64,000 bases of DNA from the NCBI GenBank assembly GCA_944391495.1, contig CALXTU010000002.1, positions 211,736 through 275,735 of the forward strand. Reading direction: 5' to 3'. The stretch comes from an uncultured Alphaproteobacteria bacterium (GTDB lineage Bacteria > Pseudomonadota > Alphaproteobacteria > RF32 > CAG-239). Both the position numbers and the translations under genes were made by a program. This document shows, one piece after another, positions 1 through 64,000 of this stretch. The notes under the pieces are model-generated. The model was not told the origin of the DNA and searched no databases. It worked only from the letters and a program-made list of their open reading frames with translations. Numbering within the stretch: position 1 is the stretch's first letter; each line of letters begins with the position of its first letter.

Positions 1-659
1 ATTTTCATACCGTTTTCCAGCTTAAACATAACCGTTATCGCGTTATCGGTTTTATCCTGATAGCCCAGATTAACCTCAAAGTTTGACAGCGGTGTTTCCG
101 CGGCCCAGGAATAAGGCAAAACACGGTAGTCCTCATAAACCAAACCTTTGTCATAAAGCTGTTTGAAGTTGTTGATGACGCTTTCCATAAAGGGAAGGTC
201 CATGGTTTTGTAGTCATGATTAAAATCTACCCAGCGGCCGATGCGCTTAAACATCTCAACCCAGATGCCGGAATATTTCAGAACATCGGAGCGGCAGAAA
301 TTGTTGAATTTTTCAACCCCGTAGGCCTCAATCTGCTTGCGGCCGGAAACACCAAGCTGCTTTTCGGCCGACATCTCGGCCGGCAGGCCGTGACAGTCCC
401 ACCCCAGACGACGATCGACCTTTTTGCCGTTCATGGTCTGAAAACGGGCGACGACGTCTTTAACATAAGATACCATGATGTGTCCGTAATGCGGCGTGCC
501 GTTGGCAAACGGCGGTCCGTCGTAAAACACGAACTCGGCCGCACCATCGCGGTTCTGCACCGATTTTTCAAAAGTCTTGTCCTTATCCCAGAACTTCAAA
601 ACTTCTTTTTCCAATTCGACAAAGTCAGGCTTTGCCTTAACATCTGCATAATGTTTCAT
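1..659 (-). CDS. ileS: isoleucyl-tRNA synthetase, N-terminal part (the gene runs off the 5' edge of the window)
   Basis: The minus-strand translation from the ATG at 657-659 reads MKHYADVKAKPDF...VFYDGPPFANGTPHYGHI...GWDCHGLPAE. These are class I HIGH-region and IleS-specific motifs. The ORF track omits it because it is truncated by the window edge. Confidence 0.85.
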   Translation of the reverse strand, partial: MKHYADVKAKPDFVELEKEVLKFWDKDKTFEKSVQNRDGAAEFVFYDGPPFANGTPHYGHIMVSYVKDVVARFQTMNGKKVDRRLGWDCHGLPAEMSAEKQLGVSGRKQIEAYGVEKFNNFCRSDVLKYSGIWVEMFKRIGRWVDFNHDYKTMDLPFMESVINNFKQLYDKGLVYEDYRVLPYSWAAETPLSNFEVNLGYQDKTDNAITVMFKLENGMK

Positions 660-897
660 CTGTCAAACACCTAAAAACAAATAAATGATTGTATCTTTGA
701 AAACTAAAAAACGATATGTGTAAAAAAGCGTAAATCCCCCTAGGGGATAATAATGCCGCGGGCGGCTATGATCATAAACAAACACATATCAAAAAACCTT
801 ACAGCTTGCGATTGGCTTCATTGCAGAAATTTAATACAACAAACACCGAGAGTCAACCGGAAATTAATGCGCATATGCCGCCGGTTGGCAAAAAATT

Positions 898-1311
898 TTA
901 TTCAATATACAAGGTGGCTGTACCCGCCCATTCGCCTTCGGCATCAAAAACTTTTTCTTCGACCAGCCAGCTTGCCTTATAATCACAGTTGTTTTCTTTG
1001 CGGCAAGGCCTGAGAGTGTAACGATAAGTGTGTTCTACTTCCCTTGTTCTAAAAGCAAAAACCCCACGGCACTTTAACGTAATGCTCGTTTGAGTGTTCT
1101 CAAGCAATTCACAATTTTCTTCTCTACTGGCACCTAATTTATTGTTAATCACCCTTTTGGTCGGTGTCAGGGTTGTCTGCCAAGTGCCTCTTGACAGCGG
1201 CTCTAAAATTTCCGCAAACAACGGATTGACAAACTCCTCATCTTCCGCCGCCTGTGCTGTACAGACCAGACAGCACACGACTGTCATGAACAAAACTATT
1301 TTCTTTGGCAT
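898..1311 (-). CDS. secreted small protein (paralogue 1), with a signal peptide and three conserved Cys; possible immunity or inhibitor protein
   Basis: The 137-aa product has an N-terminal signal peptide (MPKKIVLFMTVVCCLVCTAQA). Its central roughly 90 nt is identical to the ORF at 2306-2719. Confidence 0.6.
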   Translation of the reverse strand: MPKKIVLFMTVVCCLVCTAQAAEDEEFVNPLFAEILEPLSRGTWQTTLTPTKRVINNKLGASREENCELLENTQTSITLKCRGVFAFRTREVEHTYRYTLRPCRKENNCDYKASWLVEEKVFDAEGEWAGTATLYIE

Positions 1312-1475
1312 TTTCTTATTCCTTTGATTTTAACTATAAAATATCTCTGAAAAAAAAGTCAATATATTTACCATAAATTTTACATTGTTAATTTACAATA
1401 TACTATTGACAACACCTTAAAAATTATTTAGATATATAGTGTATTTTTACAATATCATTAAAAAGGAGATTCTAT

Positions 1476-2255
1476 ATGAGCGAAACAACCGATTTATTAA
1501 GCAGAATGTTAAACGGCCAGACTCCCGTCAGACGGCAAAATCCGCAGCCGGGACAGAGCGAATGGTATTATATTGATCCGCGCGGACGGCGTAATGATTT
1601 TACACTGCTGACTGAGATGAACACCATTGATGTCGACAGCCCGGACGCTCCTAATCCTGTTTTGGGCACCGCCGCACCGGCGACCGATCAGCAGCTGTTG
1701 CAACGAACGGCCGACCATCTCTATGGCGAAGAAGGTCACCCAAATTATATTTATCTGGATACCAAAGGATATAAAACGACCGGCGTGGGCGCCAATATTG
1801 ACAACTGGGACGACTTCCGGCAGGTCAAATGGCAGCAAAACGGCCGTCCGGCCGATGAAGCAAGCGTCAGGCAGGCCTTTGATGATTTTGAAGCATTGAA
1901 ACAGAATCAGCAATACGGGCAATCCATTGTTGCTTCAGATTTTGAAGACATAAGCAATCTGCGGATTGATGACAACGAGGCCAAAAGACTGCTCAACAAC
2001 CATCTGCAGCAAGATCTGGCCGGCGTCAAGCAGGAGGTTCCCGGTTTTGAACAACTGCCGGCGCCGCTGCAGGAAGTGTTGCTGGATATTAAATATAATA
2101 CCGGAAATGTCCGGCAGGAAAACTGGCCTCAGCTGCATGATGCCATCCGACGCAAAGACCTTAACGGTATCAAGTCAAACGTTCATCGCCGTGATGTCGG
2201 CGCACAACGCAATGCCTGGGCGGCAGAACAGATTGACAAAATAAACGGCTGGTAA
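1476..2255 (+). CDS. GH24 (T4/lambda-type) lysozyme-like protein with an N-terminal extension of about 80 aa and no signal peptide
   Basis: A strong SD (aaaggag) lies 7 nt upstream of the ATG. The motif EEGHPNYIYLDTKGYKTTGVGANID matches the E...Y.D..G..TiGyG catalytic region of family-24 lysozymes, and the later LPAPLQEVLLDIKYNTG matches the downstream lysozyme helix. Confidence 0.65.
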   Translation: MSETTDLLSRMLNGQTPVRRQNPQPGQSEWYYIDPRGRRNDFTLLTEMNTIDVDSPDAPNPVLGTAAPATDQQLLQRTADHLYGEEGHPNYIYLDTKGYKTTGVGANIDNWDDFRQVKWQQNGRPADEASVRQAFDDFEALKQNQQYGQSIVASDFEDISNLRIDDNEAKRLLNNHLQQDLAGVKQEVPGFEQLPAPLQEVLLDIKYNTGNVRQENWPQLHDAIRRKDLNGIKSNVHRRDVGAQRNAWAAEQIDKINGW

Positions 2256-2305
2256 GAACTGTCGTGTTGCAAACAGTCCTTTGCCGTTTGTCCGGCAGAG
2301 GGCTG

Positions 2306-2719
2306 TTATTTGATAATCAGGGTTGCGCCGCCGAGATCATATCCTTTTTCATCAAAGGTTTCTTCTTCAACCAGCCAACGCCCGTGATAATAGCAGTCGT
2401 TTTCTTTACGGCAAGGCCTGAGAGTGTAACGATAAGTGTGTTCCACTTCTCTTGTTCTAAAAGCAAAAACCCCACGGCACTTTAACGTAATGCTCGTTTG
2501 AGTGTTCTCAAGCAATTCACAATTTTCTTCTCTACTGGAACCTAATTTATTGTTAATTGCCCTTTTGGTCGGTGTCAGGGTTGTCTGCCAGGCAATTTTT
2601 GATATCGGCTCCATAATTTCATAAAACAGCGGATTAACAAACTTCTCATCTTCCGCCGCCCGTGCCGTACAGGCCAGACAACACATAACCGCTAAAGCCA
2701 AAAACAACTGCTTGTTCAT
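2306..2719 (-). CDS. secreted small protein (paralogue 2)
   Basis: The 137-aa product has the signal peptide MNKQLFLALAVMCCLACTARA. Its core, TLTPTKR.INNKLG.SREENCELLENTQTSITLKCRGVFAFRTREVEHTYRYTLRPCRKEN, is identical to the core of the 898-1311 product. Confidence 0.6.
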   Translation of the reverse strand: MNKQLFLALAVMCCLACTARAAEDEKFVNPLFYEIMEPISKIAWQTTLTPTKRAINNKLGSSREENCELLENTQTSITLKCRGVFAFRTREVEHTYRYTLRPCRKENDCYYHGRWLVEEETFDEKGYDLGGATLIIK

Positions 2720-2860
2720 TTTTATTCTCCAAAATATAAATATAAAATATATGTCTCTGACAGAAAGTCAATCCGTTTAGATGCCGGAAATAAATTTTTG
2801 TCGCTTGCCAAAAAGTTAAAATAGTGTTAATCTTTAGTTATCATAATTGGGAGAAAATTT

Positions 2861-3133
2861 ATGCCTACCACGGAAAAAGTATTAAAAACCGCCGGAAAAG
2901 CCGGTCTGAGCGCAACGATTATCGCCTCGAAAGCGGCAAAATACGGATTAAATTTTACCAGTGATACCGCAGAAATCTTTTTGGGCGGAGCCAAAAACAT
3001 GGCTGATCAGCTGGCGCCCGGACTTAACTGGGAAATTGCCAAGCCTTTGTATAAACAGGGCAAAAAAATTGCCGATGCTGCAATTGACCAAACGATTGCC
3101 TTACAGAAAAAAGTCAAAGGAATGCTTGACTGA
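2861..3133 (+). CDS. hypothetical Lys/Ala-rich 90-aa protein
   Basis: The ORF has an RBS of gggag, and its stop overlaps the start of the next ORF (TGATG), indicating translational coupling. Confidence 0.45.
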   Translation: MPTTEKVLKTAGKAGLSATIIASKAAKYGLNFTSDTAEIFLGGAKNMADQLAPGLNWEIAKPLYKQGKKIADAAIDQTIALQKKVKGMLD

Positions 3134-3447
3134 TGAAACATGCTGAAGATTATCAGGTGGTTTTGAGTGATGAAGGTGTGCCGGTATTTGTGCTGCCTTA
3201 TACGCGGGTGCGGCCGGAGAACCCGATTTTGCTTTATGACGGCGGCCGGCATGCAACTCTGTTTCGCAATGATCACGATGTTTTGCTGATTGATTACATT
3301 CCTGCCAAAGCGGCTGAGGCAATGAACAAATGCGGACGTTTGATTGTGCTGGAACATAATAAGGCCGGTGATGATGTGTTGCGCGATTATCAGGTTTTGA
3401 TAAAAAAAGTTAAAAACAATCCTTTAACCGACGGACTGCCTAAATAA
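3133..3447 (+). CDS. hypothetical 104-aa protein
   Basis: It is translationally coupled to the upstream ORF and is followed by a strong terminator. Confidence 0.45.
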   Translation: MKHAEDYQVVLSDEGVPVFVLPYTRVRPENPILLYDGGRHATLFRNDHDVLLIDYIPAKAAEAMNKCGRLIVLEHNKAGDDVLRDYQVLIKKVKNNPLTDGLPK

Positions 3448-3463
3448 AATTTGATACATCGTA

Positions 3464-3495
3464 AAAAAAGCCCCTCCGAAGAGGGGCCTTTTTTT
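3464..3495. terminator. bidirectional rho-independent terminator
   Basis: The sequence aaaaaaGCCCCTCcgaaGAGGGGCcttttttt has an A-run on one side and a T-run on the other, between the convergent 104-aa gene and eno. Confidence 0.8.
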
Positions 3496-3509
3496 ATAAA
3501 TTTTAAGCC

Positions 3510-4808
<1,299 letters not shown>

Positions 4809-4880
4809 TTATAAAAAAGTGTTGCCTCTAAAATCTTTCATTTTTATAATAATGTCAATCATATTTTGGGGAGTAGGCAC

Positions 4881-5336
4881 ATGTTTTCTGATAAATGGCA
4901 CTATCGTTTTATGGAAATGGCCAGGCTGGTCGCCAGCTGGTCAAAAGATAATTCGACCAAAGTGGGCGCCATTGTCGTCGGGCCGGATCGCGAAATCCGC
5001 TCAACCGGCTATAACGGTATTGTTCGCGGGGTCAGTGACGATATTCCCGAGAGGCTCGAACGCCCGACCAAATATGATTTCTTTGAGCATGCCGAACGCA
5101 ACGCCGTTTATAATGCCTGTCTTATCGGCGCATCGCTCAAAGGCTGCGTTATCTATGTGACTTCTATGCCCTGCCCCGACTGCGCGCGGGCAATTATTCA
5201 GTCCGGCATCAAAATGGTGGTAACCTATAAGTTTGAACCTCAGGAAGGCCAGCCGGCCGGAACCTGGCGTGACAAAGTTGCCTATTCCGAGCAAATGCTC
5301 CGCGAAGCCGGGGTTGAATGTCTGTATTTGCAATAG
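4881..5336 (+). CDS. dCMP deaminase (zinc-binding CMP/dCMP deaminase fold)
   Basis: HAERNAV and PCPDCA zinc-ligand motifs are present. The ORF-track start at 4866 is also possible; an internal Met at 4881 fits the family N-terminus. Confidence 0.75.
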   Translation: MFSDKWHYRFMEMARLVASWSKDNSTKVGAIVVGPDREIRSTGYNGIVRGVSDDIPERLERPTKYDFFEHAERNAVYNACLIGASLKGCVIYVTSMPCPDCARAIIQSGIKMVVTYKFEPQEGQPAGTWRDKVAYSEQMLREAGVECLYLQ

Positions 5337-5439
5337 CGGCAAAATTTCAGCCAAAGCCTTTAAATACGGCTTTTTGATAATATATTTTCGGCAATCGGTT
5401 TTGACAAAAGCCCGAAGATTCTAAGCTATGGAGACGACA

Positions 5440-6057
5440 ATGAAGATTATGATTGCGGACGACCATGCACTTTACCGGGACGGCTTAAGACTCAATCTCA
5501 GCAATATGCTGCCAAAAGCACAAATTTTGGACGCATCTTCTTTTACTCAGGCTCTTGAGCTGCTGAAACTCAATAATGACACCGATTTGATTCTGGCTGA
5601 TCTGGATATGCCGGAGGCAAACTGGGAAAACGGCATTAAAGCAATTAAAGAATATTTGCCCGATGTCAGAATCGGCGTAATATCGGCCTCGGAAGATTCG
5701 CATAACATCAAAAAAGCCCTAAGCCTCGGCGTCTGCTGCTATCTGCCGAAGAATATCGACACCAAGGTATTAAACTCGGCTCTGGGACTGGTTTTAAACG
5801 GTGCGACATATTTTCCGCCGGCATTGCTGAAACAAGCGGCTGACAACATGAATCTTGCCAACGGCAAAAAACTGACCAACCGTCAGTTTGAAGTGCTGAA
5901 ATATCTGGCACAGGGGTTGTCTAATAAACAAATTGCCTATCAGATGTCGGTGTCGGAAGCCACCGTCAAACTGCATATCAATGCGCTTTTGCGTGCCGTC
6001 GGCGCAACCAACCGGACACAAGCTGTTATTAAAGCTCAAAAAATGGGGGTTATTTAA
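5440..6057 (+). CDS. two-component response regulator, REC plus LuxR/FixJ-type HTH
   Basis: The N-terminal receiver domain begins MKIMIADDH...DLILADLDMP, and the C-terminal region carries a LuxR HTH (QFEVLKYLAQGLSNKQIAYQMSVSEATVKLH). A ggag RBS precedes the ATG at 5440; the track start at 5428 is an alternative. Confidence 0.8.
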   Translation: MKIMIADDHALYRDGLRLNLSNMLPKAQILDASSFTQALELLKLNNDTDLILADLDMPEANWENGIKAIKEYLPDVRIGVISASEDSHNIKKALSLGVCCYLPKNIDTKVLNSALGLVLNGATYFPPALLKQAADNMNLANGKKLTNRQFEVLKYLAQGLSNKQIAYQMSVSEATVKLHINALLRAVGATNRTQAVIKAQKMGVI

Positions 6058-6703
6058 AATCTATCAGCGGATATTTTTCCGTACGCCCGTCAGGTAATTC
6101 ATAGTGCCACCATTCATGACGGCGCGGCGCCGGAACCAGTCCCACACTCTGCATCAGCGAACATAACTCGTCCCGGTTGCGGATTGCCTCGGGAATTTGG
6201 TCGTCCTGATAATCAAGCGATGCCTTTTGCAAATAGCGGAAAAAGCCTTGCAGATTTCCGGCCTGCACTTCTTTGGCAAAATTTTCGTCATAGGCATCAA
6301 CCAATGTCGGATAAGGCAGTTCAACACCGTCGGCATCAAGCAGCGCCACATCAACGGCCGTTCCGCGGCAATGCGGCGAACGGGAGGCTTCGGGAATAAA
6401 AAAGCCGTCTTGCGGTATTGCGGCAAACAACAGCCGGTGTGCCGCAGCCGGACGAAAGGCGTCATAGATTTTCAGCCGGCGGCCGGTCTGCTCCAGATAA
6501 GGAATGAGCTTTTGCAGACAGCTCCATAAATCACGGTGCACAAACGCGCGGTTGCCGAGGCCGATTTCCCGATATACCGGCCGGCCGGTCATATTGTGTG
6601 CGGTGCCGGCATACATCAGATCAACCGCAAAATGAGGATCGGTAATTTCAACCAGCCGCTTATCCATAACGCACCGCCTTGATAAAATTTGCAAAAATAT
6701 CAA
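6050..6703 (-). CDS. ddpX: D-alanyl-D-alanine dipeptidase (M15D, VanX/DdpX family)
   Basis: The motifs HCRGTAVDVALLD (H..G.A.D) and EWWHYELPD match Zn ligands and catalytic Glu of VanX-type dipeptidases. Confidence 0.7.
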   Translation of the reverse strand: MIFLQILSRRCVMDKRLVEITDPHFAVDLMYAGTAHNMTGRPVYREIGLGNRAFVHRDLWSCLQKLIPYLEQTGRRLKIYDAFRPAAAHRLLFAAIPQDGFFIPEASRSPHCRGTAVDVALLDADGVELPYPTLVDAYDENFAKEVQAGNLQGFFRYLQKASLDYQDDQIPEAIRNRDELCSLMQSVGLVPAPRRHEWWHYELPDGRTEKYPLIDFK

Positions 6704-7556
6704 CCGCCGGACGGTACCCGGATTTCACAAAATATTCCGGATGCGACTGAAGTCCCAAAACAAACGGATGCCAAGAATTAACCGGCTCAACCGCCTCGAC
6801 AACGCCGTCGGGAGATGTATGGGCGATGTTATTGCCGATATTATCTTTGCTTACCGCCCAGGTGTGCCAAGAATTAACCTCCATCTCGGATATGCCGGTA
6901 ATTTTTTGCAACAGGCTGCCGTTTTTAATTGTCATTTTGTGGGCAAATTCTTTAACATTGGTGCGATGCCTCTCAATGCGGCCGATTTTGGCGCCGAAAC
7001 AGCAAGCCAAAACCTGCATACCGCCGCAAACCGCCAACAAGGGCAACTTGTGTTCTTTGGCATAATTGATAACTTTTATATACACATTGAAGCGCCGCAA
7101 ATCAACCGGATGCTCCGGCTCGTTTTTTTCCCAGTCAAGCGGCACGTCAAACACACCGCCGGGCAGAAAAACACCGTCCGGACGAATGGCATCCAATTGT
7201 TCGGTAACCTTATCATAACCCACCGGACATATTTTGCCTCCGGAAAGTGTGATTGCCTCTACCGTGGCCTGAGGCAGGGTATAGTCAGACTCCGAACGGT
7301 CCGGATGTTGGTCACGAGTCAGAATGACGGCAATTTTTGGGGCTGAAGCCTCTGCCACCACACCCTCCAACTCAATTTCCGGCAAACCGTCGGCAAAAGC
7401 TTTGTCGGTTTCTTCCGCCGGAAGACTGTAGGTTATTTTGTCATCACCCGGATAAACAACGGGGCGCAGACATAATTTACTTGTAAAGTTTTGGGAGCGG
7501 TTCATCGGTCGTCCTTTTGTGTTTTTTGGCGTGTCCGGCCATTTTGCAGAAAACAT
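6660..7556 (-). CDS. class I glutamine amidotransferase-like / peptidase C26 (gamma-glutamyl hydrolase family)
   Basis: The nucleophile elbow LAVCGGMQVLA is present. The start may be at an internal Met near 7505. Confidence 0.6.
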   Translation of the reverse strand: MFSAKWPDTPKNTKGRPMNRSQNFTSKLCLRPVVYPGDDKITYSLPAEETDKAFADGLPEIELEGVVAEASAPKIAVILTRDQHPDRSESDYTLPQATVEAITLSGGKICPVGYDKVTEQLDAIRPDGVFLPGGVFDVPLDWEKNEPEHPVDLRRFNVYIKVINYAKEHKLPLLAVCGGMQVLACCFGAKIGRIERHRTNVKEFAHKMTIKNGSLLQKITGISEMEVNSWHTWAVSKDNIGNNIAHTSPDGVVEAVEPVNSWHPFVLGLQSHPEYFVKSGYRPAVDIFANFIKAVRYG

Positions 7557-9225
7557 CTATAAAAGTTTTGTCGTCCCAGTCTTTGGAGGTTTCGGCATAC
7601 AGCGTTTCGCGCAGTTTATCCAATTCCTTATTGAAAGCGGCATTTTGGAAAATATCGGCCACATCTTGCAGGTTGGTAATCTTGCGTTCGGGAAACTCCG
7701 CAGCCGCCCAGGCCAGAAGATTATCGCGCAGACTCTGCATATCTTTGGCTTTGGCCGCGGCAACAACCGTTTTCCGGCAGGCGGCAGACGGTCTTGACAT
7801 ACGGGCCAGCAGTTTCATCAGCAAAAATGCTGCGACGATACCGCCGACGAAAGCCGCCAGCAAATACAAAATGATATGTGTGTTGTCAACCCGGGTGAAA
7901 ACTTCTGCCGGTTTTGACGGTTCGGCCGGCAGCAAAACCGGCGGCAGTTCGCTTTTGGTCTCGTTTGCCGGTGCTGCGGTTGCGGCCGCCGAAGGCATAC
8001 CGGTTCCGGCAGCAACCTCTGTCTGATAAGCCGGAATAACCGCGGTTTCGGCACTGCCGGTCGCGGTGTTAAACCAGTTTACCTTTATCTCCGGCAGGGT
8101 TATCCGGCCGGCCTTTTCGGGAATATAAACATTGGTGATGCGGGCATAAGAAACGATTTTGCCGTTTTCAACCTTCATATCGGTCTGCGGTTTTTCCGGA
8201 TATTGTTTAACGCCGTCAACCCCGGTAAATTTTATTTCCGGCAACTGATTATCCAAAACACCGACGGCTTTCAGATAAATGGTGCGGCTGACGGCCTCGC
8301 CGGCTTTAAACTGCGGCCGGCCGCCCTCGAAATCGGCAGACAGTTTTACTTCTTCCGCCGGAAGCCACCAGCCCGAGGCTACGGCCGCAGGGCGGACATT
8401 AACTTTTACCGGCTTGGTATTCAGCACAACCGGATTGCGCGAGGCAAAAACATCATTCAGCCCGAAACCGGCAAAAAACGGATCATTGTCAAAAAAGCGG
8501 GCAAACGGATCCGTCCGGCTTTCTTTGGTCAGATAATAGCCGTTGAACCGAACCGGCGGCACGGTAAGCTCACCGCTTTTTTGGGCAAACAGGGCATAGT
8601 TAAAAGTTATTTCCCGCAGGGTCTGTCCGTTGACAATTTTGGTCGAAACCTGCGGTTCGCCGAGATTTTTGATAATCCAGTCATCATTATCGGTGACAAA
8701 AAACGGCGCTTCGCCCTGCAGACCGCCGGCATCATAAATCGTCAGCCGATAGTTAACCTGCTGCTGGACATAGGGGGCGGTATTGTCAATCTTGCCGTCC
8801 ATTTTGAAACGCGGCGTATCAACGGCCGGAGACTGCACCAGCTGATCAGCCGCTCCGGCAGGAACAATGTTCATTGTTACCGGCTGCGTTTTATAACCGG
8901 CAAGTTCGATTGACGGAATGACAAGACTGCCGGTTTGGTTGGGCATCAAAACCAAATTCCACTGCCGCGATTTGCTGACCTGACCATTAATAATGTTGGT
9001 CCGGTAACCGTTGGAAATCGAAAAAACGGTAAAATCTTTGTTTAAGCCGCTTAAATCCGGCGTGGCAGACGTATCAACATCTTGCAGATTGAGCGTCAGG
9101 ACAAAGGTTTCGCCTTCGGGGACGGTCGTGCGGTTGACGGTGGCATCAAAGCTCTGCGCCCACAAAGGACGCACCATTAATAAAGTTCCGAACACAATTA
9201 AAAATATTTTTTTCATTTTCCTCAC
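7477..9225 (-). CDS. batD: BatD-like protein (aerotolerance operon)
   Basis: The 582-aa product has an N-terminal signal peptide and a C-terminal TM segment. It follows two VWA-domain Bat genes on the same strand. Confidence 0.6.
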   Translation of the reverse strand: MRKMKKIFLIVFGTLLMVRPLWAQSFDATVNRTTVPEGETFVLTLNLQDVDTSATPDLSGLNKDFTVFSISNGYRTNIINGQVSKSRQWNLVLMPNQTGSLVIPSIELAGYKTQPVTMNIVPAGAADQLVQSPAVDTPRFKMDGKIDNTAPYVQQQVNYRLTIYDAGGLQGEAPFFVTDNDDWIIKNLGEPQVSTKIVNGQTLREITFNYALFAQKSGELTVPPVRFNGYYLTKESRTDPFARFFDNDPFFAGFGLNDVFASRNPVVLNTKPVKVNVRPAAVASGWWLPAEEVKLSADFEGGRPQFKAGEAVSRTIYLKAVGVLDNQLPEIKFTGVDGVKQYPEKPQTDMKVENGKIVSYARITNVYIPEKAGRITLPEIKVNWFNTATGSAETAVIPAYQTEVAAGTGMPSAAATAAPANETKSELPPVLLPAEPSKPAEVFTRVDNTHIILYLLAAFVGGIVAAFLLMKLLARMSRPSAACRKTVVAAAKAKDMQSLRDNLLAWAAAEFPERKITNLQDVADIFQNAAFNKELDKLRETLYAETSKDWDDKTFIDVFCKMAGHAKKHKRTTDEPLPKLYK

Positions 9226-10968
9226 CTATTCATCCTGATAACGATTTTGCCGATATTCCTCATAAATAAAAGCTTTCAGAAGTCCGCCCGGATCCTCGGG
9301 AATGTCACGGTAACGGGCGGCTTTGGCCTGCATTTCCTCGCTGTATTTTTCATCTTCGCCTCCCTGTTCGGGCAAAGCACCGCCCTGTTTATTTCCCTGA
9401 GGCTGCGAATTGCTTTCATCCAGCAGATCTTCAGCGGCGGATTCACGCTCTTTGTCGGCATTGTCGTCCCGGTTATCGCTGTTTTTATCCTGCCGGCCGG
9501 ACGATTGCGGCGAAGCCTGATCATTTTGCTGCCTCTGATCCGAGTCCTGCCCGCCGTCAGAAGGCTGCCGGTTATTATTTTGATTCTGCTGCTGATTTTG
9601 ATTATCCGGCTGCTGATTCTGCTGCCGATCCTGCGGCTGATTTTGCTCATTATTTTGATTCTGATTTTGTTGCTGTTGGTTTTGCTGATTTTGCTGCTGT
9701 TGTTGTTTTTTCAGATATTCCAGATTGAATTTGGCATCTTCATGCCCCGGCGCTTTTTGCAAAACCTCTTCATATTTGGCAATCGCTTCTTTGATTTTTC
9801 CGCCTTTGGCCAAAGCATTTCCCTGATTGTAAAGACCGTCGGCACTGTTGTTTTGCCGGTATTCGGCATAGGCGGCGGCATAATCACCGGCGCGGTATAA
9901 GGCGGCGGCTTTCCAGTCGGAATTTACAAATGCGGCGGCCGCGGCCGGATAATCACCGGCATTAAAAGCTTTCAGTCCTTCCTGATCGGCGTTCAGGAAA
10001 AAGCCGGCATAAGCATCTGAGGCGCACAATATTAAAGCCACAACCAGAATACCCTTGCGGAAAAACAGCAGACAGCATAACAGCGGCAGCGGCAAAAGCC
10101 AATATCCGGCATCAAGCCACACCGTCCGCAGGTTGTCGCTCTGCGTCAGATTGCCGTCGGTTTGGCTGATTTCGGCGGCCAAGGCGGTTATTTGCGCATC
10201 ATCGGCCTGCAGTGTCCAGTAGCGACCGCCGCCGGTCTTGGCAACCATGTCCAGTTTTTCGCTGGCGGCAGCGGAAACGCCGATAATATCAAGGCGAAAA
10301 CCGCCGGCAGCGGCTTTCTCTGCCGCGGCAAGAGCCTTATCAAATCCCTGGCCGACATCGGGCGCAAAAATAATCAGCCTGCCTTTGGCATAACCGGCGG
10401 CCTTGATTTTTTCAACCGCCAGTTCAATCGCCCGGTCAAGCCGGTCGCCGTTCATCGGCATAATATCCGGGGTAATTGCCGGCAGCAGGTTTTGTAAAAT
10501 ATTCATATCATCGGTCAGCGGCGAAATGACAAACGGTTCGGACGAGTAAACCTCAAGTCCGGCCTGAACGCCGCGCAGCATATCCAACAAATCTTTAATC
10601 TTATATTTGGCGCGGGCCAAGCGCGAAGGCGTTAAATCCGAGGCAGCCATATCGGTTGACATATTCAGCAGAATCATAACCGGGTTTTGCGGTGCATAGG
10701 CCGGAATCTCAATCTTTTGCCATGACGGGCCGGCCGCCGCCGTTATTGCCGCAATCAGTCCTAAGCCGCCCAGCCATACCAAAACGCGGCGTTTGACAGC
10801 CGAACCTTTAATCAGCAAAAAATCGAGCAGGCGTTTATTGATAACTTTTTGCCAGGAAGACTGCGCGTTCAGTCCGCGAAAATAAAAACCATACAATGCC
10901 GCCGGCAGCAACAGCAAAAGCAGCAGCCACGGCCGCAAAAAGTGAAAATTCTGCCAAAACTCCGTCAT
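9226..10968 (-). CDS. BatB/BatC-like protein: VWA domain, TM segments and TPR repeats, with a C-terminal Q/N-rich low-complexity tail
   Basis: A VWA fold lies after the N-terminal TM segment. TPR-like repeats follow (YRAGDYAAAYAEYRQ...GNALAKGGKIKEAIAKYEEVLQ), then a Q/N-rich run of about 70 aa. Confidence 0.7.
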   Translation of the reverse strand: MTEFWQNFHFLRPWLLLLLLLPAALYGFYFRGLNAQSSWQKVINKRLLDFLLIKGSAVKRRVLVWLGGLGLIAAITAAAGPSWQKIEIPAYAPQNPVMILLNMSTDMAASDLTPSRLARAKYKIKDLLDMLRGVQAGLEVYSSEPFVISPLTDDMNILQNLLPAITPDIMPMNGDRLDRAIELAVEKIKAAGYAKGRLIIFAPDVGQGFDKALAAAEKAAAGGFRLDIIGVSAAASEKLDMVAKTGGGRYWTLQADDAQITALAAEISQTDGNLTQSDNLRTVWLDAGYWLLPLPLLCCLLFFRKGILVVALILCASDAYAGFFLNADQEGLKAFNAGDYPAAAAAFVNSDWKAAALYRAGDYAAAYAEYRQNNSADGLYNQGNALAKGGKIKEAIAKYEEVLQKAPGHEDAKFNLEYLKKQQQQQNQQNQQQQNQNQNNEQNQPQDRQQNQQPDNQNQQQNQNNNRQPSDGGQDSDQRQQNDQASPQSSGRQDKNSDNRDDNADKERESAAEDLLDESNSQPQGNKQGGALPEQGGEDEKYSEEMQAKAARYRDIPEDPGGLLKAFIYEEYRQNRYQDE

Positions 10969-11978
10969 CAGCCTGCCCTCCGACGCATAAAGGCCAGCCC
11001 TAATCCGGCCGCTATTGCCAAAAGCAGCGGAATATAATAAAGCTCCGTCGTTTCGCGCACATAGCGTTCGTCATGATTTGACGGCTCCAGCCGGTCAATC
11101 AGGTCATAAATTTTTTGCAAATCGGCCGTGTTTTCGGCGCGAAAATAGCGTCCTTCGGTAACTTGTGCCAAAGCCTTCAATTCCTGTTCGTCCACACCGG
11201 GCGCGGCCAAAGACAGCATCCGGAAAAAGACGTTTGGCGAGCCGACGCCGATGGTGTAGGTTTTAATTTGCTCATCGGCTGCCAGTTTTATCGCCTGACC
11301 GAGGCTCATTGAACCGTCATTGTTTTCGCCGTCGGTCAGCAAAATGATAACCTTATCCCCCTTCTGTCCGCTCAGCGTTTTCAGCGCCAGAGCCAAGGCA
11401 TCGCCGATGCTGGTTGAATCGCCGGCCATACCGGCCTGCATTGAATACAGGATATCTTTGACGCCGGCTTTGTCAAAAGTCAGCGGCGCCTGCAGATAGG
11501 CCCGGGTACCGAACAATATCAGCCCGAGGCGGTCGTTGGCACGTTTGTCGGCAAAAGAAGACACCACCGCCTTAACGGCATCAAGCCGGGTAATGCGGCG
11601 GTTGCCGAGCGTAAAATCCGGCTCCAGCATTGAGGTTGAAATATCCAAAACCAGCATAATGTCGCGGCTTTCATTCTTGAGCGGCAGCGGTTCGCCGACA
11701 AACTGCGGTCTTGCGGCGGCCAGACACAGCAGCGCCCAGACCAGATACAACGCCCAGAATCTTTTGGATATTCCCTCCGCGGAAGGCACACTCCATAGAC
11801 CGCCGGCCGCTATATTGATACGCTGCAGATCGGCAATGAACGGCACCTTAAGCGCGTCGCCGTGCAGACCTTTGACTGCCGGCAAAAGCCGATAGAACAA
11901 GAACGGCAGCAACAGCAGCAACAAAGCATAGGGACAGGCCAAAATCATCATAAATTTTCTCCTATCCAGCGGCGGCAA
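10968..11978 (-). CDS. batA: BatA-like VWA-domain membrane protein
   Basis: It has two N-terminal TM segments and a VWA MIDAS motif (DISTSM). Confidence 0.7.
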   Translation of the reverse strand: MPPLDRRKFMMILACPYALLLLLLPFLFYRLLPAVKGLHGDALKVPFIADLQRINIAAGGLWSVPSAEGISKRFWALYLVWALLCLAAARPQFVGEPLPLKNESRDIMLVLDISTSMLEPDFTLGNRRITRLDAVKAVVSSFADKRANDRLGLILFGTRAYLQAPLTFDKAGVKDILYSMQAGMAGDSTSIGDALALALKTLSGQKGDKVIILLTDGENNDGSMSLGQAIKLAADEQIKTYTIGVGSPNVFFRMLSLAAPGVDEQELKALAQVTEGRYFRAENTADLQKIYDLIDRLEPSNHDERYVRETTELYYIPLLLAIAAGLGLAFMRRRAG

Positions 11979-12400
11979 AAAACGCGCAGCGCCGCAACAT
12001 CGGCCGCCGCGACTTCATGGTTTGCCTCGGGCATATAAGGCGCATTGAGAAGAAGTTCGGCCGCGTTGCGGTTCAGCTTGATTTTTTTGGCATGGCGGTT
12101 TAAAAATTCTACCCATTCCCGCCCGTGCAAAACAGCAGCATCAGGGTATTTGTAAACACAAATGCGGCGCAAAATTTCCGACATCTGGGCGGCTGATTTG
12201 AGCGAATCGTCAGCGGCTTTGGTCAAAAGCCGCAAAGCATACAGTTTTTTGGATTTGCGGCGCAGCAGACACAGTAAATGATAAAGGACCACCGCACCGA
12301 CGACTGCCGCCAGAATCACCCACCAGCCGTAGGCGGGCGGAAAAGCCGACACGCCTTCGGGCAGATGAATATCGCGTAATTCCGGCAGATTATCCGGCAC
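11948..12400 (-). CDS. small membrane protein of the bat operon (DUF4381-like by position)
   Basis: The 150-aa product has one TM segment and overlaps the start of batA. Confidence 0.45.
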   Translation of the reverse strand: MPDNLPELRDIHLPEGVSAFPPAYGWWVILAAVVGAVVLYHLLCLLRRKSKKLYALRLLTKAADDSLKSAAQMSEILRRICVYKYPDAAVLHGREWVEFLNRHAKKIKLNRNAAELLLNAPYMPEANHEVAAADVAALRVFCRRWIGENL

Positions 12401-12471
12401 GGCAGACCTCCTTAAATTTTTTATCCGAACTTTCTAAAATAATTTAAGGCGTAAAAGTTAAAATATCAATA

Positions 12472-13758
12472 TCAGCGGGCGTTGATGATACCGAATTTTT
12501 TCTTACCCAGGGCAATTTTGGCCCGGCCGCCCTCGAAATCGGCCGGCTGCAGCCGGTAGTTTTCGTCGGAAACCGCGGCATCATTCAGTTTCAGGCCGCC
12601 CTGTTTAATCAGCCGGCGCGCCTCACCCTTGGAAGCACAAAAACCGATATTGACAAAGACATCCAAAATACCGTCGCCGGCAGCGGCTGCAACCGTCGGC
12701 AATTCCCCGCCGGCACCGCCCTGCTCAAAGGTTTTGACGGCGGTATCCCGCGCAGCCTGCGCCTCAGCCTCGCCGCGGCAGATTTTGGTCGCTTCAAAAG
12801 CCAGAATTTTTTTGGCCTCATTGATTTCCTGGTCCTGCAAAGCCTCAAGGCGTCTGACCTCACTCATCGGCAAATCGGTATAAATGCGCAGGCATTTGCC
12901 GACCTCGGTGTCGCCGATATTGCGGAAATACTGATAGTAATCATAAGAAGAGAGTTTGTCTTCGTTAATCCAGACGGCATTACCCTCGGATTTACCCATT
13001 TTTTTGCCGGAAGCATCGGTAATAATCGGGCTGGTGAAACCAAACAGTTCGGCATCGTATTTGCGGCGGCCGAGTTCGGTGCCGGACGTGATGTTGCCCC
13101 ACTGATCCGAACCGGCTATTTGCGCGCGGCAGCCGTATTTTTGCATCAGAACGCAAAAATCATACCCCTGCAGCAGCATATAGTTGAATTCCAAAAAGCT
13201 CATCGGCTGTTCGCGGTCAAGCCGGCTTTTGACGCTATCCATCGTCAGCATGCGGTTAACCGAATAGCAGGTGCCGATATCACGCAAAAATTCAAGATAG
13301 TTGACATTTTTAAACCAGTCCCAATTATCAACCATCAGCGCATCGTTGGCTCCGTCGCCGAATTTTAAAAATTTGGAAAAAGATTTTTTCAGCCCCTCAA
13401 TATTATGCGCCAGCGTCGCCTCATCCAAAAACGGACGCAGTTTGTCTTTGCCGGACGGATCACCGATGCGGGCGGTGGCGCCGCCGACCAGAGCTATCGG
13501 TTTGTGGCCGCAGCGCTGAAACCAGCGCAGCATCATCAGCGGCACGATATGACCGACGTGCAGACTGTCGCCGGTGGGGTCGGAACCCAGATAGCCGACC
13601 GCGGGTTTTTCGGTCTTTTCACATTCGTACAAATAAGCGTCAAAGCCCTCAATATTGGTGCATTGATTGTAAAAACCGCGTTCAAGCATGATATTTAAAA
13701 ATTCAGATTTGAATTCCGACATCGTTTTCTTTCCTTCTGTTTCTTTATTTATAACCAA
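12472..13758 (-). CDS. tyrS: tyrosyl-tRNA synthetase
   Basis: HVGH (the HIGH motif), KMGKS and a C-terminal S4-like domain are present. The true start is probably the internal Met at 13722. Confidence 0.9.
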   Translation of the reverse strand: MVINKETEGKKTMSEFKSEFLNIMLERGFYNQCTNIEGFDAYLYECEKTEKPAVGYLGSDPTGDSLHVGHIVPLMMLRWFQRCGHKPIALVGGATARIGDPSGKDKLRPFLDEATLAHNIEGLKKSFSKFLKFGDGANDALMVDNWDWFKNVNYLEFLRDIGTCYSVNRMLTMDSVKSRLDREQPMSFLEFNYMLLQGYDFCVLMQKYGCRAQIAGSDQWGNITSGTELGRRKYDAELFGFTSPIITDASGKKMGKSEGNAVWINEDKLSSYDYYQYFRNIGDTEVGKCLRIYTDLPMSEVRRLEALQDQEINEAKKILAFEATKICRGEAEAQAARDTAVKTFEQGGAGGELPTVAAAAGDGILDVFVNIGFCASKGEARRLIKQGGLKLNDAAVSDENYRLQPADFEGGRAKIALGKKKFGIINAR

Positions 13759-13815
13759 ATCTTAACGCATATTAGCATATTATTTCGGCAATGCAAGAAA
13801 GGAGTTTGTTTTTTC

Positions 13816-14913
13816 ATGAATCCGATACAGGCATACAAAGTCCTCGGTTTATCCAGCGGATCGTCGCTGGACGGTATCAACGCCTCCATCATTACCACCG
13901 ACGGGGTTGATGTTTTTGAGTTCGGCAAAACTTTTGACATTCCCTATGATGATAATCTGCACGAAGGCCTGCGGCATATGCATCATCATTTTGCCTGCAT
14001 GAACGATGATGAAAAAACACGGCTTGAAAACGCCCTCACCGAGTTTCATATCGGGGCGGCGCGTGAGATTATGCTGGATTACGAAGATATCTCACTCATC
14101 GGGTTCGGCGGACATATCATCTGCCACCGGCCGGCGGAACACATTCTTTACCAGATCGGCGACGGGCAAAAACTGGCCGACGCTCTCAAGGTTAAAGTTG
14201 TCGGCAAATTCCGCAATGCCGATATTCTGGCCGGCGGACAAGGCGCACCGCTGGCGGCAATCTACCATGCCGCTCTGGCTCAACAGGAAGAAAAACCGGT
14301 TGTGTTTGCGGATATCGGGGGCTTAAGCGCCATCACGTTTATCGGCCAAAACGGCGAACTGACGGCTTTTGATGCCGGACCGGGTAATGCCGCCATCAAC
14401 GAATGGGTGAACAAACACGGCAATATGCACATGGACTATAACGGCCGGCTCGGCATTACCGGCAAAATCAACGAGGACGTTCTGGCCAGTATGATGAAAC
14501 ATAAATTTTTGGCCAAGTTACCGCCCAAAGCCGCCGACAACCAGACTTTCGCCGACAAGCTGGAGCATCTTGAAGGTTTAAGTCTGGAAGACGGCGCGGC
14601 AACGGCAACGGCTTTTGTGACAGAAGCAATTGCCGCAAGTATTCGCAATTTTATTCCGCTGACGCCAAAAAAAATCATCGTCTGCGGCGGCGGTGCCAAA
14701 AATCCGACCATTTTGCGCTTTTTACGCCAGCGCATTAAGGAAGCGCCGGTCTGCACGGCGGAAGAATGCGGATTTAACTCTATGGGGATTGAGGCTCAGG
14801 CTTTTGCCTATCTGGCGGTGCGGCGGTTGCAGCAGATGCCGACGTCTTATCCTTTTACCACCGGCGCGGTGCAGGAAGTTATCGGCGGCGAAGTGTTTGA
14901 ACCACGTGGTTAA
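13816..14913 (+). CDS. anmK: anhydro-N-acetylmuramic acid kinase
   Basis: The N-terminus GLSSGSSLDGINAS and the overall 365-aa architecture match AnmK. Confidence 0.8.
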   Translation: MNPIQAYKVLGLSSGSSLDGINASIITTDGVDVFEFGKTFDIPYDDNLHEGLRHMHHHFACMNDDEKTRLENALTEFHIGAAREIMLDYEDISLIGFGGHIICHRPAEHILYQIGDGQKLADALKVKVVGKFRNADILAGGQGAPLAAIYHAALAQQEEKPVVFADIGGLSAITFIGQNGELTAFDAGPGNAAINEWVNKHGNMHMDYNGRLGITGKINEDVLASMMKHKFLAKLPPKAADNQTFADKLEHLEGLSLEDGAATATAFVTEAIAASIRNFIPLTPKKIIVCGGGAKNPTILRFLRQRIKEAPVCTAEECGFNSMGIEAQAFAYLAVRRLQQMPTSYPFTTGAVQEVIGGEVFEPRG

Positions 14914-14927
14914 ATACGGCTCTTGCT

Positions 14928-15365
14928 TTAATTTTCAATTGTATCTTTGACACAACCATCTTTGGCGTTCCAAGTCACACAGTCTGCGCGGCAGTGGTGT
15001 TCGTTGCCGTCCCAAACCCCGCGGCCGGTTTCCAGACAGGTAATGCTGTCATAGCGCTGCTTTATTTCAGGTATCCGGTTCATCATGAAAAAGGCCGCCA
15101 GAGTTGAAAAAAATATAATATACGACCATTTGCGCCATCGTCCATAAAAACTACCCAAAAACGAACAAAGACAAACGAGCATTATTAGTCCATAGCTATA
15201 TTGCAAATATTTGTTGATACCGTAAATGTCAATATAGCTGAGAATAAAACCGAAAGTAAAAAACGATAAAACAATCAGTTTCAACAGTATTTTAACGCCC
15301 CATAATACCCGTTTAGCCTTTATTTGCCTGATGAGGCTCATTTGTTGTTGAAATTGATTGTTCAT
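14928..15365 (-). CDS. hypothetical membrane protein (3 TM) with a Cys-rich C-terminus
   Basis: The ORF has low GC. Its C-terminal tail reads CRADCVTWNAKDGCVKD. Confidence 0.45.
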   Translation of the reverse strand: MNNQFQQQMSLIRQIKAKRVLWGVKILLKLIVLSFFTFGFILSYIDIYGINKYLQYSYGLIMLVCLCSFLGSFYGRWRKWSYIIFFSTLAAFFMMNRIPEIKQRYDSITCLETGRGVWDGNEHHCRADCVTWNAKDGCVKDTIEN

Positions 15366-15706
15366 TTCTTGAGATACCTTTCTTAAAATTAAGTTTTTAC
15401 GGCTCAGCCGGCTCGGCCAAGTCTTTCGGAAATTTCAAGATAAAAGGTATCCTCTTCTTATGGCGCAGTGCCGTCATCAATAAAATTTTCAGGTCTTCTT
15501 TTATCCTTTTGTTGGATATATTAGAACAAAAAAAGAACTTTTGTCAAGTATGGCGGCGGAAGATATCCACAACTTTGATTGTAAAAATTTATTATATGTT
15601 AAATTAAAAGTTGAGCATGGTGGTTAACCTTTAATGTATTTTATGAGTTTCACAATTTTTAATCCTGATAATACAGAGCCCCTTTAACCCTGTTCGTCTA
15701 TCCGGC

Positions 15707-16216
15707 TTATAAATTTTCAGCGACCATCAATACAATAAAAGTAATCCAGATACCCCAACCGCCGTATAAAAATATAATCGCGTCTATTATGATGGTTGAT
15801 ATTTTTAAGGCCTGCGGCTGCCAGATAAAAATCATCATTCCATAGACAATTATGCGGAGCACTAAAATACTCAACAGAAAAAGCGGCAATAAGACAAAGG
15901 AAATACCGGCCGCAGAAAAGTTAAAATTTAACAGGCTCGCCCCGGATACCATGCCTGAGGCAATCAGCATTTCGCTTTCAATCAGAGATACAGCCAAAGC
16001 AAGAACAACCGGAATTTTCCAGACAAGAGCGGCCTTTTTAATATTTTTAAATTGGCCGCCGCACAAAATCTTCCATAAATAATAAGGAACAATCAGGCTT
16101 ATATAAATGCAGGGAATGCCCAAAAGAACCAACCCCAAATATTGAATTGGAAACAGCAGGGTTGATAAAATCAAAATGCCGCCCATCCATTTTTGTTTTT
16201 TAGTTATTGTCGTCAT
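15707..16216 (-). CDS. hypothetical polytopic membrane protein (about 5 TM)
   Basis: The ORF has low GC and a hydrophobic profile. Confidence 0.45.
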   Translation of the reverse strand: MTTITKKQKWMGGILILSTLLFPIQYLGLVLLGIPCIYISLIVPYYLWKILCGGQFKNIKKAALVWKIPVVLALAVSLIESEMLIASGMVSGASLLNFNFSAAGISFVLLPLFLLSILVLRIIVYGMMIFIWQPQALKISTIIIDAIIFLYGGWGIWITFIVLMVAENL

Positions 16217-16328
16217 AAAAAATTTTTCCTTTTATTTGAACCGAGAAACCTCCCGATGCGATTGGCATAATTATTTGGTATTCCTTTTATCCGTTCGCAC
16301 ACATATTAGAACAAAAAAAGAACTTTTG

Positions 16329-17315
16329 TCAAGTGCGGCGGGAAAGTGTTTGAACCGCAAGCCGGGCATAGGCCGGACGCTCAATGAAATGATATCCCAA
16401 AATGCCCAGACCGAGAACCACAAATACTTCAATAGTCGTTGAGACCAATGTTCCGCCGAGAAAGCTCTGATTGATTTTTGCCGCAATTTTCAGCCCCAGT
16501 GCCTGCATAATATAGACGGCATAAGCATAGCGCCCCATAAAGCCCCAAAATTTGCAGTCAAAAAAGCGCGATACAAAACCGCGGCGTTCAACAAACAGAA
16601 ACAGTTCGACCGCAAAAAATACCACGAAAATAAGCTTATTGTTATATTGTAAATGATGAAATACCATATTGAAAAGCAAAAAGAAAAGCAGCCCGGCTTC
16701 CATTATGCCGATAAAAATCAGGCCTTTTATTCCGCCGGCGGCCGGCAAAATATTTCTGATTTTAGCAAACAAGGGAACCAGTAAAATGCCGAACCCGATA
16801 CCGCCGACGGCTCGAACAAATGCCAGCGAAAATACGGAATTGACCGTCTGTCGGACATTAAAATTGCCGCCGTCATAATTGACAAGCAAAACATAACAAA
16901 CGTAAACCAGCAACGACACCGGCAGAACCGACCTGGACGCCCCGTAATGTTTCAGGATTATGAAATAAATAACCATGCTCCAAAAAAACGGTGCCACAAA
17001 CCATATAAAGCCCTGATACTTCAGAGTCAGGCCGGTGGCGTGCAAGAACAGCAATTTAAACAGCATATCATATAAGTTGCCGCCGGCAATAACTACGGCA
17101 AAAGCAAACAAAGGCCAGAGTCTTGCCGCCTTGTTGCGCATAAAAACACCGGTTGAAGGTAACGGCCCGGTTGCCGACAGGCCTAAAAAATAACCGGCCA
17201 GAACAAAAAACATTTCAACCGCCAGATAGCCGTCCGGCGAAGTATGTCCCCCATGAAACAAGATTATAACCAATGCAAACAAAAAACGCAGAAATTCAAT
17301 ATTCTGTATTCGCAT
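16329..17315 (-). CDS. acyltransferase family 3 membrane protein
   Basis: The N-terminus EFLRFLFALVIILFHGGHT is typical of acyltransferase-3 proteins, and the product has roughly 10 TM segments. Confidence 0.6.
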   Translation of the reverse strand: MRIQNIEFLRFLFALVIILFHGGHTSPDGYLAVEMFFVLAGYFLGLSATGPLPSTGVFMRNKAARLWPLFAFAVVIAGGNLYDMLFKLLFLHATGLTLKYQGFIWFVAPFFWSMVIYFIILKHYGASRSVLPVSLLVYVCYVLLVNYDGGNFNVRQTVNSVFSLAFVRAVGGIGFGILLVPLFAKIRNILPAAGGIKGLIFIGIMEAGLLFFLLFNMVFHHLQYNNKLIFVVFFAVELFLFVERRGFVSRFFDCKFWGFMGRYAYAVYIMQALGLKIAAKINQSFLGGTLVSTTIEVFVVLGLGILGYHFIERPAYARLAVQTLSRRT

Positions 17316-17390
17316 ATTCTAAATCTCCAAAAAGAAAACCACCTGTTTTAAGGGTGGCCGGAGAGTTCAGAAATCATAAAGGTTAAATGA

Positions 17391-17800
17391 CTCTCTTGGC
17401 CTTTAGGAAAACACCTTGAACATACGCCAAGAGCTCCCCGACCATGAGAAGAACATAATCGGGGATATATTGGCCGCGGACGAAAATGCGTCGCAGCTTA
17501 ACGATGTCATATCCTAACACCGAACCTTTAAGAGCTTCTGACAGCTCCGAGTTCGCACTCTTGGAATATCCTTAACGGAAATATTCCCGAGATAAAAATA
17601 AGATTTTAAAGACAGGGAGTCAAGCTTTTTGTCTGGATATGAATCTGCCGAGAACGATTTGCAGATACTGAGTCGCATTGTCGACGATTGTTGAGGCGGC
17701 AATAAAGCCGTGTTGTGAGTCTTGATATAAAGCCGGGTGGTTTTTACCAATTTTTTTCTTGCCTATTGGAACGGTTTTCTTTATGCTGGGTTTGCCGAGG
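17391..17800 (+). ncRNA. ssrA: candidate permuted (two-piece) tmRNA / ssrA
   Basis: A tRNA-like 3' end, ...gagcTCCCCGACCA, sits at 17431-17444. Fourteen nt later, CGGGGA at 17460 can pair with TCCCCG as an acceptor stem. A tag-like frame follows at 17473-17517 (GCC GCG GAC GAA AAT... = AADENASQLNDVIS, then stop). The 3' boundary is not defined. Confidence 0.35.
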
Positions 17801-18035
17801 CGAGTTGCTTTGGTGGTGTCTAACAAACATCTCACAAGAGAAAGCTCCTTTATTAAGGGGAGTGCGTGATATAAGGCTTTGCTCGAATAAGCGCGACTGT
17901 TCTTGTGCAGTTTGTTAGCTCCCCGCCTTTTGTTTTTTCAAAGGGCGGCTTTGTTTCTTATAAAAACTATCGTAAGCTGCTTACTTTTTACGGTAAGCGA
18001 ATCAGAATTTCGATTGTTGATTTGTCTTAAAATCA

Positions 18036-18067
18036 AAAAAGCCCCGTTATCCGACGGGGCTTTTTGT
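18036..18067. terminator. bidirectional rho-independent terminator
   Basis: The sequence aaaaaaGCCCCGTTATCCGACGGGGCtttttgtt lies immediately after the trpS stop. Confidence 0.8.
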
Positions 18068-19083
18068 TATTTTCCGAAAACCGCATTTTTAAGGCGTTCC
18101 AGCGTGGCGGCGGCCACCGGACGAGCCTTGGCGGCGCCGTCTTCCAACATTCCTTCAACCTCGGCAAAATGCGCCATATAATAGTTGTATTTCTCGCGCG
18201 CTTCTTTGACCTCGGCAATAACGGCGTCCAGCAACATATTCTTTATGTGGCCGTAGCCGAGCCTGCCCTGACGCAGGCCGTCGCCCATTTCCTGAAGCTC
18301 CGCCGGAGAGGCAATCGCCTTATAAATCTGATAAACCAAAATCTCTTCCGGATCTTTAGGTTCTTCCAGCGGACGCGAATCGGTTTTGACGGAAAAAACG
18401 GCCTTTTTGATGGCGGCATCGTCTTCAAACAGCGGAATAACATTGCCGTATGATTTGCTCATCTTGCGGCCGTCAACCCCTGGAACCACCGCAACATTTT
18501 CATCAATATAATATTCCGGCAGGCGCAAAAGATCACACCCGTAGTGGGCATTGACGGCGCCGGCGATATCGCGGGCAATTTCAACATGCTGAACCTGATC
18601 TTTGCCGACGGGAACAATATCGGTGTTAAAAGTTAAAATATCCGCCGCCATTAAGGTCGGATAAGTGTAGAGCCCCATATTGATACCGTCGTCGTCCGGT
18701 TTGCCGGCCTCGCGGTTTTTATCAACCGCCGCTTTATAGGCATGAGCTTTGTTCATAAAACCTTTGGGCGTATAGGCATATAAAATGGTCGTGATTTCGG
18801 GTATCTCGTGAATGTCTGACTGGCGGTAGAACACCGACTCTTTGGGATCCAGCCCCGCCGCCAGATAAATGCAGGCGATTTCTTTGAGCATTTCGTTCAA
18901 AACGGCGGGATTTTTCTCGGCATTGATGGCGTGATAGTCGGCAATAAACATATAATGTTTGCCGCCCTGCGCCAAGGCACGGTGGCCGAGTGCAATCGCC
19001 GGTTTGATGGCACCGAGGTAATTGCCCAGATGCGGTTTGCCGGTCGGTTTGACGCCGGTTAAAACAATTTTGTTGTCAAACAT
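18067..19083 (-). CDS. trpS: tryptophanyl-tRNA synthetase
   Basis: The product has GKPHLGNY (the HIGH region) and KMSKS. Confidence 0.9.
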   Translation of the reverse strand: MFDNKIVLTGVKPTGKPHLGNYLGAIKPAIALGHRALAQGGKHYMFIADYHAINAEKNPAVLNEMLKEIACIYLAAGLDPKESVFYRQSDIHEIPEITTILYAYTPKGFMNKAHAYKAAVDKNREAGKPDDDGINMGLYTYPTLMAADILTFNTDIVPVGKDQVQHVEIARDIAGAVNAHYGCDLLRLPEYYIDENVAVVPGVDGRKMSKSYGNVIPLFEDDAAIKKAVFSVKTDSRPLEEPKDPEEILVYQIYKAIASPAELQEMGDGLRQGRLGYGHIKNMLLDAVIAEVKEAREKYNYYMAHFAEVEGMLEDGAAKARPVAAATLERLKNAVFGK

Positions 19084-19209
19084 TGATTATCTTCCTTCTG
19101 CTAAAACTTTGTCTTGCGAAGAACAATAAAGTATGCCGGCGGTAAGGTCAAGCAAATAGTGCTAAAAAAGCATCATTGCGAATCGGATAAAAGTGTGGTA
19201 TAGTTATTA

Positions 19210-19506
19210 ATGTTTAATATAAAAAATACTATCATTATGGCAAAAGAAACTTACCGTTCATCTATTGATGAACTTCGAGAAGAGGAAATTGAAAACGGAA
19301 TTTTCATAGGCAACGGAAATTCTGTTGAATTTATGGATATGCTCAGCGATGAAGAACGTGAGCGCTTCCAGCAAATGGCCAAACTGGCGGAACAAAAGAG
19401 AAAATGGTTGCGTCGGTACGAAAAAATGCAGGAAGCAATATCCTGTCGGGACTTTGATGAGGCATATTCTGCCTTTGAGGTTCTAAGCAATGATCTCTTC
19501 GAGTAA
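19210..19506 (+). CDS. hypothetical acidic 98-aa protein
   Basis: The ORF is followed by the terminator hairpin at 19513-19562. No strong SD is present, and the start may be at 19237. Confidence 0.4.
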   Translation: MFNIKNTIIMAKETYRSSIDELREEEIENGIFIGNGNSVEFMDMLSDEERERFQQMAKLAEQKRKWLRRYEKMQEAISCRDFDEAYSAFEVLSNDLFE

Positions 19507-19512
19507 AATAAC

Positions 19513-19562
19513 GGGAACGCCCTTGAACGGTTTTGAGACTGTTTAAGGGCGTTCCTGTTTTT
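19513..19562 (+). terminator. rho-independent terminator
   Basis: The hairpin GGGAACGCCCTT...AAGGGCGTTCC is followed by tgttttt. Confidence 0.55.
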
Positions 19563-19657
19563 AGCGCGTGAAAAATGCAATTTTTCTGTTGTTTTTGCCC
19601 GTAAAACCGCTATAATCGGCGTCAGCTTAAATCAAATAATTGGTGAGGATTTTTTAA

Positions 19658-20938
19658 ATGCTGGATATCAAATTTATCTGCGATAATACCGACTGGGTTA
19701 AACAATCCCTGGGGAAAAAGGGATTTCCGGCGGCAAAGGTTGATGAGCTGATTGCCGCTTATCTGGACTTAAACAAGCTTAAAACAGCCTCGCAGGCATT
19801 GGCGGAAGAAAAAAACAAACTCAGCAACTCCATTAAATCGGCGCCGGCGGAAGAAAAAGCGGCCATTATCGCCAAAAGCAAAAGCATCGGCGAAGAGATG
19901 AAACAGCTGCAGGTGCGGCTGGACGAGGCACAGGCCAAGTTTGACGATATGATTTTGCGGATGCCGAATTACCCGAGCGACGACTGCCCGGTAGGGCCGG
20001 ATGAAAGCGGCAATGTCGTTATCCGCAAAGTGGGCGAGCCGCGCAAATTTGACTTCAAGCCGCGCGACCAGGTTGAGCTCTGCGAGCTGAACGACTGGAC
20101 CGACATGGAGCGGATTGCCAAGGTTTCCGGCGCGCGTACTTATGCGCTGAAAAATGATCTGGCACAGCTGGAACTGGCCATGCATATGATGGTTTTGGAC
20201 AAACTGCGGGCGCACGGGTTTACGGTGATTTCGGTGCCGTCGATATCCAAAGAAAAACCTCTTTACGGCCAGGGATATCTGCCGTTTTCGCGCGATGAAA
20301 TTTACTATATGCCGGCCGACGATGTTTATTTGTCCGGCACGGCGGAACTGATTTTGAATTCGCTGCACGCCGACGAGCTGTTGAGCGAAAACGACCTGCC
20401 GATTATGTATGCCGGATTTTCGCCCTGCTTCCGCCGCGAAGCCGGTGCCGCCGGCAAAGACACCAAGGGCCTTATCCGCGTGCACCAGTTTATGAAAACC
20501 GAACAGTTTATCATCTGCAAAGGAGAGTTGGAAGAAAGCGAAAAATGGCACCAAAAGCTTTTGAGCATTTCGGAAGAAGTGTTGCAGGATCTGGAGTTGC
20601 CGTATCAGGTTTTGGACATCTGCACCGGTGATATGGGCGCGCCCAAATACCGCCAATATGACCTGGAAGCCTGGCTGCCCAGCCAGAACTGCTACCGCGA
20701 AACCCACTCCTGCTCCAACATTACCGACTGGCAGGCACGGCGCACCAACCTGCGTTATCGCGAAAATGCCACCGGCAAGGTTAAATATGCCCATACTCTG
20801 AACAATACCGGCATTGCCACTCCGCGGGCTTTGGTTATGTTTATCGAAAACCACCAAAATGCCGACGGATCGGTCAATATTCCGGTTAAACTGCAGCCGT
20901 ATATGGGCGGCAAAAAGGTTATCGGCAAGGGCAAATAA
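19658..20938 (+). CDS. serS: seryl-tRNA synthetase
   Basis: The product has an N-terminal coiled-coil arm and the class II core (FRRE, GLIRVHQF). Confidence 0.9.
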   Translation: MLDIKFICDNTDWVKQSLGKKGFPAAKVDELIAAYLDLNKLKTASQALAEEKNKLSNSIKSAPAEEKAAIIAKSKSIGEEMKQLQVRLDEAQAKFDDMILRMPNYPSDDCPVGPDESGNVVIRKVGEPRKFDFKPRDQVELCELNDWTDMERIAKVSGARTYALKNDLAQLELAMHMMVLDKLRAHGFTVISVPSISKEKPLYGQGYLPFSRDEIYYMPADDVYLSGTAELILNSLHADELLSENDLPIMYAGFSPCFRREAGAAGKDTKGLIRVHQFMKTEQFIICKGELEESEKWHQKLLSISEEVLQDLELPYQVLDICTGDMGAPKYRQYDLEAWLPSQNCYRETHSCSNITDWQARRTNLRYRENATGKVKYAHTLNNTGIATPRALVMFIENHQNADGSVNIPVKLQPYMGGKKVIGKGK

Positions 20939-21010
20939 GCCTTTGACAGGAATTAAGCCCCGTTGCCGCTGCGGGGCTTGATTGTTTTTGTTTTTTGTAA
21001 GGAGCCGTTT

Positions 21011-22558
21011 ATGGAGTTCAACCGCAAAAAAATTCCGTCTTATCTGATGATCCTGACAATTATCGGCGTGGTTATCTTTTTTAACGTCATTTATTTTGAC
21101 TCCCATATTTCCGCCAACGATGCCAGCATCGTCGACTATGCCTTAAGCGACGATGACATTAACCCGGTGCGCGAAACGGCCGTTGCCGGCCTGTTTTATC
21201 CGGCGGACGTTTATCAGCTGGACAAAGACCTGGACGGTTATCTTGAACATGCAGCGGCGGATTTGAGCGGCCGGCCGCATATTATGATTGTGCCGCACGC
21301 CGGGTATCAGTATTCGGCACAGGTGGCGGCGCAGGCCTATAAACGGCTGCAGCCGTTCAAAAAACAAATCCGCCGGGTGTTTTTGCTGGGGCCGTCGCAC
21401 CGGACGGCGGTTAACGGCGTTGCGCTGCCTGCCGCCAAAGTTTTCAAGACACCGCTGGGAGCCGTGCGCACCGATACGGAAATTATGAACGAGCTGAAAA
21501 AAAATCCGCTGTTTGTCGTCAGCGCCGCCGCTCATAAAGACGAACACGCCCTGGAAGTGCAGCTGCCGTTTTTGCAAAAAACGCTTGATAAATTTAGTAT
21601 TATTCCGCTGCTTTACGGTCGGGCGGAGCCGGAAAAAATCGCCGCGGCGCTGGCGCCGTTTTTGCAAGACGATGCAACTCTTCTGGTGATTTCGGCCGAT
21701 TTATCGCATTATCTGAATTATGATGAGGCCAAAGAAGCCGATGCCCGTACGGCCGAGCAAATTAAAAATTCCGAGGCCATCAACCATCACCAATCCTGCG
21801 GCGCCACGGCCGTAAACACGGCAATGATTCTGGCGCGCAAATCCGGTTTGGTGCCGCGGCTTTTGGATATGGTCAATTCGGGAGACACTTCCGGTGACAA
21901 ACAGCGGGTCGTCGGTTACGGTGCCTGGGTTTATCAGGAAGCGGCTGAGGCCGAACCGACGGGTATTGAGCTGGAGCAAAAACATTTGCAGAATTTTGCC
22001 CGCCACAACCGGGAAGCCCTGCTTGAAATCGTGCGCTCAAGTCTGGAGGCGGCCGTGCTCAGAAATGAAATCATTCATCCGAAGCGCAGCAATTTTGATG
22101 ATGTTTTGTTTGACAAAGGCGCGTCTTTCGTCACCTTAAAAAAGAACGGCCGGCTGCGCGGCTGCATCGGTTCCGTAACGGCCAACAAGGCTATTGCCGC
22201 CGATTTGGCCGACAACGCTTATGCCGCGGCGCTGCATGATCCCCGTTTTAAACCGGTAACGCCGGAAGAACTGCCGGAGATAGACTTCAGTATTGCCCTG
22301 CTGACTGATTTTGAAGAGATGGATTTTAATTCCTATGCCGACTTATTATCTAAAATAAAGCCCGGCATTGACGGGTTGCTGCTGCGCGACGGCGAACGCG
22401 AAGGCGTCTTTCTGCCGGCGGTGTGGGAAACTCTGCCCGACAAAGAGGAATTTGTCACCCAGCTCAAAATAAAGGCCGGCTTGAGCCCGACTTACTGGGC
22501 CGACAGGGTTAAAGTTTTTCGTTTCAGAACCGTGGAGATAACAGATGACAATGATTAA
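21011..22558 (+). CDS. fusion of MEMO1-family (AmmeMemoRadiSam system protein B) and AMMECR1 (protein A) domains, with an N-terminal TM anchor
   Basis: The aaggag SD precedes the ATG at 21011. A TM helix (SYLMILTIIGVVIFF) is followed by a Memo region (IMIVPHAGYQYS...LLGPSHR) and a C-terminal AMMECR1 motif (GRLRGCIGS). Confidence 0.75.
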   Translation: MEFNRKKIPSYLMILTIIGVVIFFNVIYFDSHISANDASIVDYALSDDDINPVRETAVAGLFYPADVYQLDKDLDGYLEHAAADLSGRPHIMIVPHAGYQYSAQVAAQAYKRLQPFKKQIRRVFLLGPSHRTAVNGVALPAAKVFKTPLGAVRTDTEIMNELKKNPLFVVSAAAHKDEHALEVQLPFLQKTLDKFSIIPLLYGRAEPEKIAAALAPFLQDDATLLVISADLSHYLNYDEAKEADARTAEQIKNSEAINHHQSCGATAVNTAMILARKSGLVPRLLDMVNSGDTSGDKQRVVGYGAWVYQEAAEAEPTGIELEQKHLQNFARHNREALLEIVRSSLEAAVLRNEIIHPKRSNFDDVLFDKGASFVTLKKNGRLRGCIGSVTANKAIAADLADNAYAAALHDPRFKPVTPEELPEIDFSIALLTDFEEMDFNSYADLLSKIKPGIDGLLLRDGEREGVFLPAVWETLPDKEEFVTQLKIKAGLSPTYWADRVKVFRFRTVEITDDND

Positions 22559-24260
22559 CGGATATGAAATTGCCTTAAGCGAAGATAAGCTTGAGCACAT
22601 CATCAAAGACCAGATGATGCCGGTTGAAATGGTCGGACCGGAATTTGACGGCTACAAAAAGCTGGCCGAAGGCGACAAAAAGGCTCTGGCACATCTGACG
22701 GCGGCCGCGCGGATTATCAACGACGTGGCGCTGGAACAGGATCACCCGCTGAACCGCTTTTTCAAAAAAGGGCTGGAAGATGCCGCCGATACCGATACTC
22801 ATGCCGCCAAAGCGCTTAAACTGTTCAACTCGCTGAACGGTGTGGCCGGGCTTAACGGCATTGATCCGGAGCCTGTGGAAATTTTTGCCGGCGTTCACGG
22901 ATTCAAAGGACACAATTTTTATCCGACGGACCTTGGTGTTGACGAATTTCACACCATTCTGCAAAAAATGCTGGAACGCGGCAAAGACGACAAGGTGCGC
23001 AAAATCGTTTCGGCGCGGACGATGGTGCGGCGGGACGGCGACGAGCTTAAAGGCATTGACTATACCGTTTATTTTGCTCCCGAATTTGCCAAGATAGCCA
23101 ACGAACTTGAGGTGGCGGCACATTATTCGACCAACAAGGCGTTTAACGATTATCTCGGCTGGCAGGCGCAGGCTCTGTTGCAAAACAACGAGGATATGGA
23201 TATGCTGGCCGACAAGCACTGGGCGGTGTTGCAGGATACGCCTCTGGAATTTACGTTGTCGCACGAAAATTATGACGACGCCATGACACCGACGATTTTT
23301 GACAATCCGGCGCTGGCAGCTTTGCTGGAATCACGGAATATTTTGCCGGTGCCGAAAGATATGCTCGGCGCGCGGGTAGGCATTGTCAATAAAAAGGGCA
23401 CCGATTTAATCTTAACCTTCAAAGAACAGATGAGTAAGCTGGCCAAACTGATGCCGCTTCATGATAAATACGTGCAGAAAATAGAATCCGGCGACGAGGT
23501 CAAACAGACGATGGTCGACGTTGATCTGGTCACCCTGCAGGGTGACTACGCGCAGTGCCGCGGCGGTATCACCACCGCACAAAATCTGCCCAATGACGAC
23601 AAGCTTGCGGTCAGAACCGGCGGCGGACGGCGCAACGTTTATCACCGGCAGGTCAGAATGTCGGCAGACAAAGAACGCACCAGAAAAATGCTGGACAAAC
23701 TGCTGGACAAGGAGTTTCACCGCTGGTTTGACGACGAGGCTGAACATATTTTTGTCATCGGGCATGAAAACGGCCACTCATTGGGACCGGACGCTTCTTA
23801 TAAAACGGCTCTCGGCATTTATCAGCATACGATTGAGGAGAACAAGGCCGACGTAGTTTCCATCGCGATGATGCCGCAATATGTCACGGCCGGCGTTATT
23901 GACGAAGAAACACTCAAAAAGGTTTATGTTACCTGGGGAATGCGTCTGCTGTTGAAAGCGCGGCCGCAGCCGGAACAGCCGCACCGCGTGGGCGACCTGA
24001 TACACTTTAACTATCTTTTGAAACACGGTGCCATTGCCGTAACGCCGGAAAACAAAATACGCTTTGATTTTGCCAAGTTTCCGGAAGTTATGCAAAAGAT
24101 TTTGCAGGAAACCATTGAGGTTCAGTTGTCAAAATCACCGGCACGGGCCAAAGCCTTTATCGACGAAAACACTGCCTGGGGCGAGCTGCACGAATATATC
24201 GCCAAAACGCTGCAAAGCCTCGGCATCAAGCCTTATAAAGACATCAGGACATATTTGTAA
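22545..24260 (+). CDS. putative M49-like (dipeptidyl-peptidase III-related) zinc metallopeptidase
   Basis: The product has VIGHENGH (HExxH) and a downstream EENKAD that resembles the M49 EEcRAE second motif. Its start overlaps the upstream ORF by 14 nt. Confidence 0.4.
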   Translation: MTMINGYEIALSEDKLEHIIKDQMMPVEMVGPEFDGYKKLAEGDKKALAHLTAAARIINDVALEQDHPLNRFFKKGLEDAADTDTHAAKALKLFNSLNGVAGLNGIDPEPVEIFAGVHGFKGHNFYPTDLGVDEFHTILQKMLERGKDDKVRKIVSARTMVRRDGDELKGIDYTVYFAPEFAKIANELEVAAHYSTNKAFNDYLGWQAQALLQNNEDMDMLADKHWAVLQDTPLEFTLSHENYDDAMTPTIFDNPALAALLESRNILPVPKDMLGARVGIVNKKGTDLILTFKEQMSKLAKLMPLHDKYVQKIESGDEVKQTMVDVDLVTLQGDYAQCRGGITTAQNLPNDDKLAVRTGGGRRNVYHRQVRMSADKERTRKMLDKLLDKEFHRWFDDEAEHIFVIGHENGHSLGPDASYKTALGIYQHTIEENKADVVSIAMMPQYVTAGVIDEETLKKVYVTWGMRLLLKARPQPEQPHRVGDLIHFNYLLKHGAIAVTPENKIRFDFAKFPEVMQKILQETIEVQLSKSPARAKAFIDENTAWGELHEYIAKTLQSLGIKPYKDIRTYL

Positions 24261-24261
24261 A

Positions 24262-25644
24262 ATGTATTATCCCTTAAAAGAAATTTTTGCCATCGGCATC
24301 GGCCCGTCAAGTTCTCATACCGTCGGGCCGCTGAAGGCAGCCAAAAGGTTTGCCGACAATCTGACAAAACGCAAGCTCATCAACCGCACGGTTCGTGTTA
24401 AAGTTGACCTCTACGGCTCGCTGGCGCTGACGGGTATCGGCCACGGAACGCTTAAGGCGATTGTTTTGGGGCTGATGGGGCTGACCGCGGAAACGGTTGA
24501 TCTGGAACAGCCGTATTTTACGGCAGTCAAACGCGACGGGATTTTGCATCTGGCTCAACAGAAGGCCATTGATTTTGATGTTGAACGGGATATGGTTCTG
24601 AACAAAAAAATCTTTCTTAAAGAACATTCCAACGGCATGAAATTCACCGCCTTTGACAAAAAGGGAAAAGAAATTTTAAGCGAGGTTTATTTTTCCATCG
24701 GCGGCGGCACTGTTTTGCGGCAGGATGAATTCGGCAGCCGGGAGAAACAGGTGATTTACAATGTGCCGCACCAGTTTGACAACTGTGCCGAGCTGCAGCA
24801 GATTTGCCGAAAATACGGCCTGAGTATGGCCGAGGTGGTATTGCAAAACGAGGTTTGCCTGCAGGAAGAAACGGCGGTTCTGGCTTATCTTGAAAAAATA
24901 CGTCAGGTTATGGAAAACGCCATCGAACGCGGCATGCACAAGCAGGGTATTCTGCCAGGCGGGCTGGAAGTCAGGCGGCGGGCGCCGGAAATTTATGAAC
25001 GGCTGCAGCAAAAGTTTTTGGACAATCAGCAAGACGGTTTGGAGGTTATTGACTGGATTAATCTGTGGGGTTTTGCCGGTGCCGAGGAAAACGCCGCCGG
25101 CGGTCGCGTGGTTACGGCCCCGACAATGGGATCGGCAGGAATTATGCCTTCGGTTTTGCGCTATTTTGAGCGCTTTGCTTCGCATAATTCGCCGTTTACG
25201 GTCAATGACGGCATTATCAAATTTCTGACCACCGCGGCGGCAATTTGTTCATTATACCGCACCAACGCCTCTATTTCCGGTGCCGAGGTCGGCTGTCAGG
25301 GAGAGGTCGGTGTTGCCTGCTCAATGGCTGCGGCCGGTCTGGCGGCGGCGATGGGCGGTTCCAACGAACAGGTTGAACAGGCGGCGGAAATTGCCATGGA
25401 ACATAATCTGGGGCTGACCTGTGATCCGGTCAACGGGCTGGTGCAGGTGCCGTGTATCGAACGCAACGCCATGGGCGCGGTCAAAGCGGTTAATTCCGCC
25501 AGGCTGGCCATGCGCGGCGACGGTAAACACGTCGTGTCGCTGGACAGCGTTATCAAAACCATGTATGCCACCGGCAAGGATATGAGCAACCGCTACAAGG
25601 AAACCTCTCTGGGCGGTTTGGCGGTGAATATCACAAATTGTTAG
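24262..25644 (+). CDS. sdaA: L-serine dehydratase, single-chain iron-sulfur type
   Basis: The N-terminus [23 protein letters not shown] is typical of SdaA. The ATG lies immediately after the upstream stop. Confidence 0.85.
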
Positions 25645-25730
25645 AAACGTTGATTATTTGCTTGCAGAAAGAGCCCTTCAATATTAAAAAATAATAAAGG
25701 CTTTTGATTTTAATCCGGAAGAGAAAACTG

Positions 25731-26105
25731 ATGTTGACAAAACTTTTTAAAGGCGAATTGTCGCTCGGCGCAACTTTTTGGAAGTTTGGCATTCTGGGGC
25801 TGATTATTCTGCATTTTGCCCTGAGAATGTTTGCCTCATTGTTGGCCACACACCTTAAAGGGCGGACGATTTACGACTTTTTTATGCATCATTTTCATAT
25901 TGTCTATACCTCTAAGCTGAGTATTTTGTGGACATTGTGTTATATATCAACCTTTGCGGTTTTGGTTTTTTATTCTTACAAAATCATTATCGCCGTTTGG
26001 CGCTGCGCCGCGAATTATGATAAAAGCATTTGGCTGGCACAACTGGCGCGTATCGGCATTTTGCTGGCGGTGTTTTTGGTTTGGAGCCGGATATTGATGA
26101 GGTAA
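25731..26105 (+). CDS. hypothetical small membrane protein (4 TM)
   Basis: The ORF has low GC and a hydrophobic profile. Confidence 0.4.
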   Translation: MLTKLFKGELSLGATFWKFGILGLIILHFALRMFASLLATHLKGRTIYDFFMHHFHIVYTSKLSILWTLCYISTFAVLVFYSYKIIIAVWRCAANYDKSIWLAQLARIGILLAVFLVWSRILMR

Positions 26106-26108
26106 AAA

Positions 26109-26261
26109 ATGAAAAAACTGTTGATTGCGGTATTCATCATATTTTTAAGCGGTTGTATGCAAGTCGGCGAATTTTCGCCCGAAAGGCATGCCCAGCACGA
26201 GCTCGGCAGACCTGACTGTGAGGTAACACCGGAAAAATGTATTCACGGTGTGCCGTGGTGA
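26109..26261 (+). CDS. 50-aa lipoprotein (lipobox LSGC)
   Basis: The product reads MKKLLIAVFIIFLSGCMQVG...PDCEVTPEKCIHGVPW. A degraded copy of its 3' half lies at 30043-30135. Confidence 0.5.
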   Translation: MKKLLIAVFIIFLSGCMQVGEFSPERHAQHELGRPDCEVTPEKCIHGVPW

Positions 26262-26317
26262 TATAAATAAAAAACCGGAGCCACTGAGGGGCTCCGGGAA
26301 AAAGGTTTTTAATATTC

Positions 26318-29221
26318 TTAAAGTATACTGCCGACGAAGTAATTGACGGAGCCATTATAGTTTATGCTCCATACTCCGTTCTCGGCAATACCGGTGGCTT
26401 TCAAAGGTTCCGGGAAAGGTTCACCATTAATGGTTCCTTCCATAACACCAAGCCTCAGAGCCAAACCTCCTGCAAGATCATAGTAATCTATCCGATAATC
26501 AAGATCCGCATTGCTGCTTGTCTCATAATACATGGTGCCGATAACCCATGAAGCTCCCGTCCATACCCATGCAATCGAACGACCGGAAGACAAAATGCTC
26601 TGTCCCTCGGCTGCTGTCAGCTGGGTGGTGGTGAAACTTGTTTCATTCACACCGCGGGAATATACAACGTAACTTCCGTCGTTATTTCTCGCTAAGATGT
26701 GAAGGTCCGTACTCATTAATGAACGGCCCTGGTATGCGTCGGTAATCCACATACCCATAATTTCACCATTTATAATCTCTGCCTCGATATAATTTACCGG
26801 TACCGTGGCAGAGATTTCTTCTGTTTCATGCTCGAAAGTAATCGTTGCACTTCCTTCACCAAAGGTGATGGTGGCAACGTTTACTTCACATACCGGAGCC
26901 TCACTGCGGTAGTCATTTCCATCAAATACAATGGCTGAAACCTCTCTTGAGGAGAAGTTAACAGTTACATTATATCCTTCAACAACAGCGGTACCTGCGT
27001 TGAATTGGAATGACTGCCCCTTAACGGAAGCCGGTATGCTCGGCATACTATACACGAACCGGTTGGTCCATGTATAGTCTGCAGAAGCCTTTGAAGATGT
27101 TCCGTCAGACATGGTCGTCGTCTGAACGGCCTCATTGTCGCATACCACCGAAATGGTGTTGTTAGCGACAACCGCATTGCTGCGGAAGGCTACGTGACGG
27201 TAGTCACGGGCTACGTCCACCACCGTTACAGGCTCCTCATAAGGAACCACGGTGGCAGGGATAGTTACCTCAGCATAATCCTCGCTGTTGCTGTCGTAAA
27301 AACGAACAACAGCTTCAGAGGCTGATGTAAAGCTGATCGTACGGGCTGCGGCTTCGCAAGGAGTGATCTCGCTTGCGTAGTCTTTATCCTGGTACATTAC
27401 ACTTCCCTCAACCTCAGCAGACAAATGCTGAGCGGAGATTCTACTTCCGCACACGGTGACTTCACCGTTGACGAAGTCGTAGGTATTACCCACAACTGCG
27501 TCTTCCGCCGTTGCCTGTATCTCCGGTATGGAGGCAGAGAAACGGTTTCTAACGATGTAGTCCACGCTTTCCTCGTTCTGACGTGAGCTGTCGCTCATCA
27601 CCTGTACGAAATCCGCAACATTGTTGCAGAATACGTTGATGATGTTGTTTGACAGCTGCGCCTCACGCTGGAAAGCGATGTGGCGGTGTGCCCAGTCTAC
27701 GTGGTCCATCACCACCTTTTCGGTTTCGATGATGGACACAGACAATGTCAGCTCCGCATAATCTGAGGCCTTTTCGTCATAAAAGACGACGGTTGCCTCA
27801 GATGTTGAGTTGAAAGTAATGGTCTTTGGCTCAACCTCACAAGGAATAATTTCCCCGGTATAGTCTTTGCCGCGGTATTCTACTTTCCCCTCAATGGCAG
27901 AACTGATTGCCCTGAATGTCACCTGCTGCTGATTTACCACATTGGCCACGCCGTTGGCAAAGACAAAGGTCTTGCCGACAACCTCATTAAGGTTATCAAC
28001 CGTAATTACCGGAATATTAGCGGTAAACCGGTTAAGAACGACATAGTCAACCGTTTCGGCGTTGTGCTCGCTGCTGTCGGTGTAGATTTCAACGAAATCT
28101 GCAGCATTGTCGCAGAAAACATTGACGACACCGTCTACCAGCGTTGCCTGACGCTGAAACGCAATGTGGCGGTATGACCATTCTGTCCGGTCGTAAACCG
28201 GAACCGGCGTGCCGTCTATGGAAATTGTCAGTTCGGCATAGTCCGCCTCGTCCTCATCATAGAAGACGATGGTGGCGGCATTTTTGTTGAAGCTGATGGT
28301 TCTGGCCGCAACCGTGCAAGGGGTTATTTCCTCCGCATAGTTTTTGTCCTGATAAACCACCTCATCTTCAATACTTGCCGAAAGCCATTTGCAGGACAGC
28401 TCTTTGCCGGCCAGCTCGACAATACCGTCAATAAATTCAACGGTTGTGCCGTCGAGTTCGGCAATCTCTGTCTCACTTAGCGTCGGAGCGCTGAGTGATA
28501 AGAGGTTGTTGACGATATAGCCGGCTTTCTTCACGTTTTGCCTGGAGCCGTCAGACATCACCTCAGCGAATTCTGCAACATTATTGCAAAGTACGCTGAC
28601 AACGTTGTCTTTCAGTCCGGCATTACGCTGGAAAGCGATGTGGCGATATGCCCAGTCTATGTGGTCGACTGTCGGAGATACATACCCCTCCTCAACCACA
28701 AAGACCTGAGTTGCACCGGCGAGCTCTAACTCTCCGTAAGACAAGATATAATCTGTCTCGGAGAGTTCATAGAAAGCAGGCTCGCTGCTGCTTTCTACCA
28801 CATTGTGGTGGCCTAACACTGTCAGCTCAACCCCACAAGGTATCTCATAAGAGACGCCCTCGTAGGTGAACGGCATTGTCAGCCCTTCAACTGTGACTTC
28901 ATTGTTGATGTCATAGTTGTAGGCAAAAGTCAGAGTGTCCTCTGCGACTTTGCGAAGAGCTTCAGCAGCCTCAATACCTTCAGTTCCCGCAACACGAATT
29001 GAATCCTGAGCTTTAAGCCCAAAAGGACTATCCGCATAACCAAGGCTCAGGGAATCCGTTGAAAAAGCCTCTACAAATTCTGAATTGTCCGTCGGTAGGA
29101 AGTATCCTGGTATCCGACTTCTCTGAGGTAAGTTTTCCTCAATTTCCGTCAATGCACTTGTGCAAGACGCTGAGGTCATGACAGCTATCACGACCAACAA
29201 AATGTTGATTAAATTTTTCAT
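26318..29221 (-). CDS. large surface lipoprotein with four tandem repeats of about 165 aa
   Basis: The 967-aa product has a lipoprotein signal peptide (MKNLINILLVVIAVMTSASC). Repeat units begin W(A/S)(Y/H)RHIAFQR...NV(F/L)C(N/D)N and each contains conserved Cys. The repeats are also visible at nucleotide level over roughly 26950-28740. Confidence 0.8.
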   Translation of the reverse strand: MKNLINILLVVIAVMTSASCTSALTEIEENLPQRSRIPGYFLPTDNSEFVEAFSTDSLSLGYADSPFGLKAQDSIRVAGTEGIEAAEALRKVAEDTLTFAYNYDINNEVTVEGLTMPFTYEGVSYEIPCGVELTVLGHHNVVESSSEPAFYELSETDYILSYGELELAGATQVFVVEEGYVSPTVDHIDWAYRHIAFQRNAGLKDNVVSVLCNNVAEFAEVMSDGSRQNVKKAGYIVNNLLSLSAPTLSETEIAELDGTTVEFIDGIVELAGKELSCKWLSASIEDEVVYQDKNYAEEITPCTVAARTISFNKNAATIVFYDEDEADYAELTISIDGTPVPVYDRTEWSYRHIAFQRQATLVDGVVNVFCDNAADFVEIYTDSSEHNAETVDYVVLNRFTANIPVITVDNLNEVVGKTFVFANGVANVVNQQQVTFRAISSAIEGKVEYRGKDYTGEIIPCEVEPKTITFNSTSEATVVFYDEKASDYAELTLSVSIIETEKVVMDHVDWAHRHIAFQREAQLSNNIINVFCNNVADFVQVMSDSSRQNEESVDYIVRNRFSASIPEIQATAEDAVVGNTYDFVNGEVTVCGSRISAQHLSAEVEGSVMYQDKDYASEITPCEAAARTISFTSASEAVVRFYDSNSEDYAEVTIPATVVPYEEPVTVVDVARDYRHVAFRSNAVVANNTISVVCDNEAVQTTTMSDGTSSKASADYTWTNRFVYSMPSIPASVKGQSFQFNAGTAVVEGYNVTVNFSSREVSAIVFDGNDYRSEAPVCEVNVATITFGEGSATITFEHETEEISATVPVNYIEAEIINGEIMGMWITDAYQGRSLMSTDLHILARNNDGSYVVYSRGVNETSFTTTQLTAAEGQSILSSGRSIAWVWTGASWVIGTMYYETSSNADLDYRIDYYDLAGGLALRLGVMEGTINGEPFPEPLKATGIAENGVWSINYNGSVNYFVGSIL

Positions 29222-29639
29222 TGTTATTAATTTTTATTATTACTATTCAATTTACTATGACGTCACGCTAGAACGTCAAAAAAAAATATAATGACAGCCC
29301 TGTCGCATCAGGTGCGAAAGAGCCGAGAAAAAAACTTTGAGGCACAAACAAAAGAAAACTTTCTCTGGACTTTAAGAATATGAGAAAAAACGATAGAGGT
29401 TTAAACCATCACGAAAACGTTATTTCGTTTAATTAAAAACCCTTTTTTAAAATCCTCATAAATATAGAAAGAACGGTATCCAAAGATAATATTTGTGCAA
29501 TTTTAATATAGCATAAAAATGCCCTTGGCGCAAGTTTATTTTTCAGTGCCGATATCGTCTTCATATCTGATTTTTAATTATTTTTTAATCATTCGCTCCT
29601 ATTTTGACAAAATTTTTGTCTTAGTCATCCGAATCGGAA

Positions 29640-29935
29640 GAATTTTATTCATTTGTCATTCTGAGGAGCAAGGCGACGAAGAATCTATCCTGTCATGTTG
29701 AGCGGGAGCAAAACATCTAAGAGGAGATTCTTCGCTAACGCTCAGAATGACGGTGCACTGTACAGTCATGTTGAGCGAAAGCGAAACATCTCAGAGAGAA
29801 GAGATTCTTCGCTAGCGCTCAGAATGACGGTACACGCCCTCACCTGTCATGCCTCCGAACGAAGCGAGGATCAGGTATCTTCCTTGTTGTTATGAAATTT
29901 GAAGATCGCTTATCCTCGGCCTTACGGCCTCGGAG
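29640..29935. repeat. cluster of short modular palindromic repeat elements (REP/RPE-like)
   Basis: The units GTCATTCTGAGGAGCAAGGCGACGAAGAATCT and TGTCATGTTGAGCGnnAGCgAAACATCTcAGAgGAGATTCTTCGCTnnCGCTCAGAATGAC appear here. CCTGTCATGCCTCCGAAcGAAgcGAGGATCaGGtATCTTCC is also present. The same families recur at 49190-49870. Confidence 0.8.
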
Positions 29936-30042
29936 CGATGACATAATGCAAATCTGTCGAAATTTTTGAAAGACGGACGTTACGAACGCTGGTTCGGCAA
30001 GAGCCTCCAGAATAAACGGTCTGCCGTCTATAACAAAAAGCT

Positions 30043-30135
30043 GTGTTTCAGTCTGAAAGACACGCCCGGCATGAACTCGGTAAACCGGATTGTAATGTAA
30101 CCCCGGAAAAATGTATTCACGGTGTGCCATGGTAG
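30043..30135 (+). pseudogene. remnant copy of the small lipoprotein gene (3' half only, no signal peptide)
   Basis: The frame encodes ...ERHARHELGKPDCNVTPEKCIHGVPW, against ERHAQHELGRPDCEVTPEKCIHGVPW at 26109-26261. Confidence 0.4.
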
Positions 30136-30160
30136 TTAAAAGCCCCGTCGGATAACGGGG
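30132..30160. terminator. rho-independent terminator hairpin, the same 20-bp palindrome as at 18041-18060
   Basis: The sequence is aaaaGCCCCGTCGGATAACGGGGCtttcttgtt. Confidence 0.6.
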
Positions 30161-30422
30161 CTTTCTTGTTACAACAAAACCGCCTTAAAAGTTTAAGGCG
30201 GGGAGTTAGTAGCTGTATAAGAACAGTCCGGATTATTCGTCATACAAGTATGCTTATATCTCCGGCTCCCCATTAAAGGAGTTGTTCTTTCTTATAAAGG
30301 AGCTACTACACTCCGCCTTGGCAACTCGCCTCGGCAAAATCAAAGTTAAAGCAACTTTGGCAAATAAGCAAGCAAAAAATCCCCGGAAATTTCCGGGGAT
30401 TTTCAGTTGCCGGAGCTAAATT

Positions 30423-31472
30423 TTACAGCTCACCGGCAGCGTAACGCTTAGCCATTTCCGACATCGGAACCGGCTTAATCTTATCGGCATGACCGGCCGC
30501 ACCGAAAGCAATGTAGCGGGCCTCGCAAACCTTTTGCATTTCTTCAATCGCCGGTTTCAAATATTTGCGCGGGTCAAATTCTTTGGGGTTTTCGGCAAAG
30601 ATCTTGCGAATGGCACCGGTGATGGCCATACGGCAGTCGGTGTCGACATTAACCTTGCGAACACCGGATTTGATACCGCGGACAATTTCTTCAACCGGAA
30701 CACCGTAGGTCTGCGGAATGGCACCGCCATAGGCATTGATTAAATCCTGCAGCTCCTGCGGAACCGAAGACGAGCCGTGCATAACCATATGGGTGTTCGG
30801 CAGTTTTTGGTGAATTTTTTCAATCGTTTCAATCGACAAAATTTCGCCGTCCGGTTTGCGGGTAAATTTATAGGCGCCGTGCGACGTGCCGACGGCAACC
30901 GCCAAAGCATCAAGGTGGGTTTCGGCAACAAAACGGGCGGCCTCGTCAGGATCGGTTACCAAGCGTTTTTTGTCGATAACACCTTCAGCGCCGTGGCCGT
31001 CTTCTTTATCGCCTTTGCCGGTTTCCAGCGAACCGATAACACCCAGCTCGCCCTCAACCGAAGCACCAACGGCATGAGCGCGGGCAACAACTTCTTTGGT
31101 TACGCGGACATTGTATTCATAAGACGACGGGGTTTTGCCGTCCGCCTCCAGAGAGCCGTCCATCATAACCGACGAATAGCCGTTGACAATGGCCGACTGG
31201 CAGATGTCAACCGATGAACCGTGATCCTGGTGGATACAAATCGGCAGTTCGGGGAACATCTCAATACCGGCGGCAACCATATGACGAATCATCGGATCGC
31301 CGGCAAATTTGCGGGCACCGGTCGAGGTTTGCAGAATAACCGGCGCATTAACCTTACGCGCAGCCTGTAAAACCGCAATAACCTGCTCCATATCGTTGAT
31401 GTTGAAAGCCGGAACGCCGTAGCTGTTTTCGGCTGCGTGATCCAAAATCTGACGCATTGTAACTAAAGGCAT
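30423..31472 (-). CDS. fba: fructose-bisphosphate aldolase, class II
   Basis: The N-terminus MPLVTMRQILDHAAENSYGVPAFN, the Zn-ligand region and the 349-aa length match Calvin-cycle-subtype class II FBA. Confidence 0.85.
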   Translation of the reverse strand: MPLVTMRQILDHAAENSYGVPAFNINDMEQVIAVLQAARKVNAPVILQTSTGARKFAGDPMIRHMVAAGIEMFPELPICIHQDHGSSVDICQSAIVNGYSSVMMDGSLEADGKTPSSYEYNVRVTKEVVARAHAVGASVEGELGVIGSLETGKGDKEDGHGAEGVIDKKRLVTDPDEAARFVAETHLDALAVAVGTSHGAYKFTRKPDGEILSIETIEKIHQKLPNTHMVMHGSSSVPQELQDLINAYGGAIPQTYGVPVEEIVRGIKSGVRKVNVDTDCRMAITGAIRKIFAENPKEFDPRKYLKPAIEEMQKVCEARYIAFGAAGHADKIKPVPMSEMAKRYAAGEL

Positions 31473-31547
31473 ATTTTTCTCCTTACATTAAAAAATTTTT
31501 CTTGTGTTAATATATAAAAACCTGCGCGCTTTGCAAGCGCTTTTTAT

Positions 31548-33524
31548 CTATTTCAGCGCGTCTTTAACCGCATCGACAACCTCGTCGACCGTGATGCCGA
31601 AATACTGATACAAGTCGGCCGCCGGCGCCGAAGCCCCGAAGCCGTCCATGCCGATGATATCACCGTTCAGACCGACGTATTTTTCCCAGCCGAATTTTGA
31701 CGCCGCCTCAACCGCAATACGCGGTGCGGTACCCAGAATCTGCTCCTGATAGGCAATATCCTGCCGGTCAAACAACTCGGCGCAGGGCATGGAAACGACA
31801 ACCGTTTCAATCCCCTCTTCTTTTAAGCGCCGATGCGCCTCAACCGCCAGACCGACCTCGGAACCGGTGGCAATCAGGGTTGCCTGCCGTTTTTGCTCAT
31901 CACCGGCAATGATATACGCCCCGCGCGCCGACAGATTAAGTTTGGCTTCCCGGCGCAGCAGCGGCAAATTTTGGCGGCTCAAGGCCAAGATGCTCGGCAT
32001 ATTATCCGTTTCCAGCGCCAAAGCCCAGGCCTCAGCAGTTTCGACCACATCACAAGGGCGAAAGGTCTGAATCCCCGGCATGGCGCGGAAAGACGCCAGG
32101 TGTTCAACCGGCTGATGCGTCGGGCCGTCTTCACCGACGCCGATCGAATCGTGCGTCATGACATAAATCACATGAAGCCCCATCAGTGCCGCCAGACGCA
32201 TTGCCGGCCGCAGATAATCCGAAAAGACAAAAAACGTGCCGCCGAACGGCAACAGACCGCCGTGCAGCGCCATACCGTTCATGATTGCGCCCATGGCGTG
32301 CTCGCGGACGCCGTATTCGATATTGTTGCCGTTATAATCGCCGGCGGTAATTGTCTTGCTGGTTTTGGTCATTGTCATATTGGGGCCGGACAAATCGGCC
32401 GAACCGCCGATGAGCTGCGGGATATGCGGCATTACTGCCTCAAGGCACATTTGCGATGCCTTGCGGCTGGCAACCGAAATCTGCTCTTTAACCGCTTGTT
32501 GTTTCAGCGCGTTAAGCTCTTTGTCCCAGCCTTTGGGCAGACGGCCGGCCAAAACATCTAAAAACTCCTTGCCTTTAGCCCTGGCTCTGGCCTCCCATTC
32601 TTTATCCTGTCCGGCACAGCGTTTGCCGGCCTCGCGCCAGCTGCGTAAGATATCTTCCGGAACTTCAAAGGGCTCAGCCGTCCAGCCGAGATTTTTACGC
32701 ATGGCGGCAAGCTCTTCCGCACCGAGCGGCGAACCGTGGCATTGGGGAGAATTGCATTTGTTCGGCGCGCCGTAGCCGATGGTCGTTTTGCAGGCAATCA
32801 TGGTCGGGCGGTCGGACTTTTTGGCTTTTTGCAAAGCTTTGTCAACAGCGGCAAAATCGTGTCCGTCAACGGCAATCACATTCCAGCCGTTGGCCTTGAA
32901 ACGCGCTATCTGGTCGGTTGACGAGGCGATGTCGACAAAGCCGTCAATCGTGACGTTGTTGTTGTCCCACAAAGCAATCAGCTTATTGAGGCGCCAATGA
33001 CCGGCCAGGGCTATTGCCTCCTCGGAAATGCCTTCCATCAGGCAGCCGTCGCCCATAATGACATAAGTATAATGATTGCAGACATCGGCGCCGTATCTGG
33101 CGGCAATAATTTTCTCGGCCAGAGCCATGCCGACGGCGGACGAAATGCCCTGCCCCAGCGGGCCGGTGGTGACGTCTATACCGGCAAGGTGGCCGTATTC
33201 CGGGTGACCGGCGGTTTTGGCTCCGAGCTGGCGGAAGTTGCGCAGGTCGTCAATATCAATATCTTTGTAGCCCAGCAGATAAAACAGCGCATACAGCAGG
33301 CTTGAGGCATGACCGGCCGACAGCACAAAACGGTCGCGGTCAAACCAGCGCGGGTTCTGCGGGGTGATTTTCAGGTGTTTGGCAAACAAAACCGTGGCGG
33401 CATCGGCAATGCCCAAGGGCATTCCGGGGTGGCCGGATTTGGCTTTTTCAATCATTTCGGCGGCCAGAAAGCGGATAGCGTCGGCCATTTGTTTTTCTTG
33501 GTGATGCGATGAAGTAAAAAACAT
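31548..33524 (-). CDS. tkt: transketolase
   Basis: The product has the GHPG TPP motif and the transketolase C-terminal domain. The probable start is the internal Met at 33488. Confidence 0.9.
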   Translation of the reverse strand: MFFTSSHHQEKQMADAIRFLAAEMIEKAKSGHPGMPLGIADAATVLFAKHLKITPQNPRWFDRDRFVLSAGHASSLLYALFYLLGYKDIDIDDLRNFRQLGAKTAGHPEYGHLAGIDVTTGPLGQGISSAVGMALAEKIIAARYGADVCNHYTYVIMGDGCLMEGISEEAIALAGHWRLNKLIALWDNNNVTIDGFVDIASSTDQIARFKANGWNVIAVDGHDFAAVDKALQKAKKSDRPTMIACKTTIGYGAPNKCNSPQCHGSPLGAEELAAMRKNLGWTAEPFEVPEDILRSWREAGKRCAGQDKEWEARARAKGKEFLDVLAGRLPKGWDKELNALKQQAVKEQISVASRKASQMCLEAVMPHIPQLIGGSADLSGPNMTMTKTSKTITAGDYNGNNIEYGVREHAMGAIMNGMALHGGLLPFGGTFFVFSDYLRPAMRLAALMGLHVIYVMTHDSIGVGEDGPTHQPVEHLASFRAMPGIQTFRPCDVVETAEAWALALETDNMPSILALSRQNLPLLRREAKLNLSARGAYIIAGDEQKRQATLIATGSEVGLAVEAHRRLKEEGIETVVVSMPCAELFDRQDIAYQEQILGTAPRIAVEAASKFGWEKYVGLNGDIIGMDGFGASAPAADLYQYFGITVDEVVDAVKDALK

Positions 33525-33536
33525 CTTTTTCTCCTG

Positions 33537-34250
33537 TTAATCCTGACACGGGGATTTGAGCTGCCCCTTTTTGACAACAACGGGTTTGGCCTCGGCCTCG
33601 GAATAAACAACCTCTTCATCGGGACCGACTTCCAGATAAACCGTTTCTGTTTCCGGTTCGTTTTGCGCGGCCAGCTCCGCCGCCGACAAATAACGGTAAT
33701 CAATATCAAACATCTTGCCGGCCCTGGCCTTTTCCGCCTCGGTCAAAGACATTCCCAGCATGATGGCAAAACCTTCATACGGCGGCTCGGCTATGCGGGT
33801 GCGGGTTGTCCGGCCTTTGACCGTGCGTTCCTTTACCGAACGCGGAATATCAAGCGGCTGACTGAATTTGCGGATACCGAGATAGTCCTCGGCATTAATC
33901 GACGTTTTGACATAAAAATCCGCATCCAGCGACGTGACGGAGCTGTCTTCCAGCCGGCGCACCTTAAATATCGGCGTTATTTCGGCATAACGGCGGTTGT
34001 CGGCCGGATTGACGTAACAATAGCCTTCATAGCCGACCAAATTAACCTGAAATTCATCAAAACGGCCGTTATTCTGATAAAAACGGGCGGTTTCACGCGG
34101 GATAGAAATCGGCGGGCAGTTTCCTTCGGCAAAGCCGGTTTCGGCAGACGGCATCAGGGAACAGCCGCCGGCCGCGGTCAACAACAAACATATCAAAAAC
34201 TTTTTCATACAAACGCCCCTGCTGTTAACAAACAAAACTATAAATGACAT
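33537..34250 (-). CDS. hypothetical lipoprotein
   Basis: The product has the lipobox AAGGC, with a likely start at 34208. Confidence 0.45.
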   Translation of the reverse strand: MSFIVLFVNSRGVCMKKFLICLLLTAAGGCSLMPSAETGFAEGNCPPISIPRETARFYQNNGRFDEFQVNLVGYEGYCYVNPADNRRYAEITPIFKVRRLEDSSVTSLDADFYVKTSINAEDYLGIRKFSQPLDIPRSVKERTVKGRTTRTRIAEPPYEGFAIMLGMSLTEAEKARAGKMFDIDYRYLSAAELAAQNEPETETVYLEVGPDEEVVYSEAEAKPVVVKKGQLKSPCQD

Positions 34251-34253
34251 CTG

Positions 34254-35384
34254 TCATTTTGTAAAGAAGGCAACCAACTCGCTGTGATTAGAATAAACAA
34301 ACTGATCAACCATGGTTATCTCCCGCAGGATATATCCGCCGGAAAGCAGCGTTGCGGCATCATTGACAAACGTTGCCGGGTTGCAGGATACGGCCACGAC
34401 AACCGGCGGCTTGACGACGGCAGCGGCCAGCTCGCCACATTGGGCGGCCGCACCGGCACGCGGCGGATCAAAAACAACGGCAGAGAAATTTTCCAGCTCG
34501 GCAGCCGTCAGCGGGTATTTGAACAAATTCTGCCGTTTTATCGCAACGTTCGGTATCCGGTTGCGATTGACGGATTCCTGAAAACCGCGCAGCAATGCCG
34601 GCGACGAATCGGCCGCCGTTATGCTAACGCCCGGCAAATCCGCCAAAAGATAGGCAAAAGTACCAACCCCGCAAAACAAATCGGCAACCTGTCCCTTAAC
34701 ACCCTGCATATACTGCATGACAAGGTTTCCCAAAGTCTCCTGCCCGACGGCAGAGGGCTGCAGAAACGTGCCGGCCGGTATGATGACGTCGTAACGGCCG
34801 GCCTTGATGAACGGTTTGACTTTTTCAATGACGGTTTCGGCGTCGTCCATCATTTTGCGCCGATGTGACAGGCGGATAATACGGTCATCGGTCTGGCAGA
34901 TTTCGGAAATTATCAGACGGTGGTTCAGCTCAAGCGGCGCATCGTATTCCAGCACGATGTCGATACCGTTGGCAGCCTCGCAGACAAAGACATCTCCGCC
35001 GGTTATCGTAGCCGTAAAGACTTTTTTGCCTTTTTTCAGCATAAAAGGTTCGCGGCAAAGAGCTTCAAGCAAGCGTCTTACCAGGGGTAAAATGCCGTTG
35101 AGGGCGGGCGTCAACAACGGACAGGCTTCAATATCCGCTATCCTGTGCGATGCCGCCTCGTTAAAACCCAAAAGAAGTTTTTGCTGCCGGTATGCAAAAT
35201 TGAACACCGCCCGGCGACGTGTGCCGTCCGGGATAAATACCGGCGGATTTAACCGGAAGGAAATATCGCCAAGTGCTTTGAGCGCCGTTGCAAAATGCCT
35301 TTTTTTTAACTCCCGGTAGGCGTCTTCTTCCATATCCCGGTAACGGCAGCCGCCGCAGATTTCGGCCAACGGACAGGTGCTCAC
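34254..35384 (-). CDS. RNA (uracil-5-)-methyltransferase, TrmA/RlmD family
   Basis: An N-terminal Cys cluster (CPLAEICGGCRYRD) is followed by a class I SAM MTase fold with DLFCGVGTF and VVFDPPRAG. Confidence 0.65.
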   Translation of the reverse strand: MSTCPLAEICGGCRYRDMEEDAYRELKKRHFATALKALGDISFRLNPPVFIPDGTRRRAVFNFAYRQQKLLLGFNEAASHRIADIEACPLLTPALNGILPLVRRLLEALCREPFMLKKGKKVFTATITGGDVFVCEAANGIDIVLEYDAPLELNHRLIISEICQTDDRIIRLSHRRKMMDDAETVIEKVKPFIKAGRYDVIIPAGTFLQPSAVGQETLGNLVMQYMQGVKGQVADLFCGVGTFAYLLADLPGVSITAADSSPALLRGFQESVNRNRIPNVAIKRQNLFKYPLTAAELENFSAVVFDPPRAGAAAQCGELAAAVVKPPVVVAVSCNPATFVNDAATLLSGGYILREITMVDQFVYSNHSELVAFFTK

Positions 35385-35389
35385 CGCGC

Positions 35390-37093
35390 TTACTCCCCGG
35401 AGCCGGAGGCGATGTCTTTGGCATCAACACCGTCCAGAAGTGAGATTTCGGCCGTATTCTCCTTATCATAAATCGGATGAAGATTCTTTTTTTCGTCTTT
35501 GCTCATCTGCTCGCTCTGACTGAGAAAATTCTTCATATCATCACGGGTAAACACCTCAACCCGGTTGCGGCCGCCCTGCTTGGCCTTGTATAAAGCCTCA
35601 TCAGCGGTTTTGACCAGAGTGTCAACGTTGTCGGAAATCTCTGATGACGACACGCCGATTGACACCGTAAAACGCACCTCCTGATTGTCGTCGGAATAGA
35701 TGACGATTGAGGCAATGCTCTGCCGCAGCCGGTCAGCCACTTTATAAGCCTGAACCGAGTTGATTTCCGGCAGAAAGACCACAAACTCCTCACCGCCGTA
35801 ACGGGCGACGATATCTTTGTCACGCAGAGCCTTCTCGGCCTTTGCGGCCAGTTCAATCAGCACTTTATCGCCGGTTTTGTGACCGTAGGTGTCATTGACT
35901 TTTTTGAAGAAGTCGGCATCCAGCATCAATACACTGTACGGCTGGCCGGCGGCCTTGGCCTTGAGAATCTGTTTTTTAACCTCGTCTTCAAAATAGCGGC
36001 GGTTGTACAAGGCCGTCAGCGGATCACGAATCGCCTGGTTCTGCAACAGAACTTCTCTGTTTTTGCGCGAAGTGATATCCTGAAAAGCCGAATAAAGCGC
36101 CAAATCGTAATTATAATCAATAATGTTGGCCGAAGTCAGCAGCCAGAAAGGCGTGTCGGAAACAGGTGTTTTGATCAGCACCTCAAAATCCTGAACTTCT
36201 TTTTGCTCCTCAATCCGCTCCAGCAGCAGACGACGGTTATCCGAATCGGCAAAAAAATCTTTCAGATGGTAATGATCAAGCACTTTGGCATCAATGCCGA
36301 AGAGTTTGACCGCATTGTCATTGGCCAAAATAATCCGGTCATCACCAAGCCGCGAAATGATAATCGGGAAAGGTGACGATTTGATGATTTCTTCAATCCG
36401 CCGGTTGTATTTGGCAATATCCTGTTCGGACTTGTCCAGCTTGTTTTCCAGTATATTGCTTTTCATCAAAAGAAAACTTAAGCCGTATAATATGTAAGAC
36501 ATCGGCGTGGTGTACCACGGCGCATAGACCTGGAAAAATTTAAGTCCGACCAAAATCGTCAAAATAACCGTGATGCCAAAGGCCAGAACATAGCCGTCGG
36601 AATGATCGTCCGAAAAACGCGCCGCCAGACCGACAGACAAATAAAGAAACGCCACCAGCGGAAAAATCAGGCGCATACGATTGACCAGATCGCCGGCCGG
36701 CAATATAACCGTAAACAAAATAACGGCCACGCCGCCGAGCCCGCCGAGAATCCAGACCGGAAGCGATGACGAACCCCTGGACGAAACGGAAATAAACCTT
36801 GAGGCTGCCGATGACATAAAAATCATGGCAGCGAGAAAAAGCAGAAGCTCAAACATGACATAAGTTTCGACGGCGTTTCCCTGTTCAAACGCCGTAACCG
36901 CCAATTTTTCAACCCAGGTGCCGCAAAAGTCAAAGACAAAGGCCGTCAGCAAAAAACTTATCGGCGAAAACAAACGGTCTTCCTTGGCCGCAAGAATCCC
37001 CGCCACCAACAGGCAGCCCAAAGTAAACAGCGTTACAATCAACCCTCCCGGCTGCGAAAAAATTTCAAAATTGCCCATTTTTGCTCCTTGCAA
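35390..37093 (-). CDS. membrane-anchored PAS-GGDEF diguanylate cyclase
   Basis: Roughly 7 N-terminal TM segments precede a PAS-like region and a GGDEF domain with an intact RYGGEEF. Confidence 0.8.
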   Translation of the reverse strand: MQGAKMGNFEIFSQPGGLIVTLFTLGCLLVAGILAAKEDRLFSPISFLLTAFVFDFCGTWVEKLAVTAFEQGNAVETYVMFELLLFLAAMIFMSSAASRFISVSSRGSSSLPVWILGGLGGVAVILFTVILPAGDLVNRMRLIFPLVAFLYLSVGLAARFSDDHSDGYVLAFGITVILTILVGLKFFQVYAPWYTTPMSYILYGLSFLLMKSNILENKLDKSEQDIAKYNRRIEEIIKSSPFPIIISRLGDDRIILANDNAVKLFGIDAKVLDHYHLKDFFADSDNRRLLLERIEEQKEVQDFEVLIKTPVSDTPFWLLTSANIIDYNYDLALYSAFQDITSRKNREVLLQNQAIRDPLTALYNRRYFEDEVKKQILKAKAAGQPYSVLMLDADFFKKVNDTYGHKTGDKVLIELAAKAEKALRDKDIVARYGGEEFVVFLPEINSVQAYKVADRLRQSIASIVIYSDDNQEVRFTVSIGVSSSEISDNVDTLVKTADEALYKAKQGGRNRVEVFTRDDMKNFLSQSEQMSKDEKKNLHPIYDKENTAEISLLDGVDAKDIASGSGE

Positions 37094-37231
37094 TAATTAT
37101 TATTTGTTTTAACATTAGGGGGAATATTGTTAAAATATGATAAAATTTAGCAAAAAATTGATGAATATTTAAAATAATTACGCTAGCATATAAATACTTT
37201 GCCGCTGTCTGCAACTTTCAAGGAAAAGATC

Positions 37232-38401
37232 ATGCACAATATTGTTCCCTCTCATTTCAGCAACAAACTGGAGCTTAATTACAAAAAAAGAGATGCTTTT
37301 CTGACTGACCGGGCCGACCTGAAATTGCTGCTGCCGGGAATTGTGTTCGGTTTTCTGCTGTTTTTGCTGGGTGTATACGAGTGGAGTAATGCTTTTAAGG
37401 GCGGAACGGAAATTATTCCGGCGGACGAGGCAATTGTGTACCGCCCGGTTTTGGCCGTTTGGTTCTTTGACCTTTGCTTTGCTCTGGTCGGTATCGGTAT
37501 GGTCGTTACCAATATTCTGCTTTATATCCGCTATAACAAATATAAATTCATCGGCAAAAAAGTAACCATCATCAAACGTCCCATTCTGCACGACAAACTG
37601 ATTATGCAGGAAGAACTGAAAAACTACACCGGTGTGCGTTTCCGGGTTGAATTTCTGCAATCGGGCTTTCTGACACAAAACCGCTATATCATTGAATTGT
37701 ACCATCCCAATCCGGAAAAAATCGTTCCGCTCTATTTGTCAACATCGGCTAAAGGCGTGCGCAAAAAATGGAAAGAATATGCCCGTCAGTTCAAATTGCC
37801 GGCCATGATTGACACCGACAGCGGCCTGAAAAAAATTGAGCTCAAAAACCTTAACAAATCCGTCGGACAGCTTTATAAGCTCGGCATCATCAAGGACGAA
37901 TATGATCAATACGATCCGCTGCCGGATGCCATCAGTTTCGTGCGCAAAAAAGATAAAATGGTTCTCAAAGTGCGCAAAATTTTATGGGACGCATACAACC
38001 TTCTGGCCTGGCTGGCTATCTTTCTCATTGCGGCAATCGTACTGTTGGTGGCAACCAATCCGGATATCTTCCGGCAGGCTTTTGCCTCAACGATATACAG
38101 CATGATTATTGCCGGGATTCTGGTCATTTTTGTCGCCGTGCAGATTTTGTTCCGTAAAGAAAAACTGGTTATCAAAAAACACAAAATCGTCAACACGCAT
38201 AAATATATGCTGTTTTCGACAAAACATAACGAGATCATGAAAAAAGACATTGAGGCGATTGAGGTCAGCAAAAATCCCGCGACCGGACGGTTCTTTGTAT
38301 CAATTATTTCCGAGGACAATACCATTACTTTCGGTGCCAAAATGGCCATTAAAGATTTACAGTGGATAAAAAGGTTTTTAATCCACGAAATCGTCCGGTA
38401 G
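37232..38401 (+). CDS. hypothetical membrane protein
   Basis: The ORF has low GC, an aaggaaaag RBS and several TM segments. Confidence 0.45.
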   Translation: MHNIVPSHFSNKLELNYKKRDAFLTDRADLKLLLPGIVFGFLLFLLGVYEWSNAFKGGTEIIPADEAIVYRPVLAVWFFDLCFALVGIGMVVTNILLYIRYNKYKFIGKKVTIIKRPILHDKLIMQEELKNYTGVRFRVEFLQSGFLTQNRYIIELYHPNPEKIVPLYLSTSAKGVRKKWKEYARQFKLPAMIDTDSGLKKIELKNLNKSVGQLYKLGIIKDEYDQYDPLPDAISFVRKKDKMVLKVRKILWDAYNLLAWLAIFLIAAIVLLVATNPDIFRQAFASTIYSMIIAGILVIFVAVQILFRKEKLVIKKHKIVNTHKYMLFSTKHNEIMKKDIEAIEVSKNPATGRFFVSIISEDNTITFGAKMAIKDLQWIKRFLIHEIVR

Positions 38402-38474
38402 CAAAAATTTGTTTTGCCTAACCCGGATTTTCGGATATAACAACAACAGTATTAGCGGATAGATGGAGAATTTT

Positions 38475-39155
38475 ATGAAAAACAAATTGCAAAACAAAAT
38501 AGAGGAAGACGCTTTGCTGCGCGAGGTTGTGGAAGACGTTAAAAACGAACAACTGCAGCAAATCTGGAATAAATACGGCTTGTTCATCATTATCGGCATA
38601 GCCCTGATCCTGACCGCAACCGTCAGCTTTGAGAGCTTCAGAAACTGGCAGGCGCGCAAAAGTCAGGAGCTTTCCAACGCTTATTCCATAGCCTTGTCGC
38701 TGCAAAATCAGGGACGCTGGGACGAAAGTCTTGAAATTTACAATGCTTTGGCGGAAAAGGCCTCCGGTATTTATGCCGATATCGCCAAAATGCAAATTGC
38801 CAACGTTTATCTTGAACAGAATCGCAAAGATGATGCTGCTGTTGTTTTGCAGGCGCTGATAGATGACAAGGACGCTTTGCCGCAAATAAAAGAAATTGCC
38901 GCTCTGAAGCTGGCTTCTTACAAACTGGACAACAATGCACCGGCCGATGAAGTATCCGGTCTGCTCACCCCTTTGATTCAGGACAGCGAAAGCGCGGATA
39001 TTGCCCGTGAGCTGCTGGCTATGCTCTACATACGGGAAAAGAACATGGATCAGGCACAGGCCGAATATCAAAAAATCGCCTCATCGGCAACGGCTTCCGA
39101 CTCATTAAAAGCCCGGGCGCTGGATATGATTAATCTTTTGAGCGAAATCAATTAA
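38475..39155 (+). CDS. yfgM: YfgM-like TPR membrane protein
   Basis: One TM segment is followed by TPR-like helices. The gene lies in the conserved position upstream of bamB-der. Confidence 0.6.
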   Translation: MKNKLQNKIEEDALLREVVEDVKNEQLQQIWNKYGLFIIIGIALILTATVSFESFRNWQARKSQELSNAYSIALSLQNQGRWDESLEIYNALAEKASGIYADIAKMQIANVYLEQNRKDDAAVVLQALIDDKDALPQIKEIAALKLASYKLDNNAPADEVSGLLTPLIQDSESADIARELLAMLYIREKNMDQAQAEYQKIASSATASDSLKARALDMINLLSEIN

Positions 39156-39176
39156 CCTTAACAACAGGATATATTC

Positions 39177-40493
39177 ATGAAAAAAATTATCGGTGGTTGC
39201 CTTATGGCGACAATGTTGGGAGGCTGCGGTTTATTTGCCGACGAGCCTTTGAATATTGAAGGAGAAAGAGTCAGTGTTATCAGGGAAAACAAGAATCTGC
39301 AACCGGAATATGCCAGCGGACAGATTAAGATAAAACTGCCGCGCGCCGTATCTAATCCGGACTGGCAACAGACCGGCGTTTCTTCAACTCATCTGGCCGG
39401 ACACCTGAAAGCCGGCGGCAATCTTGATGAAATATGGAATGTTTCGTTCGGCGAAGGCTCTTCCAAACGCAATGTTTTGATTTCGCAGCCGGTTGTTGCC
39501 AATAATGTTGTTTTTACCGTCGATGCCGAGGGGCTGGTCAGCGCTTTTGATTTAAAAAACGGCGAAAATTTATGGGAAAGAGAACTTGAACCGGAAAACG
39601 AAGAGGCACGTGATGCCTCAATTTCGGGCGGCGGACTGGCGGTATATGCCGGTAAACTTTTTGTCACCACCGGGTTCGGAACGGTGTTTGCTTTAGATGT
39701 CAACAACGGCGAAACCTTGTGGCAGCAGGATTTGAAAGCGCCTATCCGCATTGCGCCGACAGTTAACGACGAACTGGTTATCATTCAGACTCTGGACAAC
39801 GGCATTTACGCCCTTAAAATCCAGGACGGCAGCCAGTTATGGAAAGATAAAATAGAGGCCGAAGGCACCACGATGATCGGCGGCGCCGCACCGGCATACA
39901 GTCCGGAAAAAGATCTGGTGGTTGCCGCTTTTTCCAACGGACAGTTGCAGGCTTACAAAGCCTCTACGGGAACGCCCTTATGGGCCGAGTGGCTGGCATC
40001 GGCCGCGAGCACCGAATCATTGTCGGATATTACGGCGGTGAAAGCCAGCCCGATTATTGACAATGATAGGGTGTTTGCCGTCGGCTATAATGCGCCGATG
40101 GCGGCTATTGATATCCGGACCGGTGTTAAATTGTGGCAAAAAGAAATCGCTGCGGCTTCTCTGCCCTGGGTTGCCGGAGATTTTGTCTTTGTGCTGACGA
40201 CGGACGGGGATCTGGTCGCACTGAACAAAAAAGACGGCAAAATCATCTGGACGACGATTATTCCTTATGCCGGCGGTGCGGAAGAGGTCGGAATTTTTAC
40301 TTCGGGTCCGGTTTTGGCCAACGATGCCCTGCTGGTTGTTGCAAGCAACGGCAAACTCTTTTCGGTTTCGCCTTATAACGGACGTATTCTCGGAGTAGCC
40401 GATATTGAAGAAGGAGTTGAAACGGCACCGGTTTTGGCTGACGGGACCCTGCTTTTGATGACCAAAGAGGCTGAAATAACGGCATATAAATAA
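39177..40493 (+). CDS. bamB: outer-membrane assembly lipoprotein BamB (PQQ beta-propeller)
   Basis: The product has the lipobox LGGCG and repeated PQQ-like blades (LWQ..., LWE...). Confidence 0.8.
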   Translation: MKKIIGGCLMATMLGGCGLFADEPLNIEGERVSVIRENKNLQPEYASGQIKIKLPRAVSNPDWQQTGVSSTHLAGHLKAGGNLDEIWNVSFGEGSSKRNVLISQPVVANNVVFTVDAEGLVSAFDLKNGENLWERELEPENEEARDASISGGGLAVYAGKLFVTTGFGTVFALDVNNGETLWQQDLKAPIRIAPTVNDELVIIQTLDNGIYALKIQDGSQLWKDKIEAEGTTMIGGAAPAYSPEKDLVVAAFSNGQLQAYKASTGTPLWAEWLASAASTESLSDITAVKASPIIDNDRVFAVGYNAPMAAIDIRTGVKLWQKEIAAASLPWVAGDFVFVLTTDGDLVALNKKDGKIIWTTIIPYAGGAEEVGIFTSGPVLANDALLVVASNGKLFSVSPYNGRILGVADIEEGVETAPVLADGTLLLMTKEAEITAYK

Positions 40494-40503
40494 GAGACGG
40501 ATA

Positions 40504-41856
40504 ATGGTATTGAAAATTGCGATTGTCGGACGGCCGAATGTCGGCAAGTCAACTTTATTCAACCGGCTGGCCGGCCGAAAAATGGCCATAGTTCATGACC
40601 GTCCCGGCGTGACGCGCGACCGCAAAATTACCGAAACCAAATTACAGGATCTGCCGCTTGTCATTATTGATACGGCGGGCTATGAATATTCGACCGAAGA
40701 TAATATCGAAAAGCGCATGTGGCTGCAAACAAAAAAAGCGGTTGACGAGGCTGATGCCGTTGTATTTATGTTTGATGCCCGCGACGGTGTACAGCCTTAT
40801 GATACGGAGCTGGCCAACCTGATCCGTCCGGCAGGAAAACCGGTGGTTCTTTTGGCCAATAAATGCGAGGGCAAACAGCAGGAAGACAGTATCTTTGAGG
40901 CCTACGGCCTCGGACTGGGACAGCCGATTGCTTTTTCGGCCGAGCATGGCCTGGGCATGACGGATTTATATGCCGCCCTGAAAGAAATTGCCGTCAAAAA
41001 GAATCCGGAAGAATCTGATGGTTCGGCCGATGAAACTGCCGGGCGGCCGATTCAACTGGCCATTGTCGGGCGGCCGAATGTCGGCAAGTCGACTTTGGTT
41101 AATGCGCTTTTGGGCGACGAACGGATGCTCACCGGCCCGGAGGCCGGCGTGACGAGGGACGCCGTCAGCAACAAATGGGAATATCTGGGACGCAAGATTA
41201 CGCTGGTTGATACGGCAGGTCTGCGCAAACATGCCAAAATTGAAGACAGTCTGGAACGGATGTCGGCCGCAGCGACCAAACACGCGGCTTTTATGGCGCA
41301 GGTTGTCGTGCTGGTGTTAGATGCCGACGGGATTTTAGACAAGCAGGATTTGACAATTGCTCGCCAGGTTTTGGACGAAGGCCGCGCTTTGGTGATTGCG
41401 CTCAACAAGTGGGATATTGCCGACCGCAAAGAGGCGCTGGACAAGCTTAACTACAAATTGCGCACCTCTCTGACTCAGGCCGAGGGGATTCCCACCGTTA
41501 CGATTTCGGCTTTGAAAAAAGAAAATCTGGATAAGCTGATGCAGGCGGTGTTTAAGGTTTATGACCGTTGGAACACACGAATTCCGACATCACCGCTGAA
41601 CCAGTGGTTCTCCGATATTATTGACAACAACCCGCCGCCGCTGGGCAAAAACAAGCGCCGGATTAAACTGCGCTATATTACTCAGGCCAAAACCCGGCCG
41701 CCGGCCTTTTATATCTTCTCAAGCAATCCCGAAGGTCTGCCGGATTCCTATTTGCGGTATCTGGTTAACAGCCTGCGCGAAACGTTTGATTTGGGCGGTA
41801 TTCCCATTCGGATTACGGTTCGTAAAACCGACAATCCCTATGCCGGAAAGAAATAG
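40504..41856 (+). CDS. der: ribosome-biogenesis GTPase Der (EngA)
   Basis: Two tandem GTPase domains are present (GRPNVGKST twice), followed by a KH-like C-terminus. Confidence 0.9.
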   Translation: MVLKIAIVGRPNVGKSTLFNRLAGRKMAIVHDRPGVTRDRKITETKLQDLPLVIIDTAGYEYSTEDNIEKRMWLQTKKAVDEADAVVFMFDARDGVQPYDTELANLIRPAGKPVVLLANKCEGKQQEDSIFEAYGLGLGQPIAFSAEHGLGMTDLYAALKEIAVKKNPEESDGSADETAGRPIQLAIVGRPNVGKSTLVNALLGDERMLTGPEAGVTRDAVSNKWEYLGRKITLVDTAGLRKHAKIEDSLERMSAAATKHAAFMAQVVVLVLDADGILDKQDLTIARQVLDEGRALVIALNKWDIADRKEALDKLNYKLRTSLTQAEGIPTVTISALKKENLDKLMQAVFKVYDRWNTRIPTSPLNQWFSDIIDNNPPPLGKNKRRIKLRYITQAKTRPPAFYIFSSNPEGLPDSYLRYLVNSLRETFDLGGIPIRITVRKTDNPYAGKK

Positions 41857-41885
41857 AGCTTTTGTATCTTACCGGAAATATTTAT

Positions 41886-42272
41886 TTAAGCCTTAAGCGC
41901 GGCCTCTTCCCAAGATTGCAGGCCGATTTCCGCCCAGTCCAGCGGGATTTTGTCAACGATATTGACATCAACGATATAGGCATCTTTGATATTTTCCAGA
42001 ACCGTTTCCACCACGACGACCTCTTTGGCTTTGCGCAGTTTGTCGCGCACCTGGGGATTGATATAGTCCAAAATTATTTTTTCGTTAGCCGAGCGGACAA
42101 ACACGGCGTGGTCAAAGCCGTCGTAGATTATTTTCGGCATCTGCGGCCGGTTGGACTTGGCTTTGATATAAATATACAAAGTACCTGAGGCATCTTCGGC
42201 AATATAATATTCTTTTTCCGTAATATATTCTGACATGGCTTTATCCCCCGGCCGGCGGCGTATTATGGTCAA
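41886..42272 (-). CDS. hypothetical 128-aa protein
   Basis: This is an intact ORF with no recognisable motif. Confidence 0.4.
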   Translation of the reverse strand: MTIIRRRPGDKAMSEYITEKEYYIAEDASGTLYIYIKAKSNRPQMPKIIYDGFDHAVFVRSANEKIILDYINPQVRDKLRKAKEVVVVETVLENIKDAYIVDVNIVDKIPLDWAEIGLQSWEEAALKA

Positions 42273-42314
42273 TATAGCACAATATTATCTCTTAAATACT
42301 TAAGTTTTAATTAA

Positions 42315-42884
42315 TTACCATTTGATCATATGTTCAAGAAACGCATCTATAAAATCGGCGCGCCGGTTCTGATAGTCCAGATAATAAGCGTGCTCCCAGA
42401 CATCAAGGCACAACAGAGGCTGGCCGAGGTCCAAAGACACGGGATTATCGGCGTTGGATGTGGCAACGATATCCACCCGGCCGTCTTTCTGCACCGCCCA
42501 GCACCAGCCGCTGCCAAACTGCCCCAGCGCCTTGGCTTTAAACGCCGCTTTAAAAGCATCATACGAATCATAGGCTGCTTCAATCTGCTTCATAATCTTG
42601 ACCGGCGGACGGGTTGCGCCCTCAGCCGACAAAGAGTTCCAGAAAAACTGGTGATTCCATACCTGGCCGGCGTTGTTATAAATCGCGCGGTCGGAGGTTT
42701 TGCGATAACTTTCTTTGATAACCGCTTCCAGCGGCATTTCGGCATAGGGCGTATCTTTAACCAGCTCGTTAAGTTTGTCGATATAGCCGCGGTAATGCCG
42801 GCCGTAGTGAAATTCCATCGTTGCGGACGATATCCACGGGTCCAGCGCCGAGAGTTCAAAAGGCAGCTGCTTCATCTCAAACAT
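42315..42884 (-). CDS. sodB: Fe/Mn superoxide dismutase
   Basis: The product has the metal ligands H..HH..Y and DVWEHAYY. Confidence 0.9.
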   Translation of the reverse strand: MFEMKQLPFELSALDPWISSATMEFHYGRHYRGYIDKLNELVKDTPYAEMPLEAVIKESYRKTSDRAIYNNAGQVWNHQFFWNSLSAEGATRPPVKIMKQIEAAYDSYDAFKAAFKAKALGQFGSGWCWAVQKDGRVDIVATSNADNPVSLDLGQPLLCLDVWEHAYYLDYQNRRADFIDAFLEHMIKW

Positions 42885-42903
42885 CAGATTTTCTCCTTAA
42901 TTT

Positions 42904-43326
42904 TCAGGTTTCGTGATGTTTTTTGATATAAGCATTGGTTCCGATTTCATCAAGCGTCTTTTGTTCGCGGGCGTCAATTTCTTTGCGGCGGCGTTGTTGG
43001 CGGTTTTCGTCAACGATTTCATAAGTCTTGCGCTCTTTGAAGGCGGCGGCCATCTCGTCGCGCAAATTTTCTATCCGCCGGCGCACGGCCTCAAGCTTTT
43101 CTTCCAGCGCCCGGCGGCGTTTTAAGTATAAATCGGTATAAGCGCCGAAATCACCGATGCCAGGATTCTGCATGGCGAAAAGTTTTTCGGCCTCATAGTC
43201 GGCCGTCAGCTTTTTGATTTTGCCGGTTAAACTTTCTTCCTGCTCAAGTTCTGCCGCCAGCCGGCGCTGCAGTTCGTCAAGCTCAAATTTTTTGATACGG
43301 CCGAGAGTTTGCAGCGAGTTGCGCAT
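42904..43326 (-). CDS. fliJ: FliJ-like export chaperone (coiled coil)
   Basis: The 140-aa product is charged and coiled-coil, and its start overlaps the stop of fliI. Confidence 0.45.
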   Translation of the reverse strand: MRNSLQTLGRIKKFELDELQRRLAAELEQEESLTGKIKKLTADYEAEKLFAMQNPGIGDFGAYTDLYLKRRRALEEKLEAVRRRIENLRDEMAAAFKERKTYEIVDENRQQRRRKEIDAREQKTLDEIGTNAYIKKHHET

Positions 43327-43339
43327 TCAGGCCTCCGCT

Positions 43340-44680
43340 CTAATTTTCCGGCACATACGGCGTGGCCAGAATAGCGCCGAGCAATTCGTAACACTGCTCA
43401 AGGGTAAATCTTTCCTGTTTGCCCTGCGCCAAAAAGTCCTCCAGCATCGGATAATAAAAAATTGCCTCGTCAACCTCACGGTTGGAGCCTTTTTTATAAG
43501 CGCCCAGGCGGATAAGTTCGGCCATATCCTCATAAGAGGCAATGTATTTGCGAGCCTTGGCGACCATGGCCGCTTCTTCCGGCGTGTCGCAGTCGGGCAT
43601 GGTTCGCGAAATTGAACGCAGGATATTAATGGCGGGATAACGGTTGCGCTCGGCAATGGCACGGTCAAGCACGATATGCCCGTCCAAAATCGAACGCACG
43701 GCATCGGCCACCGGCTCGTTATGATCATCACCGTCAACCAGAACGGTGAAAAGCCCCGTAATACTGCCGGTTCCGGCACCGGGGCCGGCACGTTCCAGCA
43801 GACGCGGCAGCTCGGAAAAAACACTCGGCGTATAGCCCTTGGAGGCCGGCGGCTCGCCGACGGAAAGCGAGATCTCACGCTGAGCCATGGCAAAACGGGT
43901 GATGGAATCCATCATGCAGAGGACATCTTTGTTTTCATCTCTGAAATATTCGGCAATCGCCATGGTTACATAAGCCGCCTGGCGGCGCAAAAGCGGGCTT
44001 TCGTCGGAAGTGGCCAAGACCAGCACCGACTTTTTAAGCCCCTCTTCGCCCAAAACATCTTCAACAAACTCTTTGGCCTCGCGGCCGCGTTCGCCAATCA
44101 GCCCGATGACCGAAATATCGGAATTGGTGTGGCGGGCCATCATAGACATCAGGGTTGATTTACCGACGCCAGAACCGGCAAAAATACCCATACGCTGGCC
44201 TTTGCAGATGGTCAGAAATGCATTGACGGCCTTAATTCCCAAGTCAACCTTGCCTTTAACCCGGTCGCGAAACTGCGCCGGCGGCGGCGATGATTTTATG
44301 AAATACGGTTTGGCGCCTTTAAGCAGCGGCCCCTTGCCGTCAATCGCCTCGCCAAAGGCGTTGACAATCCGCCCCAGCCAGGACGGATGCGGGTAGATGA
44401 CCGGCTTGGCGTCCAAGACCTCGACCGGGCAGTTGACGCCGATTCCATCCATTGAATCATAAGGCATCAGCAGGATTTTATCATCTTTGAAACTGACAAT
44501 CTCACAGGCAACTTTTTTGCCGCGGTTATTGATAACGTTGCAGCGGTCGCCGACGGCCAGCGGACTCAAAATGCCGCTGACTTCGATAAACAGTCCCTGC
44601 ACGCCGCTTACTCTGCCGTAATAAGATGCGGTGTCAAGCTTGGCCAAAGACTGCAAGATATTGTCGGTTAACTCGCCCAA
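43340..44680 (-). CDS. fliI: flagellum-specific (type III secretion) ATPase FliI
   Basis: The product has the Walker A motif GSGVGKSTL and F1/T3SS ATPase architecture. Confidence 0.8.
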   Translation of the reverse strand: MGELTDNILQSLAKLDTASYYGRVSGVQGLFIEVSGILSPLAVGDRCNVINNRGKKVACEIVSFKDDKILLMPYDSMDGIGVNCPVEVLDAKPVIYPHPSWLGRIVNAFGEAIDGKGPLLKGAKPYFIKSSPPPAQFRDRVKGKVDLGIKAVNAFLTICKGQRMGIFAGSGVGKSTLMSMMARHTNSDISVIGLIGERGREAKEFVEDVLGEEGLKKSVLVLATSDESPLLRRQAAYVTMAIAEYFRDENKDVLCMMDSITRFAMAQREISLSVGEPPASKGYTPSVFSELPRLLERAGPGAGTGSITGLFTVLVDGDDHNEPVADAVRSILDGHIVLDRAIAERNRYPAINILRSISRTMPDCDTPEEAAMVAKARKYIASYEDMAELIRLGAYKKGSNREVDEAIFYYPMLEDFLAQGKQERFTLEQCYELLGAILATPYVPEN

Positions 44681-44783
44681 AGCGCCCTCTTAGTAAAAAA
44701 CACAACTTATTGTATACAATAATATTCTGCTTTTTGCCAGAAATATCAAGGTTATCAACACCAAATCATGCCCGCCGGCAAAA

Positions 44784-44807
44784 AGCTGTTAATAATTATT
44801 AACAGCT
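44784..44807. promoter_or_regulatory. perfect 24-bp palindrome AGCTGTTAATAATTATTAACAGCT with TTAA half-sites in the fliI-ctrA intergenic region; candidate operator
   Basis: The palindrome was seen directly in the sequence. A second perfect 16-bp palindrome, TTATTGTATACAATAA, lies at 44707-44722. Confidence 0.4.
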
Positions 44808-44878
44808 CTAAACAAATCCGTTTTATGGCTATATAGTGATAGCATAAGTGGTAAATTGTTTGGAAAGGAAGCTGTGAG

Positions 44879-45568
44879 ATGCGTGTTTTATTGGTAGAAG
44901 ATGATTTTGCAATCTCGCAAAGCATCGAAACCATGCTCAAGAAAGAGGGCATGATTGTCGATACCACCGATTTGGGCGAAGACGGGCTTGAGATTGGCAA
45001 ATTATACGATTATGACATTATCATTCTGGATCTGATGCTGCCGGATATGAACGGCTATGAAGTTTTGCGCAATCTGCGGGCATCCAAAGTCAACACGCCG
45101 GTTTTGATTCTTTCCGGTTTGAGCGAACCCGACAAAAAAGTCAAAGGTCTGGGGTACGGCGCCGACGATTATCTGACCAAACCTTTTGACAAGAGCGAGT
45201 TGTTGGCCAGAATTCACGCGGTTGTCCGCCGCTCCAAAGGACATTCGGAGTCAATCATCAATACCGGCGACGTTGAGGTCAACCTCGACACCCAGACGGT
45301 TACCGTCTGCGGCAAGCCGCTGCATCTGACCGGCAAAGAATACGGTATTATGGAGCTGTTGTCACTGCGTAAAGGCTCGACCCTCAACAAAGACCAGTTC
45401 TTAAACCACCTGTACGGCGGTATTGACGAACCGGAGCTTAAAATCATTGACGTTTTTATCTGCAAGCTGCGTAAAAAACTCGAAAAAGCCTCCGGCGGCA
45501 AAAATTATATTGAAACGGTCTGGGGCCGCGGTTATGTCTTGCGGGATCCCGACGAACCGAAAGAATAA
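44879..45568 (+). CDS. ctrA: cell-cycle response regulator CtrA (OmpR family)
   Basis: The product reads MRVLLVEDD...[27 protein letters not shown]...[14 protein letters not shown]...[11 protein letters not shown] and is near-collinear with alphaproteobacterial CtrA. Confidence 0.9.
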
Positions 45569-45698
45569 CGGTAAAAGCCTCTCGGATTATGAGAGGCTTT
45601 TTTATGCAGCATAACACAACGCCATTACCTGCCGGCTGCGAACGGAATCGGTGATTTTAAAGAAAAATTTTCCGGCCGGATACAACCGGCCGGTCGGT

Positions 45699-46397
45699 TT
45701 AGCGGCGGATTTCAAAACCTTCAAAGTTGGCCTGCAGATAAGCGAGCAGTTCTTTGTCGGCAAACGGTTTTTCGCAATCGTCTTCCGTGGTGGTTTTGTC
45801 GCTGTCCACCGGCCGGTATTTTTGCAAAAAGTATTTTTTTACGCCTTTATTTTTTAACGCTTCGGCTATCTGCCATAAATCCGCCGAGCTGATAAAACGC
45901 GGATCACAGGTCGTGCGGCACTCAAAGTCTGTTCCGGAAGCCAAAAGCAGATCCAGACTCTGCAACACCCGCGCCAAGTGGTCAACGCCGATAATTTCTT
46001 TATAGCGCGCGGCGTCAAACGGCGCTTTGATATCCAGTCCCACCCAGTCGACCAGGGGCAGTATTTTGGCCAAATGTTCCGGCCGGTAACCGCCGGTATG
46101 CAAACCGATTTTGTAGCCCAGAGCTTTGACCTCACGCATCTTGTCGGCCAGGCAATCCTGCACCAGAGGTTCACCACCGGAAAAAGTTACGGCGTCAAGC
46201 TTGCCGACCCGGGTTTTCAGGAAGTCAAAAAACAACTCCCAAGAAAAATCCGTTTCCCTGACAATCGGACGGATAGAAGCATTGTGACAAAAAGGACAAG
46301 ACCACGGGCAGCCCTGCATAAAGACAACAGCCGACAAAACCCCGGGAAAGTCAACGGCGCTGAATTTCTCAACGCCGCCGACTACAATTTCAGACAT
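45699..46397 (-). CDS. nrdG: anaerobic ribonucleotide reductase activating protein (radical SAM), long NrdG type
   Basis: The product has CPWSCPFCHN and is the last gene of the nrdD operon. The track ORF start at 46454 overlaps the upstream ORF; the Met at 46397 is preferred. Confidence 0.65.
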   Translation of the reverse strand: MSEIVVGGVEKFSAVDFPGVLSAVVFMQGCPWSCPFCHNASIRPIVRETDFSWELFFDFLKTRVGKLDAVTFSGGEPLVQDCLADKMREVKALGYKIGLHTGGYRPEHLAKILPLVDWVGLDIKAPFDAARYKEIIGVDHLARVLQSLDLLLASGTDFECRTTCDPRFISSADLWQIAEALKNKGVKKYFLQKYRPVDSDKTTTEDDCEKPFADKELLAYLQANFEGFEIRR

Positions 46398-46411
46398 TTT
46401 TTGTTTACGGA

Positions 46412-46630
46412 TTATTCCGCCGCGATGTCCATCGCACCACATTCGCAATGGCAAGCGCAGCCGTCAATCGCCTTAAGTTCAGAAAAACATACACGAGAGC
46501 GGTATTCCGATTTTTTGCCGACATTAAATTCGGAGTACGGACGCAGATAGCCCATAACGCGGGTCCATACTTCGCAAGGCTGTCTTTCTTCATCTGCAAG
46601 TTTGATATCTTCAAAATTAACAGTATTCAT
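46412..46630 (-). CDS. stand-alone glycyl-radical loop subunit of class III RNR (split NrdD C-terminus) with an extra CACHCEC cluster
   Basis: The product has its own RBS (ggag). Its segment VWTRVMGYLRPYSEFNVGKKSEYRSRV aligns with the NrdD C-terminus VVRRVCGYLGSPDARPFNAGKQEEVKRRV. Confidence 0.6.
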   Translation of the reverse strand: MNTVNFEDIKLADEERQPCEVWTRVMGYLRPYSEFNVGKKSEYRSRVCFSELKAIDGCACHCECGAMDIAAE

Positions 46631-46666
46631 TAGTTTTCTCCATATTTCTTGTTCAAAAATTAAAAC

Positions 46667-48748
46667 TTAAGCAACATCTTTTCTTGACGCTGCGGCTCTC
46701 TTGGCTGCCTTCAACTCCTCATCGCAGATCGGGCAGTACTTATGTTCTCCTGAAATATATCCATGCTTGGGGCAAATGGAAAAAGTAGGAGTGATGGTAA
46801 TGTACGGCAAACGGTAGTTTGTCAGGACACGTTTGACAATGTCACGGCAAACCTTGGCTGAGGATATTCTCTGGCCCATATACAGGTGCAAAACGGTGCC
46901 GCCGGTATATTTTGTCTGCAGGGTTGACTGCAAGTCCAGAGCCTCAAAGGGGTCATCCGTGTAACCAACCGGCAACTGCGACGAATTGGTATAGAACGGA
47001 TTTTCTTTCGGGCCGGCCTGAATGATGTCAACAAAGCGCTTTTTGTCCTCACGGGCAAAGCGGGTGGTGGCACCCTCGGCAGGCGTGGCCTCCAAATTGT
47101 ACATATGGCCGGTTTCTTCCTGGATTTTTACCAGCTTGTCGCGGATGTAATCCAGGAATTTGATGGCAAAATCCTGTCCCCACTGATCGGCAATATTGTG
47201 CTCGTCATTGGTGTAGTTGCGAATCATCTCGTTGATGCCGTTGACACCGATGGTCGAGAAATGGTTGCGCAAAGTGCCGAGATAACGTTTGGTGTAGGGG
47301 AACAAGCCGCCGTCAATCAGACGCTGAATTAATTTGCGCTTGATTTCCAAAGAGGTTTTGGCCAATTCCAAAAGCTCGTCCAAACGGGCATACAATCCGG
47401 CCTCGTTGCCTTTGTAAACATAACCTAAGCGGGCGCAGTTAAAGGTGACGACGCCGATGGAGCCGGTCTGCTCGGCCGAACCGAACAAGCCGTTGCCGCG
47501 AGCCAGAAGTTCGCGCAAATCAAGCTGCAGGCGGCAGCACATCGAACGAATCTGTCCCGGTTTCAAAACCGAATTGATGAAGTTTTGGAAATAAGGCAGA
47601 CCGTATTTGGCCGTCATCTCAAACAGCAGCTCGGTGTTTTCGTCTTCCCACGGAAAATCCGGCGTCATATTATAAGTCGGGATCGGGAAGGTAAACGGAC
47701 GACCCTTGGTGTCGCCTTTCATCATGACTTCCATATAGGCCTTGTTGATCATATGCATTTCTTCCTGCAGATCACCATAGGTGAAGTCCTGCTCCTCGCC
47801 GGCAATAATCGGATGCTGCGCACGCAAATCCTCCGGGCATACCCAGTCAAAAGTGAAGTTAGTGAACGGTGTCTGGGAACCCCAGCGGGACGGAACATTC
47901 AGGTTGTAAACTAGCTCCTGCATGCTCTGATAAACCTGTTTGTAAGTCAGTTTGTCTTTGCGGACATAAGGCGCCAGATAAGTATCTACCGAGGAGAAAG
48001 CCTGCGCACCGGCCCATTCGTTTTGCAGCGTACCCATAAAGTTGACCATCTGGCCGACGGCAGCCGACAAATGCTTGGCCGGACCGGCTTCAGCCTTACC
48101 CGGAACGCCATTGAAGCCTTCATGCAGCAGATTCTTCAACGACCAGCCGGCGCAATAAGCGGCCAGCATGCTCAAATCATGAATATGCATATCGCCGTTG
48201 CGATGTGCCTCGCCGATGGCTGCCGGATAAACATGGCTCAGCCAGTAGTTGGCGGTAACTTTGCCGGCAACGTTCAAAATCAGGCCGCCGTTGGAATATC
48301 CTTGGTTGGCGTTCTCATTAATGCGCCAGTCGAGTTTTTCCAGATATTCGTTAATCGAACTCTCAACATCGACCATAACTCTATGATCCTGGCGAGCCCG
48401 GTTGCGCTGGTCGCGATACAAAATATAGGCTTTGGCCGTGGCAAAGTAGTTGGCGGAAATCAAAACCTGCTCGACGATATCCTGAATCTGCTCAATTGAC
48501 GGCAGGCTTTCGCTGAATTTGTGTTTCAGCACTTTTAAAACCTGAGCCGTCAGCAGCCGACTCTCATCATCGCCGAATTCCTTGGTCGTGGCGCCGGCTT
48601 TGTTAATGGCATTATAAATTTTGTCGCTGTCAAACGGCGCCAAAGTTCCGTCGCGTTTGACAACTTTTTCAATCCCGACTTTCTTGCCGGCTCCTGAAGA
48701 TTTTTTATTCTCTGCTTCTGACATAATCCGTTTTTCTTCCTTAAACAT
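46667..48748 (-). CDS. nrdD: anaerobic ribonucleoside-triphosphate reductase NrdD (ATP-cone; C-terminally truncated after the Zn ribbon)
   Basis: The N-terminal ATP-cone (VVKRDGTLAPFDSDKIYNAINKA) is present, and the product ends ...CPKHGYISGEHKYCPICDEE without a glycyl-radical motif. Confidence 0.8.
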   Translation of the reverse strand: MFKEEKRIMSEAENKKSSGAGKKVGIEKVVKRDGTLAPFDSDKIYNAINKAGATTKEFGDDESRLLTAQVLKVLKHKFSESLPSIEQIQDIVEQVLISANYFATAKAYILYRDQRNRARQDHRVMVDVESSINEYLEKLDWRINENANQGYSNGGLILNVAGKVTANYWLSHVYPAAIGEAHRNGDMHIHDLSMLAAYCAGWSLKNLLHEGFNGVPGKAEAGPAKHLSAAVGQMVNFMGTLQNEWAGAQAFSSVDTYLAPYVRKDKLTYKQVYQSMQELVYNLNVPSRWGSQTPFTNFTFDWVCPEDLRAQHPIIAGEEQDFTYGDLQEEMHMINKAYMEVMMKGDTKGRPFTFPIPTYNMTPDFPWEDENTELLFEMTAKYGLPYFQNFINSVLKPGQIRSMCCRLQLDLRELLARGNGLFGSAEQTGSIGVVTFNCARLGYVYKGNEAGLYARLDELLELAKTSLEIKRKLIQRLIDGGLFPYTKRYLGTLRNHFSTIGVNGINEMIRNYTNDEHNIADQWGQDFAIKFLDYIRDKLVKIQEETGHMYNLEATPAEGATTRFAREDKKRFVDIIQAGPKENPFYTNSSQLPVGYTDDPFEALDLQSTLQTKYTGGTVLHLYMGQRISSAKVCRDIVKRVLTNYRLPYITITPTFSICPKHGYISGEHKYCPICDEELKAAKRAAASRKDVA

Positions 48749-48785
48749 TTTATCGTTAGACTCGCCATGTCGAATTTGACATTAA

Positions 48786-48832
48786 ACATACAATATCTAG
48801 TCTTAATAAAAAGTAAACTCACTATATATAGT
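48786..48832. promoter_or_regulatory. candidate tandem NrdR boxes upstream of nrdD
   Basis: The box cACTATATATAGTa (48821-48832) and a degenerate ACAATATCTAGT about 31 bp away resemble the NrdR-box core. Confidence 0.4.
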
Positions 48833-49129
48833 ATGCACAATTTTTTTATGATGGTAAATAAAGAACAATAATTCCGATATCTTTTACTGTGGTTCATTCT
48901 AACTTTTACCCCCGCCGGCTCAACCGAAAATTAGTTAACAAAAAGGTGATTCCGCACTATCTATTTAAAAAAAGGCGATAAAAAAATTTTGAGGTTGAGG
49001 ATAAATTTCTTAATAAAATTTTTATTTGGCAATCTGTCTAAAAATTTAGGTAATTTAAGCAAGAAATTAACCAATTTCCGACAATTTCCGAGTCGGATTT
49101 TCAACGGCGGATTCGACTCGGCCGGGAGG

Positions 49130-49900
49130 GTGATTTAACGTTACTTTTGTACGGACAAAAGTAACCAAAAACCGCCGGATATTTCATTCTTTAGAATGGC
49201 GGCACACCTCTACCTGTCATGCCTCCGAATGAAATGAGGATCGGGCATCTTCCGCTCTCTCACCTGTCATGCCGCCAAGGCAAGCATTCTTGCCTTGGCT
49301 AAGGCATCTAAAAGTTGAAGATCGCTTATCCACGTGAAGAATGCTTCCCGAGGAGCGATGACTGTTTTAGGATATGTCATTCTGAGGAGCAGAGCGACGA
49401 AGAATCTGTCCTGTCATGTTGAGCGGGAGCGAAACATCTCAGAAGAGATTCTTCGCTGTCGCTCAGAATGACAGTTTCCTTTATTGTCATGTTGAGGAGC
49501 AAGGCGACGAAACATCTCAATTTAACGTTACTTTTGTACGGACAAAAGTAACCAAAAGCCGCCGGGATAAGCGCTCCTCTTAACGCCCCGGCTGCGCCGG
49601 CATATCAGGCGCCGTAACTTGGCATCTTTGACAAGATGCCGCAGACAAGACGGCGATAAGGCTGACAGACCTGATTCCGGCTTGCCGGGGCTGATACGCG
49701 CAAAATCCCGGACCCTTAAGTATTTGTTCTTTTCCCCAAGAGGCAATGTGCTTAAAGGGAGATTCTTCGGGACTTGCGCCCCTCAGAATGACAGAAAAAG
49801 AATGTCATGTTGAGCGGAAGCGAAACATCTCAGAAGAGATTCTTCGCTGTCGCTCAGAATGACGGGGAAAAAGCGCTCGGGGCAACAAAAAGGAAAAAGC
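49130..49900. repeat. second cluster of modular palindromic repeat elements
   Basis: AACGTTACTTTTGTACGGACAAAAGTAACC occurs twice (49138 and 49523). The GTCATTCTGAG...CGCTCAGAATGAC and CCTGTCATGCC families seen at 29640-29935 are also present. Confidence 0.8.
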
Positions 49901-49926
49901 CTCCGTTTTTGACGGAGGCTTTCGGG

Positions 49927-51834
49927 TTAATTCGGCTGTTTGACGACGTCTTCGCCCAAGACTTCCTCGGCAATATATTCGTCCGTACACTGCCGGCCGA
50001 CACAACGTTTTAAAACCGTTGCCTCCCGCCCCTCGGTCAAACCGCGCAGCTTTACCGACGGTACATAAACATCAGTAATCTTAATTTTAAAGGTAACGTA
50101 AGCCGTTGTCCCCTCTTCATCGGTCAGATAAGCTTTCAGCGTATAAGAGCCGACGTTGCCGGGCATTGCCATACCGACAAAGGCGCGTTTTTCTTCATCA
50201 AACATTACCCAGTCCGGCAGCGGCGAATCGTCAACCAACCCGGCTTTAATGGTGACTTTTCCTTTGAAATCCATCTTGTTCATAATCGCATCGGGAATCC
50301 GGACTTCAAACTTCCGGCCGCTTTCAAGCTCCAGATCCGGCAGCAGTTTTGACGATGACAGATTAACCGGCGGACGTTTAGCCGGAACATCAAGCAGATA
50401 GGGGCGATTGTCCGGCAAAAATTCGCCTTTGCGCCATTTTTCCAAAACACCGCGCAGATAAACGGCTATTTTGGACGGTTTTTCATTGAGCATATAATAA
50501 GGAATCGCGTCCATACCCAACGTGGCATATAGATTGCCCAAAGCATCCTGCAAATTAACATAGGCCAACAGCGCTCTGCCCTCATCGGCAACGGCGCGTG
50601 CCGCTTCAAGCTGAGATTTGGCCGCACGGGCGCCGTCCGTCATGGTTGTGTCTTCGGCAATGTCCTCGGAGGCTTTAGCCAGTTCATCGGCAATCCGGTA
50701 ATCTTCCATTGCCGACATATACCGCGCCCAAGCGACATAAACCTGTGTCAAAACCAATGTCGTCATCCGCTGGCGACGCAGCGCTTCGGCTTCAAAATAT
50801 TTGGGATCTTTGACATTTTCAAAGACTTCCAGACCAACCTCTTTGGCCTTGCGCGACCACATACGGTTATAGTAGGACGGATTGTTTTTGTATTTGACAT
50901 TGCCCGGATCGGAAAAAACTTTGAACGAGGCAATGACCTCGTCAATATTGGTCACCAGATCGCGCACCCGGAGTTCCGGACGATTGGTCAGCGCAACCCA
51001 TTCCATCTCGCTTAACGAGCTTTTGATTTCCGGCAGATCAAAATTGCCGTTTTCCCGACCGACGAGCTTAAATTCGGTGGAGGGATGAAAACCCATTAAT
51101 GAAGCCAGACGAACCTCGGCAGTTTCAAAATCGCGTTTCAAGGCCGATAATTCTTTGACGGATTCCATATATTCACGCTTGCGCTCCAGATCAGCAACAC
51201 TCAGGCTTTTGCCCTCTTTGGCCAGATCGGCCGACTGGGCGTTCAGTTCATCGACGTCAAGCGTCATATATTCGATCATATCATCAATCACCGGCAGTAA
51301 ACGCTGGGCCGACAGGGCTTTCCAATACAAAACCCGCGTTTCCTGCATCAGGTTGTGAATAACCTTGCGGCTCTGTTCATAGGCAACACTGGTCTGATAC
51401 CAGTCATCTTTACTTTGGTAATAAACCGTGCTGACATCAAGAATGTTCCAGGCCAGTTTAAGCTCGGAATCCATTGCGCCGGCGTTGCTGGTATTGACAT
51501 AACCGGCGGAAGAAAAAATTTCCGGCAGACGGTTTGCGGGGTTTTGCCCGACTTCAATCATGCTCTGCTGATAGCTGACCAGCCGGCGGGTATAGTTATA
51601 TTTTAAGGCAAGCGCAAAGGCCATATACATATCTATCGGCTTTTCGATGCGGCGCGGCAGGTTGGCGTACATCGACTGCATATCCGTATCGACGCGAATC
51701 GCCCTGTCCCAATCCGTATAAGCCGCCGGCGCCGGAACGTTTATCTCAACAACCGAATTGCCACCCTCCTTGGAACAAGCGGCAATCATCAGAGAAAAAA
51801 CGCTGAGTAAAACTACTATTTTTTTCATAACCAT
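49927..51834 (-). CDS. NodT/OprM-type outer-membrane efflux lipoprotein fused to a C-terminal putative Ig-like (He_PIG/cadherin-like) domain
   Basis: The product has the lipobox IAACS and OMF-like helical repeats. Its C-terminal segment of about 170 aa reads LPDWVMFDEEKRAFVGMAMPGNVGSYTLKAYLTDEEGT. Confidence 0.6.
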   Translation of the reverse strand: MVMKKIVVLLSVFSLMIAACSKEGGNSVVEINVPAPAAYTDWDRAIRVDTDMQSMYANLPRRIEKPIDMYMAFALALKYNYTRRLVSYQQSMIEVGQNPANRLPEIFSSAGYVNTSNAGAMDSELKLAWNILDVSTVYYQSKDDWYQTSVAYEQSRKVIHNLMQETRVLYWKALSAQRLLPVIDDMIEYMTLDVDELNAQSADLAKEGKSLSVADLERKREYMESVKELSALKRDFETAEVRLASLMGFHPSTEFKLVGRENGNFDLPEIKSSLSEMEWVALTNRPELRVRDLVTNIDEVIASFKVFSDPGNVKYKNNPSYYNRMWSRKAKEVGLEVFENVKDPKYFEAEALRRQRMTTLVLTQVYVAWARYMSAMEDYRIADELAKASEDIAEDTTMTDGARAAKSQLEAARAVADEGRALLAYVNLQDALGNLYATLGMDAIPYYMLNEKPSKIAVYLRGVLEKWRKGEFLPDNRPYLLDVPAKRPPVNLSSSKLLPDLELESGRKFEVRIPDAIMNKMDFKGKVTIKAGLVDDSPLPDWVMFDEEKRAFVGMAMPGNVGSYTLKAYLTDEEGTTAYVTFKIKITDVYVPSVKLRGLTEGREATVLKRCVGRQCTDEYIAEEVLGEDVVKQPN

Positions 51835-51997
51835 ACCCTGTCAAAAATAAACATCTATCGCTTAAGTTATATCAATATTTTGAATATTAACAGTATTTAT
51901 TTGCTTTTATTCAACTTTGTTGTATAAAATTAATAAAAAAGACATTTTTATCTGCGATAATTAAGTTTCAGAAAAAATCAAACTTTCCAGAGGCCGA

Positions 51998-52777
51998 ATG
52001 CTTGACTTATTAAACACGGTATTCAAATACAAGGAAAAAAGAAGCCCTGACAAACTGGGGCTTTATCCGGAGGCGATACATACCAACGCCATGCCGGAAC
52101 GCCGCTATTTGTGGAGCTCGCGACTTCTGGTTATTTTTGCGGCTTTAAGCATCTGCCTCAATATGATGCTGGTTTCCGGTCTTTATATTATGCTACCGCA
52201 GCGCAGCTCATCGCCGTTGTTGTTTAAACACGACCGGATTTTCAGCCAGTTTGCCCTACTGGAAAAACAGGAGCGTCCTGCAGCCGCAATTGATCTCTTA
52301 ACCGAATCTTTTATTGAAGAATTTATCCTGCTCCGCTATGTCATCTCGTCCGACTATGATGAGCTTCTGACACGTTGGGGGCGCGGTTCGCGTCTGTATT
52401 GGATGTCGTCACGGCTGGTTTATCAGAATTTTATATCCAACGACCTTAACAACAACATCAACCAGTTCAAACTACGCGGGCTGATACGGCTGGCAGAAGT
52501 GGAGTGGATAAAACCGATGTCGCGCGGGTTCTGGATGGCGCAGTTTATTACCATGGATTATTATCCCGGCGAAACCGTGCCGATTATTAACGTCTGGCGG
52601 GCATATTTGCGGGCCATGCTGGCACCGATACCCTATGCAAACAAATCTCTGCGCGACAAAAATCCTTTCGGTTTTCTGGTGACCAATTATTCAATGTCTT
52701 ATGTCGGGACGCCTGATGATCCGGAAAGCTACTTAAATACCGCCAAAGACGTCAGAGCCGAGCTGTATCCGTATTAG
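51998..52777 (+). CDS. VirB8-like protein (T4SS inner-membrane component), paralogue 1
   Basis: An N-terminal cytoplasmic segment and one TM segment are followed by an NTF2-like domain with the NPFGFLVTNY motif. Confidence 0.65.
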   Translation: MLDLLNTVFKYKEKRSPDKLGLYPEAIHTNAMPERRYLWSSRLLVIFAALSICLNMMLVSGLYIMLPQRSSSPLLFKHDRIFSQFALLEKQERPAAAIDLLTESFIEEFILLRYVISSDYDELLTRWGRGSRLYWMSSRLVYQNFISNDLNNNINQFKLRGLIRLAEVEWIKPMSRGFWMAQFITMDYYPGETVPIINVWRAYLRAMLAPIPYANKSLRDKNPFGFLVTNYSMSYVGTPDDPESYLNTAKDVRAELYPY

Positions 52778-52790
52778 TGAAAGGCTGCCG

Positions 52791-53594
52791 ATGATCCTTT
52801 CCGCCCTGTTTCATTATCGCGACAAAAAAAGTCCGGACAAACTCGGACGTTATCCCGGCGATTTTCATATTAAGGCCTTTCCCGAACGGCGATATTTATG
52901 GACATCGCGGATATTGGCCATCTTTGCCGTTTTGAGCTTTTGTCTGACCATTATGCTGGTGATGACGCTGTATCTTTTAATTCCGCAGCAAACGGCAAAA
53001 CCGATCTTTTATGTTTCCGACAAAGATTTGTATCATCTGGAAAACGCCCAGCCCTGGCAGACCAGCGCCTCATACCGCGATCTTTTGAGCGAAAAGTATA
53101 TTACCGACTATATCAAAATGCGCCACGCCATTCCGATTTCTTCCGCCGATTTGTTTTACCGCTGGGATACGAATTCGCTGTTTTATTGGTACTCCGGGTT
53201 GCGAAACTACTATCAGTTTGTCAACAATCTGGATAATGACCAGCTGAAACTGTTTATTCGTCTCAAAATGCGGCGGCAGGTGGAAATAGACTGGATTAAA
53301 AAACTGACCGGCAATTTATGGGCGGCACAGTTCCGGACAATGACCTCGACCAAAGATATGCCGGAGCCGGACATCATCATCTGGCGGGCGTACCTGCGCA
53401 TTTCTTATCTGGAATTTGACCGTTATGAAGATATTGAAAAAGACGACCGCGACAAACTCAACTACACATCAAATCCGTTCGGCTTCAAAGTTATCAACTA
53501 CTCCGTCGCCTATGCCGGAAAACCCGAAAAAGCCGATGATTATCTGACCACCGCCAAAAAAGTTTTTGAAAATCTTGAAGACGTTATCAGATAA
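52791..53594 (+). CDS. VirB8-like protein, paralogue 2
   Basis: It has the same architecture and the NPFGFKVINY motif. Confidence 0.65.
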   Translation: MILSALFHYRDKKSPDKLGRYPGDFHIKAFPERRYLWTSRILAIFAVLSFCLTIMLVMTLYLLIPQQTAKPIFYVSDKDLYHLENAQPWQTSASYRDLLSEKYITDYIKMRHAIPISSADLFYRWDTNSLFYWYSGLRNYYQFVNNLDNDQLKLFIRLKMRRQVEIDWIKKLTGNLWAAQFRTMTSTKDMPEPDIIIWRAYLRISYLEFDRYEDIEKDDRDKLNYTSNPFGFKVINYSVAYAGKPEKADDYLTTAKKVFENLEDVIR

Positions 53595-53602
53595 TAAACA
53601 TC

Positions 53603-55654
53603 TCAGCTCCACATTGCCGCAATATTCCCCGCCGTCTGAAGTTTGCAACGTTCGCTGCCGCGAACCGGAACAAAATCCGCTTCCAAATCCAGCGCCCAAA
53701 TCAGCGGTTGATAATTGACCAGATCCCGTCCAAGCACGATATTATCATGATTGGCCACAAGATAATCCCGAAATCGGCCGATATCCTGAATATAGTGTTT
53801 AATCAGCCCCAAACGCCGGCCATAAGCATTCAGAGCCGTCACGATGACGGCCAGAGAGGCCAGTAAAAGCAGAGCGGCAAGCGGGTGAACCACCGCCGAA
53901 AACACAATCAGCCCCAGCCCGACAATATCTAAAACGAACAAACGTGCCGCAATCTTAAGCCAGCGGCGACGGAAGAAATTCCATAAAAACATTGCCGACA
54001 GGCAAATTACCGAAGTAACGCCCAAAACCGTAAACACATACCAACCATCGGGCCGAAATGCGGCAATAAAAGCCTCTATTATCGCGACCAAGGCCAAGCC
54101 CGACAGTAAATAACCGATATTCAGCTTAAAGCGGAATACGCCGAGCTGCCGCCGGATACCGGCCTCCAGATCTGCGGCAAACCGCTTAAACGGCAGTTTG
54201 TTGCTGCGATTGACGTTAAAAACGGTTTCGTGTGCCGGGAAAAGACGCCGCAGTGCTTTTTGCTCCCATTTCTCAAGGCTTTTAAGATTATCCGTGCGCT
54301 TGATCAATAAAATTGTGTCGCCGGCCTGCTGAATGTCGATAATATTTTTATTATAGAGTTCCAGCAGAAAACCACAGACCGATTTAACATCGAATCGATC
54401 AAACAACAGCAGCCGAACCGCCGCCGCGGTTTTGTTAAACTTAAGTTTTAACTGCCCTTTGTCTTTGGCAATGTAACGCCATGACACGGCAAACGAAAAC
54501 GTTATGACCACCAGACCGAGCAAAGCAAAATAAATATCGCCCCGATTGTAAAAGGCCCGCATGATTTTTTGCCACAAACCGGGAACGACTAAAGCATTTT
54601 TATCAATGTTGGCAATTAAATGCATTCCCTCGCCGACAAACAACGGCCTTGAGGCAATATAGGCTGTTGCCGACGGACCGTTGGGACTGATGCTCACGGC
54701 TCCGCGATTAAGTTGCCGCGGTGATCCGAGCAACACAATTTGTTCCAGCAAGGCGCCGGGACGCGGTAAATTTAAACTGGCGCCGAGCCGGTCGACCACC
54801 AAATTCCAGCCATTGCCGCCGATATCCCAATAAAATTGATAGTAATTGCCGTAATCCCAAAGCAAATTGTCTACTACATATTCAAATTCGTAGGTATAAA
54901 TTCCCGGCGGCAGACGATAATCATCTGCCGGGACCAACAAAATATTGCGACCGTTTGAGGTTAAATGGTATTCAACGGGCATATCGTTAACCCGCACTCC
55001 CAGAATAGAATAATCAAGGCGCTGAGATTTTCCGACGGCATTACGCACATACTGAGGCAAAATTTTGGTTAATCCGCGGTTAAGTTTCTCGCCGTTGGCT
55101 ACCACGACAATTGTTTCTGCAAATTTAACCAATCCGCTCGGCAAAACCTCTATTGAATTCATCAAATAGGGAATATGCTCCAATGCCGGTACGGCTGCCG
55201 GTTGGTTATCCGGCGGCAGGTAGGCCGTTAGCAACGGGACATCGGGCGTTTGCTGCCAATTTTGGCGTTGCTGTTCAACATCGGGCAAAGATGCAGGTTG
55301 GGCAACATCATCTCTTTGACTATCGGCCGGCGATGAAACTCTGTTTAAAGCCTGGTCGTAAATTTTCTCAAAAAAGCTCTTTTGGCTTTCCTGCTCCATT
55401 TGCTGACGCATAAGACTGGGCAGATAGCCGACATTCTGATTAACCGTTTCCGGGTCGGCTTTGACGGCGTTCTTAAAACTGTCGGTCAGAAATTCCTTAA
55501 AATCGTTGAACTCAACTTCATGAACTTCCGGCTCCGTCTGTTCGGCGGGGGGCTGGTATTTTAAATTTTCATAACCGCTAACCGGTGTCACCCGCGCAAA
55601 GGCTGGCACCGCGGATATCAGCATGAAACAAATTGCAAGAAAAAGTTTTTTCAT
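53603..55654 (-). CDS. large membrane protein: signal peptide, periplasmic domain and a C-terminal multi-TM region
   Basis: The 683-aa product has the signal peptide MKKLFLAICFMLISAVPAFA. Confidence 0.5.
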   Translation of the reverse strand: MKKLFLAICFMLISAVPAFARVTPVSGYENLKYQPPAEQTEPEVHEVEFNDFKEFLTDSFKNAVKADPETVNQNVGYLPSLMRQQMEQESQKSFFEKIYDQALNRVSSPADSQRDDVAQPASLPDVEQQRQNWQQTPDVPLLTAYLPPDNQPAAVPALEHIPYLMNSIEVLPSGLVKFAETIVVVANGEKLNRGLTKILPQYVRNAVGKSQRLDYSILGVRVNDMPVEYHLTSNGRNILLVPADDYRLPPGIYTYEFEYVVDNLLWDYGNYYQFYWDIGGNGWNLVVDRLGASLNLPRPGALLEQIVLLGSPRQLNRGAVSISPNGPSATAYIASRPLFVGEGMHLIANIDKNALVVPGLWQKIMRAFYNRGDIYFALLGLVVITFSFAVSWRYIAKDKGQLKLKFNKTAAAVRLLLFDRFDVKSVCGFLLELYNKNIIDIQQAGDTILLIKRTDNLKSLEKWEQKALRRLFPAHETVFNVNRSNKLPFKRFAADLEAGIRRQLGVFRFKLNIGYLLSGLALVAIIEAFIAAFRPDGWYVFTVLGVTSVICLSAMFLWNFFRRRWLKIAARLFVLDIVGLGLIVFSAVVHPLAALLLLASLAVIVTALNAYGRRLGLIKHYIQDIGRFRDYLVANHDNIVLGRDLVNYQPLIWALDLEADFVPVRGSERCKLQTAGNIAAMWS

Positions 55655-55741
55655 AACTTGACACTCGCCGTTTACAGATTCATCATTGCATTATATGATA
55701 GCGGAAAGTTGTTAAAAAGTTATAAAAAGGAGACGACATTT

Positions 55742-56479
55742 ATGGACAATAATCAGGTTGGGGCCATTATCCTGGGCGCCGGAAAAGGAACCCGTATGAA
55801 ATCTAATCTGCCCAAGGTTTTGATGCCGGTGGACGGCAAGCCGATGATCCGGCATATCATTGACACTCTGGAAGACCTCGGCGTTACCAAAATTGTTACC
55901 GTTATCGCGCCGGACGGTGATGCCGTTAAAAAAGAAGTAGCGCCCTACCCGACCTGCGTGCAGGAAAAGCAGCTCGGCACCGGGCATGCCGTTTTGGCGG
56001 CGCGTTCGGAATTCAGGGGATTTAAGGGCGACGTGTTGGTCATTTTCGGCGACCAGCCTCTTTATACCAAAGAAAGCATGCGTAAAATGCTGCGCAAACG
56101 CGCCCAAGGCTACTCGGTCGTCTGCATGGGATTCCGCCCTGCCGATCCGGCAAGATACGGACGTCTGGTCATGGACGGGGACAATCTGAAACGAATTGTC
56201 GAATTTAAGGACGCCACCGACGAAGAAAAGGCCATTACTTTCTGTAATTCCGGCATTATGTGTTTTGACGGCGAAAAACTTTTTGAAATTCTCGGCGCCA
56301 TCAGCAATGAAAATGCGGCGCAGGAGTATTATCTTACCGATGCCGTCGAAATTGCCCTGCGGCTGGGACTCAAATGTTCGGCAGTCGAATGTCCGGTCGA
56401 GGAGGCATCGGCGGCCAACACGCTTGAAGAACTGGCTTTGCTGGAAGAATTAATTCAAAAGAGAAAAAAAACCGCATAA
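55742..56479 (+). CDS. nucleotidyltransferase resembling the GlmU N-terminal (uridyltransferase) domain only
   Basis: The product has GAIILGAGKGTRM and LGTGHAV. No left-handed beta-helix acetyltransferase domain is present. Confidence 0.6.
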   Translation: MDNNQVGAIILGAGKGTRMKSNLPKVLMPVDGKPMIRHIIDTLEDLGVTKIVTVIAPDGDAVKKEVAPYPTCVQEKQLGTGHAVLAARSEFRGFKGDVLVIFGDQPLYTKESMRKMLRKRAQGYSVVCMGFRPADPARYGRLVMDGDNLKRIVEFKDATDEEKAITFCNSGIMCFDGEKLFEILGAISNENAAQEYYLTDAVEIALRLGLKCSAVECPVEEASAANTLEELALLEELIQKRKKTA

Positions 56480-56985
56480 TGGCTTTTATAAAAAAACACT
56501 GGTTCAGTTTTATCATCGGGCTGCTGCTGGCCGTATTCCTGTTGATGTTTATTCTGATTTTGATTGCACCCAAACAGGATGTACAAAAGCGGGGTTTTGT
56601 CGCCTGCTCGCACCAGCTGCTGGCTGATCTCGGTGAATGTGAACGCGGGTTATGGTGCAGCGGCAAGGCGGTTTTGCGGTGCAGCCGGTGTGATATAAAA
56701 GTTATCGGCCGGGGTTTGCAAAACTGGGCAAAAGGTTCTCAACCCGCGCCCTGGAGCAATTATATTTATGAAGCGGAAATTCCGCAAAACGGTTTTATTG
56801 ATGAAGCGGCGCGGCAGGAATATCTGGCGCGTTTCCCCGATACCGAACAGGAAATGGAAAGACTGCATCTTTTGAGAAAGGAATTGGAAAATGAGCAAAA
56901 CATTATCGAAAACAGCCAGGACCTCTGGCCCGAAGAAGACAAGTCTGCCGGGTTGGGATCTGACCGACCTGTATCAGGGGATTGA
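56479..56985 (+). CDS. hypothetical membrane-anchored Cys-rich protein
   Basis: An N-terminal TM segment is followed by CSHQLLADLGECERGLWCSGKAVLRCSRCD. Its 3' end overlaps pepF in a different frame. Confidence 0.4.
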   Translation: MAFIKKHWFSFIIGLLLAVFLLMFILILIAPKQDVQKRGFVACSHQLLADLGECERGLWCSGKAVLRCSRCDIKVIGRGLQNWAKGSQPAPWSNYIYEAEIPQNGFIDEAARQEYLARFPDTEQEMERLHLLRKELENEQNIIENSQDLWPEEDKSAGLGSDRPVSGD

Positions 56986-58738
56986 CGATAAACAAATCGA
57001 TAAAGACCTGGCGGCTTATCGAAAAGCGGCCGAAAGCTTTGCCAAAAAATATAAAGGAAAACTAGCAAGCCTTGATGCCGACCAATTTTTGAAAATGGCG
57101 CAGGAGGCCGAAAAGCGTTCGGTCTTGGGCAGCAAACTCGGTATTTTTGCTTATTTGAGCATGGTTACGCAGATGAAAAATGCCGAAGTGATGACTTTTT
57201 ATCAAAACATCTCGGAAAAACTCAATGAGTACAGCAAACCGACAATCTTTTTGCCGCTGGAGCTGAACCGTCTGCCGCAGGCCAAAATCGACGAATGGCT
57301 GAGTGATGAAAAAGCGGCTTATTATGCGCCGTGGCTCAACCGGGTGCGTTTGTTTAAAGATTATGAGCTGCCGGAAGAAGTTGAGGAAGTTCTGCATGAA
57401 AAATCGGTTACGTCCGGCGAAGGCTGGGAGCGCCTGTATGAAGAAACTTCCGCCCGCCTCAAATATACCGTGGACGGCAAAGAATACAACGATGCCGAAA
57501 TTGCCAAGCTGACGTTGGAAAAATCGGCAGAAACCCGCACCAAGGCCGGAAAAGAGATTGCCCGCGTCTGCACCGAAAACGCGCCGTTGTTTACGCTGAA
57601 CTATAATATGGTGGTTAAAGACAAGGCCATCGAGGATATCAAACGCGGTTTCAAAACGCCGGTGGCATCACAGAATCTGGCCAACCGCGTTGATGACAAA
57701 GCCGTTAATACGCTGGCGGAAACCGTGCGCGCCAATTATGCCAATCTGGCGCATCGGTTTTACAAGCTTAAAGCCAAATGGCTTAATGTCAAAAAGCTGG
57801 AATACTGGGACCGCAACGCCCCGCTACCGTTCAGCGCCGACCGCAAATATTCATGGGACGAAGCGGTTGAAATCGTTCTGGCGGCATATAAGGCTTTTTC
57901 GCCGAAACTCTACGAACTGGCCAAAGACTTTTTTGACAAACAACATTCATGGATTGACGTGCCGCCGCGCGACGGCAAAAGAAGCGGCGCTTTCGCCATG
58001 CCGCTGCCGGAAGGATATCACCCCTACTTATTTTTAAATTTTACCGGTACGCAGAATGATGTTCTGACACTGGCGCACGAACTCGGCCACGGCTGCCATA
58101 TGCGCCTGAGTTCCAAACAGGGTGATTTGAACGACGCCACGCCGCTGACACTGGCGGAAGTTGCCTCAGTCTTTGCCGAGATGCTGACATTCCAGTCATT
58201 ATTGAAAAATACGACGGACGATAAAGAAAAATTGTGTCTGATTGCCGGCAAGGTTAATGATATGATTAACACTTCCATCAGGCAGATTGCCTTCCATTTC
58301 TTTGAGACAAGAGTTCATGACGAACGCCGCAAGGGCGAAGTTTCGCAAAGCCGGCTGGCGCAAATATGGCGTGAAGAAATGAGTGCGTCGCTCGGCAAAT
58401 ATGTTAATATTGACCAGGTAACCGAAAACAACTGGACACAGGTCGGACATTTCTTCTGGCGGCCGTTTTACGTTTATGCCTATTCTTTTGCCGATTGTCT
58501 GGTTAATTCGCTGTATCAGGTTTATCAGGAAAACAAAGTGCCCGATTTTGCCGACAAATATCTGCATATGCTGTCGCTGACCGGCATCAAGCGTTATGAC
58601 GAACTTTTGAAACCATTCGGACTGAACGCCAAAGACAGCAAGTTTTGGAATAAGGGTTTAAGTCTTATCGGTGCTTATATTGACGAATTGGAACGGCTGG
58701 ATAAACAACTCGGCAAAATAAAATGCTGCGGCAAATAA
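56891..58738 (+). CDS. pepF: oligoendopeptidase F (M3B)
   Basis: The product has HELGHGCH (HExxH) and the N-terminus LPGWDLTDLY. Confidence 0.8.
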   Translation: MSKTLSKTARTSGPKKTSLPGWDLTDLYQGIDDKQIDKDLAAYRKAAESFAKKYKGKLASLDADQFLKMAQEAEKRSVLGSKLGIFAYLSMVTQMKNAEVMTFYQNISEKLNEYSKPTIFLPLELNRLPQAKIDEWLSDEKAAYYAPWLNRVRLFKDYELPEEVEEVLHEKSVTSGEGWERLYEETSARLKYTVDGKEYNDAEIAKLTLEKSAETRTKAGKEIARVCTENAPLFTLNYNMVVKDKAIEDIKRGFKTPVASQNLANRVDDKAVNTLAETVRANYANLAHRFYKLKAKWLNVKKLEYWDRNAPLPFSADRKYSWDEAVEIVLAAYKAFSPKLYELAKDFFDKQHSWIDVPPRDGKRSGAFAMPLPEGYHPYLFLNFTGTQNDVLTLAHELGHGCHMRLSSKQGDLNDATPLTLAEVASVFAEMLTFQSLLKNTTDDKEKLCLIAGKVNDMINTSIRQIAFHFFETRVHDERRKGEVSQSRLAQIWREEMSASLGKYVNIDQVTENNWTQVGHFFWRPFYVYAYSFADCLVNSLYQVYQENKVPDFADKYLHMLSLTGIKRYDELLKPFGLNAKDSKFWNKGLSLIGAYIDELERLDKQLGKIKCCGK

Positions 58739-59475
58739 TCGACATTGCCCGTGAATGCGGCGCCGTCATGCGGGAAGCCCATGCCGCGAAAATTGAGAAA
58801 AAGCAAGACAACCCGCGGAATTTGGTTACCGAATACGATATCCGAATTCAGGAGATGCTGAGGCAAAAACTGACGACACTGCTGCCGGAAGCGACTTTTC
58901 TCGGCGAAGAGGGAAAATATGATTTTCGGCGCGAAGGCTTTTGTTTTATCTGTGATCCGATTGACGGAACGACCAATTTTATCAAGAACCTGAAACACAG
59001 CGCCGTTTCGATTGCTTTGCTCAATAACGGCAAACCGGTTATGGGTGTTATTTATGATCCTTATCTTGACGAAATGTTTTGGGCCGAAAAGGGAAAAGGC
59101 GCCTTCTTAAACGGCAAAGCCATCCATACGACTGACGAACCGTTGGCAAATTCATTAATTGCCTTCGGATCGGCGCCGTATAATTCGGCACTGCACGGGC
59201 GGACAATTGCTCTGGCGGCCAAAAGTCTTGAACTCGGGCTGGATATCCGACGAGCCGGGGCAGCCGTACTTGATCTGGCTTATGTGGCGGCCGGAAGATA
59301 CGGCCTGTTCTGGGAACTTGAGCTGCAGCCGTGGGATTATGCCGCGGGTTGTCTGCTGGTTCAGGAGGCCGGCGGTATTATCCGGACAGCGGAAAACAAA
59401 GAGCTGACGGATTATTTCGGCGTTTCTTCCGTGGCCGCCATGGCGCATCCGCAAACGGCCGCCTTGTTTGATTGA
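58723..59475 (+). CDS. inositol monophosphatase family protein (SuhB-like)
   Basis: The product has the motifs DPIDGTTNF and WDYAAG. Confidence 0.8.
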   Translation: MLRQIIDIARECGAVMREAHAAKIEKKQDNPRNLVTEYDIRIQEMLRQKLTTLLPEATFLGEEGKYDFRREGFCFICDPIDGTTNFIKNLKHSAVSIALLNNGKPVMGVIYDPYLDEMFWAEKGKGAFLNGKAIHTTDEPLANSLIAFGSAPYNSALHGRTIALAAKSLELGLDIRRAGAAVLDLAYVAAGRYGLFWELELQPWDYAAGCLLVQEAGGIIRTAENKELTDYFGVSSVAAMAHPQTAALFD

Positions 59476-59671
59476 CCGGCTGCAAAAGGCTAAATTTCAC
59501 TTTTTTGTCGTCAGACACTAAAAAGTTGAGCATTTTCGTTATAACTATTCAATAGCCGAAAAATCCGACACCCAAAACCGAAAAATATGGTATATGAAAA
59601 ATCACGCATTTAGAATAGTATATTCCTTGTAAGCATAACCAACCAAATATCTGCAAGGAGGAACTTCGACT

Positions 59672-59875
59672 ATGTTAACCGGAACTGTCAAATGGTTTAA
59701 TTGTAAGAAAGGGTATGGCTTTATTGAGCCTGAGACCGGAAATAAAGATGTGTTTGTCCATATCACACAACTGGAAAAAATCGGATTGAAAAGACTAAAT
59801 GACGGACAGCGCGTCGGATATGAACTTTATGATGACCGCGGACGAATTGCAGCAGGAAATATTAAGATTTTGTAA
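59672..59875 (+). CDS. cspA: cold-shock protein (CspA family)
   Basis: The product has GTVKWFNCKKGYGFI and VFVHI. Confidence 0.9.
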   Translation: MLTGTVKWFNCKKGYGFIEPETGNKDVFVHITQLEKIGLKRLNDGQRVGYELYDDRGRIAAGNIKIL

Positions 59876-59966
59876 TTTTTTCTCTCACAACTCCGAAGGA
59901 CTAAAAAACAAGAGAATTCTCTTGTTTTTTAGTCTGTAAAGCATCTTTCGGACAAGGAGGTTTATT

Positions 59967-60035
59967 ATGCGCCTTTGGTATTGGATTGTTATTGTCGTAT
60001 TCGTTTTTGTCGTCGGAATCAGTCTTTTATGGTAA
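59967..60035 (+). CDS. 22-aa hydrophobic peptide (MRLWYWIVIVVFVFVVGISLLW) with a strong SD
   Basis: The SD aaggagg lies 7 nt upstream of the ATG. The ORF is followed by the palindrome TTTGACGctgcaaCGTCAAA and a T-run. Confidence 0.4.
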   Translation: MRLWYWIVIVVFVFVVGISLLW

Positions 60036-60155
60036 AAAGTATCAAAATATCGTCAAATTTGACGCTGCAACGTCAAACTTGACGTTTTTTTATACTTTTT
60101 GCGTATAAAGTGCTTGACAAAAGCCGTCTTGAAGCGTAAAAGGACACTATCTTAT

Positions 60156-60232
<77 letters not shown>

Positions 60233-60539
60233 AAGAAATTCAAGGCTTTCGAGAAATCGAGAGCCTTTTGTTTTATCCAAAATGGGACACTGCTGGGACA
60301 TTAAAGATAAAAAATACAAATAATCAGAAACTAATAACAACACAGAAACCCTCTAAAATAGACTTTTTTAGACTTGTATGTCCCTTTAGTGTCCCACAGA
60401 GTGATTAGCGCATATATTTATCCCGTTAATTCAATATAATATATATCAGGAAACATCAGCTTGTAAAACTTGTTGACATATATTCTGACTTCTTTTAGAC
60501 TCTTTTTATCTATTTTAATTTATTAAAAAGGTATTGGTT

Positions 60540-61601
60540 ATGGCGTCTATTGAAAAGAGAACAGCTAAAGATGGAACAATTTCTTATCGGGTAAAAATCA
60601 GAATAAAAGGATTTCCAGCGCAAACCGCCACATTTACAAAACTTTCATTGGCTAAAGATTGGGTTGCTCGGACTGAAACAAAAATAAAAGATGGAAAATA
60701 TTTAAGTGAAATTCAAGCAAGAAAGCATTTTGTTTGGGAAATAATAGAGCGCTATAAGAATACGGTTCTTATTCATAAGAAGGCTATAGTTAAAGATTGG
60801 ACTTCTCAATTAAATTGGTGGAATGACAAAATTGGTCAATATGCTTTGGCAGATGTTACTCCAGCGCTTATTTCTCAAATGAGAGATATACTTTCACAAG
60901 AAAATGGAGCAAAGGGCAAACCTCGGAGTAATGCAACAGTAAACAGATATCTTACAACAATGCAGTGTGTGTTTTCGGTTGCAGTAAAAGAGTGGGAATT
61001 GCTTGATGTGAATCCATTTTTTAGAGTGAAAAAATTACAAGAGCCAAGAGGTCGTGTTCGTTATTTGAGCAAAGAAGAAAGAGAAAGTTTGTTGGCTGAA
61101 TGCCAGAAAGCATCTAATCCATATTTATATCCAGCTGTAATTGTTGCTTTGTCAACTGGAGCAAGAAAAATGGAAGTTATGAGCTTAAGGTGGGAGGATG
61201 TTGATTTGGCTAATGAAAGGGCTATCTTGCAAGATACCAAAAATGGAGAGAGAAGAACAATTAATCTATTGGGTGTCGTTAATCAGTTGATGCAAGATTT
61301 ATATAATAAACGTCGAAAATCTGATATTTATGTTTTTCCAAGTCATGATGGGAAAAAGCCATTTGATATAACAAGAAGTTGGAAAGCTGCAGTTAAAAGA
61401 GCCGGAATAAAAGATTTTCGCTTCCATGATCTGAGGCATACCACCGCTAGTTATCTTGCAATGCAAGGAAAATCTATGGGTGAAGTTGCTGAAGTTTTAG
61501 GTCATAAAACTTTGCAAATGGTCAAAAGATATGCTCACTTGTCTGATGAACACAAAAAATCATTAACAGCAGATATGAATAAAGCAATTTTTGGAGAGTA
61601 G
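60540..61601 (+). CDS. int: tyrosine-type site-specific integrase
   Basis: The C-terminal catalytic motifs are FHDLRHT...HKTLQMVKRYAHL. A TTG start at 60534 is an alternative. Confidence 0.85.
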   Translation: MASIEKRTAKDGTISYRVKIRIKGFPAQTATFTKLSLAKDWVARTETKIKDGKYLSEIQARKHFVWEIIERYKNTVLIHKKAIVKDWTSQLNWWNDKIGQYALADVTPALISQMRDILSQENGAKGKPRSNATVNRYLTTMQCVFSVAVKEWELLDVNPFFRVKKLQEPRGRVRYLSKEERESLLAECQKASNPYLYPAVIVALSTGARKMEVMSLRWEDVDLANERAILQDTKNGERRTINLLGVVNQLMQDLYNKRRKSDIYVFPSHDGKKPFDITRSWKAAVKRAGIKDFRFHDLRHTTASYLAMQGKSMGEVAEVLGHKTLQMVKRYAHLSDEHKKSLTADMNKAIFGE

Positions 61602-61602
61602 T

Positions 61603-62655
61603 ATGAGATCTGATGAATATACAGAATTAAAAGAATGTACGTTGAAAAAAGCTCCAGATTACTTACCAGAAAAATTAAAAGATAGAATTAATGAAATTAT
61701 CGAATCTATACGATATGTTCAAACAAATCCTTATGTATGCTATCGCAGTCTAAAATATCCTAATTTTCCGCCGGTTGTGTATGAAAAGGATTCGGATGAT
61801 TGGTATAGATATTTGAAATATCTTAATAGATTACAAAGATGTTTTTGTTTGATTAGTAATGAGAAAGTTGCTGAGATATGGAAAACATTTGAAAAATATG
61901 CAAAATCTCATTTTGATTATTCTAGTCTTTATACTTGGATTACAAATAATTTTTGCCGCCAAATTAATTATGAACAAGATATACATCAATGGGGAATGTC
62001 TAGTGAAATACAGTCCAGCATTGATGCGCATATATCCATAAAGAGATCTCCAGAAGATATTTTAAAAAAGGCACAAGAACTATATAATATATTCAATAGT
62101 AATATTTCTCTAATAGCTCCAGATGGGGCTGATTGCTTTGAAGATTTAGATAAAAATAATCCTGAAGATCAAAAATTTTTAGATGAAAATGGTAATCCTC
62201 CATATAAAATCAATTGGGATTTACTTATCACTGATGATGAATATTTCGAATTTATTGACATTTTTAAGAAAATTCTAGAAAAACTTCATAATAGAGTAAA
62301 GCTCAAAGATTCTGAGAGATATAAAACAACTGTTTTTCTGCATAATCCTATATCAAGAAAAAAAGGTATTGATGGCGCTCAAGAAATTTATTTTGCACGT
62401 GAGTTATATATTAAATTTATGCAAGAATTTAATAGACCTTTGTATGGCACAATTTCATTAATATTGGAACACTTATTCGGTAGTACGTACACGGAAAATG
62501 AGGTCATAAAGTTTTGCTCCTCTGTTAGAAGGCGTTATAAAGGACTTGAAAAAGAAATAAAGTGCCAAGGATATGAACCCAAATTAGAAGATTCATTTAT
62601 TTTATCAAAAATAGCTAATAATCTAAAAAGTGAAGATTCAAAGAAGAAAAAATAG
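61603..62655 (+). CDS. hypothetical 351-aa island protein
   Basis: A ggagag RBS precedes the ATG, which abuts the integrase stop. No recognisable motifs are present. Confidence 0.5.
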   Translation: MRSDEYTELKECTLKKAPDYLPEKLKDRINEIIESIRYVQTNPYVCYRSLKYPNFPPVVYEKDSDDWYRYLKYLNRLQRCFCLISNEKVAEIWKTFEKYAKSHFDYSSLYTWITNNFCRQINYEQDIHQWGMSSEIQSSIDAHISIKRSPEDILKKAQELYNIFNSNISLIAPDGADCFEDLDKNNPEDQKFLDENGNPPYKINWDLLITDDEYFEFIDIFKKILEKLHNRVKLKDSERYKTTVFLHNPISRKKGIDGAQEIYFARELYIKFMQEFNRPLYGTISLILEHLFGSTYTENEVIKFCSSVRRRYKGLEKEIKCQGYEPKLEDSFILSKIANNLKSEDSKKKK

Positions 62656-62754
62656 CTTGAAACTCCATTATATTATAATCTGAAATTTATAAAAATACTC
62701 CATAGCAAGTGCAAAAAGCTTGCAATTAGTAATAATAAATATGGAGTATTTAAA

Positions 62755-62973
62755 ATGATTGAAAATAATGTTCCTTCGCTTTTTACAATTAATGGATTTT
62801 GTGAAAAGCATTCTTTTTTAACCCCTTCAGCGTTGAGAAATAAAATCTTTTATTCGTCTCAAAATAGGATGGATGAATTTAAGGTTACATTGAAGTTGGG
62901 CAAACGAGTTTATATCAATGAATTAAACTTTTTTAATTGGTTGAACGCCATGAACGGAGGTGCTCATGACTAA
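62755..62973 (+). CDS. small putative DNA-binding protein (excisionase/AlpA-like position)
   Basis: The 72-aa product lies between the integrase and the Rep-like gene. Confidence 0.35.
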   Translation: MIENNVPSLFTINGFCEKHSFLTPSALRNKIFYSSQNRMDEFKVTLKLGKRVYINELNFFNWLNAMNGGAHD

Positions 62974-63166
62974 TACTCCGTTAAAAGCAATTAAAGCCAG
63001 ATGTCTTGATTGTTGTGGTGATGATCATCCTCGTAAATGTGTGTGCATTAATTGTCCGTTATATCCATTTAGATTGGGAAAAAATACGCTACTTCCTAAA
63101 AGGCAAATATCAGATAGCCATCGGGCATCTTTAATGAAAAATATCCAAAAAAGGTGGGAGAAATAG
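62960..63166 (+). CDS. small Cys-rich zinc-finger protein
   Basis: The product has the Cys cluster CLDCCGDDHPRKCVCINC. Confidence 0.4.
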   Translation: MLMTNTPLKAIKARCLDCCGDDHPRKCVCINCPLYPFRLGKNTLLPKRQISDSHRASLMKNIQKRWEK

Positions 63167-63168
63167 TA

Positions 63169-63852
63169 ATGGAAAAAAAGGAAAATCGTAAACTATTAAC
63201 TAATTATGTTAAAAGTCAGTGTGGAACAGGTTTTTTATCAATTAAGCATTGCTCTAAGCTGAGTAACTCTTTAGTTAATAATATAATATATAATTTAAAT
63301 AATATATATACATCCAAATGGAAAGAGCTTAATAAAATTGATAAAGTAAAACTATTTTTTGAACATATAGTTGATAGTTCTTGGAGTGCTATAACGCTTC
63401 GTTTCTCAGAAGATTTGGTAGCCAAGTGCATTTATAACACCAAAATAACAGATTTTATTCGTAGACGCCTCAACGAGAATTTTAAGAATCGGCTAGGATA
63501 TGTTCCGGAATACCTGTTTAGCCTAGAGTTTGATAATAAAATGTTTCATATTCACGGTGTGATTAAACCGGATAATAATTTTGATCTTATTAAAAAGATT
63601 CTTAAAACAACGGCTTTTTCTAAAAAGAATCGGGGTTTTCATTATCCTGAGCAATTTAAGCTTAGATGTAGAATGATTTATAGTCCTAAAGGTTGGGGGC
63701 GTTATATTTTGAAAAAAAGCTATCACCCAAAGTTTGATATTTATATTTGCAATCCCATAACACGGCAAATCGCAAAAAAATATTGTGAACTTCTTAGCTC
63801 AAAAAACATTCATAACGCTATCAGGCTTACTAATTGTTCTAAAGTAGATTAA
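63169..63852 (+). CDS. HUH-motif replication initiator/relaxase-like protein
   Basis: The product has FHIHGVI (the HUH motif) followed by the candidate catalytic tyrosines in YILKKSY. The RBS is aggtggga. Confidence 0.45.
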   Translation: MEKKENRKLLTNYVKSQCGTGFLSIKHCSKLSNSLVNNIIYNLNNIYTSKWKELNKIDKVKLFFEHIVDSSWSAITLRFSEDLVAKCIYNTKITDFIRRRLNENFKNRLGYVPEYLFSLEFDNKMFHIHGVIKPDNNFDLIKKILKTTAFSKKNRGFHYPEQFKLRCRMIYSPKGWGRYILKKSYHPKFDIYICNPITRQIAKKYCELLSSKNIHNAIRLTNCSKVD

Positions 63853-63904
63853 AGTAGATTGAAAATACCTTTGAACTAGTACTACAAAAATTAGGAGATA
63901 TAAC

Positions 63905-64000
63905 ATGATTTATGGATATATTCGCGTCTCGACTGACAAACAAGACTGTGAAAATCAAAAATTGGGTATCGAACAAAAGGCAAAATCTCTGAAGCTCAAA
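63905..64000 (+). CDS. serine recombinase (resolvase/invertase), N-terminal part
   Basis: The product begins MIYGYIRVSTDKQD, which includes the catalytic Ser motif. Confidence 0.7.
   Translation, partial: MIYGYIRVSTDKQDCENQKLGIEQKAKSLKLK

Follow-up and report, generated by a model that had tools for sequence, protein, structure and literature searches.

The window analysed here is a stretch of 64,000 nucleotides from the genome of a gut alphaproteobacterium. Near its left end, a gene for a protein of 259 amino acids (the central protein) lies between two genes on the opposite strand, small A and small B, and is followed by a 90-aa and a 104-aa gene (Table 1). All ORF coordinates of the original prediction were confirmed with the ORF list, as were the two flanking 137-aa proteins with a signal peptide, whose N-terminal hydropathy reaches about 3.0. 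The module is bounded on the left by ileS, which itself lies outside it. The translationally coupled 90-aa and 104-aa genes, which had been proposed as possible members, are part of the conserved backbone and form the right boundary, since in sister species both directly adjoin ileS without a lysozyme or small gene in between. An ORF at 216-674 on the plus strand was rejected as a gene, being antisense to ileS. Scans of all five proteins against Pfam, NCBIfam, PHROGs and PADLOC gave no match above threshold. No further copies of the lysozyme or small-protein family are located elsewhere in the window; a second ORF of 259 amino acids (51998-52777) codes for VirB8, and the equal length is coincidental.

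Table 1. Features at the left end of the window (positions in nucleotides of the window; residue numbers refer to the encoded protein).
Feature	Position	Strand	Description
ileS 5′ end (IleRS)	1-659	-	runs off the window; six-frame translation; synteny in L001 and L009
Small A	898-1311	-	137 aa; ORF list; divergent from lysozyme gene
Identical tract 1	1043-1130	-	88 nt, equal to 2451-2538; middle cassette type 1
Putative promoter of small A, sigma-70-like	1333-1362	-	TTGACT, 18 nt, TATAGT; 10/12; consensus match only
Central gene	1476-2255	+	259 aa; ORF list
N-terminal module	1476-1685	+	aa 1-70; R.NP..G.SEWYYIDPRGR..DF..TIDV..PD.PNP; alignment
T4-lysozyme-like (GH24-like) domain	1686-2255	+	aa 71-259; motif, profile, predicted fold
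Catalytic residues (by alignment)	E86 1731-1733, D95 1758-1760, T101 1776-1778	+	
Lysozyme allelic patch 1	1734-1745	+	aa 87-90; GHPN here, QNLP in other strains; directly after catalytic Glu
Lysozyme allelic patch 2	1926-1952	+	aa 151-159; acidic IVASDFEDI here, basic MKASRFKNV/IKANRFRNI in other strains
Small B	2306-2719	-	137 aa; convergent with lysozyme gene, the family-wide conserved orientation
Identical tract 2	2451-2538	-	88 nt, equal to 1043-1130
Putative promoter of small B, sigma-70-like	2744-2771	-	TTGACT, 16 nt, TATTTT; 9/12; consensus match only
90-aa gene	2861-3133	+	function not assigned; outside module
104-aa gene	3133-3447	+	function not assigned; outside module; 1 nt overlap with 90-aa gene
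Bidirectional terminator	3470-3487		after 90/104-aa genes, before eno
eno	3510-4790	-	downstream of terminator

The central protein is GH24-like by its predicted fold and its motif and falls short of the curated sequence threshold. Its N-terminal lobe contains the catalytic Glu/Asp/Thr motif E-x8-D-x5-T, and the segment EEGHPNYIYLDTKGYKTTGVG can be aligned to T4 lysozyme without gaps, placing E86/D95/T101 on E11/D20/T26 of the phage enzyme. E86 and D95 are invariant in the family alignment and T101 is nearly so. A search of the PDB with the single sequence yielded only noise; a family profile was needed, which matched T4 lysozyme with an E-value of about 0.01, always over residues 5-50. The AF2 model (pLDDT 85.6) shows the two-lobe alpha/beta lysozyme fold, the last helix of which forms the C-terminus of the protein, and its top Foldseek matches are T4 lysozyme, gp5 lysozyme and pesticin (probability 1.0, E 2e-4 to 2e-3; TM about 0.6, normalised to the length of T4 lysozyme). 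In the Pfam scan no match to the phage lysozyme family PF00959 was obtained, and the sole family touched was Pesticin (PF16754) with a sub-threshold hit (E = 0.013, 15.9 bits vs. a cut-off of 25.8). Thus, the GH24 assignment proposed earlier holds for the fold and not for membership in the Pfam family. The prediction that this gene lacks a signal peptide was borne out: maximum N-terminal hydropathy is −0.07, compared with about 3.0 in the small proteins. A hydrophobic N-terminus is missing in 95 of 97 proteins with the lysozyme-like domain, so the signal-less state is family-wide.

The region preceding the lysozyme-like domain had been described as an extension of about 80 amino acids rich in P, Q and R. 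The family alignment revealed instead a conserved domain of about 70 amino acids, which is not of low complexity and shares homology with the N-terminal end of short fusion proteins that contain a MuF domain. In these relatives the next element is the MuF core (PF04233, phage head protein), which comprises about 65 amino acids (YYIW.T.GDD.VR..H...PGEDYNCRC) and has been lost from the window copy. PF04233 did not match the central protein itself; the relatives P0002, P0004, P0010 and P0011 have the core. A second MuF-less form, P0003, is 46% identical and has the same architecture as the window protein. In a sister species, the N-motif alone is found at the ileS-eno hotspot carrying an unrelated C-domain, together with a multi-TM protein, which suggests that the N-motif is functional without the MuF core.

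The cargo of the N-motif(+MuF) module is exchangeable and includes, besides the lysozyme type, GH108+PG_binding_3, a VgrG3-C-like domain (PF21277), a pesticin-like domain and C-termini without assignment. The GH108 and VgrG3-C cargos each have a different convergent small partner gene; thus, the partner is swapped together with the hydrolase domain. The VgrG3-C partner is secreted, and for the GH108 partner a signal sequence is located in an adjoining 58-aa ORF. A first scan of viral contigs with the lysozyme-type alignment gave no match because the seed peptides were too specific. The scan with the N-motif+MuF alignment identified L062, the sole viral contig found with the full architecture, in which TerL is followed by the N-motif+MuF+lysozyme fusion (E = 7e-100), a convergent small-family gene (E = 4e-17) and a major head protein. 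The VgrG3-C variant is encoded within a similar head/tail gene cluster on L013. Location in a MuF-type head module is therefore seen for the relatives on L062 and L013 and not for the window copy. Judged by these head-gene clusters, the N-terminal region, which had been suspected to contain a T4SS or T6SS signal, instead represents the first part of a head-protein module of the phage MuF type.

Small A and small B are secreted paralogues with 75% identical protein sequences. Small A has a hydrophobic N-terminus with a cleavage-like site (AQA before, A after the cut) and matches the family HMM with E = 2.6e-68. The number of conserved cysteines, given as three, had to be revised: the mature proteins share four (C67, C81, C102, C108), and the family-wide set consists of C17, C67 and C81. 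C17 is the lipobox position in distant members, which have the canonical lipoboxes LLSAC and LTAC at the aligned cysteine. According to the hydropathy profile, the small proteins contain only the N-terminal signal and no C-terminal TM helix. The structure model is of moderate quality (pLDDT 64.5) and beta-rich, and the most conserved segment (aa 25-50) is not modelled. The predicted fold gave no specific match to any known inhibitor, there was no Pfam match at all, and neither sequence nor fold places the proteins in the MliC/PliC, Ivy, PliG or Spackle families. The TTGACT box of the putative small A promoter is conserved upstream of small B. Judged from their sequences, both proteins are candidates for periplasmic immunity or inhibitor proteins.

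A convergent small-family gene lies beside the lysozyme-like gene in 12 of the 15 assessable genome loci and in 13 of the 14 assessable metagenome loci, many of the latter being strains of one species. The pair was found in at least 12 distinct lineages, with lysozyme identities of 23-97%, and in at least four chromosomal contexts: ileS/eno (window), rpsF-rplI (L004), sspB/DHFR (L002) and ABC/dnaJ (L005). No small-family gene was detected at three genome loci and one metagenome locus; at three of these four, other secreted proteins or lipoproteins are encoded directly after the lysozyme gene. An upstream 155-aa gene in L002/L003 was considered as a small-family member and rejected. The small family is also located beside genes with a PG_binding_1+lysozyme architecture (hhalign probability 100%), which indicates that it tracks the lysozyme domain and not the N-terminus. 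The cassette of lysozyme and small genes is missing from the ileS-eno site in the sister species.

The core of about 90 nucleotides that had been described as identical between the small genes is 88 nucleotides long. Codons 53-107, which form the core region, are 96.4% identical between small A and small B, whereas the two ends show 60-67% identity. In 5000 simulations at a uniform identity of 81%, a run of 88 nucleotides was never reached, the longest simulated run being 58. This confirms gene conversion or recombination between the paralogues, and the process is wider than had been proposed: the small proteins are mosaics in which three two-allele cassettes reassort. Small A has the composition N-A/middle-1/C-A and small B N-B/middle-1/C-B. 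As a side observation, charge complementarity between patch 2 of the lysozyme and the middle cassette of the small proteins was consistent in all five loci, with low power, since most carry both types.

Based on the sequences and structure models we consider it fairly probable that a MuF-type phage head-module cassette gave rise to this chromosomal locus, which would encode a signal-less muramidase-like effector and periplasmic small proteins neutralising it. In the phage form, as the genomic context shows, the gene of the fusion protein comes immediately behind that of the large terminase, and the protein carries the MuF core, a minor-head-protein domain predicted in the literature to be packaged and delivered together with the DNA. 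Since the gene of the small secreted protein lies on the opposite strand and has a putative promoter to itself, its expression would be possible during the silence of the late genes. The effector would be delivered into the envelope of the recipient, where its lysozyme domain would cut peptidoglycan. Carriers of the cassette would secrete the small protein into their periplasm by means of a Sec signal or, in distant members, a lipobox; there it might bind and block incoming or leaked lysozyme. The outcome would be self-protection and exclusion, similar to the action of T4 Spackle on gp5 lysozyme or of Pim on pesticin. The window cassette between ileS and the 90/104-aa pair has lost the MuF core and kept the N-terminal module and an intact catalytic motif, and its two candidate immunity paralogues recombine among themselves as well as with further alleles of the population. 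The effector/immunity reading of the original prediction thus gains from the conserved pairing, the partner swap and the small-gene arrays that outlive the lysozyme gene; its T4SS/T6SS route and the membership of the 90/104-aa genes found no support. Delivery of the MuF-less window copy by a capsid is unsupported, because no phage structural genes were found among the window ORFs scanned, the central gene lying between ileS and eno.

Alternatively, the small proteins might be under selection against lysozyme effectors of phages or rivals, and the MuF-less lysozyme might be a decaying, non-delivered relic, which we regard as unlikely. The loss of the MuF core from the window copy would fit a relic, and small genes indeed outlast decayed lysozyme genes: in other strains the lysozyme gene at the same site is cut to 165 amino acids or to remnants of 39 and 71 amino acids, and two to four small genes remain. 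Copy numbers of the small genes range from one to five in tandem per locus, and 32 database clusters of the small protein stand against 11 of the lysozyme. Decay is difficult to reconcile with the window lysozyme ORF, which is intact, shows no variation in its catalytic motif and has a conservation of 95-98% between samples, with the tandem duplication of the lysozyme gene in L009, where both protein sequences are identical, and with the architecture retained by the MuF-less P0003. Moreover, the differences between lysozyme alleles are concentrated in two patches, unlike the spread expected of a decaying gene, and the N-motif that bears other cargo in the sister species argues against a relic as well.

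A contact-dependent effector/immunity pair, in which a T4SS (X-Tfe/X-Tfi-like) or T6SS-like machinery would inject the lysozyme into neighbours and the small proteins would guard kin, seems improbable. Its gene layout is familiar from the T6SS pairs VgrG3/TsiV3 and Tse3/Tsi3, which consist of a PG hydrolase and a periplasmic immunity protein. One of the sister cargos of the N-terminal module is the VgrG3-C-like domain. A signal-less PG hydrolase adjoining periplasmic or lipoprotein partners likewise fits the X-Tfe/X-Tfi and T6SS muramidase arrangements (PMC10933484, PMC8740702), and two VirB8 paralogues in the window (51998-53594) indicate that a T4SS may exist in the genome. However, the VirB8 genes lie at a distance of 50 kb and have no further T4SS genes as neighbours, no T6SS genes were found in the window, and no secretion-system genes are linked to the locus. 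The Pfam scan detected no XVIPCD, PAAR, MIX, FIX, Rhs or VgrG domain in the central protein, and since the protein ends with the final helix of the lysozyme fold, there is no space for a signal domain at its C-terminus. In addition, the conserved N-terminal module occurs in phage head clusters, fused to the MuF core.

We consider it very improbable that the genes are the lysis cassette of a defective prophage or GTA, in which a holin would release the lysozyme as a cytoplasmic endolysin and the small genes would be spanin-like or regulate lysis. Endolysins are typically signal-less T4L-like enzymes, unimolecular spanins are close in size to the distant small-family lipoproteins of about 130 amino acids, and GTAs are common in Alphaproteobacteria, the class of the host. 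However, no holin-like TM protein is encoded nearby; the 90/104-aa proteins were rejected as holins, since the hydropathy profiles show no TM segment in either, and the small proteins lack a C-terminal TM helix. The phage copies are part of the head module, fused to the MuF core, and not of a lysis module, and lysis accessories do not behave like this convergent partner, which is exchanged along with the type of hydrolase and reaches five copies. A housekeeping enzyme of cell-wall remodelling with a periplasmic regulator, which would suit the position among ileS and eno and the PG_binding_1 domain of some relatives, is scarcely credible for a gene that has no export signal, is missing from the same site in sister species, varies in copy number with pseudogenes between strains and has phage-borne relatives.

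Returning to the derivation from a phage head module, the locus is most likely, by analogy, kin to the MuF polymorphic toxins and functionally like pesticin/Pim or T4 gp5/Spackle. MuF toxins were described by Zhang et al. 2012 (PMC3482391) and Jamet et al. 2017 (PMC5576092) and, with Apk2 and Bxa, in PMC11699363 and PMC12226406. The fusions are predicted to be toxins that the capsid delivers, with small immunity ORFs behind them (PMC3482391, PMC5576092, PMC11699363); the Apk2 proteins and Bxa, both with cytosolic targets, are the sole examples studied (PMC11699363). Like them, the proteins studied here combine a conserved N-terminal module, with the PF04233 core in the relatives, with exchangeable C-terminal enzymatic domains; the adjacent small ORF changes with the C-terminal domain, and the genes on L062 and L013 lie beside terminase in a head-morphogenesis module. 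In contrast to the described MuF toxins, which target the cytosol (nucleases, ARTs, (p)ppApp synthetases, deaminases, peptidases), here a PG hydrolase with a proposed periplasmic site of action forms the cargo, and its partner, a secreted protein or lipoprotein, is encoded on the opposite strand. Furthermore, the N-terminal part comprises about 125 amino acids compared with about 320 in Bxa, the window copy has no MuF core and lies outside a prophage, and the hosts are Alphaproteobacteria instead of Firmicutes or Bacteroidales. The words "lysozyme" and "peptidoglycan" appear nowhere in Jamet et al. (PMC5576092), and we found no description of PG-hydrolase cargo of MuF-type toxins in the literature. 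Lysozyme domains are present in phage-packaged polyvalent proteins (PMC5512222).

T4 gp5, a virion-delivered lysozyme of the T4L type, is neutralised in the periplasm by Spackle (gp61.3), a small secreted protein of the phage-carrying cell, which results in protection or exclusion (PMC7677548, PMC7650644). The fold matches of the central protein include gp5 lysozyme and T4L-Spackle complexes. The small proteins described here differ from Spackle, to which they show no similarity, in that they are beta-rich and have an unstructured, conserved motif near the N-terminus; in the relatives a head-protein module is joined to the lysozyme, whereas gp5 lysozyme is fused to the tail spike. Pim is the periplasmic immunity protein of pesticin. 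Pesticin (Yersinia pestis bacteriocin; PDB 4epf, 4exm), which is among the fold matches and gave the one sub-threshold Pfam hit, likewise has a T4L-like muramidase domain, serving as a toxin, behind an exchangeable N-terminal delivery domain; it differs in being taken up via a receptor and TonB and not by phage delivery. MliC/PliC, Ivy and PliG resemble the small proteins as small beta-rich periplasmic proteins or lipoproteins, which are proposed to block the lysozyme active site.

A further-reaching version, which we put forward as possible but doubtful, is that the locus represents a new branch of MuF-type capsid-delivered effectors, namely periplasm-acting PG hydrolases, each paired with its own secreted immunity protein from a novel family. 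The N-motif (~65 aa, NP..G.SEWYY.DP...IDV..P..PNP) would then traffic autonomously without the MuF core, and chromosomal copies would still be delivered, for instance by resident phage or GTA particles. Immunity would diversify by shuffling the three two-allele cassettes, co-evolving with the two lysozyme patches around the active site. MuF toxins are a widespread and barely characterised delivery class, and PG-hydrolase cargo with periplasmic immunity would, if confirmed, mean that effectors borne by capsids are able to work in the envelope while the DNA enters. The distinction between virion entry lysins linked to superinfection exclusion (gp5/Spackle) and interbacterial toxins paired with immunity (pesticin/Pim, T6SS muramidases) would become less sharp as well. 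Of further interest are a candidate new family of lysozyme inhibitors with a conserved, probably unstructured, putative binding motif, and the compact N-terminal module as a possible signal for packaging or trafficking. The locus also provides a natural recombining allele set, suited to mapping specificity determinants. This allele set comes from uncultured Alphaproteobacteria of the human and animal gut.

The ORFs around the lysozyme-like gene were all confirmed as described in the original prediction. An additional ORF of 152 aa (216-674, plus strand) was rejected as antisense noise, since the left flank is occupied by ileS. The central protein is barely detected by curated libraries (Pfam Pesticin, E=0.013; PHROG endolysin, E=0.006). 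A gap-free alignment to the catalytic region of T4 lysozyme (T4L) (EEGHPNYIYLDTKGYKTTGVG) places E86, D95 and T101 on E11, D20 and T26, and the family profile matches hundreds of T4L entries in the same catalytic register (E about 0.01). E86 and D95 are invariant across the lysozyme family. The AF2 model of the central protein is confident (pLDDT 85.6) and has structural matches to T4L, pesticin, the lysozyme domain of gp5 and phage lysozymes. Sequence and model together indicate that the protein is a divergent T4-lysozyme-like enzyme. No signal peptide was found in it, and the same holds for 95 of the 97 proteins with this domain.

Positions of the features discussed, in the window unless another locus is named
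Feature	Position	Strand	Remarks
ileS start (left flank)	about 659 down to 1	-	
small A	898-1311	-	ORF, 137 aa
central gene	1476-2255	+	ORF, 259 aa
lysozyme patches	1734-1745 and 1926-1952		compared with the small-protein middle cassette (about 1000-1150, 2410-2560)
small B	2306-2719	-	ORF, 137 aa
90-aa gene	2861-3133	+	ORF
104-aa gene	3133-3447	+	ORF, one-base overlap with the 90-aa gene
eno (right flank)	3510-4790	-	
VirB8 paralogues, tandem	51998-52777 and 52791-53594	+	Pfam E=2e-9 and 3e-14
tRNA-Met	60156-60232		
tyrosine integrase	60534-61601		after tRNA-Met; phrog_1 E=7e-63
198-aa N-motif protein and 200-aa multi-TM protein	L058 5366-6622		also in L059 and L060

Pairing of lysozyme and small genes was counted with HMMs of both families at assessable loci. 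At 12 of 15 genome loci and 13 of 14 metagenome loci the lysozyme gene has between one and five small-family genes directly downstream, in every case on the opposite strand. The pairing persists down to 23-28% lysozyme identity. A convergent small-family gene follows the lysozyme-like gene next to rpsF-rplI (locus L004), between sspB and DHFR (L002) and next to dnaJ (L005-L007); at the last site a PG_binding_1 N-terminus precedes the lysozyme domain (hhalign probability 100%). All genome matches are uncultured Alphaproteobacteria MAGs, mostly from gut, the closest being BRZ_DP__bin105 (97% identity). The small family was undetected at four loci; at three of them the lysozyme gene is followed by genes for other secreted proteins or lipoproteins. 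The comparison shows that the small secreted protein is the conserved partner of the lysozyme domain.

Small-gene number varies. Human-gut metagenome contigs (L036-L043) carry near-identical 284-aa lysozyme genes with 1, 3, 4 or 5 head-to-tail small genes, thus the copy number differs between samples of apparently one species. In L005 (5899-8446; also in L006 and L007) two tandem small genes, 92% identical, overlap by 4 nt with each other and with an upstream ABC exporter gene, which suggests that they are co-translated with the transporter. Double-length ORFs of 260-272 aa in L022 (738-1526), L023 (6649-7431) and L024 (6716-7534) are apparently tandem fusions of two small-family units.

Small A and small B share 75% protein identity. 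The original prediction had noted an identical core of about 90 nt in their genes; indeed, an 88-nt perfect run is common to both (1043-1130 and 2451-2538), a length reached in 0 of 5000 simulations assuming uniform divergence. Codons of the core are 96% identical, those of the ends 60-67%. Upstream of each gene is a TTGACT-type promoter-like site, located in a stretch conserved between both copies. The two proteins have export signals with cleavage-like sites (AQA|A and ARA|A), and distant family members contain canonical lipoboxes at the aligned Cys17. Three cassettes make up a small protein, N-terminal, middle and C-terminal, and each occurs as two alleles (A/B, 1/2 and A/B, respectively); nearly all of the eight possible combinations were observed. 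The small proteins contain a conserved segment of the pattern F.NPLF...W.T.LTPT. The structural model has moderate confidence (pLDDT 64.5) and shows a beta domain of six strands, but leaves out the segment that is most conserved; fold comparison with it gave no specific match.

The arrangement between ileS and eno differs between strains. With S for a small and L for a lysozyme gene, the window has S-L-S, L001 S-S-L-S and L009 S-L-S-L-S. In L052 and L053 the order is S-L-S with the lysozyme truncated to 165 aa, and in L054-L056 the lysozyme gene is reduced to remnants of 39 and 71 aa. The 90-aa and 104-aa genes had been proposed as possible members of the same module. This was not borne out, since sister species carry the pair directly beside ileS without the lysozyme/small module. 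The pair is translationally coupled, found at the ileS site only and conserved across the alphaproteobacterial lineage; the 104-aa protein has 44 homologues of uniform length (55-97% identity). Neither a TM segment nor a family assignment was found for the two proteins. The pair is conserved backbone.

The N-terminal extension of the central protein is a conserved module tied to phage MuF proteins. Residues 1-65 (the N-motif) are shared with the related proteins P0002, P0004, P0010 and P0011, in which a PF04233 MuF core (YYIW.T.GDD.VR..H...PGEDYNCRC) lies between N-terminus and lysozyme domain; the window protein lacks this core, as do P0001 and P0003. In a full HMMER search through 1.8 billion representative proteins, the N-motif and MuF module was found fused to GH108 plus PG_binding_3, VgrG3-C-like and pesticin-like cell-wall hydrolase domains as well as to unknown domains. 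The adjacent small gene changes with this cargo, which is the behaviour of a polymorphic toxin/immunity system. A MuF-VgrG3-C fusion (L013-L015) is followed by a convergent, overlapping gene whose secreted product of 136 aa has no relationship to the small family, and a MuF-GH108 fusion (L012) by a further partner type, of which L013 encodes a secreted relative. At the ileS-eno hotspot of sister species (L058-L060), a 198-aa protein combines the N-motif, without MuF core, with an unrelated C-terminal domain that has no Pfam or PHROG match. Together with the multi-TM protein encoded after it, it is a candidate membrane-targeting toxin/immunity pair. The multi-TM protein has a Cys-rich tail (SYSDGTYDECMKKCVLPDGSNYKQCSLDTCDFPL).

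Two relatives' loci place such fusions among phage head genes. In L013 the MuF fusion belongs to a phage structural cluster that also contains TerL, a major head protein (phrog_9953, E=3e-107) and a tail fibre; the fusion matches both the "head morphogenesis" family and the one named "minor head protein and DNA pilot". In the viral contig L062 (IMGVR_UViG_3300028797_006165) the order is TerL, lysozyme fusion, small-family gene and a major head protein of the same type as in L013. The fusion is a 343-aa protein with N-motif, MuF core and lysozyme-like domain (family HMM E=7e-100); the small-family gene (158 aa, E=4e-17) is convergent and overlaps it. Given this context, the window pair probably derives, as a chromosomal form, from a cassette of the phage head module. 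L062 also has a truncated small-family fragment upstream of the terminase (3942-4193, minus strand; HMM E=1e-5), a putative second, decayed immunity copy. The L013 cluster additionally encodes a Cys-rich 209-aa secreted protein (6417-7046, plus strand) and a 162-aa secreted protein (7140-7628, minus strand). The latter is a relative of the small protein that accompanies GH108 in L012, and its gene may be an orphan immunity gene.

Comparative genomics thus supports the effector/immunity reading of the original prediction, but its secretion-system context is re-assigned to a phage MuF-type cassette. The lysozyme would be delivered into the envelope of a recipient and cut the peptidoglycan there; the small proteins would act in the periplasm, binding the enzyme and inhibiting it, resulting in self-protection and exclusion. 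Pim inhibits pesticin in the periplasm, and the inhibition proposed here is comparable. It likewise resembles that of gp5 by Spackle, with self-protection and exclusion (PMC7677548). MuF fusions have been predicted to be toxins that are packaged into the capsid and injected, with small immunity ORFs next to their genes (PMC3482391, PMC5576092, PMC11699363), and lysozyme domains have been reported in packaged polyvalent proteins (PMC5512222). We found no description in the literature of a MuF-lysozyme cargo with secreted immunity partners; Jamet et al. (PMC5576092) never mention lysozyme or peptidoglycan.

Lysozyme alleles vary mainly in two patches, aa 87-90 beside the catalytic Glu and aa 151-159, the latter being acidic (DFEDI) or basic (RFKNV) depending on the allele. 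The middle cassette of the small proteins is basic (FRTREVEH) or acidic (PDFGEEEN). In the window an acidic patch-2 allele lies beside two small proteins of the basic middle type, and at other loci basic alleles are accompanied by acidic middle types. The opposite charges are consistent in five loci, most of them with both types, which is under-powered, and a pairing by charge is only a lead.

Neither phage structural genes nor T6SS genes were found in the window, and three large ORFs (22545-24260, plus strand, 571 aa; 26318-29221, minus strand, 967 aa; 37199-38401, plus strand, 400 aa) have no Pfam or PHROG match. The tandem VirB8 paralogues, beside which no other T4SS genes were seen, resemble the scattered and duplicated vir arrangement of the Rickettsiales type and suggest that a T4SS is present elsewhere in the genome. 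Beyond the integrase the DNA has 30-34% GC and its ORFs lack family matches. The region 60156-64000 looks like the start of an integrated element running past the window end, which could be a resident phage relevant to delivery.

Follow-up and report, generated by a model that had tools for sequence, protein, structure and literature searches.

A predicted membrane-anchored Memo–AMMECR1 fusion whose gene overlaps that of an M49-type peptidase in one clade of uncultured Alphaproteobacteria from gut and rumen

Introduction

Memo and AMMECR1, which have been conserved all the way from archaea to humans, have links to human disease. Eukaryotes are not known to have a radical SAM enzyme dedicated to their MEMO1 and AMMECR1. 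Burroughs et al. 2019 (JBC) reportedly dealt with the contexts in which the two domains occur. Structures of MEMO1 are available (PDB 3bcz, 7kq8 and 7m8h). In the literature on AmmeMemoRadiSam, AMMECR1 and MEMO1 we found no paper giving a biochemical function, and the main lead to the function of the two domains is genomic context, which has pointed so far to a radical SAM partner.

The closest described systems are the soluble AmmeMemoRadiSam fusions, which have the same Memo-then-AMMECR1 order and the same length as the protein presented here, at 36–45% identity. The best 80 of at least 598 species-genome matches are all fusions of proteins A and B, hosted by Gamma-, Beta- and Alphaproteobacteria and by other phyla, and 71 of these 80 are soluble. 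A radical SAM gene (TIGR04337) is adjacent in 56 of the 71 soluble-fusion loci (neighbours scoring 646–665 bits, cut-off 220) and is absent from the fetched flank, on contigs some of which are short or incomplete, in the other 15. The fusion therefore does not accompany radical SAM loss. An earlier reading of this DNA from the sequence alone (the sequence-only reading) had counted the A/B fusion among the signs of an unusual variant, which does not hold among these 80 matches.

The second protein of the locus is to be compared with the short bacterial DPP III, such as Caldithrix abyssi CaDPP III (6eom) and Corallococcus CoDPP III (5zum). The short HEXXH-type bacterial DPP III are active dipeptidyl-peptidases (PMC5805324), and dipeptidyl-peptidase activity has been measured in this subgroup (PMC9820243).

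Here, we describe a locus of an uncultured gut alphaproteobacterium, analysed within a 64-kb stretch of DNA (the window) and compared with its relatives. The reading that we favour, with a probability of roughly 55%, is that the locus encodes a lineage-specific, membrane-tethered derivative of Memo–AMMECR1, locally unlinked from radical SAM, its translation coupled to that of an M49 peptidase.

Organisation of the locus

The features of the locus are collected in Table 1. The fusion ORF ends at 22558 on the + strand and has two candidate starts, TTG 20963 and ATG 21011. The fusion starts at ATG 21011. The TTG 20963 start, which would give 531 aa, was rejected because the frame from TTG would cross the hairpin at 20951–20983 and has no Shine–Dalgarno sequence. 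The same hairpin sets SerRS apart from the operon. The sequence-only reading had described, within 20963–24260, a 516-aa fusion with an N-terminal TM helix and a 14-nt overlap with the next gene; the single polypeptide stands, its length is corrected to 515 aa, the helix agrees with hydropathy and with the AlphaFold model (see below), and the overlap is confirmed by direct reading of the sequence. PGAP names the fusion only 'AmmeMemoRadiSam system protein B' and the peptidase 'hypothetical protein'.

Table 1. Coordinates of the features of the locus, counted from the first nucleotide of the window.
Feature	Position	Strand	Details
Intrinsic-terminator-like hairpin with T-run	20951..20983	+	after SerRS stop at 20938
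Shine–Dalgarno AAGGAG	20999..21004	+	6 nt 5′ of ATG 21011, read directly from sequence
Memo–AMMECR1 fusion gene, predicted membrane-anchored	21011..22558	+	515 aa; AmmeMemoRadiSam B and A domains in a single polypeptide
Predicted single N-terminal TM helix SYLMILTIIGVVIFFNVIYF	21038..21097	+	codons 10–29; hydrophobicity, AlphaFold
Memo domain	21176..21925	+	residues 56–305; Pfam E 2e-53
AMMECR1 domain	22025..22534	+	residues 339–508; Pfam E 4e-45
Peptidase Shine–Dalgarno GGAG	22534..22537	+	in C-terminal V-E-I codons of fusion, 7 nt 5′ of ATG 22545
Overlap of fusion 3′ end with peptidase 5′ end	22545..22558	+	14 nt; ATG 22545, TAA 22556–22558
M49-type (DPP III fold) zinc metallopeptidase gene	22545..24260	+	571 aa; short bacterial HEXXH subgroup
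HENGH zinc-binding/catalytic motif	23763..23777	+	residues 407–411; alignment of homologues
EENKAD second zinc-ligand motif	23835..23852	+	residues 431–436; alignment of homologues
L-serine dehydratase (SDH_beta + SDH_alpha)	24262..25644	+	460 aa; ATG 1 nt past peptidase stop
Small multi-TM protein	25731..26105	+	124 aa; no Pfam family
Predicted lipoprotein	26109..26261	+	50 aa; lipobox LSGC
GC-rich hairpin with T-run	26275..26297	.	between convergent genes

The gene arrangement shows the fusion at the head of a predicted operon that continues with the peptidase, the L-serine dehydratase, the small multi-TM protein and the small lipoprotein, the last three being usual members, and that likely ends at the hairpin between the convergent genes. 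The dehydratase is present in 34 and absent from 40 of 80 metagenome loci, hence it is a facultative member. The multi-TM protein lies 3′ of the peptidase in most clade loci, with or without the dehydratase in between, also where the upstream gene has decayed, and the lipoprotein is found downstream in 50 of the 69 clade loci with enough DNA.

Domains and membrane anchor of the fusion protein

Both domain assignments of the sequence-only reading, which had called for a comparison with HMMs, are upheld by Pfam and by the NCBIfam models: the fusion scores 246.1 bits against TIGR04336 (protein B; cut-off 26, residues 54–307) and 184.7 bits against TIGR04335 (protein A; cut-off 99, residues 336–508). 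The AlphaFold model of the fusion reaches a pTM of 0.51 and its inter-domain geometry is unreliable, hence no composite active site was inferred.

The Memo metal-site residues H96 (PHAGY), H130 (GPSH), D230/H233 (DLSH) and C263 (HQSCG) and the AMMECR1 motif LRGCIG (C385) are invariant among 27 clade sequences, as are about 110 further columns. Human MEMO1 matches the Memo domain with E 9e-29, and H96, H130 and D230/H233 align to its PHAGY, GPSH and D-x-x-H in a local alignment that stops short of C263. We take C263 to be the counterpart of MEMO1 Cys244. The Memo metal site is complete in sequence, and metal binding is predicted. Invariance of the metal ligands and of the AMMECR1 Cys among sequences of 47–79% identity indicates that the catalytic sites are under strong purifying selection.

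The putative TM helix (residues 10–29) has a mean Kyte–Doolittle value of 2.4 in a 19-residue window, and AlphaFold models a helix at residues 5–31. The segment is preceded by RKK, followed by an acidic linker, and contains an Asn (N25) that is invariant across the clade. Among the fusions compared, it is limited to the clade, save for an archaeal fusion (L085) and possibly one from Bdellovibrionota (L076); the N-termini of the other fusions extend only about 8 residues ahead of the Memo core. The comparison of loci shows, as far as predicted topology goes, that the ancestral fusion was soluble and normally adjoined a TIGR04337 gene, and that the clade gained a single-pass N-terminal anchor.

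Counts of K+R in the flanks of the helix were higher on the N-terminal side in 22 of 33 intact sequences, equal in 9 and lower in 2, the bias thus being neutral or reversed in 11, with means (n=33) of 3.27 for the N flank against 1.70 for the C flank; among decayed sequences, the N flank was the richer in 17 of 23. This distribution makes it more likely that the anchored domains lie on the outer face of the inner membrane (N-in/C-out). Since the peptidase has no signal peptide, a periplasmic location of the anchored domains would mean no contact between the two proteins.

The M49-type peptidase

Searches of Pfam and NCBIfam at E<=0.01 bring up no family for the 571-aa protein, Peptidase_M49 included, and in Pfam at E<=10 it gives only a chance-level match to M48. 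The Peptidase_M49 search suggested by the sequence-only reading was thus negative, and the protein was identified instead through sequence and fold searches of known structures. By phmmer against PDB, it matches Caldithrix DPP III 6eom (E 1.3e-24) and 5zum (E 7e-11), and its AlphaFold model (pLDDT 93) is matched by Foldseek to 6eom (E 7e-28, TM 0.78/0.85) as well as to the DPP III of B. thetaiotaomicron, human and yeast. The protein is accordingly modelled with the two-lobe DPP III fold that it has in common with CaDPP III and CoDPP III. Across 26 homologues, residues H407, E408, H411, E431, E432, K434 and A435 do not vary, and at least 90% of the sequences keep D436; the roles of the two zinc motifs in M49 enzymes are as described in PMC5805324. 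The two structural matches, the fold and these motifs bear out the earlier M49-like call.

The clade peptidase and the short bacterial DPP III are alike in length (about 550–570 aa), in HEXXH plus EEXKAD and in the NLPND region. Nevertheless, they share just 20–24% identity, and the clade peptidase differs in mostly having a gene for the TM-anchored Memo–AMMECR1 protein, or its remnant, on the 5′ side and the multi-TM protein on the 3′ side. Dipeptidyl-peptidase activity of the clade peptidase is predicted by analogy with the characterised enzymes. With 602 clusters (50% identity, E<=1e-3), the peptidase family is a small one. Sister peptidases (P0244–P0263) have a length of ~630 aa.

Conservation of the gene pair

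In the tree of the Memo+AMMECR1 core, the TM-anchored, peptidase-linked forms group as a single monophyletic clade, whose members are uncultured Alphaproteobacteria from gut and rumen. The tree is an outgroup-rooted NJ tree, calculated with the TM region left out and without bootstrap, in which the clade (45 sequences) has a stem branch of 0.12. Loci of the clade include those on CAKQRQ010000001 (L008), CALXVR010000011 (L009), DBFWPL010000009 (L013) and CALXTV010000004 (L014). A midpoint root inside the clade was rejected as a long-branch effect, as outgroup rooting gives monophyly.

The sequence-only reading had asked whether the fusion–peptidase pair is conserved in relatives, and within the clade it is. 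The peptidase lies directly 3′ of the fusion in all 13 clade loci found by genome and contig look-ups, and among 80 metagenome loci, 48 have an intact fusion directly 5′ of the peptidase and most of the others have a decayed derivative there; the metagenome scan used a 9-sequence peptidase alignment, and the loci returned were all in-clade, at 55% identity or more. Outside the clade the adjacency is absent: the nearest outgroup peptidase (P0242, 47% identity), whose context is that of one locus (L167), has an unrelated gene upstream. Because all peptidase-linked loci are in one clade, the adjacency is best seen as one evolutionary event that was then maintained, and not as convergence. The junction is constant despite variable flanks: SerRS is adjacent in 9 clade loci and one gene away in 25, another 24 have no SerRS within 3 kb, the dehydratase comes and goes, and an isoamylase gene lies upstream in some loci.

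Radical SAM partner

The sole ORF with a CxxxCxxC motif in the window (45702–46463, − strand) is NrdG2 (197 bits) with no match to TIGR04337, and tblastn of the window with three TIGR04337 proteins found NrdG only (E 0.03). Motif scan, HMM and tblastn thus agree with the sequence-only reading that no radical SAM gene lies near the fusion and that NrdG stands alone in the window. Furthermore, the 1.08 Mb that make up 96 clade loci held none near the fusion, the DNA examined reaching at most 10 kb on either side in relatives and comprising the 64 kb of the window in this genome.

The strongest competitor of the favoured reading, though we consider it unlikely, is an ordinary AmmeMemoRadiSam system, with its radical SAM gene elsewhere in the genome, a peptidase adjacency that is non-functional synteny and a helix that serves localisation at the inner face of the membrane. 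The intact catalytic motifs and the scores far over cut-off with both TIGRFAM models would suit such a system, and the window amounts to only about 3% of a genome. For 15 of the 71 soluble fusions, too, the fetched flank shows no radical SAM gene next to the fusion, the archaeal fusion L085 combines a TM-like N-terminus with a radical SAM gene still in the locus, and the peptidase association is confined to the clade. However, none of the 96 clade loci had a TIGR04337 gene alongside, whereas 56 of the 71 soluble-fusion loci did. The overlap and junction stay constant where both flanks are rearranged, the repeated decay of Memo and AMMECR1 motifs within the clade fits loss of the three-part function, and the charge bias speaks for a domain outside the cytoplasm, where the radical SAM enzyme could not reach it. 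In the clade, the overlapping downstream gene is that of an M49 peptidase instead of the radical SAM enzyme. The opposite evolutionary outcome is seen in a Rhodospirillaceae MAG (L056), where B and A domains in the order found here form a triple fusion, radical SAM–Memo–AMMECR1, radical SAM having been fused in, not lost. What is peculiar to the clade, and what remains of the 'unusual variant' of the sequence-only reading, is the combination of a TM anchor, peptidase coupling and no adjacent radical SAM gene.

Decay of the fusion in sister lineages

Repeated loss of the catalytic motifs among clade members is a further difference from the soluble fusions. By tblastn, 27 loci seemed to have no upstream fusion, which was rejected when inspection of ORFs and an HMM from A1 revealed decayed TM-anchored derivatives in those of the loci that were examined. 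Decayed forms of 350–431 aa have lost PHAGY, GPSH, DLSH, HxxCG and LRGCIG, and in shrunken forms of 177–183 aa most of the fusion protein is gone. The Pfam scores fall stepwise through L089, L097, L134 and L139. The decayed genes still have the anchor, with a TM helix and juxtamembrane motif that the family HMM still matches, and the 14-nt overlap is retained in nearly all clade loci, these included. Because the peptidase persists beside catalytically dead or shortened partners, it is independent of Memo/AMMECR1 chemistry.

This pattern raises a second alternative, to which we assign a low probability, that catalysis is no longer the main role of the anchored protein, which serves as a membrane partner or adaptor, perhaps with the multi-TM protein, or as an upstream ORF that drives translation of the peptidase, the intact motifs in the window being a state not yet decayed. 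Sister lineages that lose the motifs or most of the protein while keeping the anchor, the juxtamembrane motif and the overlap are what it would predict, and the Shine–Dalgarno sequence of the peptidase lies inside the last codons of the upstream gene. The fusion also evolves faster than the peptidase, with identities to L001 and L008 of 66–68% versus 74–79%. Against this stand the metal ligands and the AMMECR1 Cys, none of which varies in the 27 sequences of the window's subgroup, and, if the topology is N-in/C-out, a tail of just about 9 residues that could meet the cytoplasmic peptidase. An artefact of frameshift, mis-assembly or chance ORFs is hardly conceivable: more than 120 protein clusters, drawn from many assemblies, have the ~516-aa architecture, the identical junction recurs in at least 57 independent loci, and the structure models of both proteins are confident.

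Proposed function and significance

Under the favoured reading of a tethered, peptidase-coupled derivative, the copy of the fusion in the window would still be an enzyme, since no Memo metal ligand is missing and the AMMECR1 Cys motif is intact. It would be held at the inner membrane, with its domains more likely outside, and would work with no step by a radical SAM enzyme, as MEMO1 and AMMECR1 of eukaryotes must. In neither this locus nor eukaryotes are the two domains known to have a radical SAM partner of their own. The eukaryotic proteins are separate, whereas the clade protein is bacterial, fused, predicted to be anchored and in an operon with a peptidase. Translational coupling may ensure that fusion and peptidase are produced in a fixed proportion. 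The peptidase, a putative cytosolic dipeptidyl-peptidase, would trim oligopeptides, and the serine dehydratase would turn the serine so released into pyruvate. That the pairing persists may hint that the anchored protein has a peptide-related substrate or acts as a membrane partner. That the clade module is a periplasm-facing, radical-SAM-independent metalloenzyme in a pathway functionally tied to the DPP III-type peptidase is a speculative proposal with a small chance of being right.

The clade represents a natural experiment, in which an apparently anchored pair of domains has intact active-site residues, no adjacent radical SAM gene and an overlapping start that ties it to an M49 peptidase, while in sister lineages the catalytic residues decay. 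If the link to the peptidase is not functional, the finding is a refinement of annotation. A functional link would suggest that the substrate is peptide-related and that the locus is a bacterial parallel to eukaryotes, which have no radical SAM partner. Should the periplasmic metalloenzyme be real, it would provide the first bacterial context for a peptide or envelope substrate of Memo/AMMECR1, and a prokaryotic model for the radical-SAM-free MEMO1 and AMMECR1 of eukaryotes.

The Fusion Gene and the Overlapping Peptidase Gene

The first gene of the overlapping pair was listed with a TTG start at 20963. This start was rejected in favour of ATG 21011, since a hairpin lies upstream and a strong AAGGAG precedes the ATG. 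The resulting protein of 515 aa contains complete Memo (residues 56–305, E 2e-53) and AMMECR1 (residues 339–508, E 4e-45) domains in Pfam and passes the NCBIfam cut-offs for AmmeMemoRadiSam protein B (TIGR04336, 246 bits, cut-off 26) and protein A (TIGR04335, 185 bits, cut-off 99), as the sequence-only reading had assigned them. The proposed N-terminal transmembrane (TM) helix was also recovered: residues 10–29 are hydrophobic, and the AlphaFold model has a helix at 5–31 followed by a disordered linker at 44–61. Around 115 columns are invariant among 27 anchored sequences (47–79% identity), including the Memo metal-site residues H96, H130, D230, H233 and C263, as well as the AMMECR1 motif L-R-G-C385-I-G. 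H96, H130, D230 and H233 align with the corresponding motifs of human MEMO1. The window's copy thus appears to be under purifying selection as a predicted enzyme.

The positions of the fusion stop and the downstream ATG (see table) give the 14-nt overlap claimed earlier, and the dipeptidyl peptidase III (DPP III)-like, M49 call on the 571-aa downstream product proved sound. This product lacks a signal peptide and matches no Pfam or NCBIfam family. However, phmmer searches of PDB sequences found DPP III of Caldithrix abyssi (6eom, E 1.3e-24, residues 21–547) and Corallococcus (5zum, E 7e-11). Its confident AlphaFold model (pLDDT 93, pTM 0.91, 26 homologues as input) matched 6eom (E 7e-28, TM 0.78/0.85) and 5zum in Foldseek, followed by the B. 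thetaiotaomicron, human and yeast DPP III. The product carries the motifs H407-E-N-G-H411 and E431-E-N-K-A-D436, in which H407, E408, H411, E431, E432, K434 and A435 are invariant in homologues down to 31% identity, and D436 is kept in at least 90% of them. These predicted zinc motifs are those of a bacterial M49 subgroup that is short (~550 aa) and has the pentapeptide HEXXH; dipeptidyl-peptidase activity has been demonstrated for it (PMC5805324; PMC9820243). By fold and motifs, though not by any curated Pfam model, the product is a divergent member of this subgroup. Its family is small: at 50% identity and E ≤ 1e-3, 1.84 billion representatives yielded 602 clusters.

The same model (m549a2538bba6, 22545-24260) also matches the Fe2+/pterin-dependent PolE (9j30, 9j2e and others) in Foldseek at E about 1e-7 and TM 0.4–0.59, which suggests a common fold for M49 peptidases and the PolE oxygenase family. 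Among distant peptidase homologues, P0267 and P0273 are TM-anchored and have lost HEXXH, and P0334 (872 aa) has a signal peptide and an N-terminal extension of ~360 aa. The ~630-aa proteins of a sister group bear a low-complexity N-terminal extension of ~60 aa.

Coordinates of features in the window and, where a locus is named, in other loci
Feature	Position	Strand	Remark
SerRS gene end	20938		
GC-rich hairpin and T-run	20951-20983		3' of SerRS gene
AAGGAG	20999-21004		6 nt 5' of ATG 21011
Fusion gene (flagged overlapping pair, ORF listing)	start ATG 21011	+	
Fusion stop TAA	22556-22558	+	
GGAG	22534-22537		5' of peptidase gene, within V-E-I codons of fusion
Peptidase gene (flagged overlapping pair, ORF listing)	start ATG 22545	+	
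124-aa multi-TM protein	25731-26105		N-terminal G-x-x-S-L-x-x-x-F-W-K-F-G
50-aa lipoprotein	26109-26261		lipobox LSGC
967-aa predicted lipoprotein	26318-29221	-	signal MKNLINILLVVIAVMTSASC
Sole CxxxCxxC ORF	45702-46463	-	NrdG2
tRNA-Met (CAT)	60156-60232		
Phage-type tyrosine integrase ORF	60534-61601		Pfam E 1.4e-31
ORFs next after integrase ORF	61591-62655; 63154-63852		no Pfam family
tRNA-Met and integrase region	60156-64000		GC drops to 0.30-0.34, about 0.48 elsewhere
Radical SAM–B–A fusion, L056	8618-11359		914 aa
Decayed form, L134	4737-6005		
Decayed form, L139	4788-6014		
Decayed form, L137	5481-6014		
Decayed form, L155	5469-6005		
Decayed forms, L150, L157, L160, L164			

Distribution and Ancestry of the Locus

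Fusion of proteins A and B is ordinary. Both domains occur together in more than 120 protein clusters of ~516 aa, and when one genome was scanned for each species, at least 598 stretches matched; the top 80 all span the two domains. Nine of these 80 (L007-L015) come from MAGs of gut or rumen Alphaproteobacteria (46–66% identity) and align from residue ~1. The other 71 (36–45%) align only from residue ~50 on and belong to Gamma-, Beta- and other Alphaproteobacteria, Myxococcota, Planctomycetota, Gastranaerophilales and one archaeon. The ORFs of these 71 soluble fusions start ~8 residues ahead of the conserved R-x-P-A-V-A-G-x-F-Y-P, and a hydrophobic N-terminus was not found among them, save in the archaeal L085 and perhaps the Bdellovibrionota L076. 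The earlier view of an unusual variant applies not to the fusion itself but to its anchor, its coupling to the peptidase and the missing radical SAM neighbour, taken together.

The pairing seen in the window is conserved in its relatives. In tblastn with the window's proteins, each of the 13 clade loci having downstream DNA has the peptidase gene directly 3' of the fusion, and the peptidase was not found in any of the 71 soluble-fusion loci. A survey from the peptidase side, covering 80 metagenome loci from human gut and rumen (55–80% identity), found an intact fusion directly 5' in 48, and the 14-nt overlap is preserved nearly everywhere among the clade loci inspected. The wider neighbourhood varies: SerRS borders the anchored gene in 9 loci, is separated from it by a single gene in 25 and is absent within 3 kb in 24, and some loci have an isoamylase upstream. 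L-serine dehydratase (SDH) follows the peptidase in 34 of the 80 metagenome loci and is lacking in 40. The 124-aa multi-TM protein (most clade loci) and the 50-aa lipoprotein (50 of 69 with sufficient DNA), neither assigned to a Pfam family, accompany the peptidase across the clade whether or not SDH intervenes. Upstream of P0242, the closest peptidase outside the clade (47% identity), lies an unrelated gene at a distance of 250 nt. A neighbour-joining tree of the Memo and AMMECR1 core, with the anchor region left out, grouped all 45 distinct clade sequences (stem 0.12); the anchor, the peptidase link and the missing adjacent radical SAM gene thus seem to trace to one ancestor.

L011 (JAISVX010000002.1), a contig labelled as a ‘Lactobacillaceae bacterium’ MAG, bears the alphaproteobacterial fusion–peptidase–SDH operon, probably through a binning or labelling error.

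The 967-aa predicted lipoprotein, with about four internal repeats of ~150 aa (…HIDWAYRHIAFQR…), matches nothing in Pfam. Its gene is missing from the syntenic L001, L002 and L004, where FBP aldolase lies directly 3' of the 50-aa gene, which makes it a lineage-specific insertion. The region with tRNA-Met, the integrase ORF and lowered GC looks like an integrative element that has inserted at a tRNA gene and runs past the window end.

The Radical SAM Partner and Membrane Topology

The sequence-only reading named an NrdG-type activase as the window's sole radical SAM protein, with no partner near the fusion. Indeed, the only CxxxCxxC ORF is NrdG2 (197 bits, cut-off 131) and has no TIGR04337 match; TIGR04337 tblastn on the window gave nothing but weak NrdG similarity. 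In most soluble-fusion loci, a CNLACKFC ORF adjoins the fusion, divergent upstream or overlapping downstream, and the three tested are TIGR04337 (646–665 bits, cut-off 220). TIGR04337 proteins matched 56 of the 71 soluble-fusion loci and 0 of 96 clade loci (1.08 Mb, partly redundant) in tblastn. The locus has proteins A and B of the AmmeMemoRadiSam system but no adjacent radical SAM gene, and we file it as derived from the system, not as a complete member. Eukaryotes likewise have MEMO1 and AMMECR1 but are not known to have a TIGR04337-type partner. In L056, a Rhodospirillaceae MAG (JAWXBK010000049), one ORF fuses radical SAM, B and A (TIGR04337 627, TIGR04336 240, TIGR04335 177 bits).

One rival reading is that the clade has the usual three-part system: its radical SAM gene would lie at another place in the genome, and the synteny would merely be inherited. 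We consider this unlikely, and the charges around the helix bear on it. Counting K+R within 15 residues either side, the N flank exceeds the C flank in 22 of 33 intact proteins, equals it in 9 and falls below it in 2 (means 3.27 vs 1.70); for 23 decayed forms, described below, these numbers are 17, 2 and 4 (4.57 vs 1.70). The window's fusion has 3 vs 0, and the linker after its helix is acidic. The bias varies across the clade and is not uniform, but under the positive-inside rule it favours an N-in/C-out topology. The Memo–AMMECR1 domains would then be extracytoplasmic, beyond the reach of a radical SAM enzyme and also of the signal-less peptidase.

Decayed Upstream Genes in Sister Lineages

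Among the 80 metagenome loci, 27 were first read as devoid of the fusion; that reading was rejected, as those inspected show a TM-anchored gene overlapping the peptidase start. The encoded proteins have 350–431 aa, or just 177–183 aa. An HMM from the alignment of anchored fusions (A1) matches the 350–422 aa forms (6 of 8 upstream ORFs, E 1e-12 to 1e-17) over the N-terminal anchor and juxtamembrane region plus the C-terminal part of AMMECR1, with no significant match for the 177–178 aa forms tested (L137, L155). The decayed forms lack PHAGY, GPSH, DLSH, HxxCG and LRGCIG. Pfam scores fall stepwise from L089 (Memo 96, AMMECR1 66 bits) through L097 (41 and 128 bits) and L134 (no Memo; AMMECR1 18.6 bits, below cut-off) to L139 and L137, with neither domain. 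The peptidases beside L089 and L097 share 74% and 64% identity with that of the window, and those beside shorter forms 55–61%; decay therefore occurred at least three times. The decayed forms listed in the table retain the TM helix, its K/R-rich N-terminal flank and the 14-nt overlap; those of 350–431 aa keep the juxtamembrane motif as well. Such decayed genes could encode pseudoenzymes or be leader-like ORFs.

These sister forms lend some weight to the idea that the window's protein is itself drifting away from enzymatic function, to become a membrane partner or simply an upstream ORF driving peptidase translation. The catalytic residues are, however, invariant in its subgroup, and we regard such drift as improbable. 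That the fusion or the overlap is an artefact is refuted by many independent loci and hardly conceivable.

Concluding Remarks

The analysis establishes the anatomy, distribution and coupling signals of the locus. It is best explained as a clade-specific derivative of a fused A/B protein that is anchored in the membrane and has lost its linkage to a radical SAM gene. Translational coupling would join the fusion to the short M49 peptidase of HEXXH type, and the genes for serine dehydratase, the 124-aa multi-TM protein and the 50-aa lipoprotein usually belong to the operon too. Jointly, with a probability of roughly 0.55, the window's protein would be an active, radical-SAM-independent metalloenzyme that faces the periplasm and is functionally paired with the peptidase. 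For Memo and AMMECR1, Burroughs et al. (2019) reportedly proposed contexts pointing to the modification of nucleotide bases or isoprenoids.

The literature searched holds no description of an anchor, peptidase coupling, missing adjacent radical SAM gene and graded sister decay together. The A/B fusion is ordinary, but this combination is apparently new. What these uncultured gut Alphaproteobacteria carry is a genuine variant, specific to their clade and conserved within it, of a known system whose function is obscure.

Follow-up and report, generated by a model that had tools for sequence, protein, structure and literature searches.

We have analysed an anaerobic ribonucleotide reductase (RNR) locus in a 64,000-nt stretch of DNA from an uncultured alphaproteobacterium, referred to here as the window. 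The best explanation of this locus is a functional two-subunit class III (anaerobic) RNR, a reading to which we assign a probability of about 80%. Judged by their sequences, the large protein contributes the ATP-cone, a barrel of 10 strands that bears the MCCR finger loop, and a Zn ribbon with its full Cys/His set; the 72-aa protein, translated on its own, is the glycyl-radical loop that an ordinary NrdD has behind its Zn ribbon, within one chain. Homologue searches found that hundreds of bacteria retain this two-piece NrdD arrangement and that many phages carry the small piece alone.

An earlier sequence-only reading of the locus had described a 693-aa NrdD without the radical glycine, a 36-nt gap with a ggag ribosome binding site, a 72-aa ORF for the loop and then NrdG, and each of these elements was located where that reading had placed it. 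The features of the locus are as follows.

48819-48834 and 48788-48803 (span 48788-48834): two NrdR-box-like palindromes just upstream of nrdD, 31 bp apart
46667-48748, minus strand: nrdD-large, 693 aa, catalytic subunit of a class III RNR, lacking the glycyl-radical loop
48401-48667, minus strand: ATP-cone allosteric domain, aa 28-116 (PF03477, E 1.8e-25)
47531-47542, minus strand: MCCR motif of the finger loop, aa 403-406, which holds the presumed thiyl-radical cysteine
46724-46774, minus strand: Zn ribbon C659-x2-H662-x9-C672-x2-C675, with all four ligands inside the large subunit
46670-46723, minus strand: basic helical C-terminal tail DEELKAAKRAAASRKDVA of the large subunit, not present in short-linker fused NrdDs
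46671-46693, minus strand: terminator-like hairpin overlapping the end of nrdD-large; such hairpins do not exceed the number expected by chance
46631-46666, minus strand: spacer of exactly 36 nt from the TAA of nrdD-large to the next ATG
46638-46641, minus strand: Shine-Dalgarno (SD) sequence GGAG inside the spacer
46412-46630, minus strand: nrdD-small, 72 aa, autonomous glycyl-radical protein
46481-46585, minus strand: conserved core RQPCEVWTRVMGYLRPYSEFNVGKKSEYRSRVCFS of nrdD-small, aa 16-50, with invariant columns
46550-46552, minus strand: codon of Gly27 of nrdD-small, in VWTRVMGYLRP
46439-46459, minus strand: Cys cluster CACHCEC, variable, aa 58-64 of nrdD-small, in a low-confidence tail
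45699-46397, minus strand: nrdG, encoding a radical-SAM activase of 232 aa when read from the ATG at 46397
46287-46310, minus strand: nrdG motif CPWSCPFC (CX3CX2C)
45672-45693, minus strand: intrinsic-terminator-like hairpin at the operon end, 8 G-C pairs and a T-rich tail

The large protein has the catalytic domain, the finger-loop cysteine and the Zn ribbon of an NrdD, and the activase is encoded alongside. Its residues 145-684 match positions 1-538 of the 562 positions in the Pfam NRDD model PF13597, with 594 bits against a cutoff of 26.2. The chain stops there, the last ~24 model positions are missing, and no glycyl-radical loop (RVxGY) is found on the nrdD-large polypeptide. The match to NCBIfam NF006126 scores 1120.8 bits (cutoff 548) and covers model positions 3-661 of 684. 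The protein ends in ...CPKHGYISGEHKYCPICDEELKAAKRAAASRKDVA, with the stop 18 residues after CPIC, and it aligns with the Thermotoga maritima NrdD (4COI) only up to CPVCGK610. Of the two finger-loop forms, MGCR and MCCR, the MCCR seen here is that of the double-cysteine lineage of class III RNRs (PMC9669993). The Zn-ribbon ligands are invariant in two of our alignments (A2 and A5); in T. maritima NrdD, Zn is bound via CxxxHx6CxxC (PMC4493059). In split forms the tail that follows the ribbon has the conserved pattern CDEE[LK]KAxKR....

The small protein matches the ends of the same models, at positions 531-562 of 562 in the Pfam model (E 6e-8) and 649-682 in NF006126. Its core aligns with T. maritima NrdD residues 615-643, which include Gly621, and the split point falls between CPVCGK610 and the Gly621 loop of that enzyme. 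There was no match in nrdD-small to PF01228, the GrcA/PFL-type domain: a Pfam scan at E<=1 gave only PF13597, and a profile search of the PDB gave NrdD matches only.

The Cys cluster, which the sequence-only reading had described as an extension of the small protein, proved to be variable. Of the 88 paired loci, 50 have a CxC motif in the small tail and 4 in the large tail, and 34 lack it in both. A function as a redox shuttle, like the C-termini of class I and II enzymes, was considered because the motif may lie on either subunit, but a motif that is absent from both tails in so many loci is not essential, and this candidate was rejected. After the Cys cluster comes a clade-specific C-terminus: of the 84 small proteins encoded in bacterial operons, almost all of the gut and rumen clade, 78 end in AAE. 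The AAE and the wandering CxC motif fit no part of the proposed explanation as yet. Two further candidates were set aside. Cys19 of nrdD-small is conceivable but unnecessary as a fourth Zn ligand bridging the subunits, because the T. maritima ribbon is itself Cys/His/Cys/Cys. A split intein with trans-splicing is at odds with a tail of 18 aa and a leader of ~20 aa, compared with intein halves of ~100 and 35 aa; the leader is homologous to the linker of long-linker fused NrdDs, and no intein family appeared in the Pfam scan.

The surroundings of these genes bear signs of a live operon, with NrdR-like boxes at the 5' end, a terminator at the 3' end and, between them, an MCCR loop, a Zn ribbon and an NrdG that are all intact. 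The two NrdR-box-like sites (ACACWATATATWGTGT) have 2 and 3 mismatches, and across the whole window 3 such matches were observed against 0.36 expected. The distance between them, about three helical turns, fits tandem NrdR operators. Translation of nrdD probably begins at the ATG at 48724, since the resulting 685 aa is the length of most orthologues. For nrdG the ATG at 46397 is a more likely start than the TTG at 46454; its product is of the NrdG2 type (TIGR02495, 197.1 bits against a cutoff of 131.15).

Structure prediction with AF2 was applied to residues 543-693 of the large protein together with the small protein, and gave a model with pLDDT 83. In this model nrdD-small forms a hairpin from strands at aa 20-25 and 28-31 with Gly27 at its tip, and its leader residues 10-19 reach pLDDT 97. 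The large-subunit tail is predicted to be helical (construct residues 131-148), in a block where pLDDT falls from 96-97 to 87 at the end. The top 7 PDB matches of the 223-residue model are all class III RNRs, over 189-205 alignment columns. The concatenation of both full-length proteins was predicted poorly (pLDDT 47), because the multiple alignment is too shallow over the N-terminal 430 aa, and this full-length model was left out of docking.

In the mechanism that we propose, NrdG would take a hydrogen from Gly27 of nrdD-small, which would dock into the large-subunit barrel via its conserved leader, L-x-D-x-ERQ-x-CEVW, and its hairpin. The Gly27 radical would then give rise to a thiyl radical on the finger-loop cysteine, and catalysis would proceed as in a fused NrdD. 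The stoichiometry, docking and exchangeability of the small protein are what we infer here. Since nrdD-large lacks a glycine loop, its operon partner would be an obligate subunit and not a spare part.

The small ORF of the window lies in frame with nrdD across one TAA. This is what might be expected of a sequencing or assembly error, or of a recent nonsense or frameshift mutation, either of which would make the locus a broken nrdD pseudogene; it is also compatible with programmed stop-codon readthrough or frameshifting that yields a fused NrdD, in which case the small ORF would not be independently translated. However, a separate small ORF was found in 74 of 74 related gut and rumen alphaproteobacterial loci that hold the upstream gene. 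These come from independent assemblies, and in them the small ORF begins 27-127 nt downstream, with frame offsets 0, 1 and 2 all represented. Among the relatives, L007, at 97-99% identity, has another frame and a 40-nt spacer; the shared frame across the TAA in the window is thus coincidental. The three-gene layout also occurs in the complete genomes of the cultured Cupriavidus necator H16, Ralstonia solanacearum and Paracoccus, and on plasmid pHG1 of C. necator H16 it consists of a large gene of 676 aa (H16_RS32680), a small one of 66 aa (H16_RS32675) and the activase gene (H16_RS32670). The nrdDG genes of this strain are reported, at second hand, to be essential for denitrifying growth (PMC2864759, citing Siedow 1999).

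The small gene is moreover under strong purifying selection, with a median dN/dS of 0.12 (pN 0.006 and pS 0.273 between the window and L007), and of the 80 sequences examined at least 59 have an SD-like motif ahead of the small ORF. These observations leave almost no probability to a pseudogene. The sequence-only reading had suggested a trans-acting radical subunit, from either a natural split or a very recent frameshift, and had proposed looking for the same split in related genomes; the natural split is borne out by the relatives, by the selection on the small gene and by the distant cultured Proteobacteria, and this locus is not a uniquely broken copy among fused orthologues. Readthrough or frameshifting is likewise highly improbable. 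All three frame offsets are seen, the small ORF has its own SD and ATG at most loci, and the junctions range from 26-nt overlaps through 4-nt overlaps to a 142-nt gap, with the two genes even unlinked in one case. No RNA element was found in an Rfam scan of positions 45000-50500.

The fused relatives of the split genes are 59-69% identical to them across the junction, where they have the pattern CPxC-(2-15 aa)-CEVWTRVMGYxRPVSxFNxGKK. The leader of the small protein is already present in three long-linker fused forms (P0305, P0249 and P0252). In a rough neighbour-joining tree, built from 169 columns and without support values, 7 split groups are interleaved with fused forms, and the nearest neighbour of the split L168 is the long-linker fused P0305. 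Such a pattern would suit a neutral fission, in which the two pieces form a permanent tight complex equivalent to a fused NrdD, with no adaptive role and no exchange of the small protein. A benign split of an RNR has a precedent in the class II NrdJa/NrdJb (PMC9669993). The distribution of the small gene described below speaks against neutral fission, and we consider this explanation unlikely.

Searches with nrdD-small returned 343 short homologues, those listed being 47-111 aa long. At least 598 species genomes contain a match, as do 4120 clusters at 50% identity, the top 150 of which are all 54-153 aa. The small gene is variously labelled 'hypothetical', missing from the gene table searched, or called 'nrdD' at 66 aa. 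It is encoded by 302 viral contigs, and in 76 of the best 80 of these both the large subunit and NrdG are absent within 8 kb. Some of the viral copies sit between endolysin and integrase genes, and in one viral genome (L160) the large and small genes are both present and unlinked. Solo small genes were also found in some bacterial genomes (L082, and L005, where the gene lies within a prophage). The phage-borne copies correspond to phrog_4132, which is labelled 'unknown function'. Among the cultured phages of INPHARED there is essentially no homologue, the single match being the nrdD of ANMV-1.

The viral and bacterial solo copies are hard to explain unless the small protein is a limiting component that can be provided in trans, and they count against neutral fission. 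The unlinked genes of L160 and the solo viral genes argue for such action in trans. The same solo copies, with no partner gene nearby, could be taken to mean that the small protein, especially as encoded by phages, is a decoy or regulator that soaks up NrdG or blocks the large subunit. An NrdD truncated by oxygen, as King and Reichard are said to have observed in 1995, can inhibit the enzyme, and we have counted this in favour of a decoy. However, a large subunit without its own glycine needs some glycine donor for activity, and the viral copies examined conserve the RVMGY hairpin together with the motifs on either side of it, as would be expected of a functional radical site. A decoy role is therefore very unlikely.

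Our preferred reading, that of a functional two-subunit enzyme, leads to a more speculative rationale. Oxygen cleaves glycyl-radical enzymes at the radical glycine, and because of this the split might confine the damage to an 8-kDa module. Like a replaceable cartridge, this module could be made anew, activated again and exchanged. We give this rationale an even chance. It would account for temperate phages that have only the small gene; it is not required by the data, as a tight permanent heterodimer would give the same conservation. The broader proposition, that NrdD-small is a large unrecognised family of autonomous class III RNR cartridges which temperate phages carry solo as a moron, is tentative and falls slightly short of even odds. 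If it is true, this would be the first trans-acting radical module outside PFL and the first glycyl-radical enzyme with an obligatorily separate radical-domain subunit. Temperate phages of Proteobacteria from the gut, the rumen and the environment would then provide a cartridge with which the large subunit of the host stays charged, be it after exposure to oxygen or during infection. The phage-borne genes would be a new class of auxiliary metabolic genes tied to dNTP supply and oxygen stress.

In the accepted picture a glycyl-radical enzyme bears its radical glycine on the catalytic chain; the only validated trans-acting exceptions are GrcA/YfiD and T4 Y06I, both for PFL. According to a 2021 paper and a 2026 review, PFL alone is known to have spare-part proteins, and whether other glycyl-radical enzymes have them is an open matter. 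In the literature we found no description of a split NrdD or of an NrdD spare part; a mention in Siedow 1999 is possible. The split NrdD makes the question of spare-part proteins outside PFL testable, and it offers a natural system, without engineering, for activase recognition and for the docking and undocking of the radical domain. Tractable hosts include C. necator H16, Paracoccus denitrificans and Ralstonia solanacearum. RNR surveys that filter by length would drop the small gene and count the large subunit as a complete NrdD.

Among the closest known systems is the fused NrdD of the MCCR/PRK08270 (NF006126) type, solved for T. maritima (4COI, 4U3E), with which the split enzyme shares the ATP-cone, the barrel, the double-Cys finger loop, the Cys/His Zn ribbon, the RVxGY glycine loop and the NrdG2 activase. 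The difference is that here the glycine loop is on a separate polypeptide; compared with short-linker fused NrdDs, the large subunit has also gained the basic helical tail and the small protein a conserved leader of ~20 aa. The analogy to GrcA/YfiD drawn by the sequence-only reading holds in part. Like E. coli GrcA and phage T4 Y06I, nrdD-small is a small stand-alone glycyl-radical-loop protein that presumably receives its radical from the cognate activase and acts in trans. Like Y06I it is carried by phages, and its solo copies there strengthen the analogy. Unlike GrcA, it is not homologous to the PFL C-terminus but derives from NrdD, and at ~8 kDa it is half the size of GrcA (14 kDa). Furthermore, GrcA rescues an enzyme that has lost its own loop, whereas the operon partner of nrdD-small never has a glycine loop, and it is on family and on the obligate place of the operon subunit that the analogy fails. 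The third comparison is with the class II NrdJa/NrdJb of Pseudomonas aeruginosa (Crona et al. 2015, as cited in PMC9669993), in which the barrel and a C-terminal functional module are likewise encoded by two adjacent genes. There the detached module is the redox/Zn-finger tail; in the present enzyme the barrel keeps its Zn ribbon, and the radical loop alone is detached.

The nrdD operon of the window is a three-gene unit on the minus strand (45699-48748), in which a class III ribonucleotide reductase (RNR) is encoded as two ORFs followed by the gene of its activase:

48788-48834: two NrdR-operator-like palindromes, 31 bp apart, directly upstream of nrdD
46667-48748, minus strand: nrdD-large, 693-aa ORF
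between nrdD-large and nrdD-small, minus strand: 36-nt spacer with GGAG at 46638-46641
46412-46630, minus strand: nrdD-small, 72-aa ORF
from 46397, minus strand: nrdG, sensible start ATG at 46397, 232 aa, no overlap with the upstream ORF

According to Pfam, nrdD-large contains an ATP-cone (aa 28-116) and an NRDD domain (aa 145-684) that covers only positions 1-538 of the 562 in the NRDD model, while nrdD-small supplies positions 531-562 (E 6e-8). The NCBIfam model NF006126 (684 positions) is matched at 3-661 by nrdD-large and at 649-682 by nrdD-small; the third gene is an NrdG2-type activase (TIGR02495). Because the ORF positions agree with this partition of both NrdD models, the sequence-only reading described the locus accurately, with ORFs, spacer and ribosome binding site in place. 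On the solved structure of T. maritima NrdD, nrdD-large is alignable as far as CPVCGK610 and the nrdD-small profile matches residues 615-643, the loop with Gly621; the break falls precisely between Zn ribbon and glycine loop. The large ORF retains a Cys-x2-His...Cys-x2-Cys ribbon, similar to the Zn-binding CxxxHx6CxxC of T. maritima NrdD, as well as the MCCR finger loop of the double-cysteine lineage, which is considered capable of working with formate or thioredoxin (PMC9669993). At the level of sequence, the two ORFs jointly hold every class III RNR element, with a cognate activase co-encoded.

Since nrdD-small is in frame with nrdD-large across one TAA in the window, a frameshift or readthrough had to be considered. 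Short homologues of nrdD-small number 343 (47-111 aa) in metagenomes and MAGs, and, with each species represented by a single genome, at least 598 genomes contain a relative; the best 80 are without exception MAGs of Alphaproteobacteria from gut or rumen. The small gene is separate in 74 of 74 loci containing the upstream nrdD; the end point of nrdD-large is identical in all of them, with relative frames of 0, 1 or 2 and spacers of 27 to 127 nt. An SD-like motif is present in most loci. In L007, which comes from this species or a sister species (97% identity for the large and 99% for the small protein), the spacer is 40 nt and the frame is different; between it and the window, pN is 0.006 and pS is 0.273. 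The median dN/dS of nrdD-small is 0.12 (1751 usable pairs), and an Rfam scan found no RNA element. The recent frameshift that had been offered as an alternative is thus not borne out, and the related loci, the selection on nrdD-small and the Rfam result together rule out a sequencing frameshift, a pseudogene or a recoding site.

The split form is widespread, model organisms included. Further metagenomic representatives keep the large-small-nrdG order, but their junctions vary greatly: the genes overlap by 26 nt in a Gammaproteobacteria MAG and by 4 nt in a locus beside nnrS and crp/fnr genes, and are 19 nt apart in another. A tblastn search of PLSDB matched 161 replicons, including those of Ralstonia, Bradyrhizobium, Cupriavidus, Paracoccus, Allochromatium and Thiothrix. 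Plasmid pHG1 of C. necator H16 encodes a 676-aa 'ribonucleoside triphosphate reductase' ending ...CPRCDEEILARKRDQLAA*, followed after 142 nt by a 66-aa CDS (...ERQPCEVWTRVMGYHRPVSSFNVGKQGEH...), named 'nrdD' in RefSeq, and then by the activase. The layout is identical in Paracoccus ferrooxidans and R. solanacearum, where the small CDS is annotated 'hypothetical'. The passage of the C. metallidurans genome paper on NrdDG gives these genes as Rmet_5137 and Rmet_5139 and passes over the gene between them. A statement in PMC2864759 citing Siedow 1999, that nrdDG of C. necator H16 is essential for denitrifying growth, reports in effect that the split system is required in vivo.

In L167 (GCA_027295305.1, JAPULC010000433.1, Gammaproteobacteria MAG; ~5350-6000), only ~650 nt separate the upstream gene (end 5347) from the small gene; large-subunit Zn-ribbon and tail sequence is detectable there although no large gene is called, and the identical small protein of L168 follows a full 678-aa large gene. 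A deletion, a remnant or a mis-assembly could account for this. An Alphaproteobacteria MAG has a solo small gene (L082:5001-5210) flanked by atpD/atpC-like and clpB-like genes; no phage genes are apparent around this small gene, which may be a second, unlinked chromosomal copy.

Fused relatives, retrieved with a chimeric query across the junction, come from Actinobacteria, Legionellales, Rickettsiales and candidate phyla and are 59-69% identical. Their junction reads CPxC-(2-15 aa)-CEVWTRVMGYxRPVSxFNxGKKGE. A few fused proteins (P0305, P0249 and P0252) have a long linker with the small-protein leader L-x-D-x-ERQ-x-CEVW, and in a rough tree a split enzyme has P0305 as its nearest neighbour; these forms suggest that linker expansion came first and fission later. 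Beyond the Zn ribbon, split large subunits have in common a basic helical tail (CDEE[LK]KAxKR...) that is absent from short-linker fused forms.

For the two full-length proteins joined end to end, AF2 gave no reliable model (pLDDT 47). With a shorter construct, large residues 543-693 joined to the small protein, and an alignment of 114 rows, pLDDT was 83 and pTM 0.74. In this second model, residues 20-25 and 28-31 of the small protein form a predicted hairpin whose tip is Gly27; pLDDT rises to 97 in the leader (residues 10-19), and the Cys-rich tail is of low confidence. The seven top PDB matches to the 223-residue model are all class III RNRs (189-205 alignment columns).

Solo copies of the small gene are carried by phages. 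One homologue (P0094) lies by itself at the end of a tail/baseplate/lysis module on a 256-kb bacterial contig, and 302 viral contigs of IMG/VR encode a relative. In 76 of the best 80, the relative is an ORF of 48-130 aa, and no nrdD-large or nrdG lies within 8 kb. L094 has an adjacent split pair in which the ATP-cone is absent, in L160 and L161 a large gene of truncated type (end CPKCDAELLAKKANK*) is 2.7 kb from the small gene, and the remaining locus has a 166-codon open frame around the match with no partner gene nearby. The large subunit of L160 (10859-13264) is 801 aa long, with an insertion of ~145 aa between the matches to window residues 238 and 242, perhaps an intein or an inserted domain. 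In the viral loci L113 (7980-8186) and L096 (7995-8210) the small gene sits between an endolysin and a divergently oriented integrase, a classic moron position; homologues of these integrases or endolysins occur within 3 kb of the small gene in 21 of the 80 viral loci. A reverse-transcriptase gene (phrog_1423) lies at most 3 kb upstream in 9 of the 80, including L113 (4823-6058). A bacterial locus (L005:6001-6207) also encodes a stand-alone NrdD-type glycyl-radical mini-protein in a prophage, with no nrdD-large or nrdG close by. PHROGs classifies the viral small proteins as phrog_4132, 'unknown function', and GenBank phages contain essentially no homologue. A profile search of 1.84 billion representatives matched 4120 clusters (965 at E<=1e-10), the best 150 of which are all 54-153 aa. 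Of the viral copies, those listed in the alignment keep the leader and RVMGY hairpin and hence descend from split-type small subunits.

The Cys-cluster extension of the small ORF, to which the sequence-only reading drew attention, is present (46439-46459) but is not conserved. A CxC (or CGGC) motif recurs in the flexible C-terminal tail, usually of the small subunit and sometimes of the large one instead (QQACAC in L003/L084, GCGC in L174). It is in neither tail in 34 of 88 loci and so is clearly dispensable. Redox-shuttle Cys pairs in the tails of class I and II RNRs resemble it. The end of the small protein, AAE (46412-46420), is near-invariant among small proteins from bacterial operons (78 of 84, nearly all belonging to the alphaproteobacterial clade of gut and rumen); it occurs in 10 of 80 viral small proteins and is lacking in those of Cupriavidus, Paracoccus and Ralstonia. 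Large subunits of this clade end ...[ED]VA, a few ...GAAE.

The palindromes upstream of nrdD imply putative NrdR control of the split operon, and a strong terminator-like hairpin lies 3' of nrdG. Another such hairpin (46671-46693, 8 pairs, T-rich tail) overlaps the last nrdD-large codons just before nrdD-small; it could tune the large:small expression ratio, although hairpins of this kind are no more numerous in the region than expected by chance. Upstream of nrdD, a 1.1-kb intergenic region contains nested direct and inverted repeats (49133-49863) that look like REP/MITE-type elements; they include 61-nt and 46-nt units recurring at a distance of ~390 bp, and hairpins, for example GTTACTTTTGTACGGACAAAAGTAAC. 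From translations alone, the operon's neighbours (43340-45568) resemble a flagellar ATPase of the FliI type (446 aa) and a response regulator of the OmpR type (229 aa); if these identities hold, the window probably comes from a motile alphaproteobacterium of the gut or rumen.

The glycine of fused NrdD is buried and has to move outward along with the C-terminal domain (PMC4493059). In the split enzyme, NrdG would form the radical on Gly27 of a free or loosely bound small protein, which would then dock in the barrel beside the MCCR cysteine. O2 cuts glycyl-radical enzymes at the radical glycine (literature including Andorfer et al. 2021), and a detachable 8-kDa module might limit this loss and be replaceable; phages supplying the small module alone fit such a benefit. 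A serious rival to a detachable module is a permanent, functionally neutral heterodimer.

Split NrdD is visible in public annotation, yet apparently unrecognised: a full-text literature search of incomplete coverage found no description. In the survey of PMC9669993 the glycyl-radical domain of class III enzymes is taken to be C-terminal on the catalytic chain, and its underlying phylogenetic dataset holds sequences of 400-1100 residues only (PMC9531940). The system is directly testable in cultured bacteria. Among RNRs, class II NrdJa/NrdJb is a known split enzyme, and spare-part proteins are known for PFL only (Andorfer et al. 2021; June 2026 review). The suggested analogy to GrcA/YfiD holds in that the small NrdD protein would work like these and like T4 Y06I, as a small radical protein. 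It is not a member of the GrcA/YfiD family, having no PF01228 match, and differs from GrcA/YfiD and Y06I in being an obligate subunit encoded in the operon.
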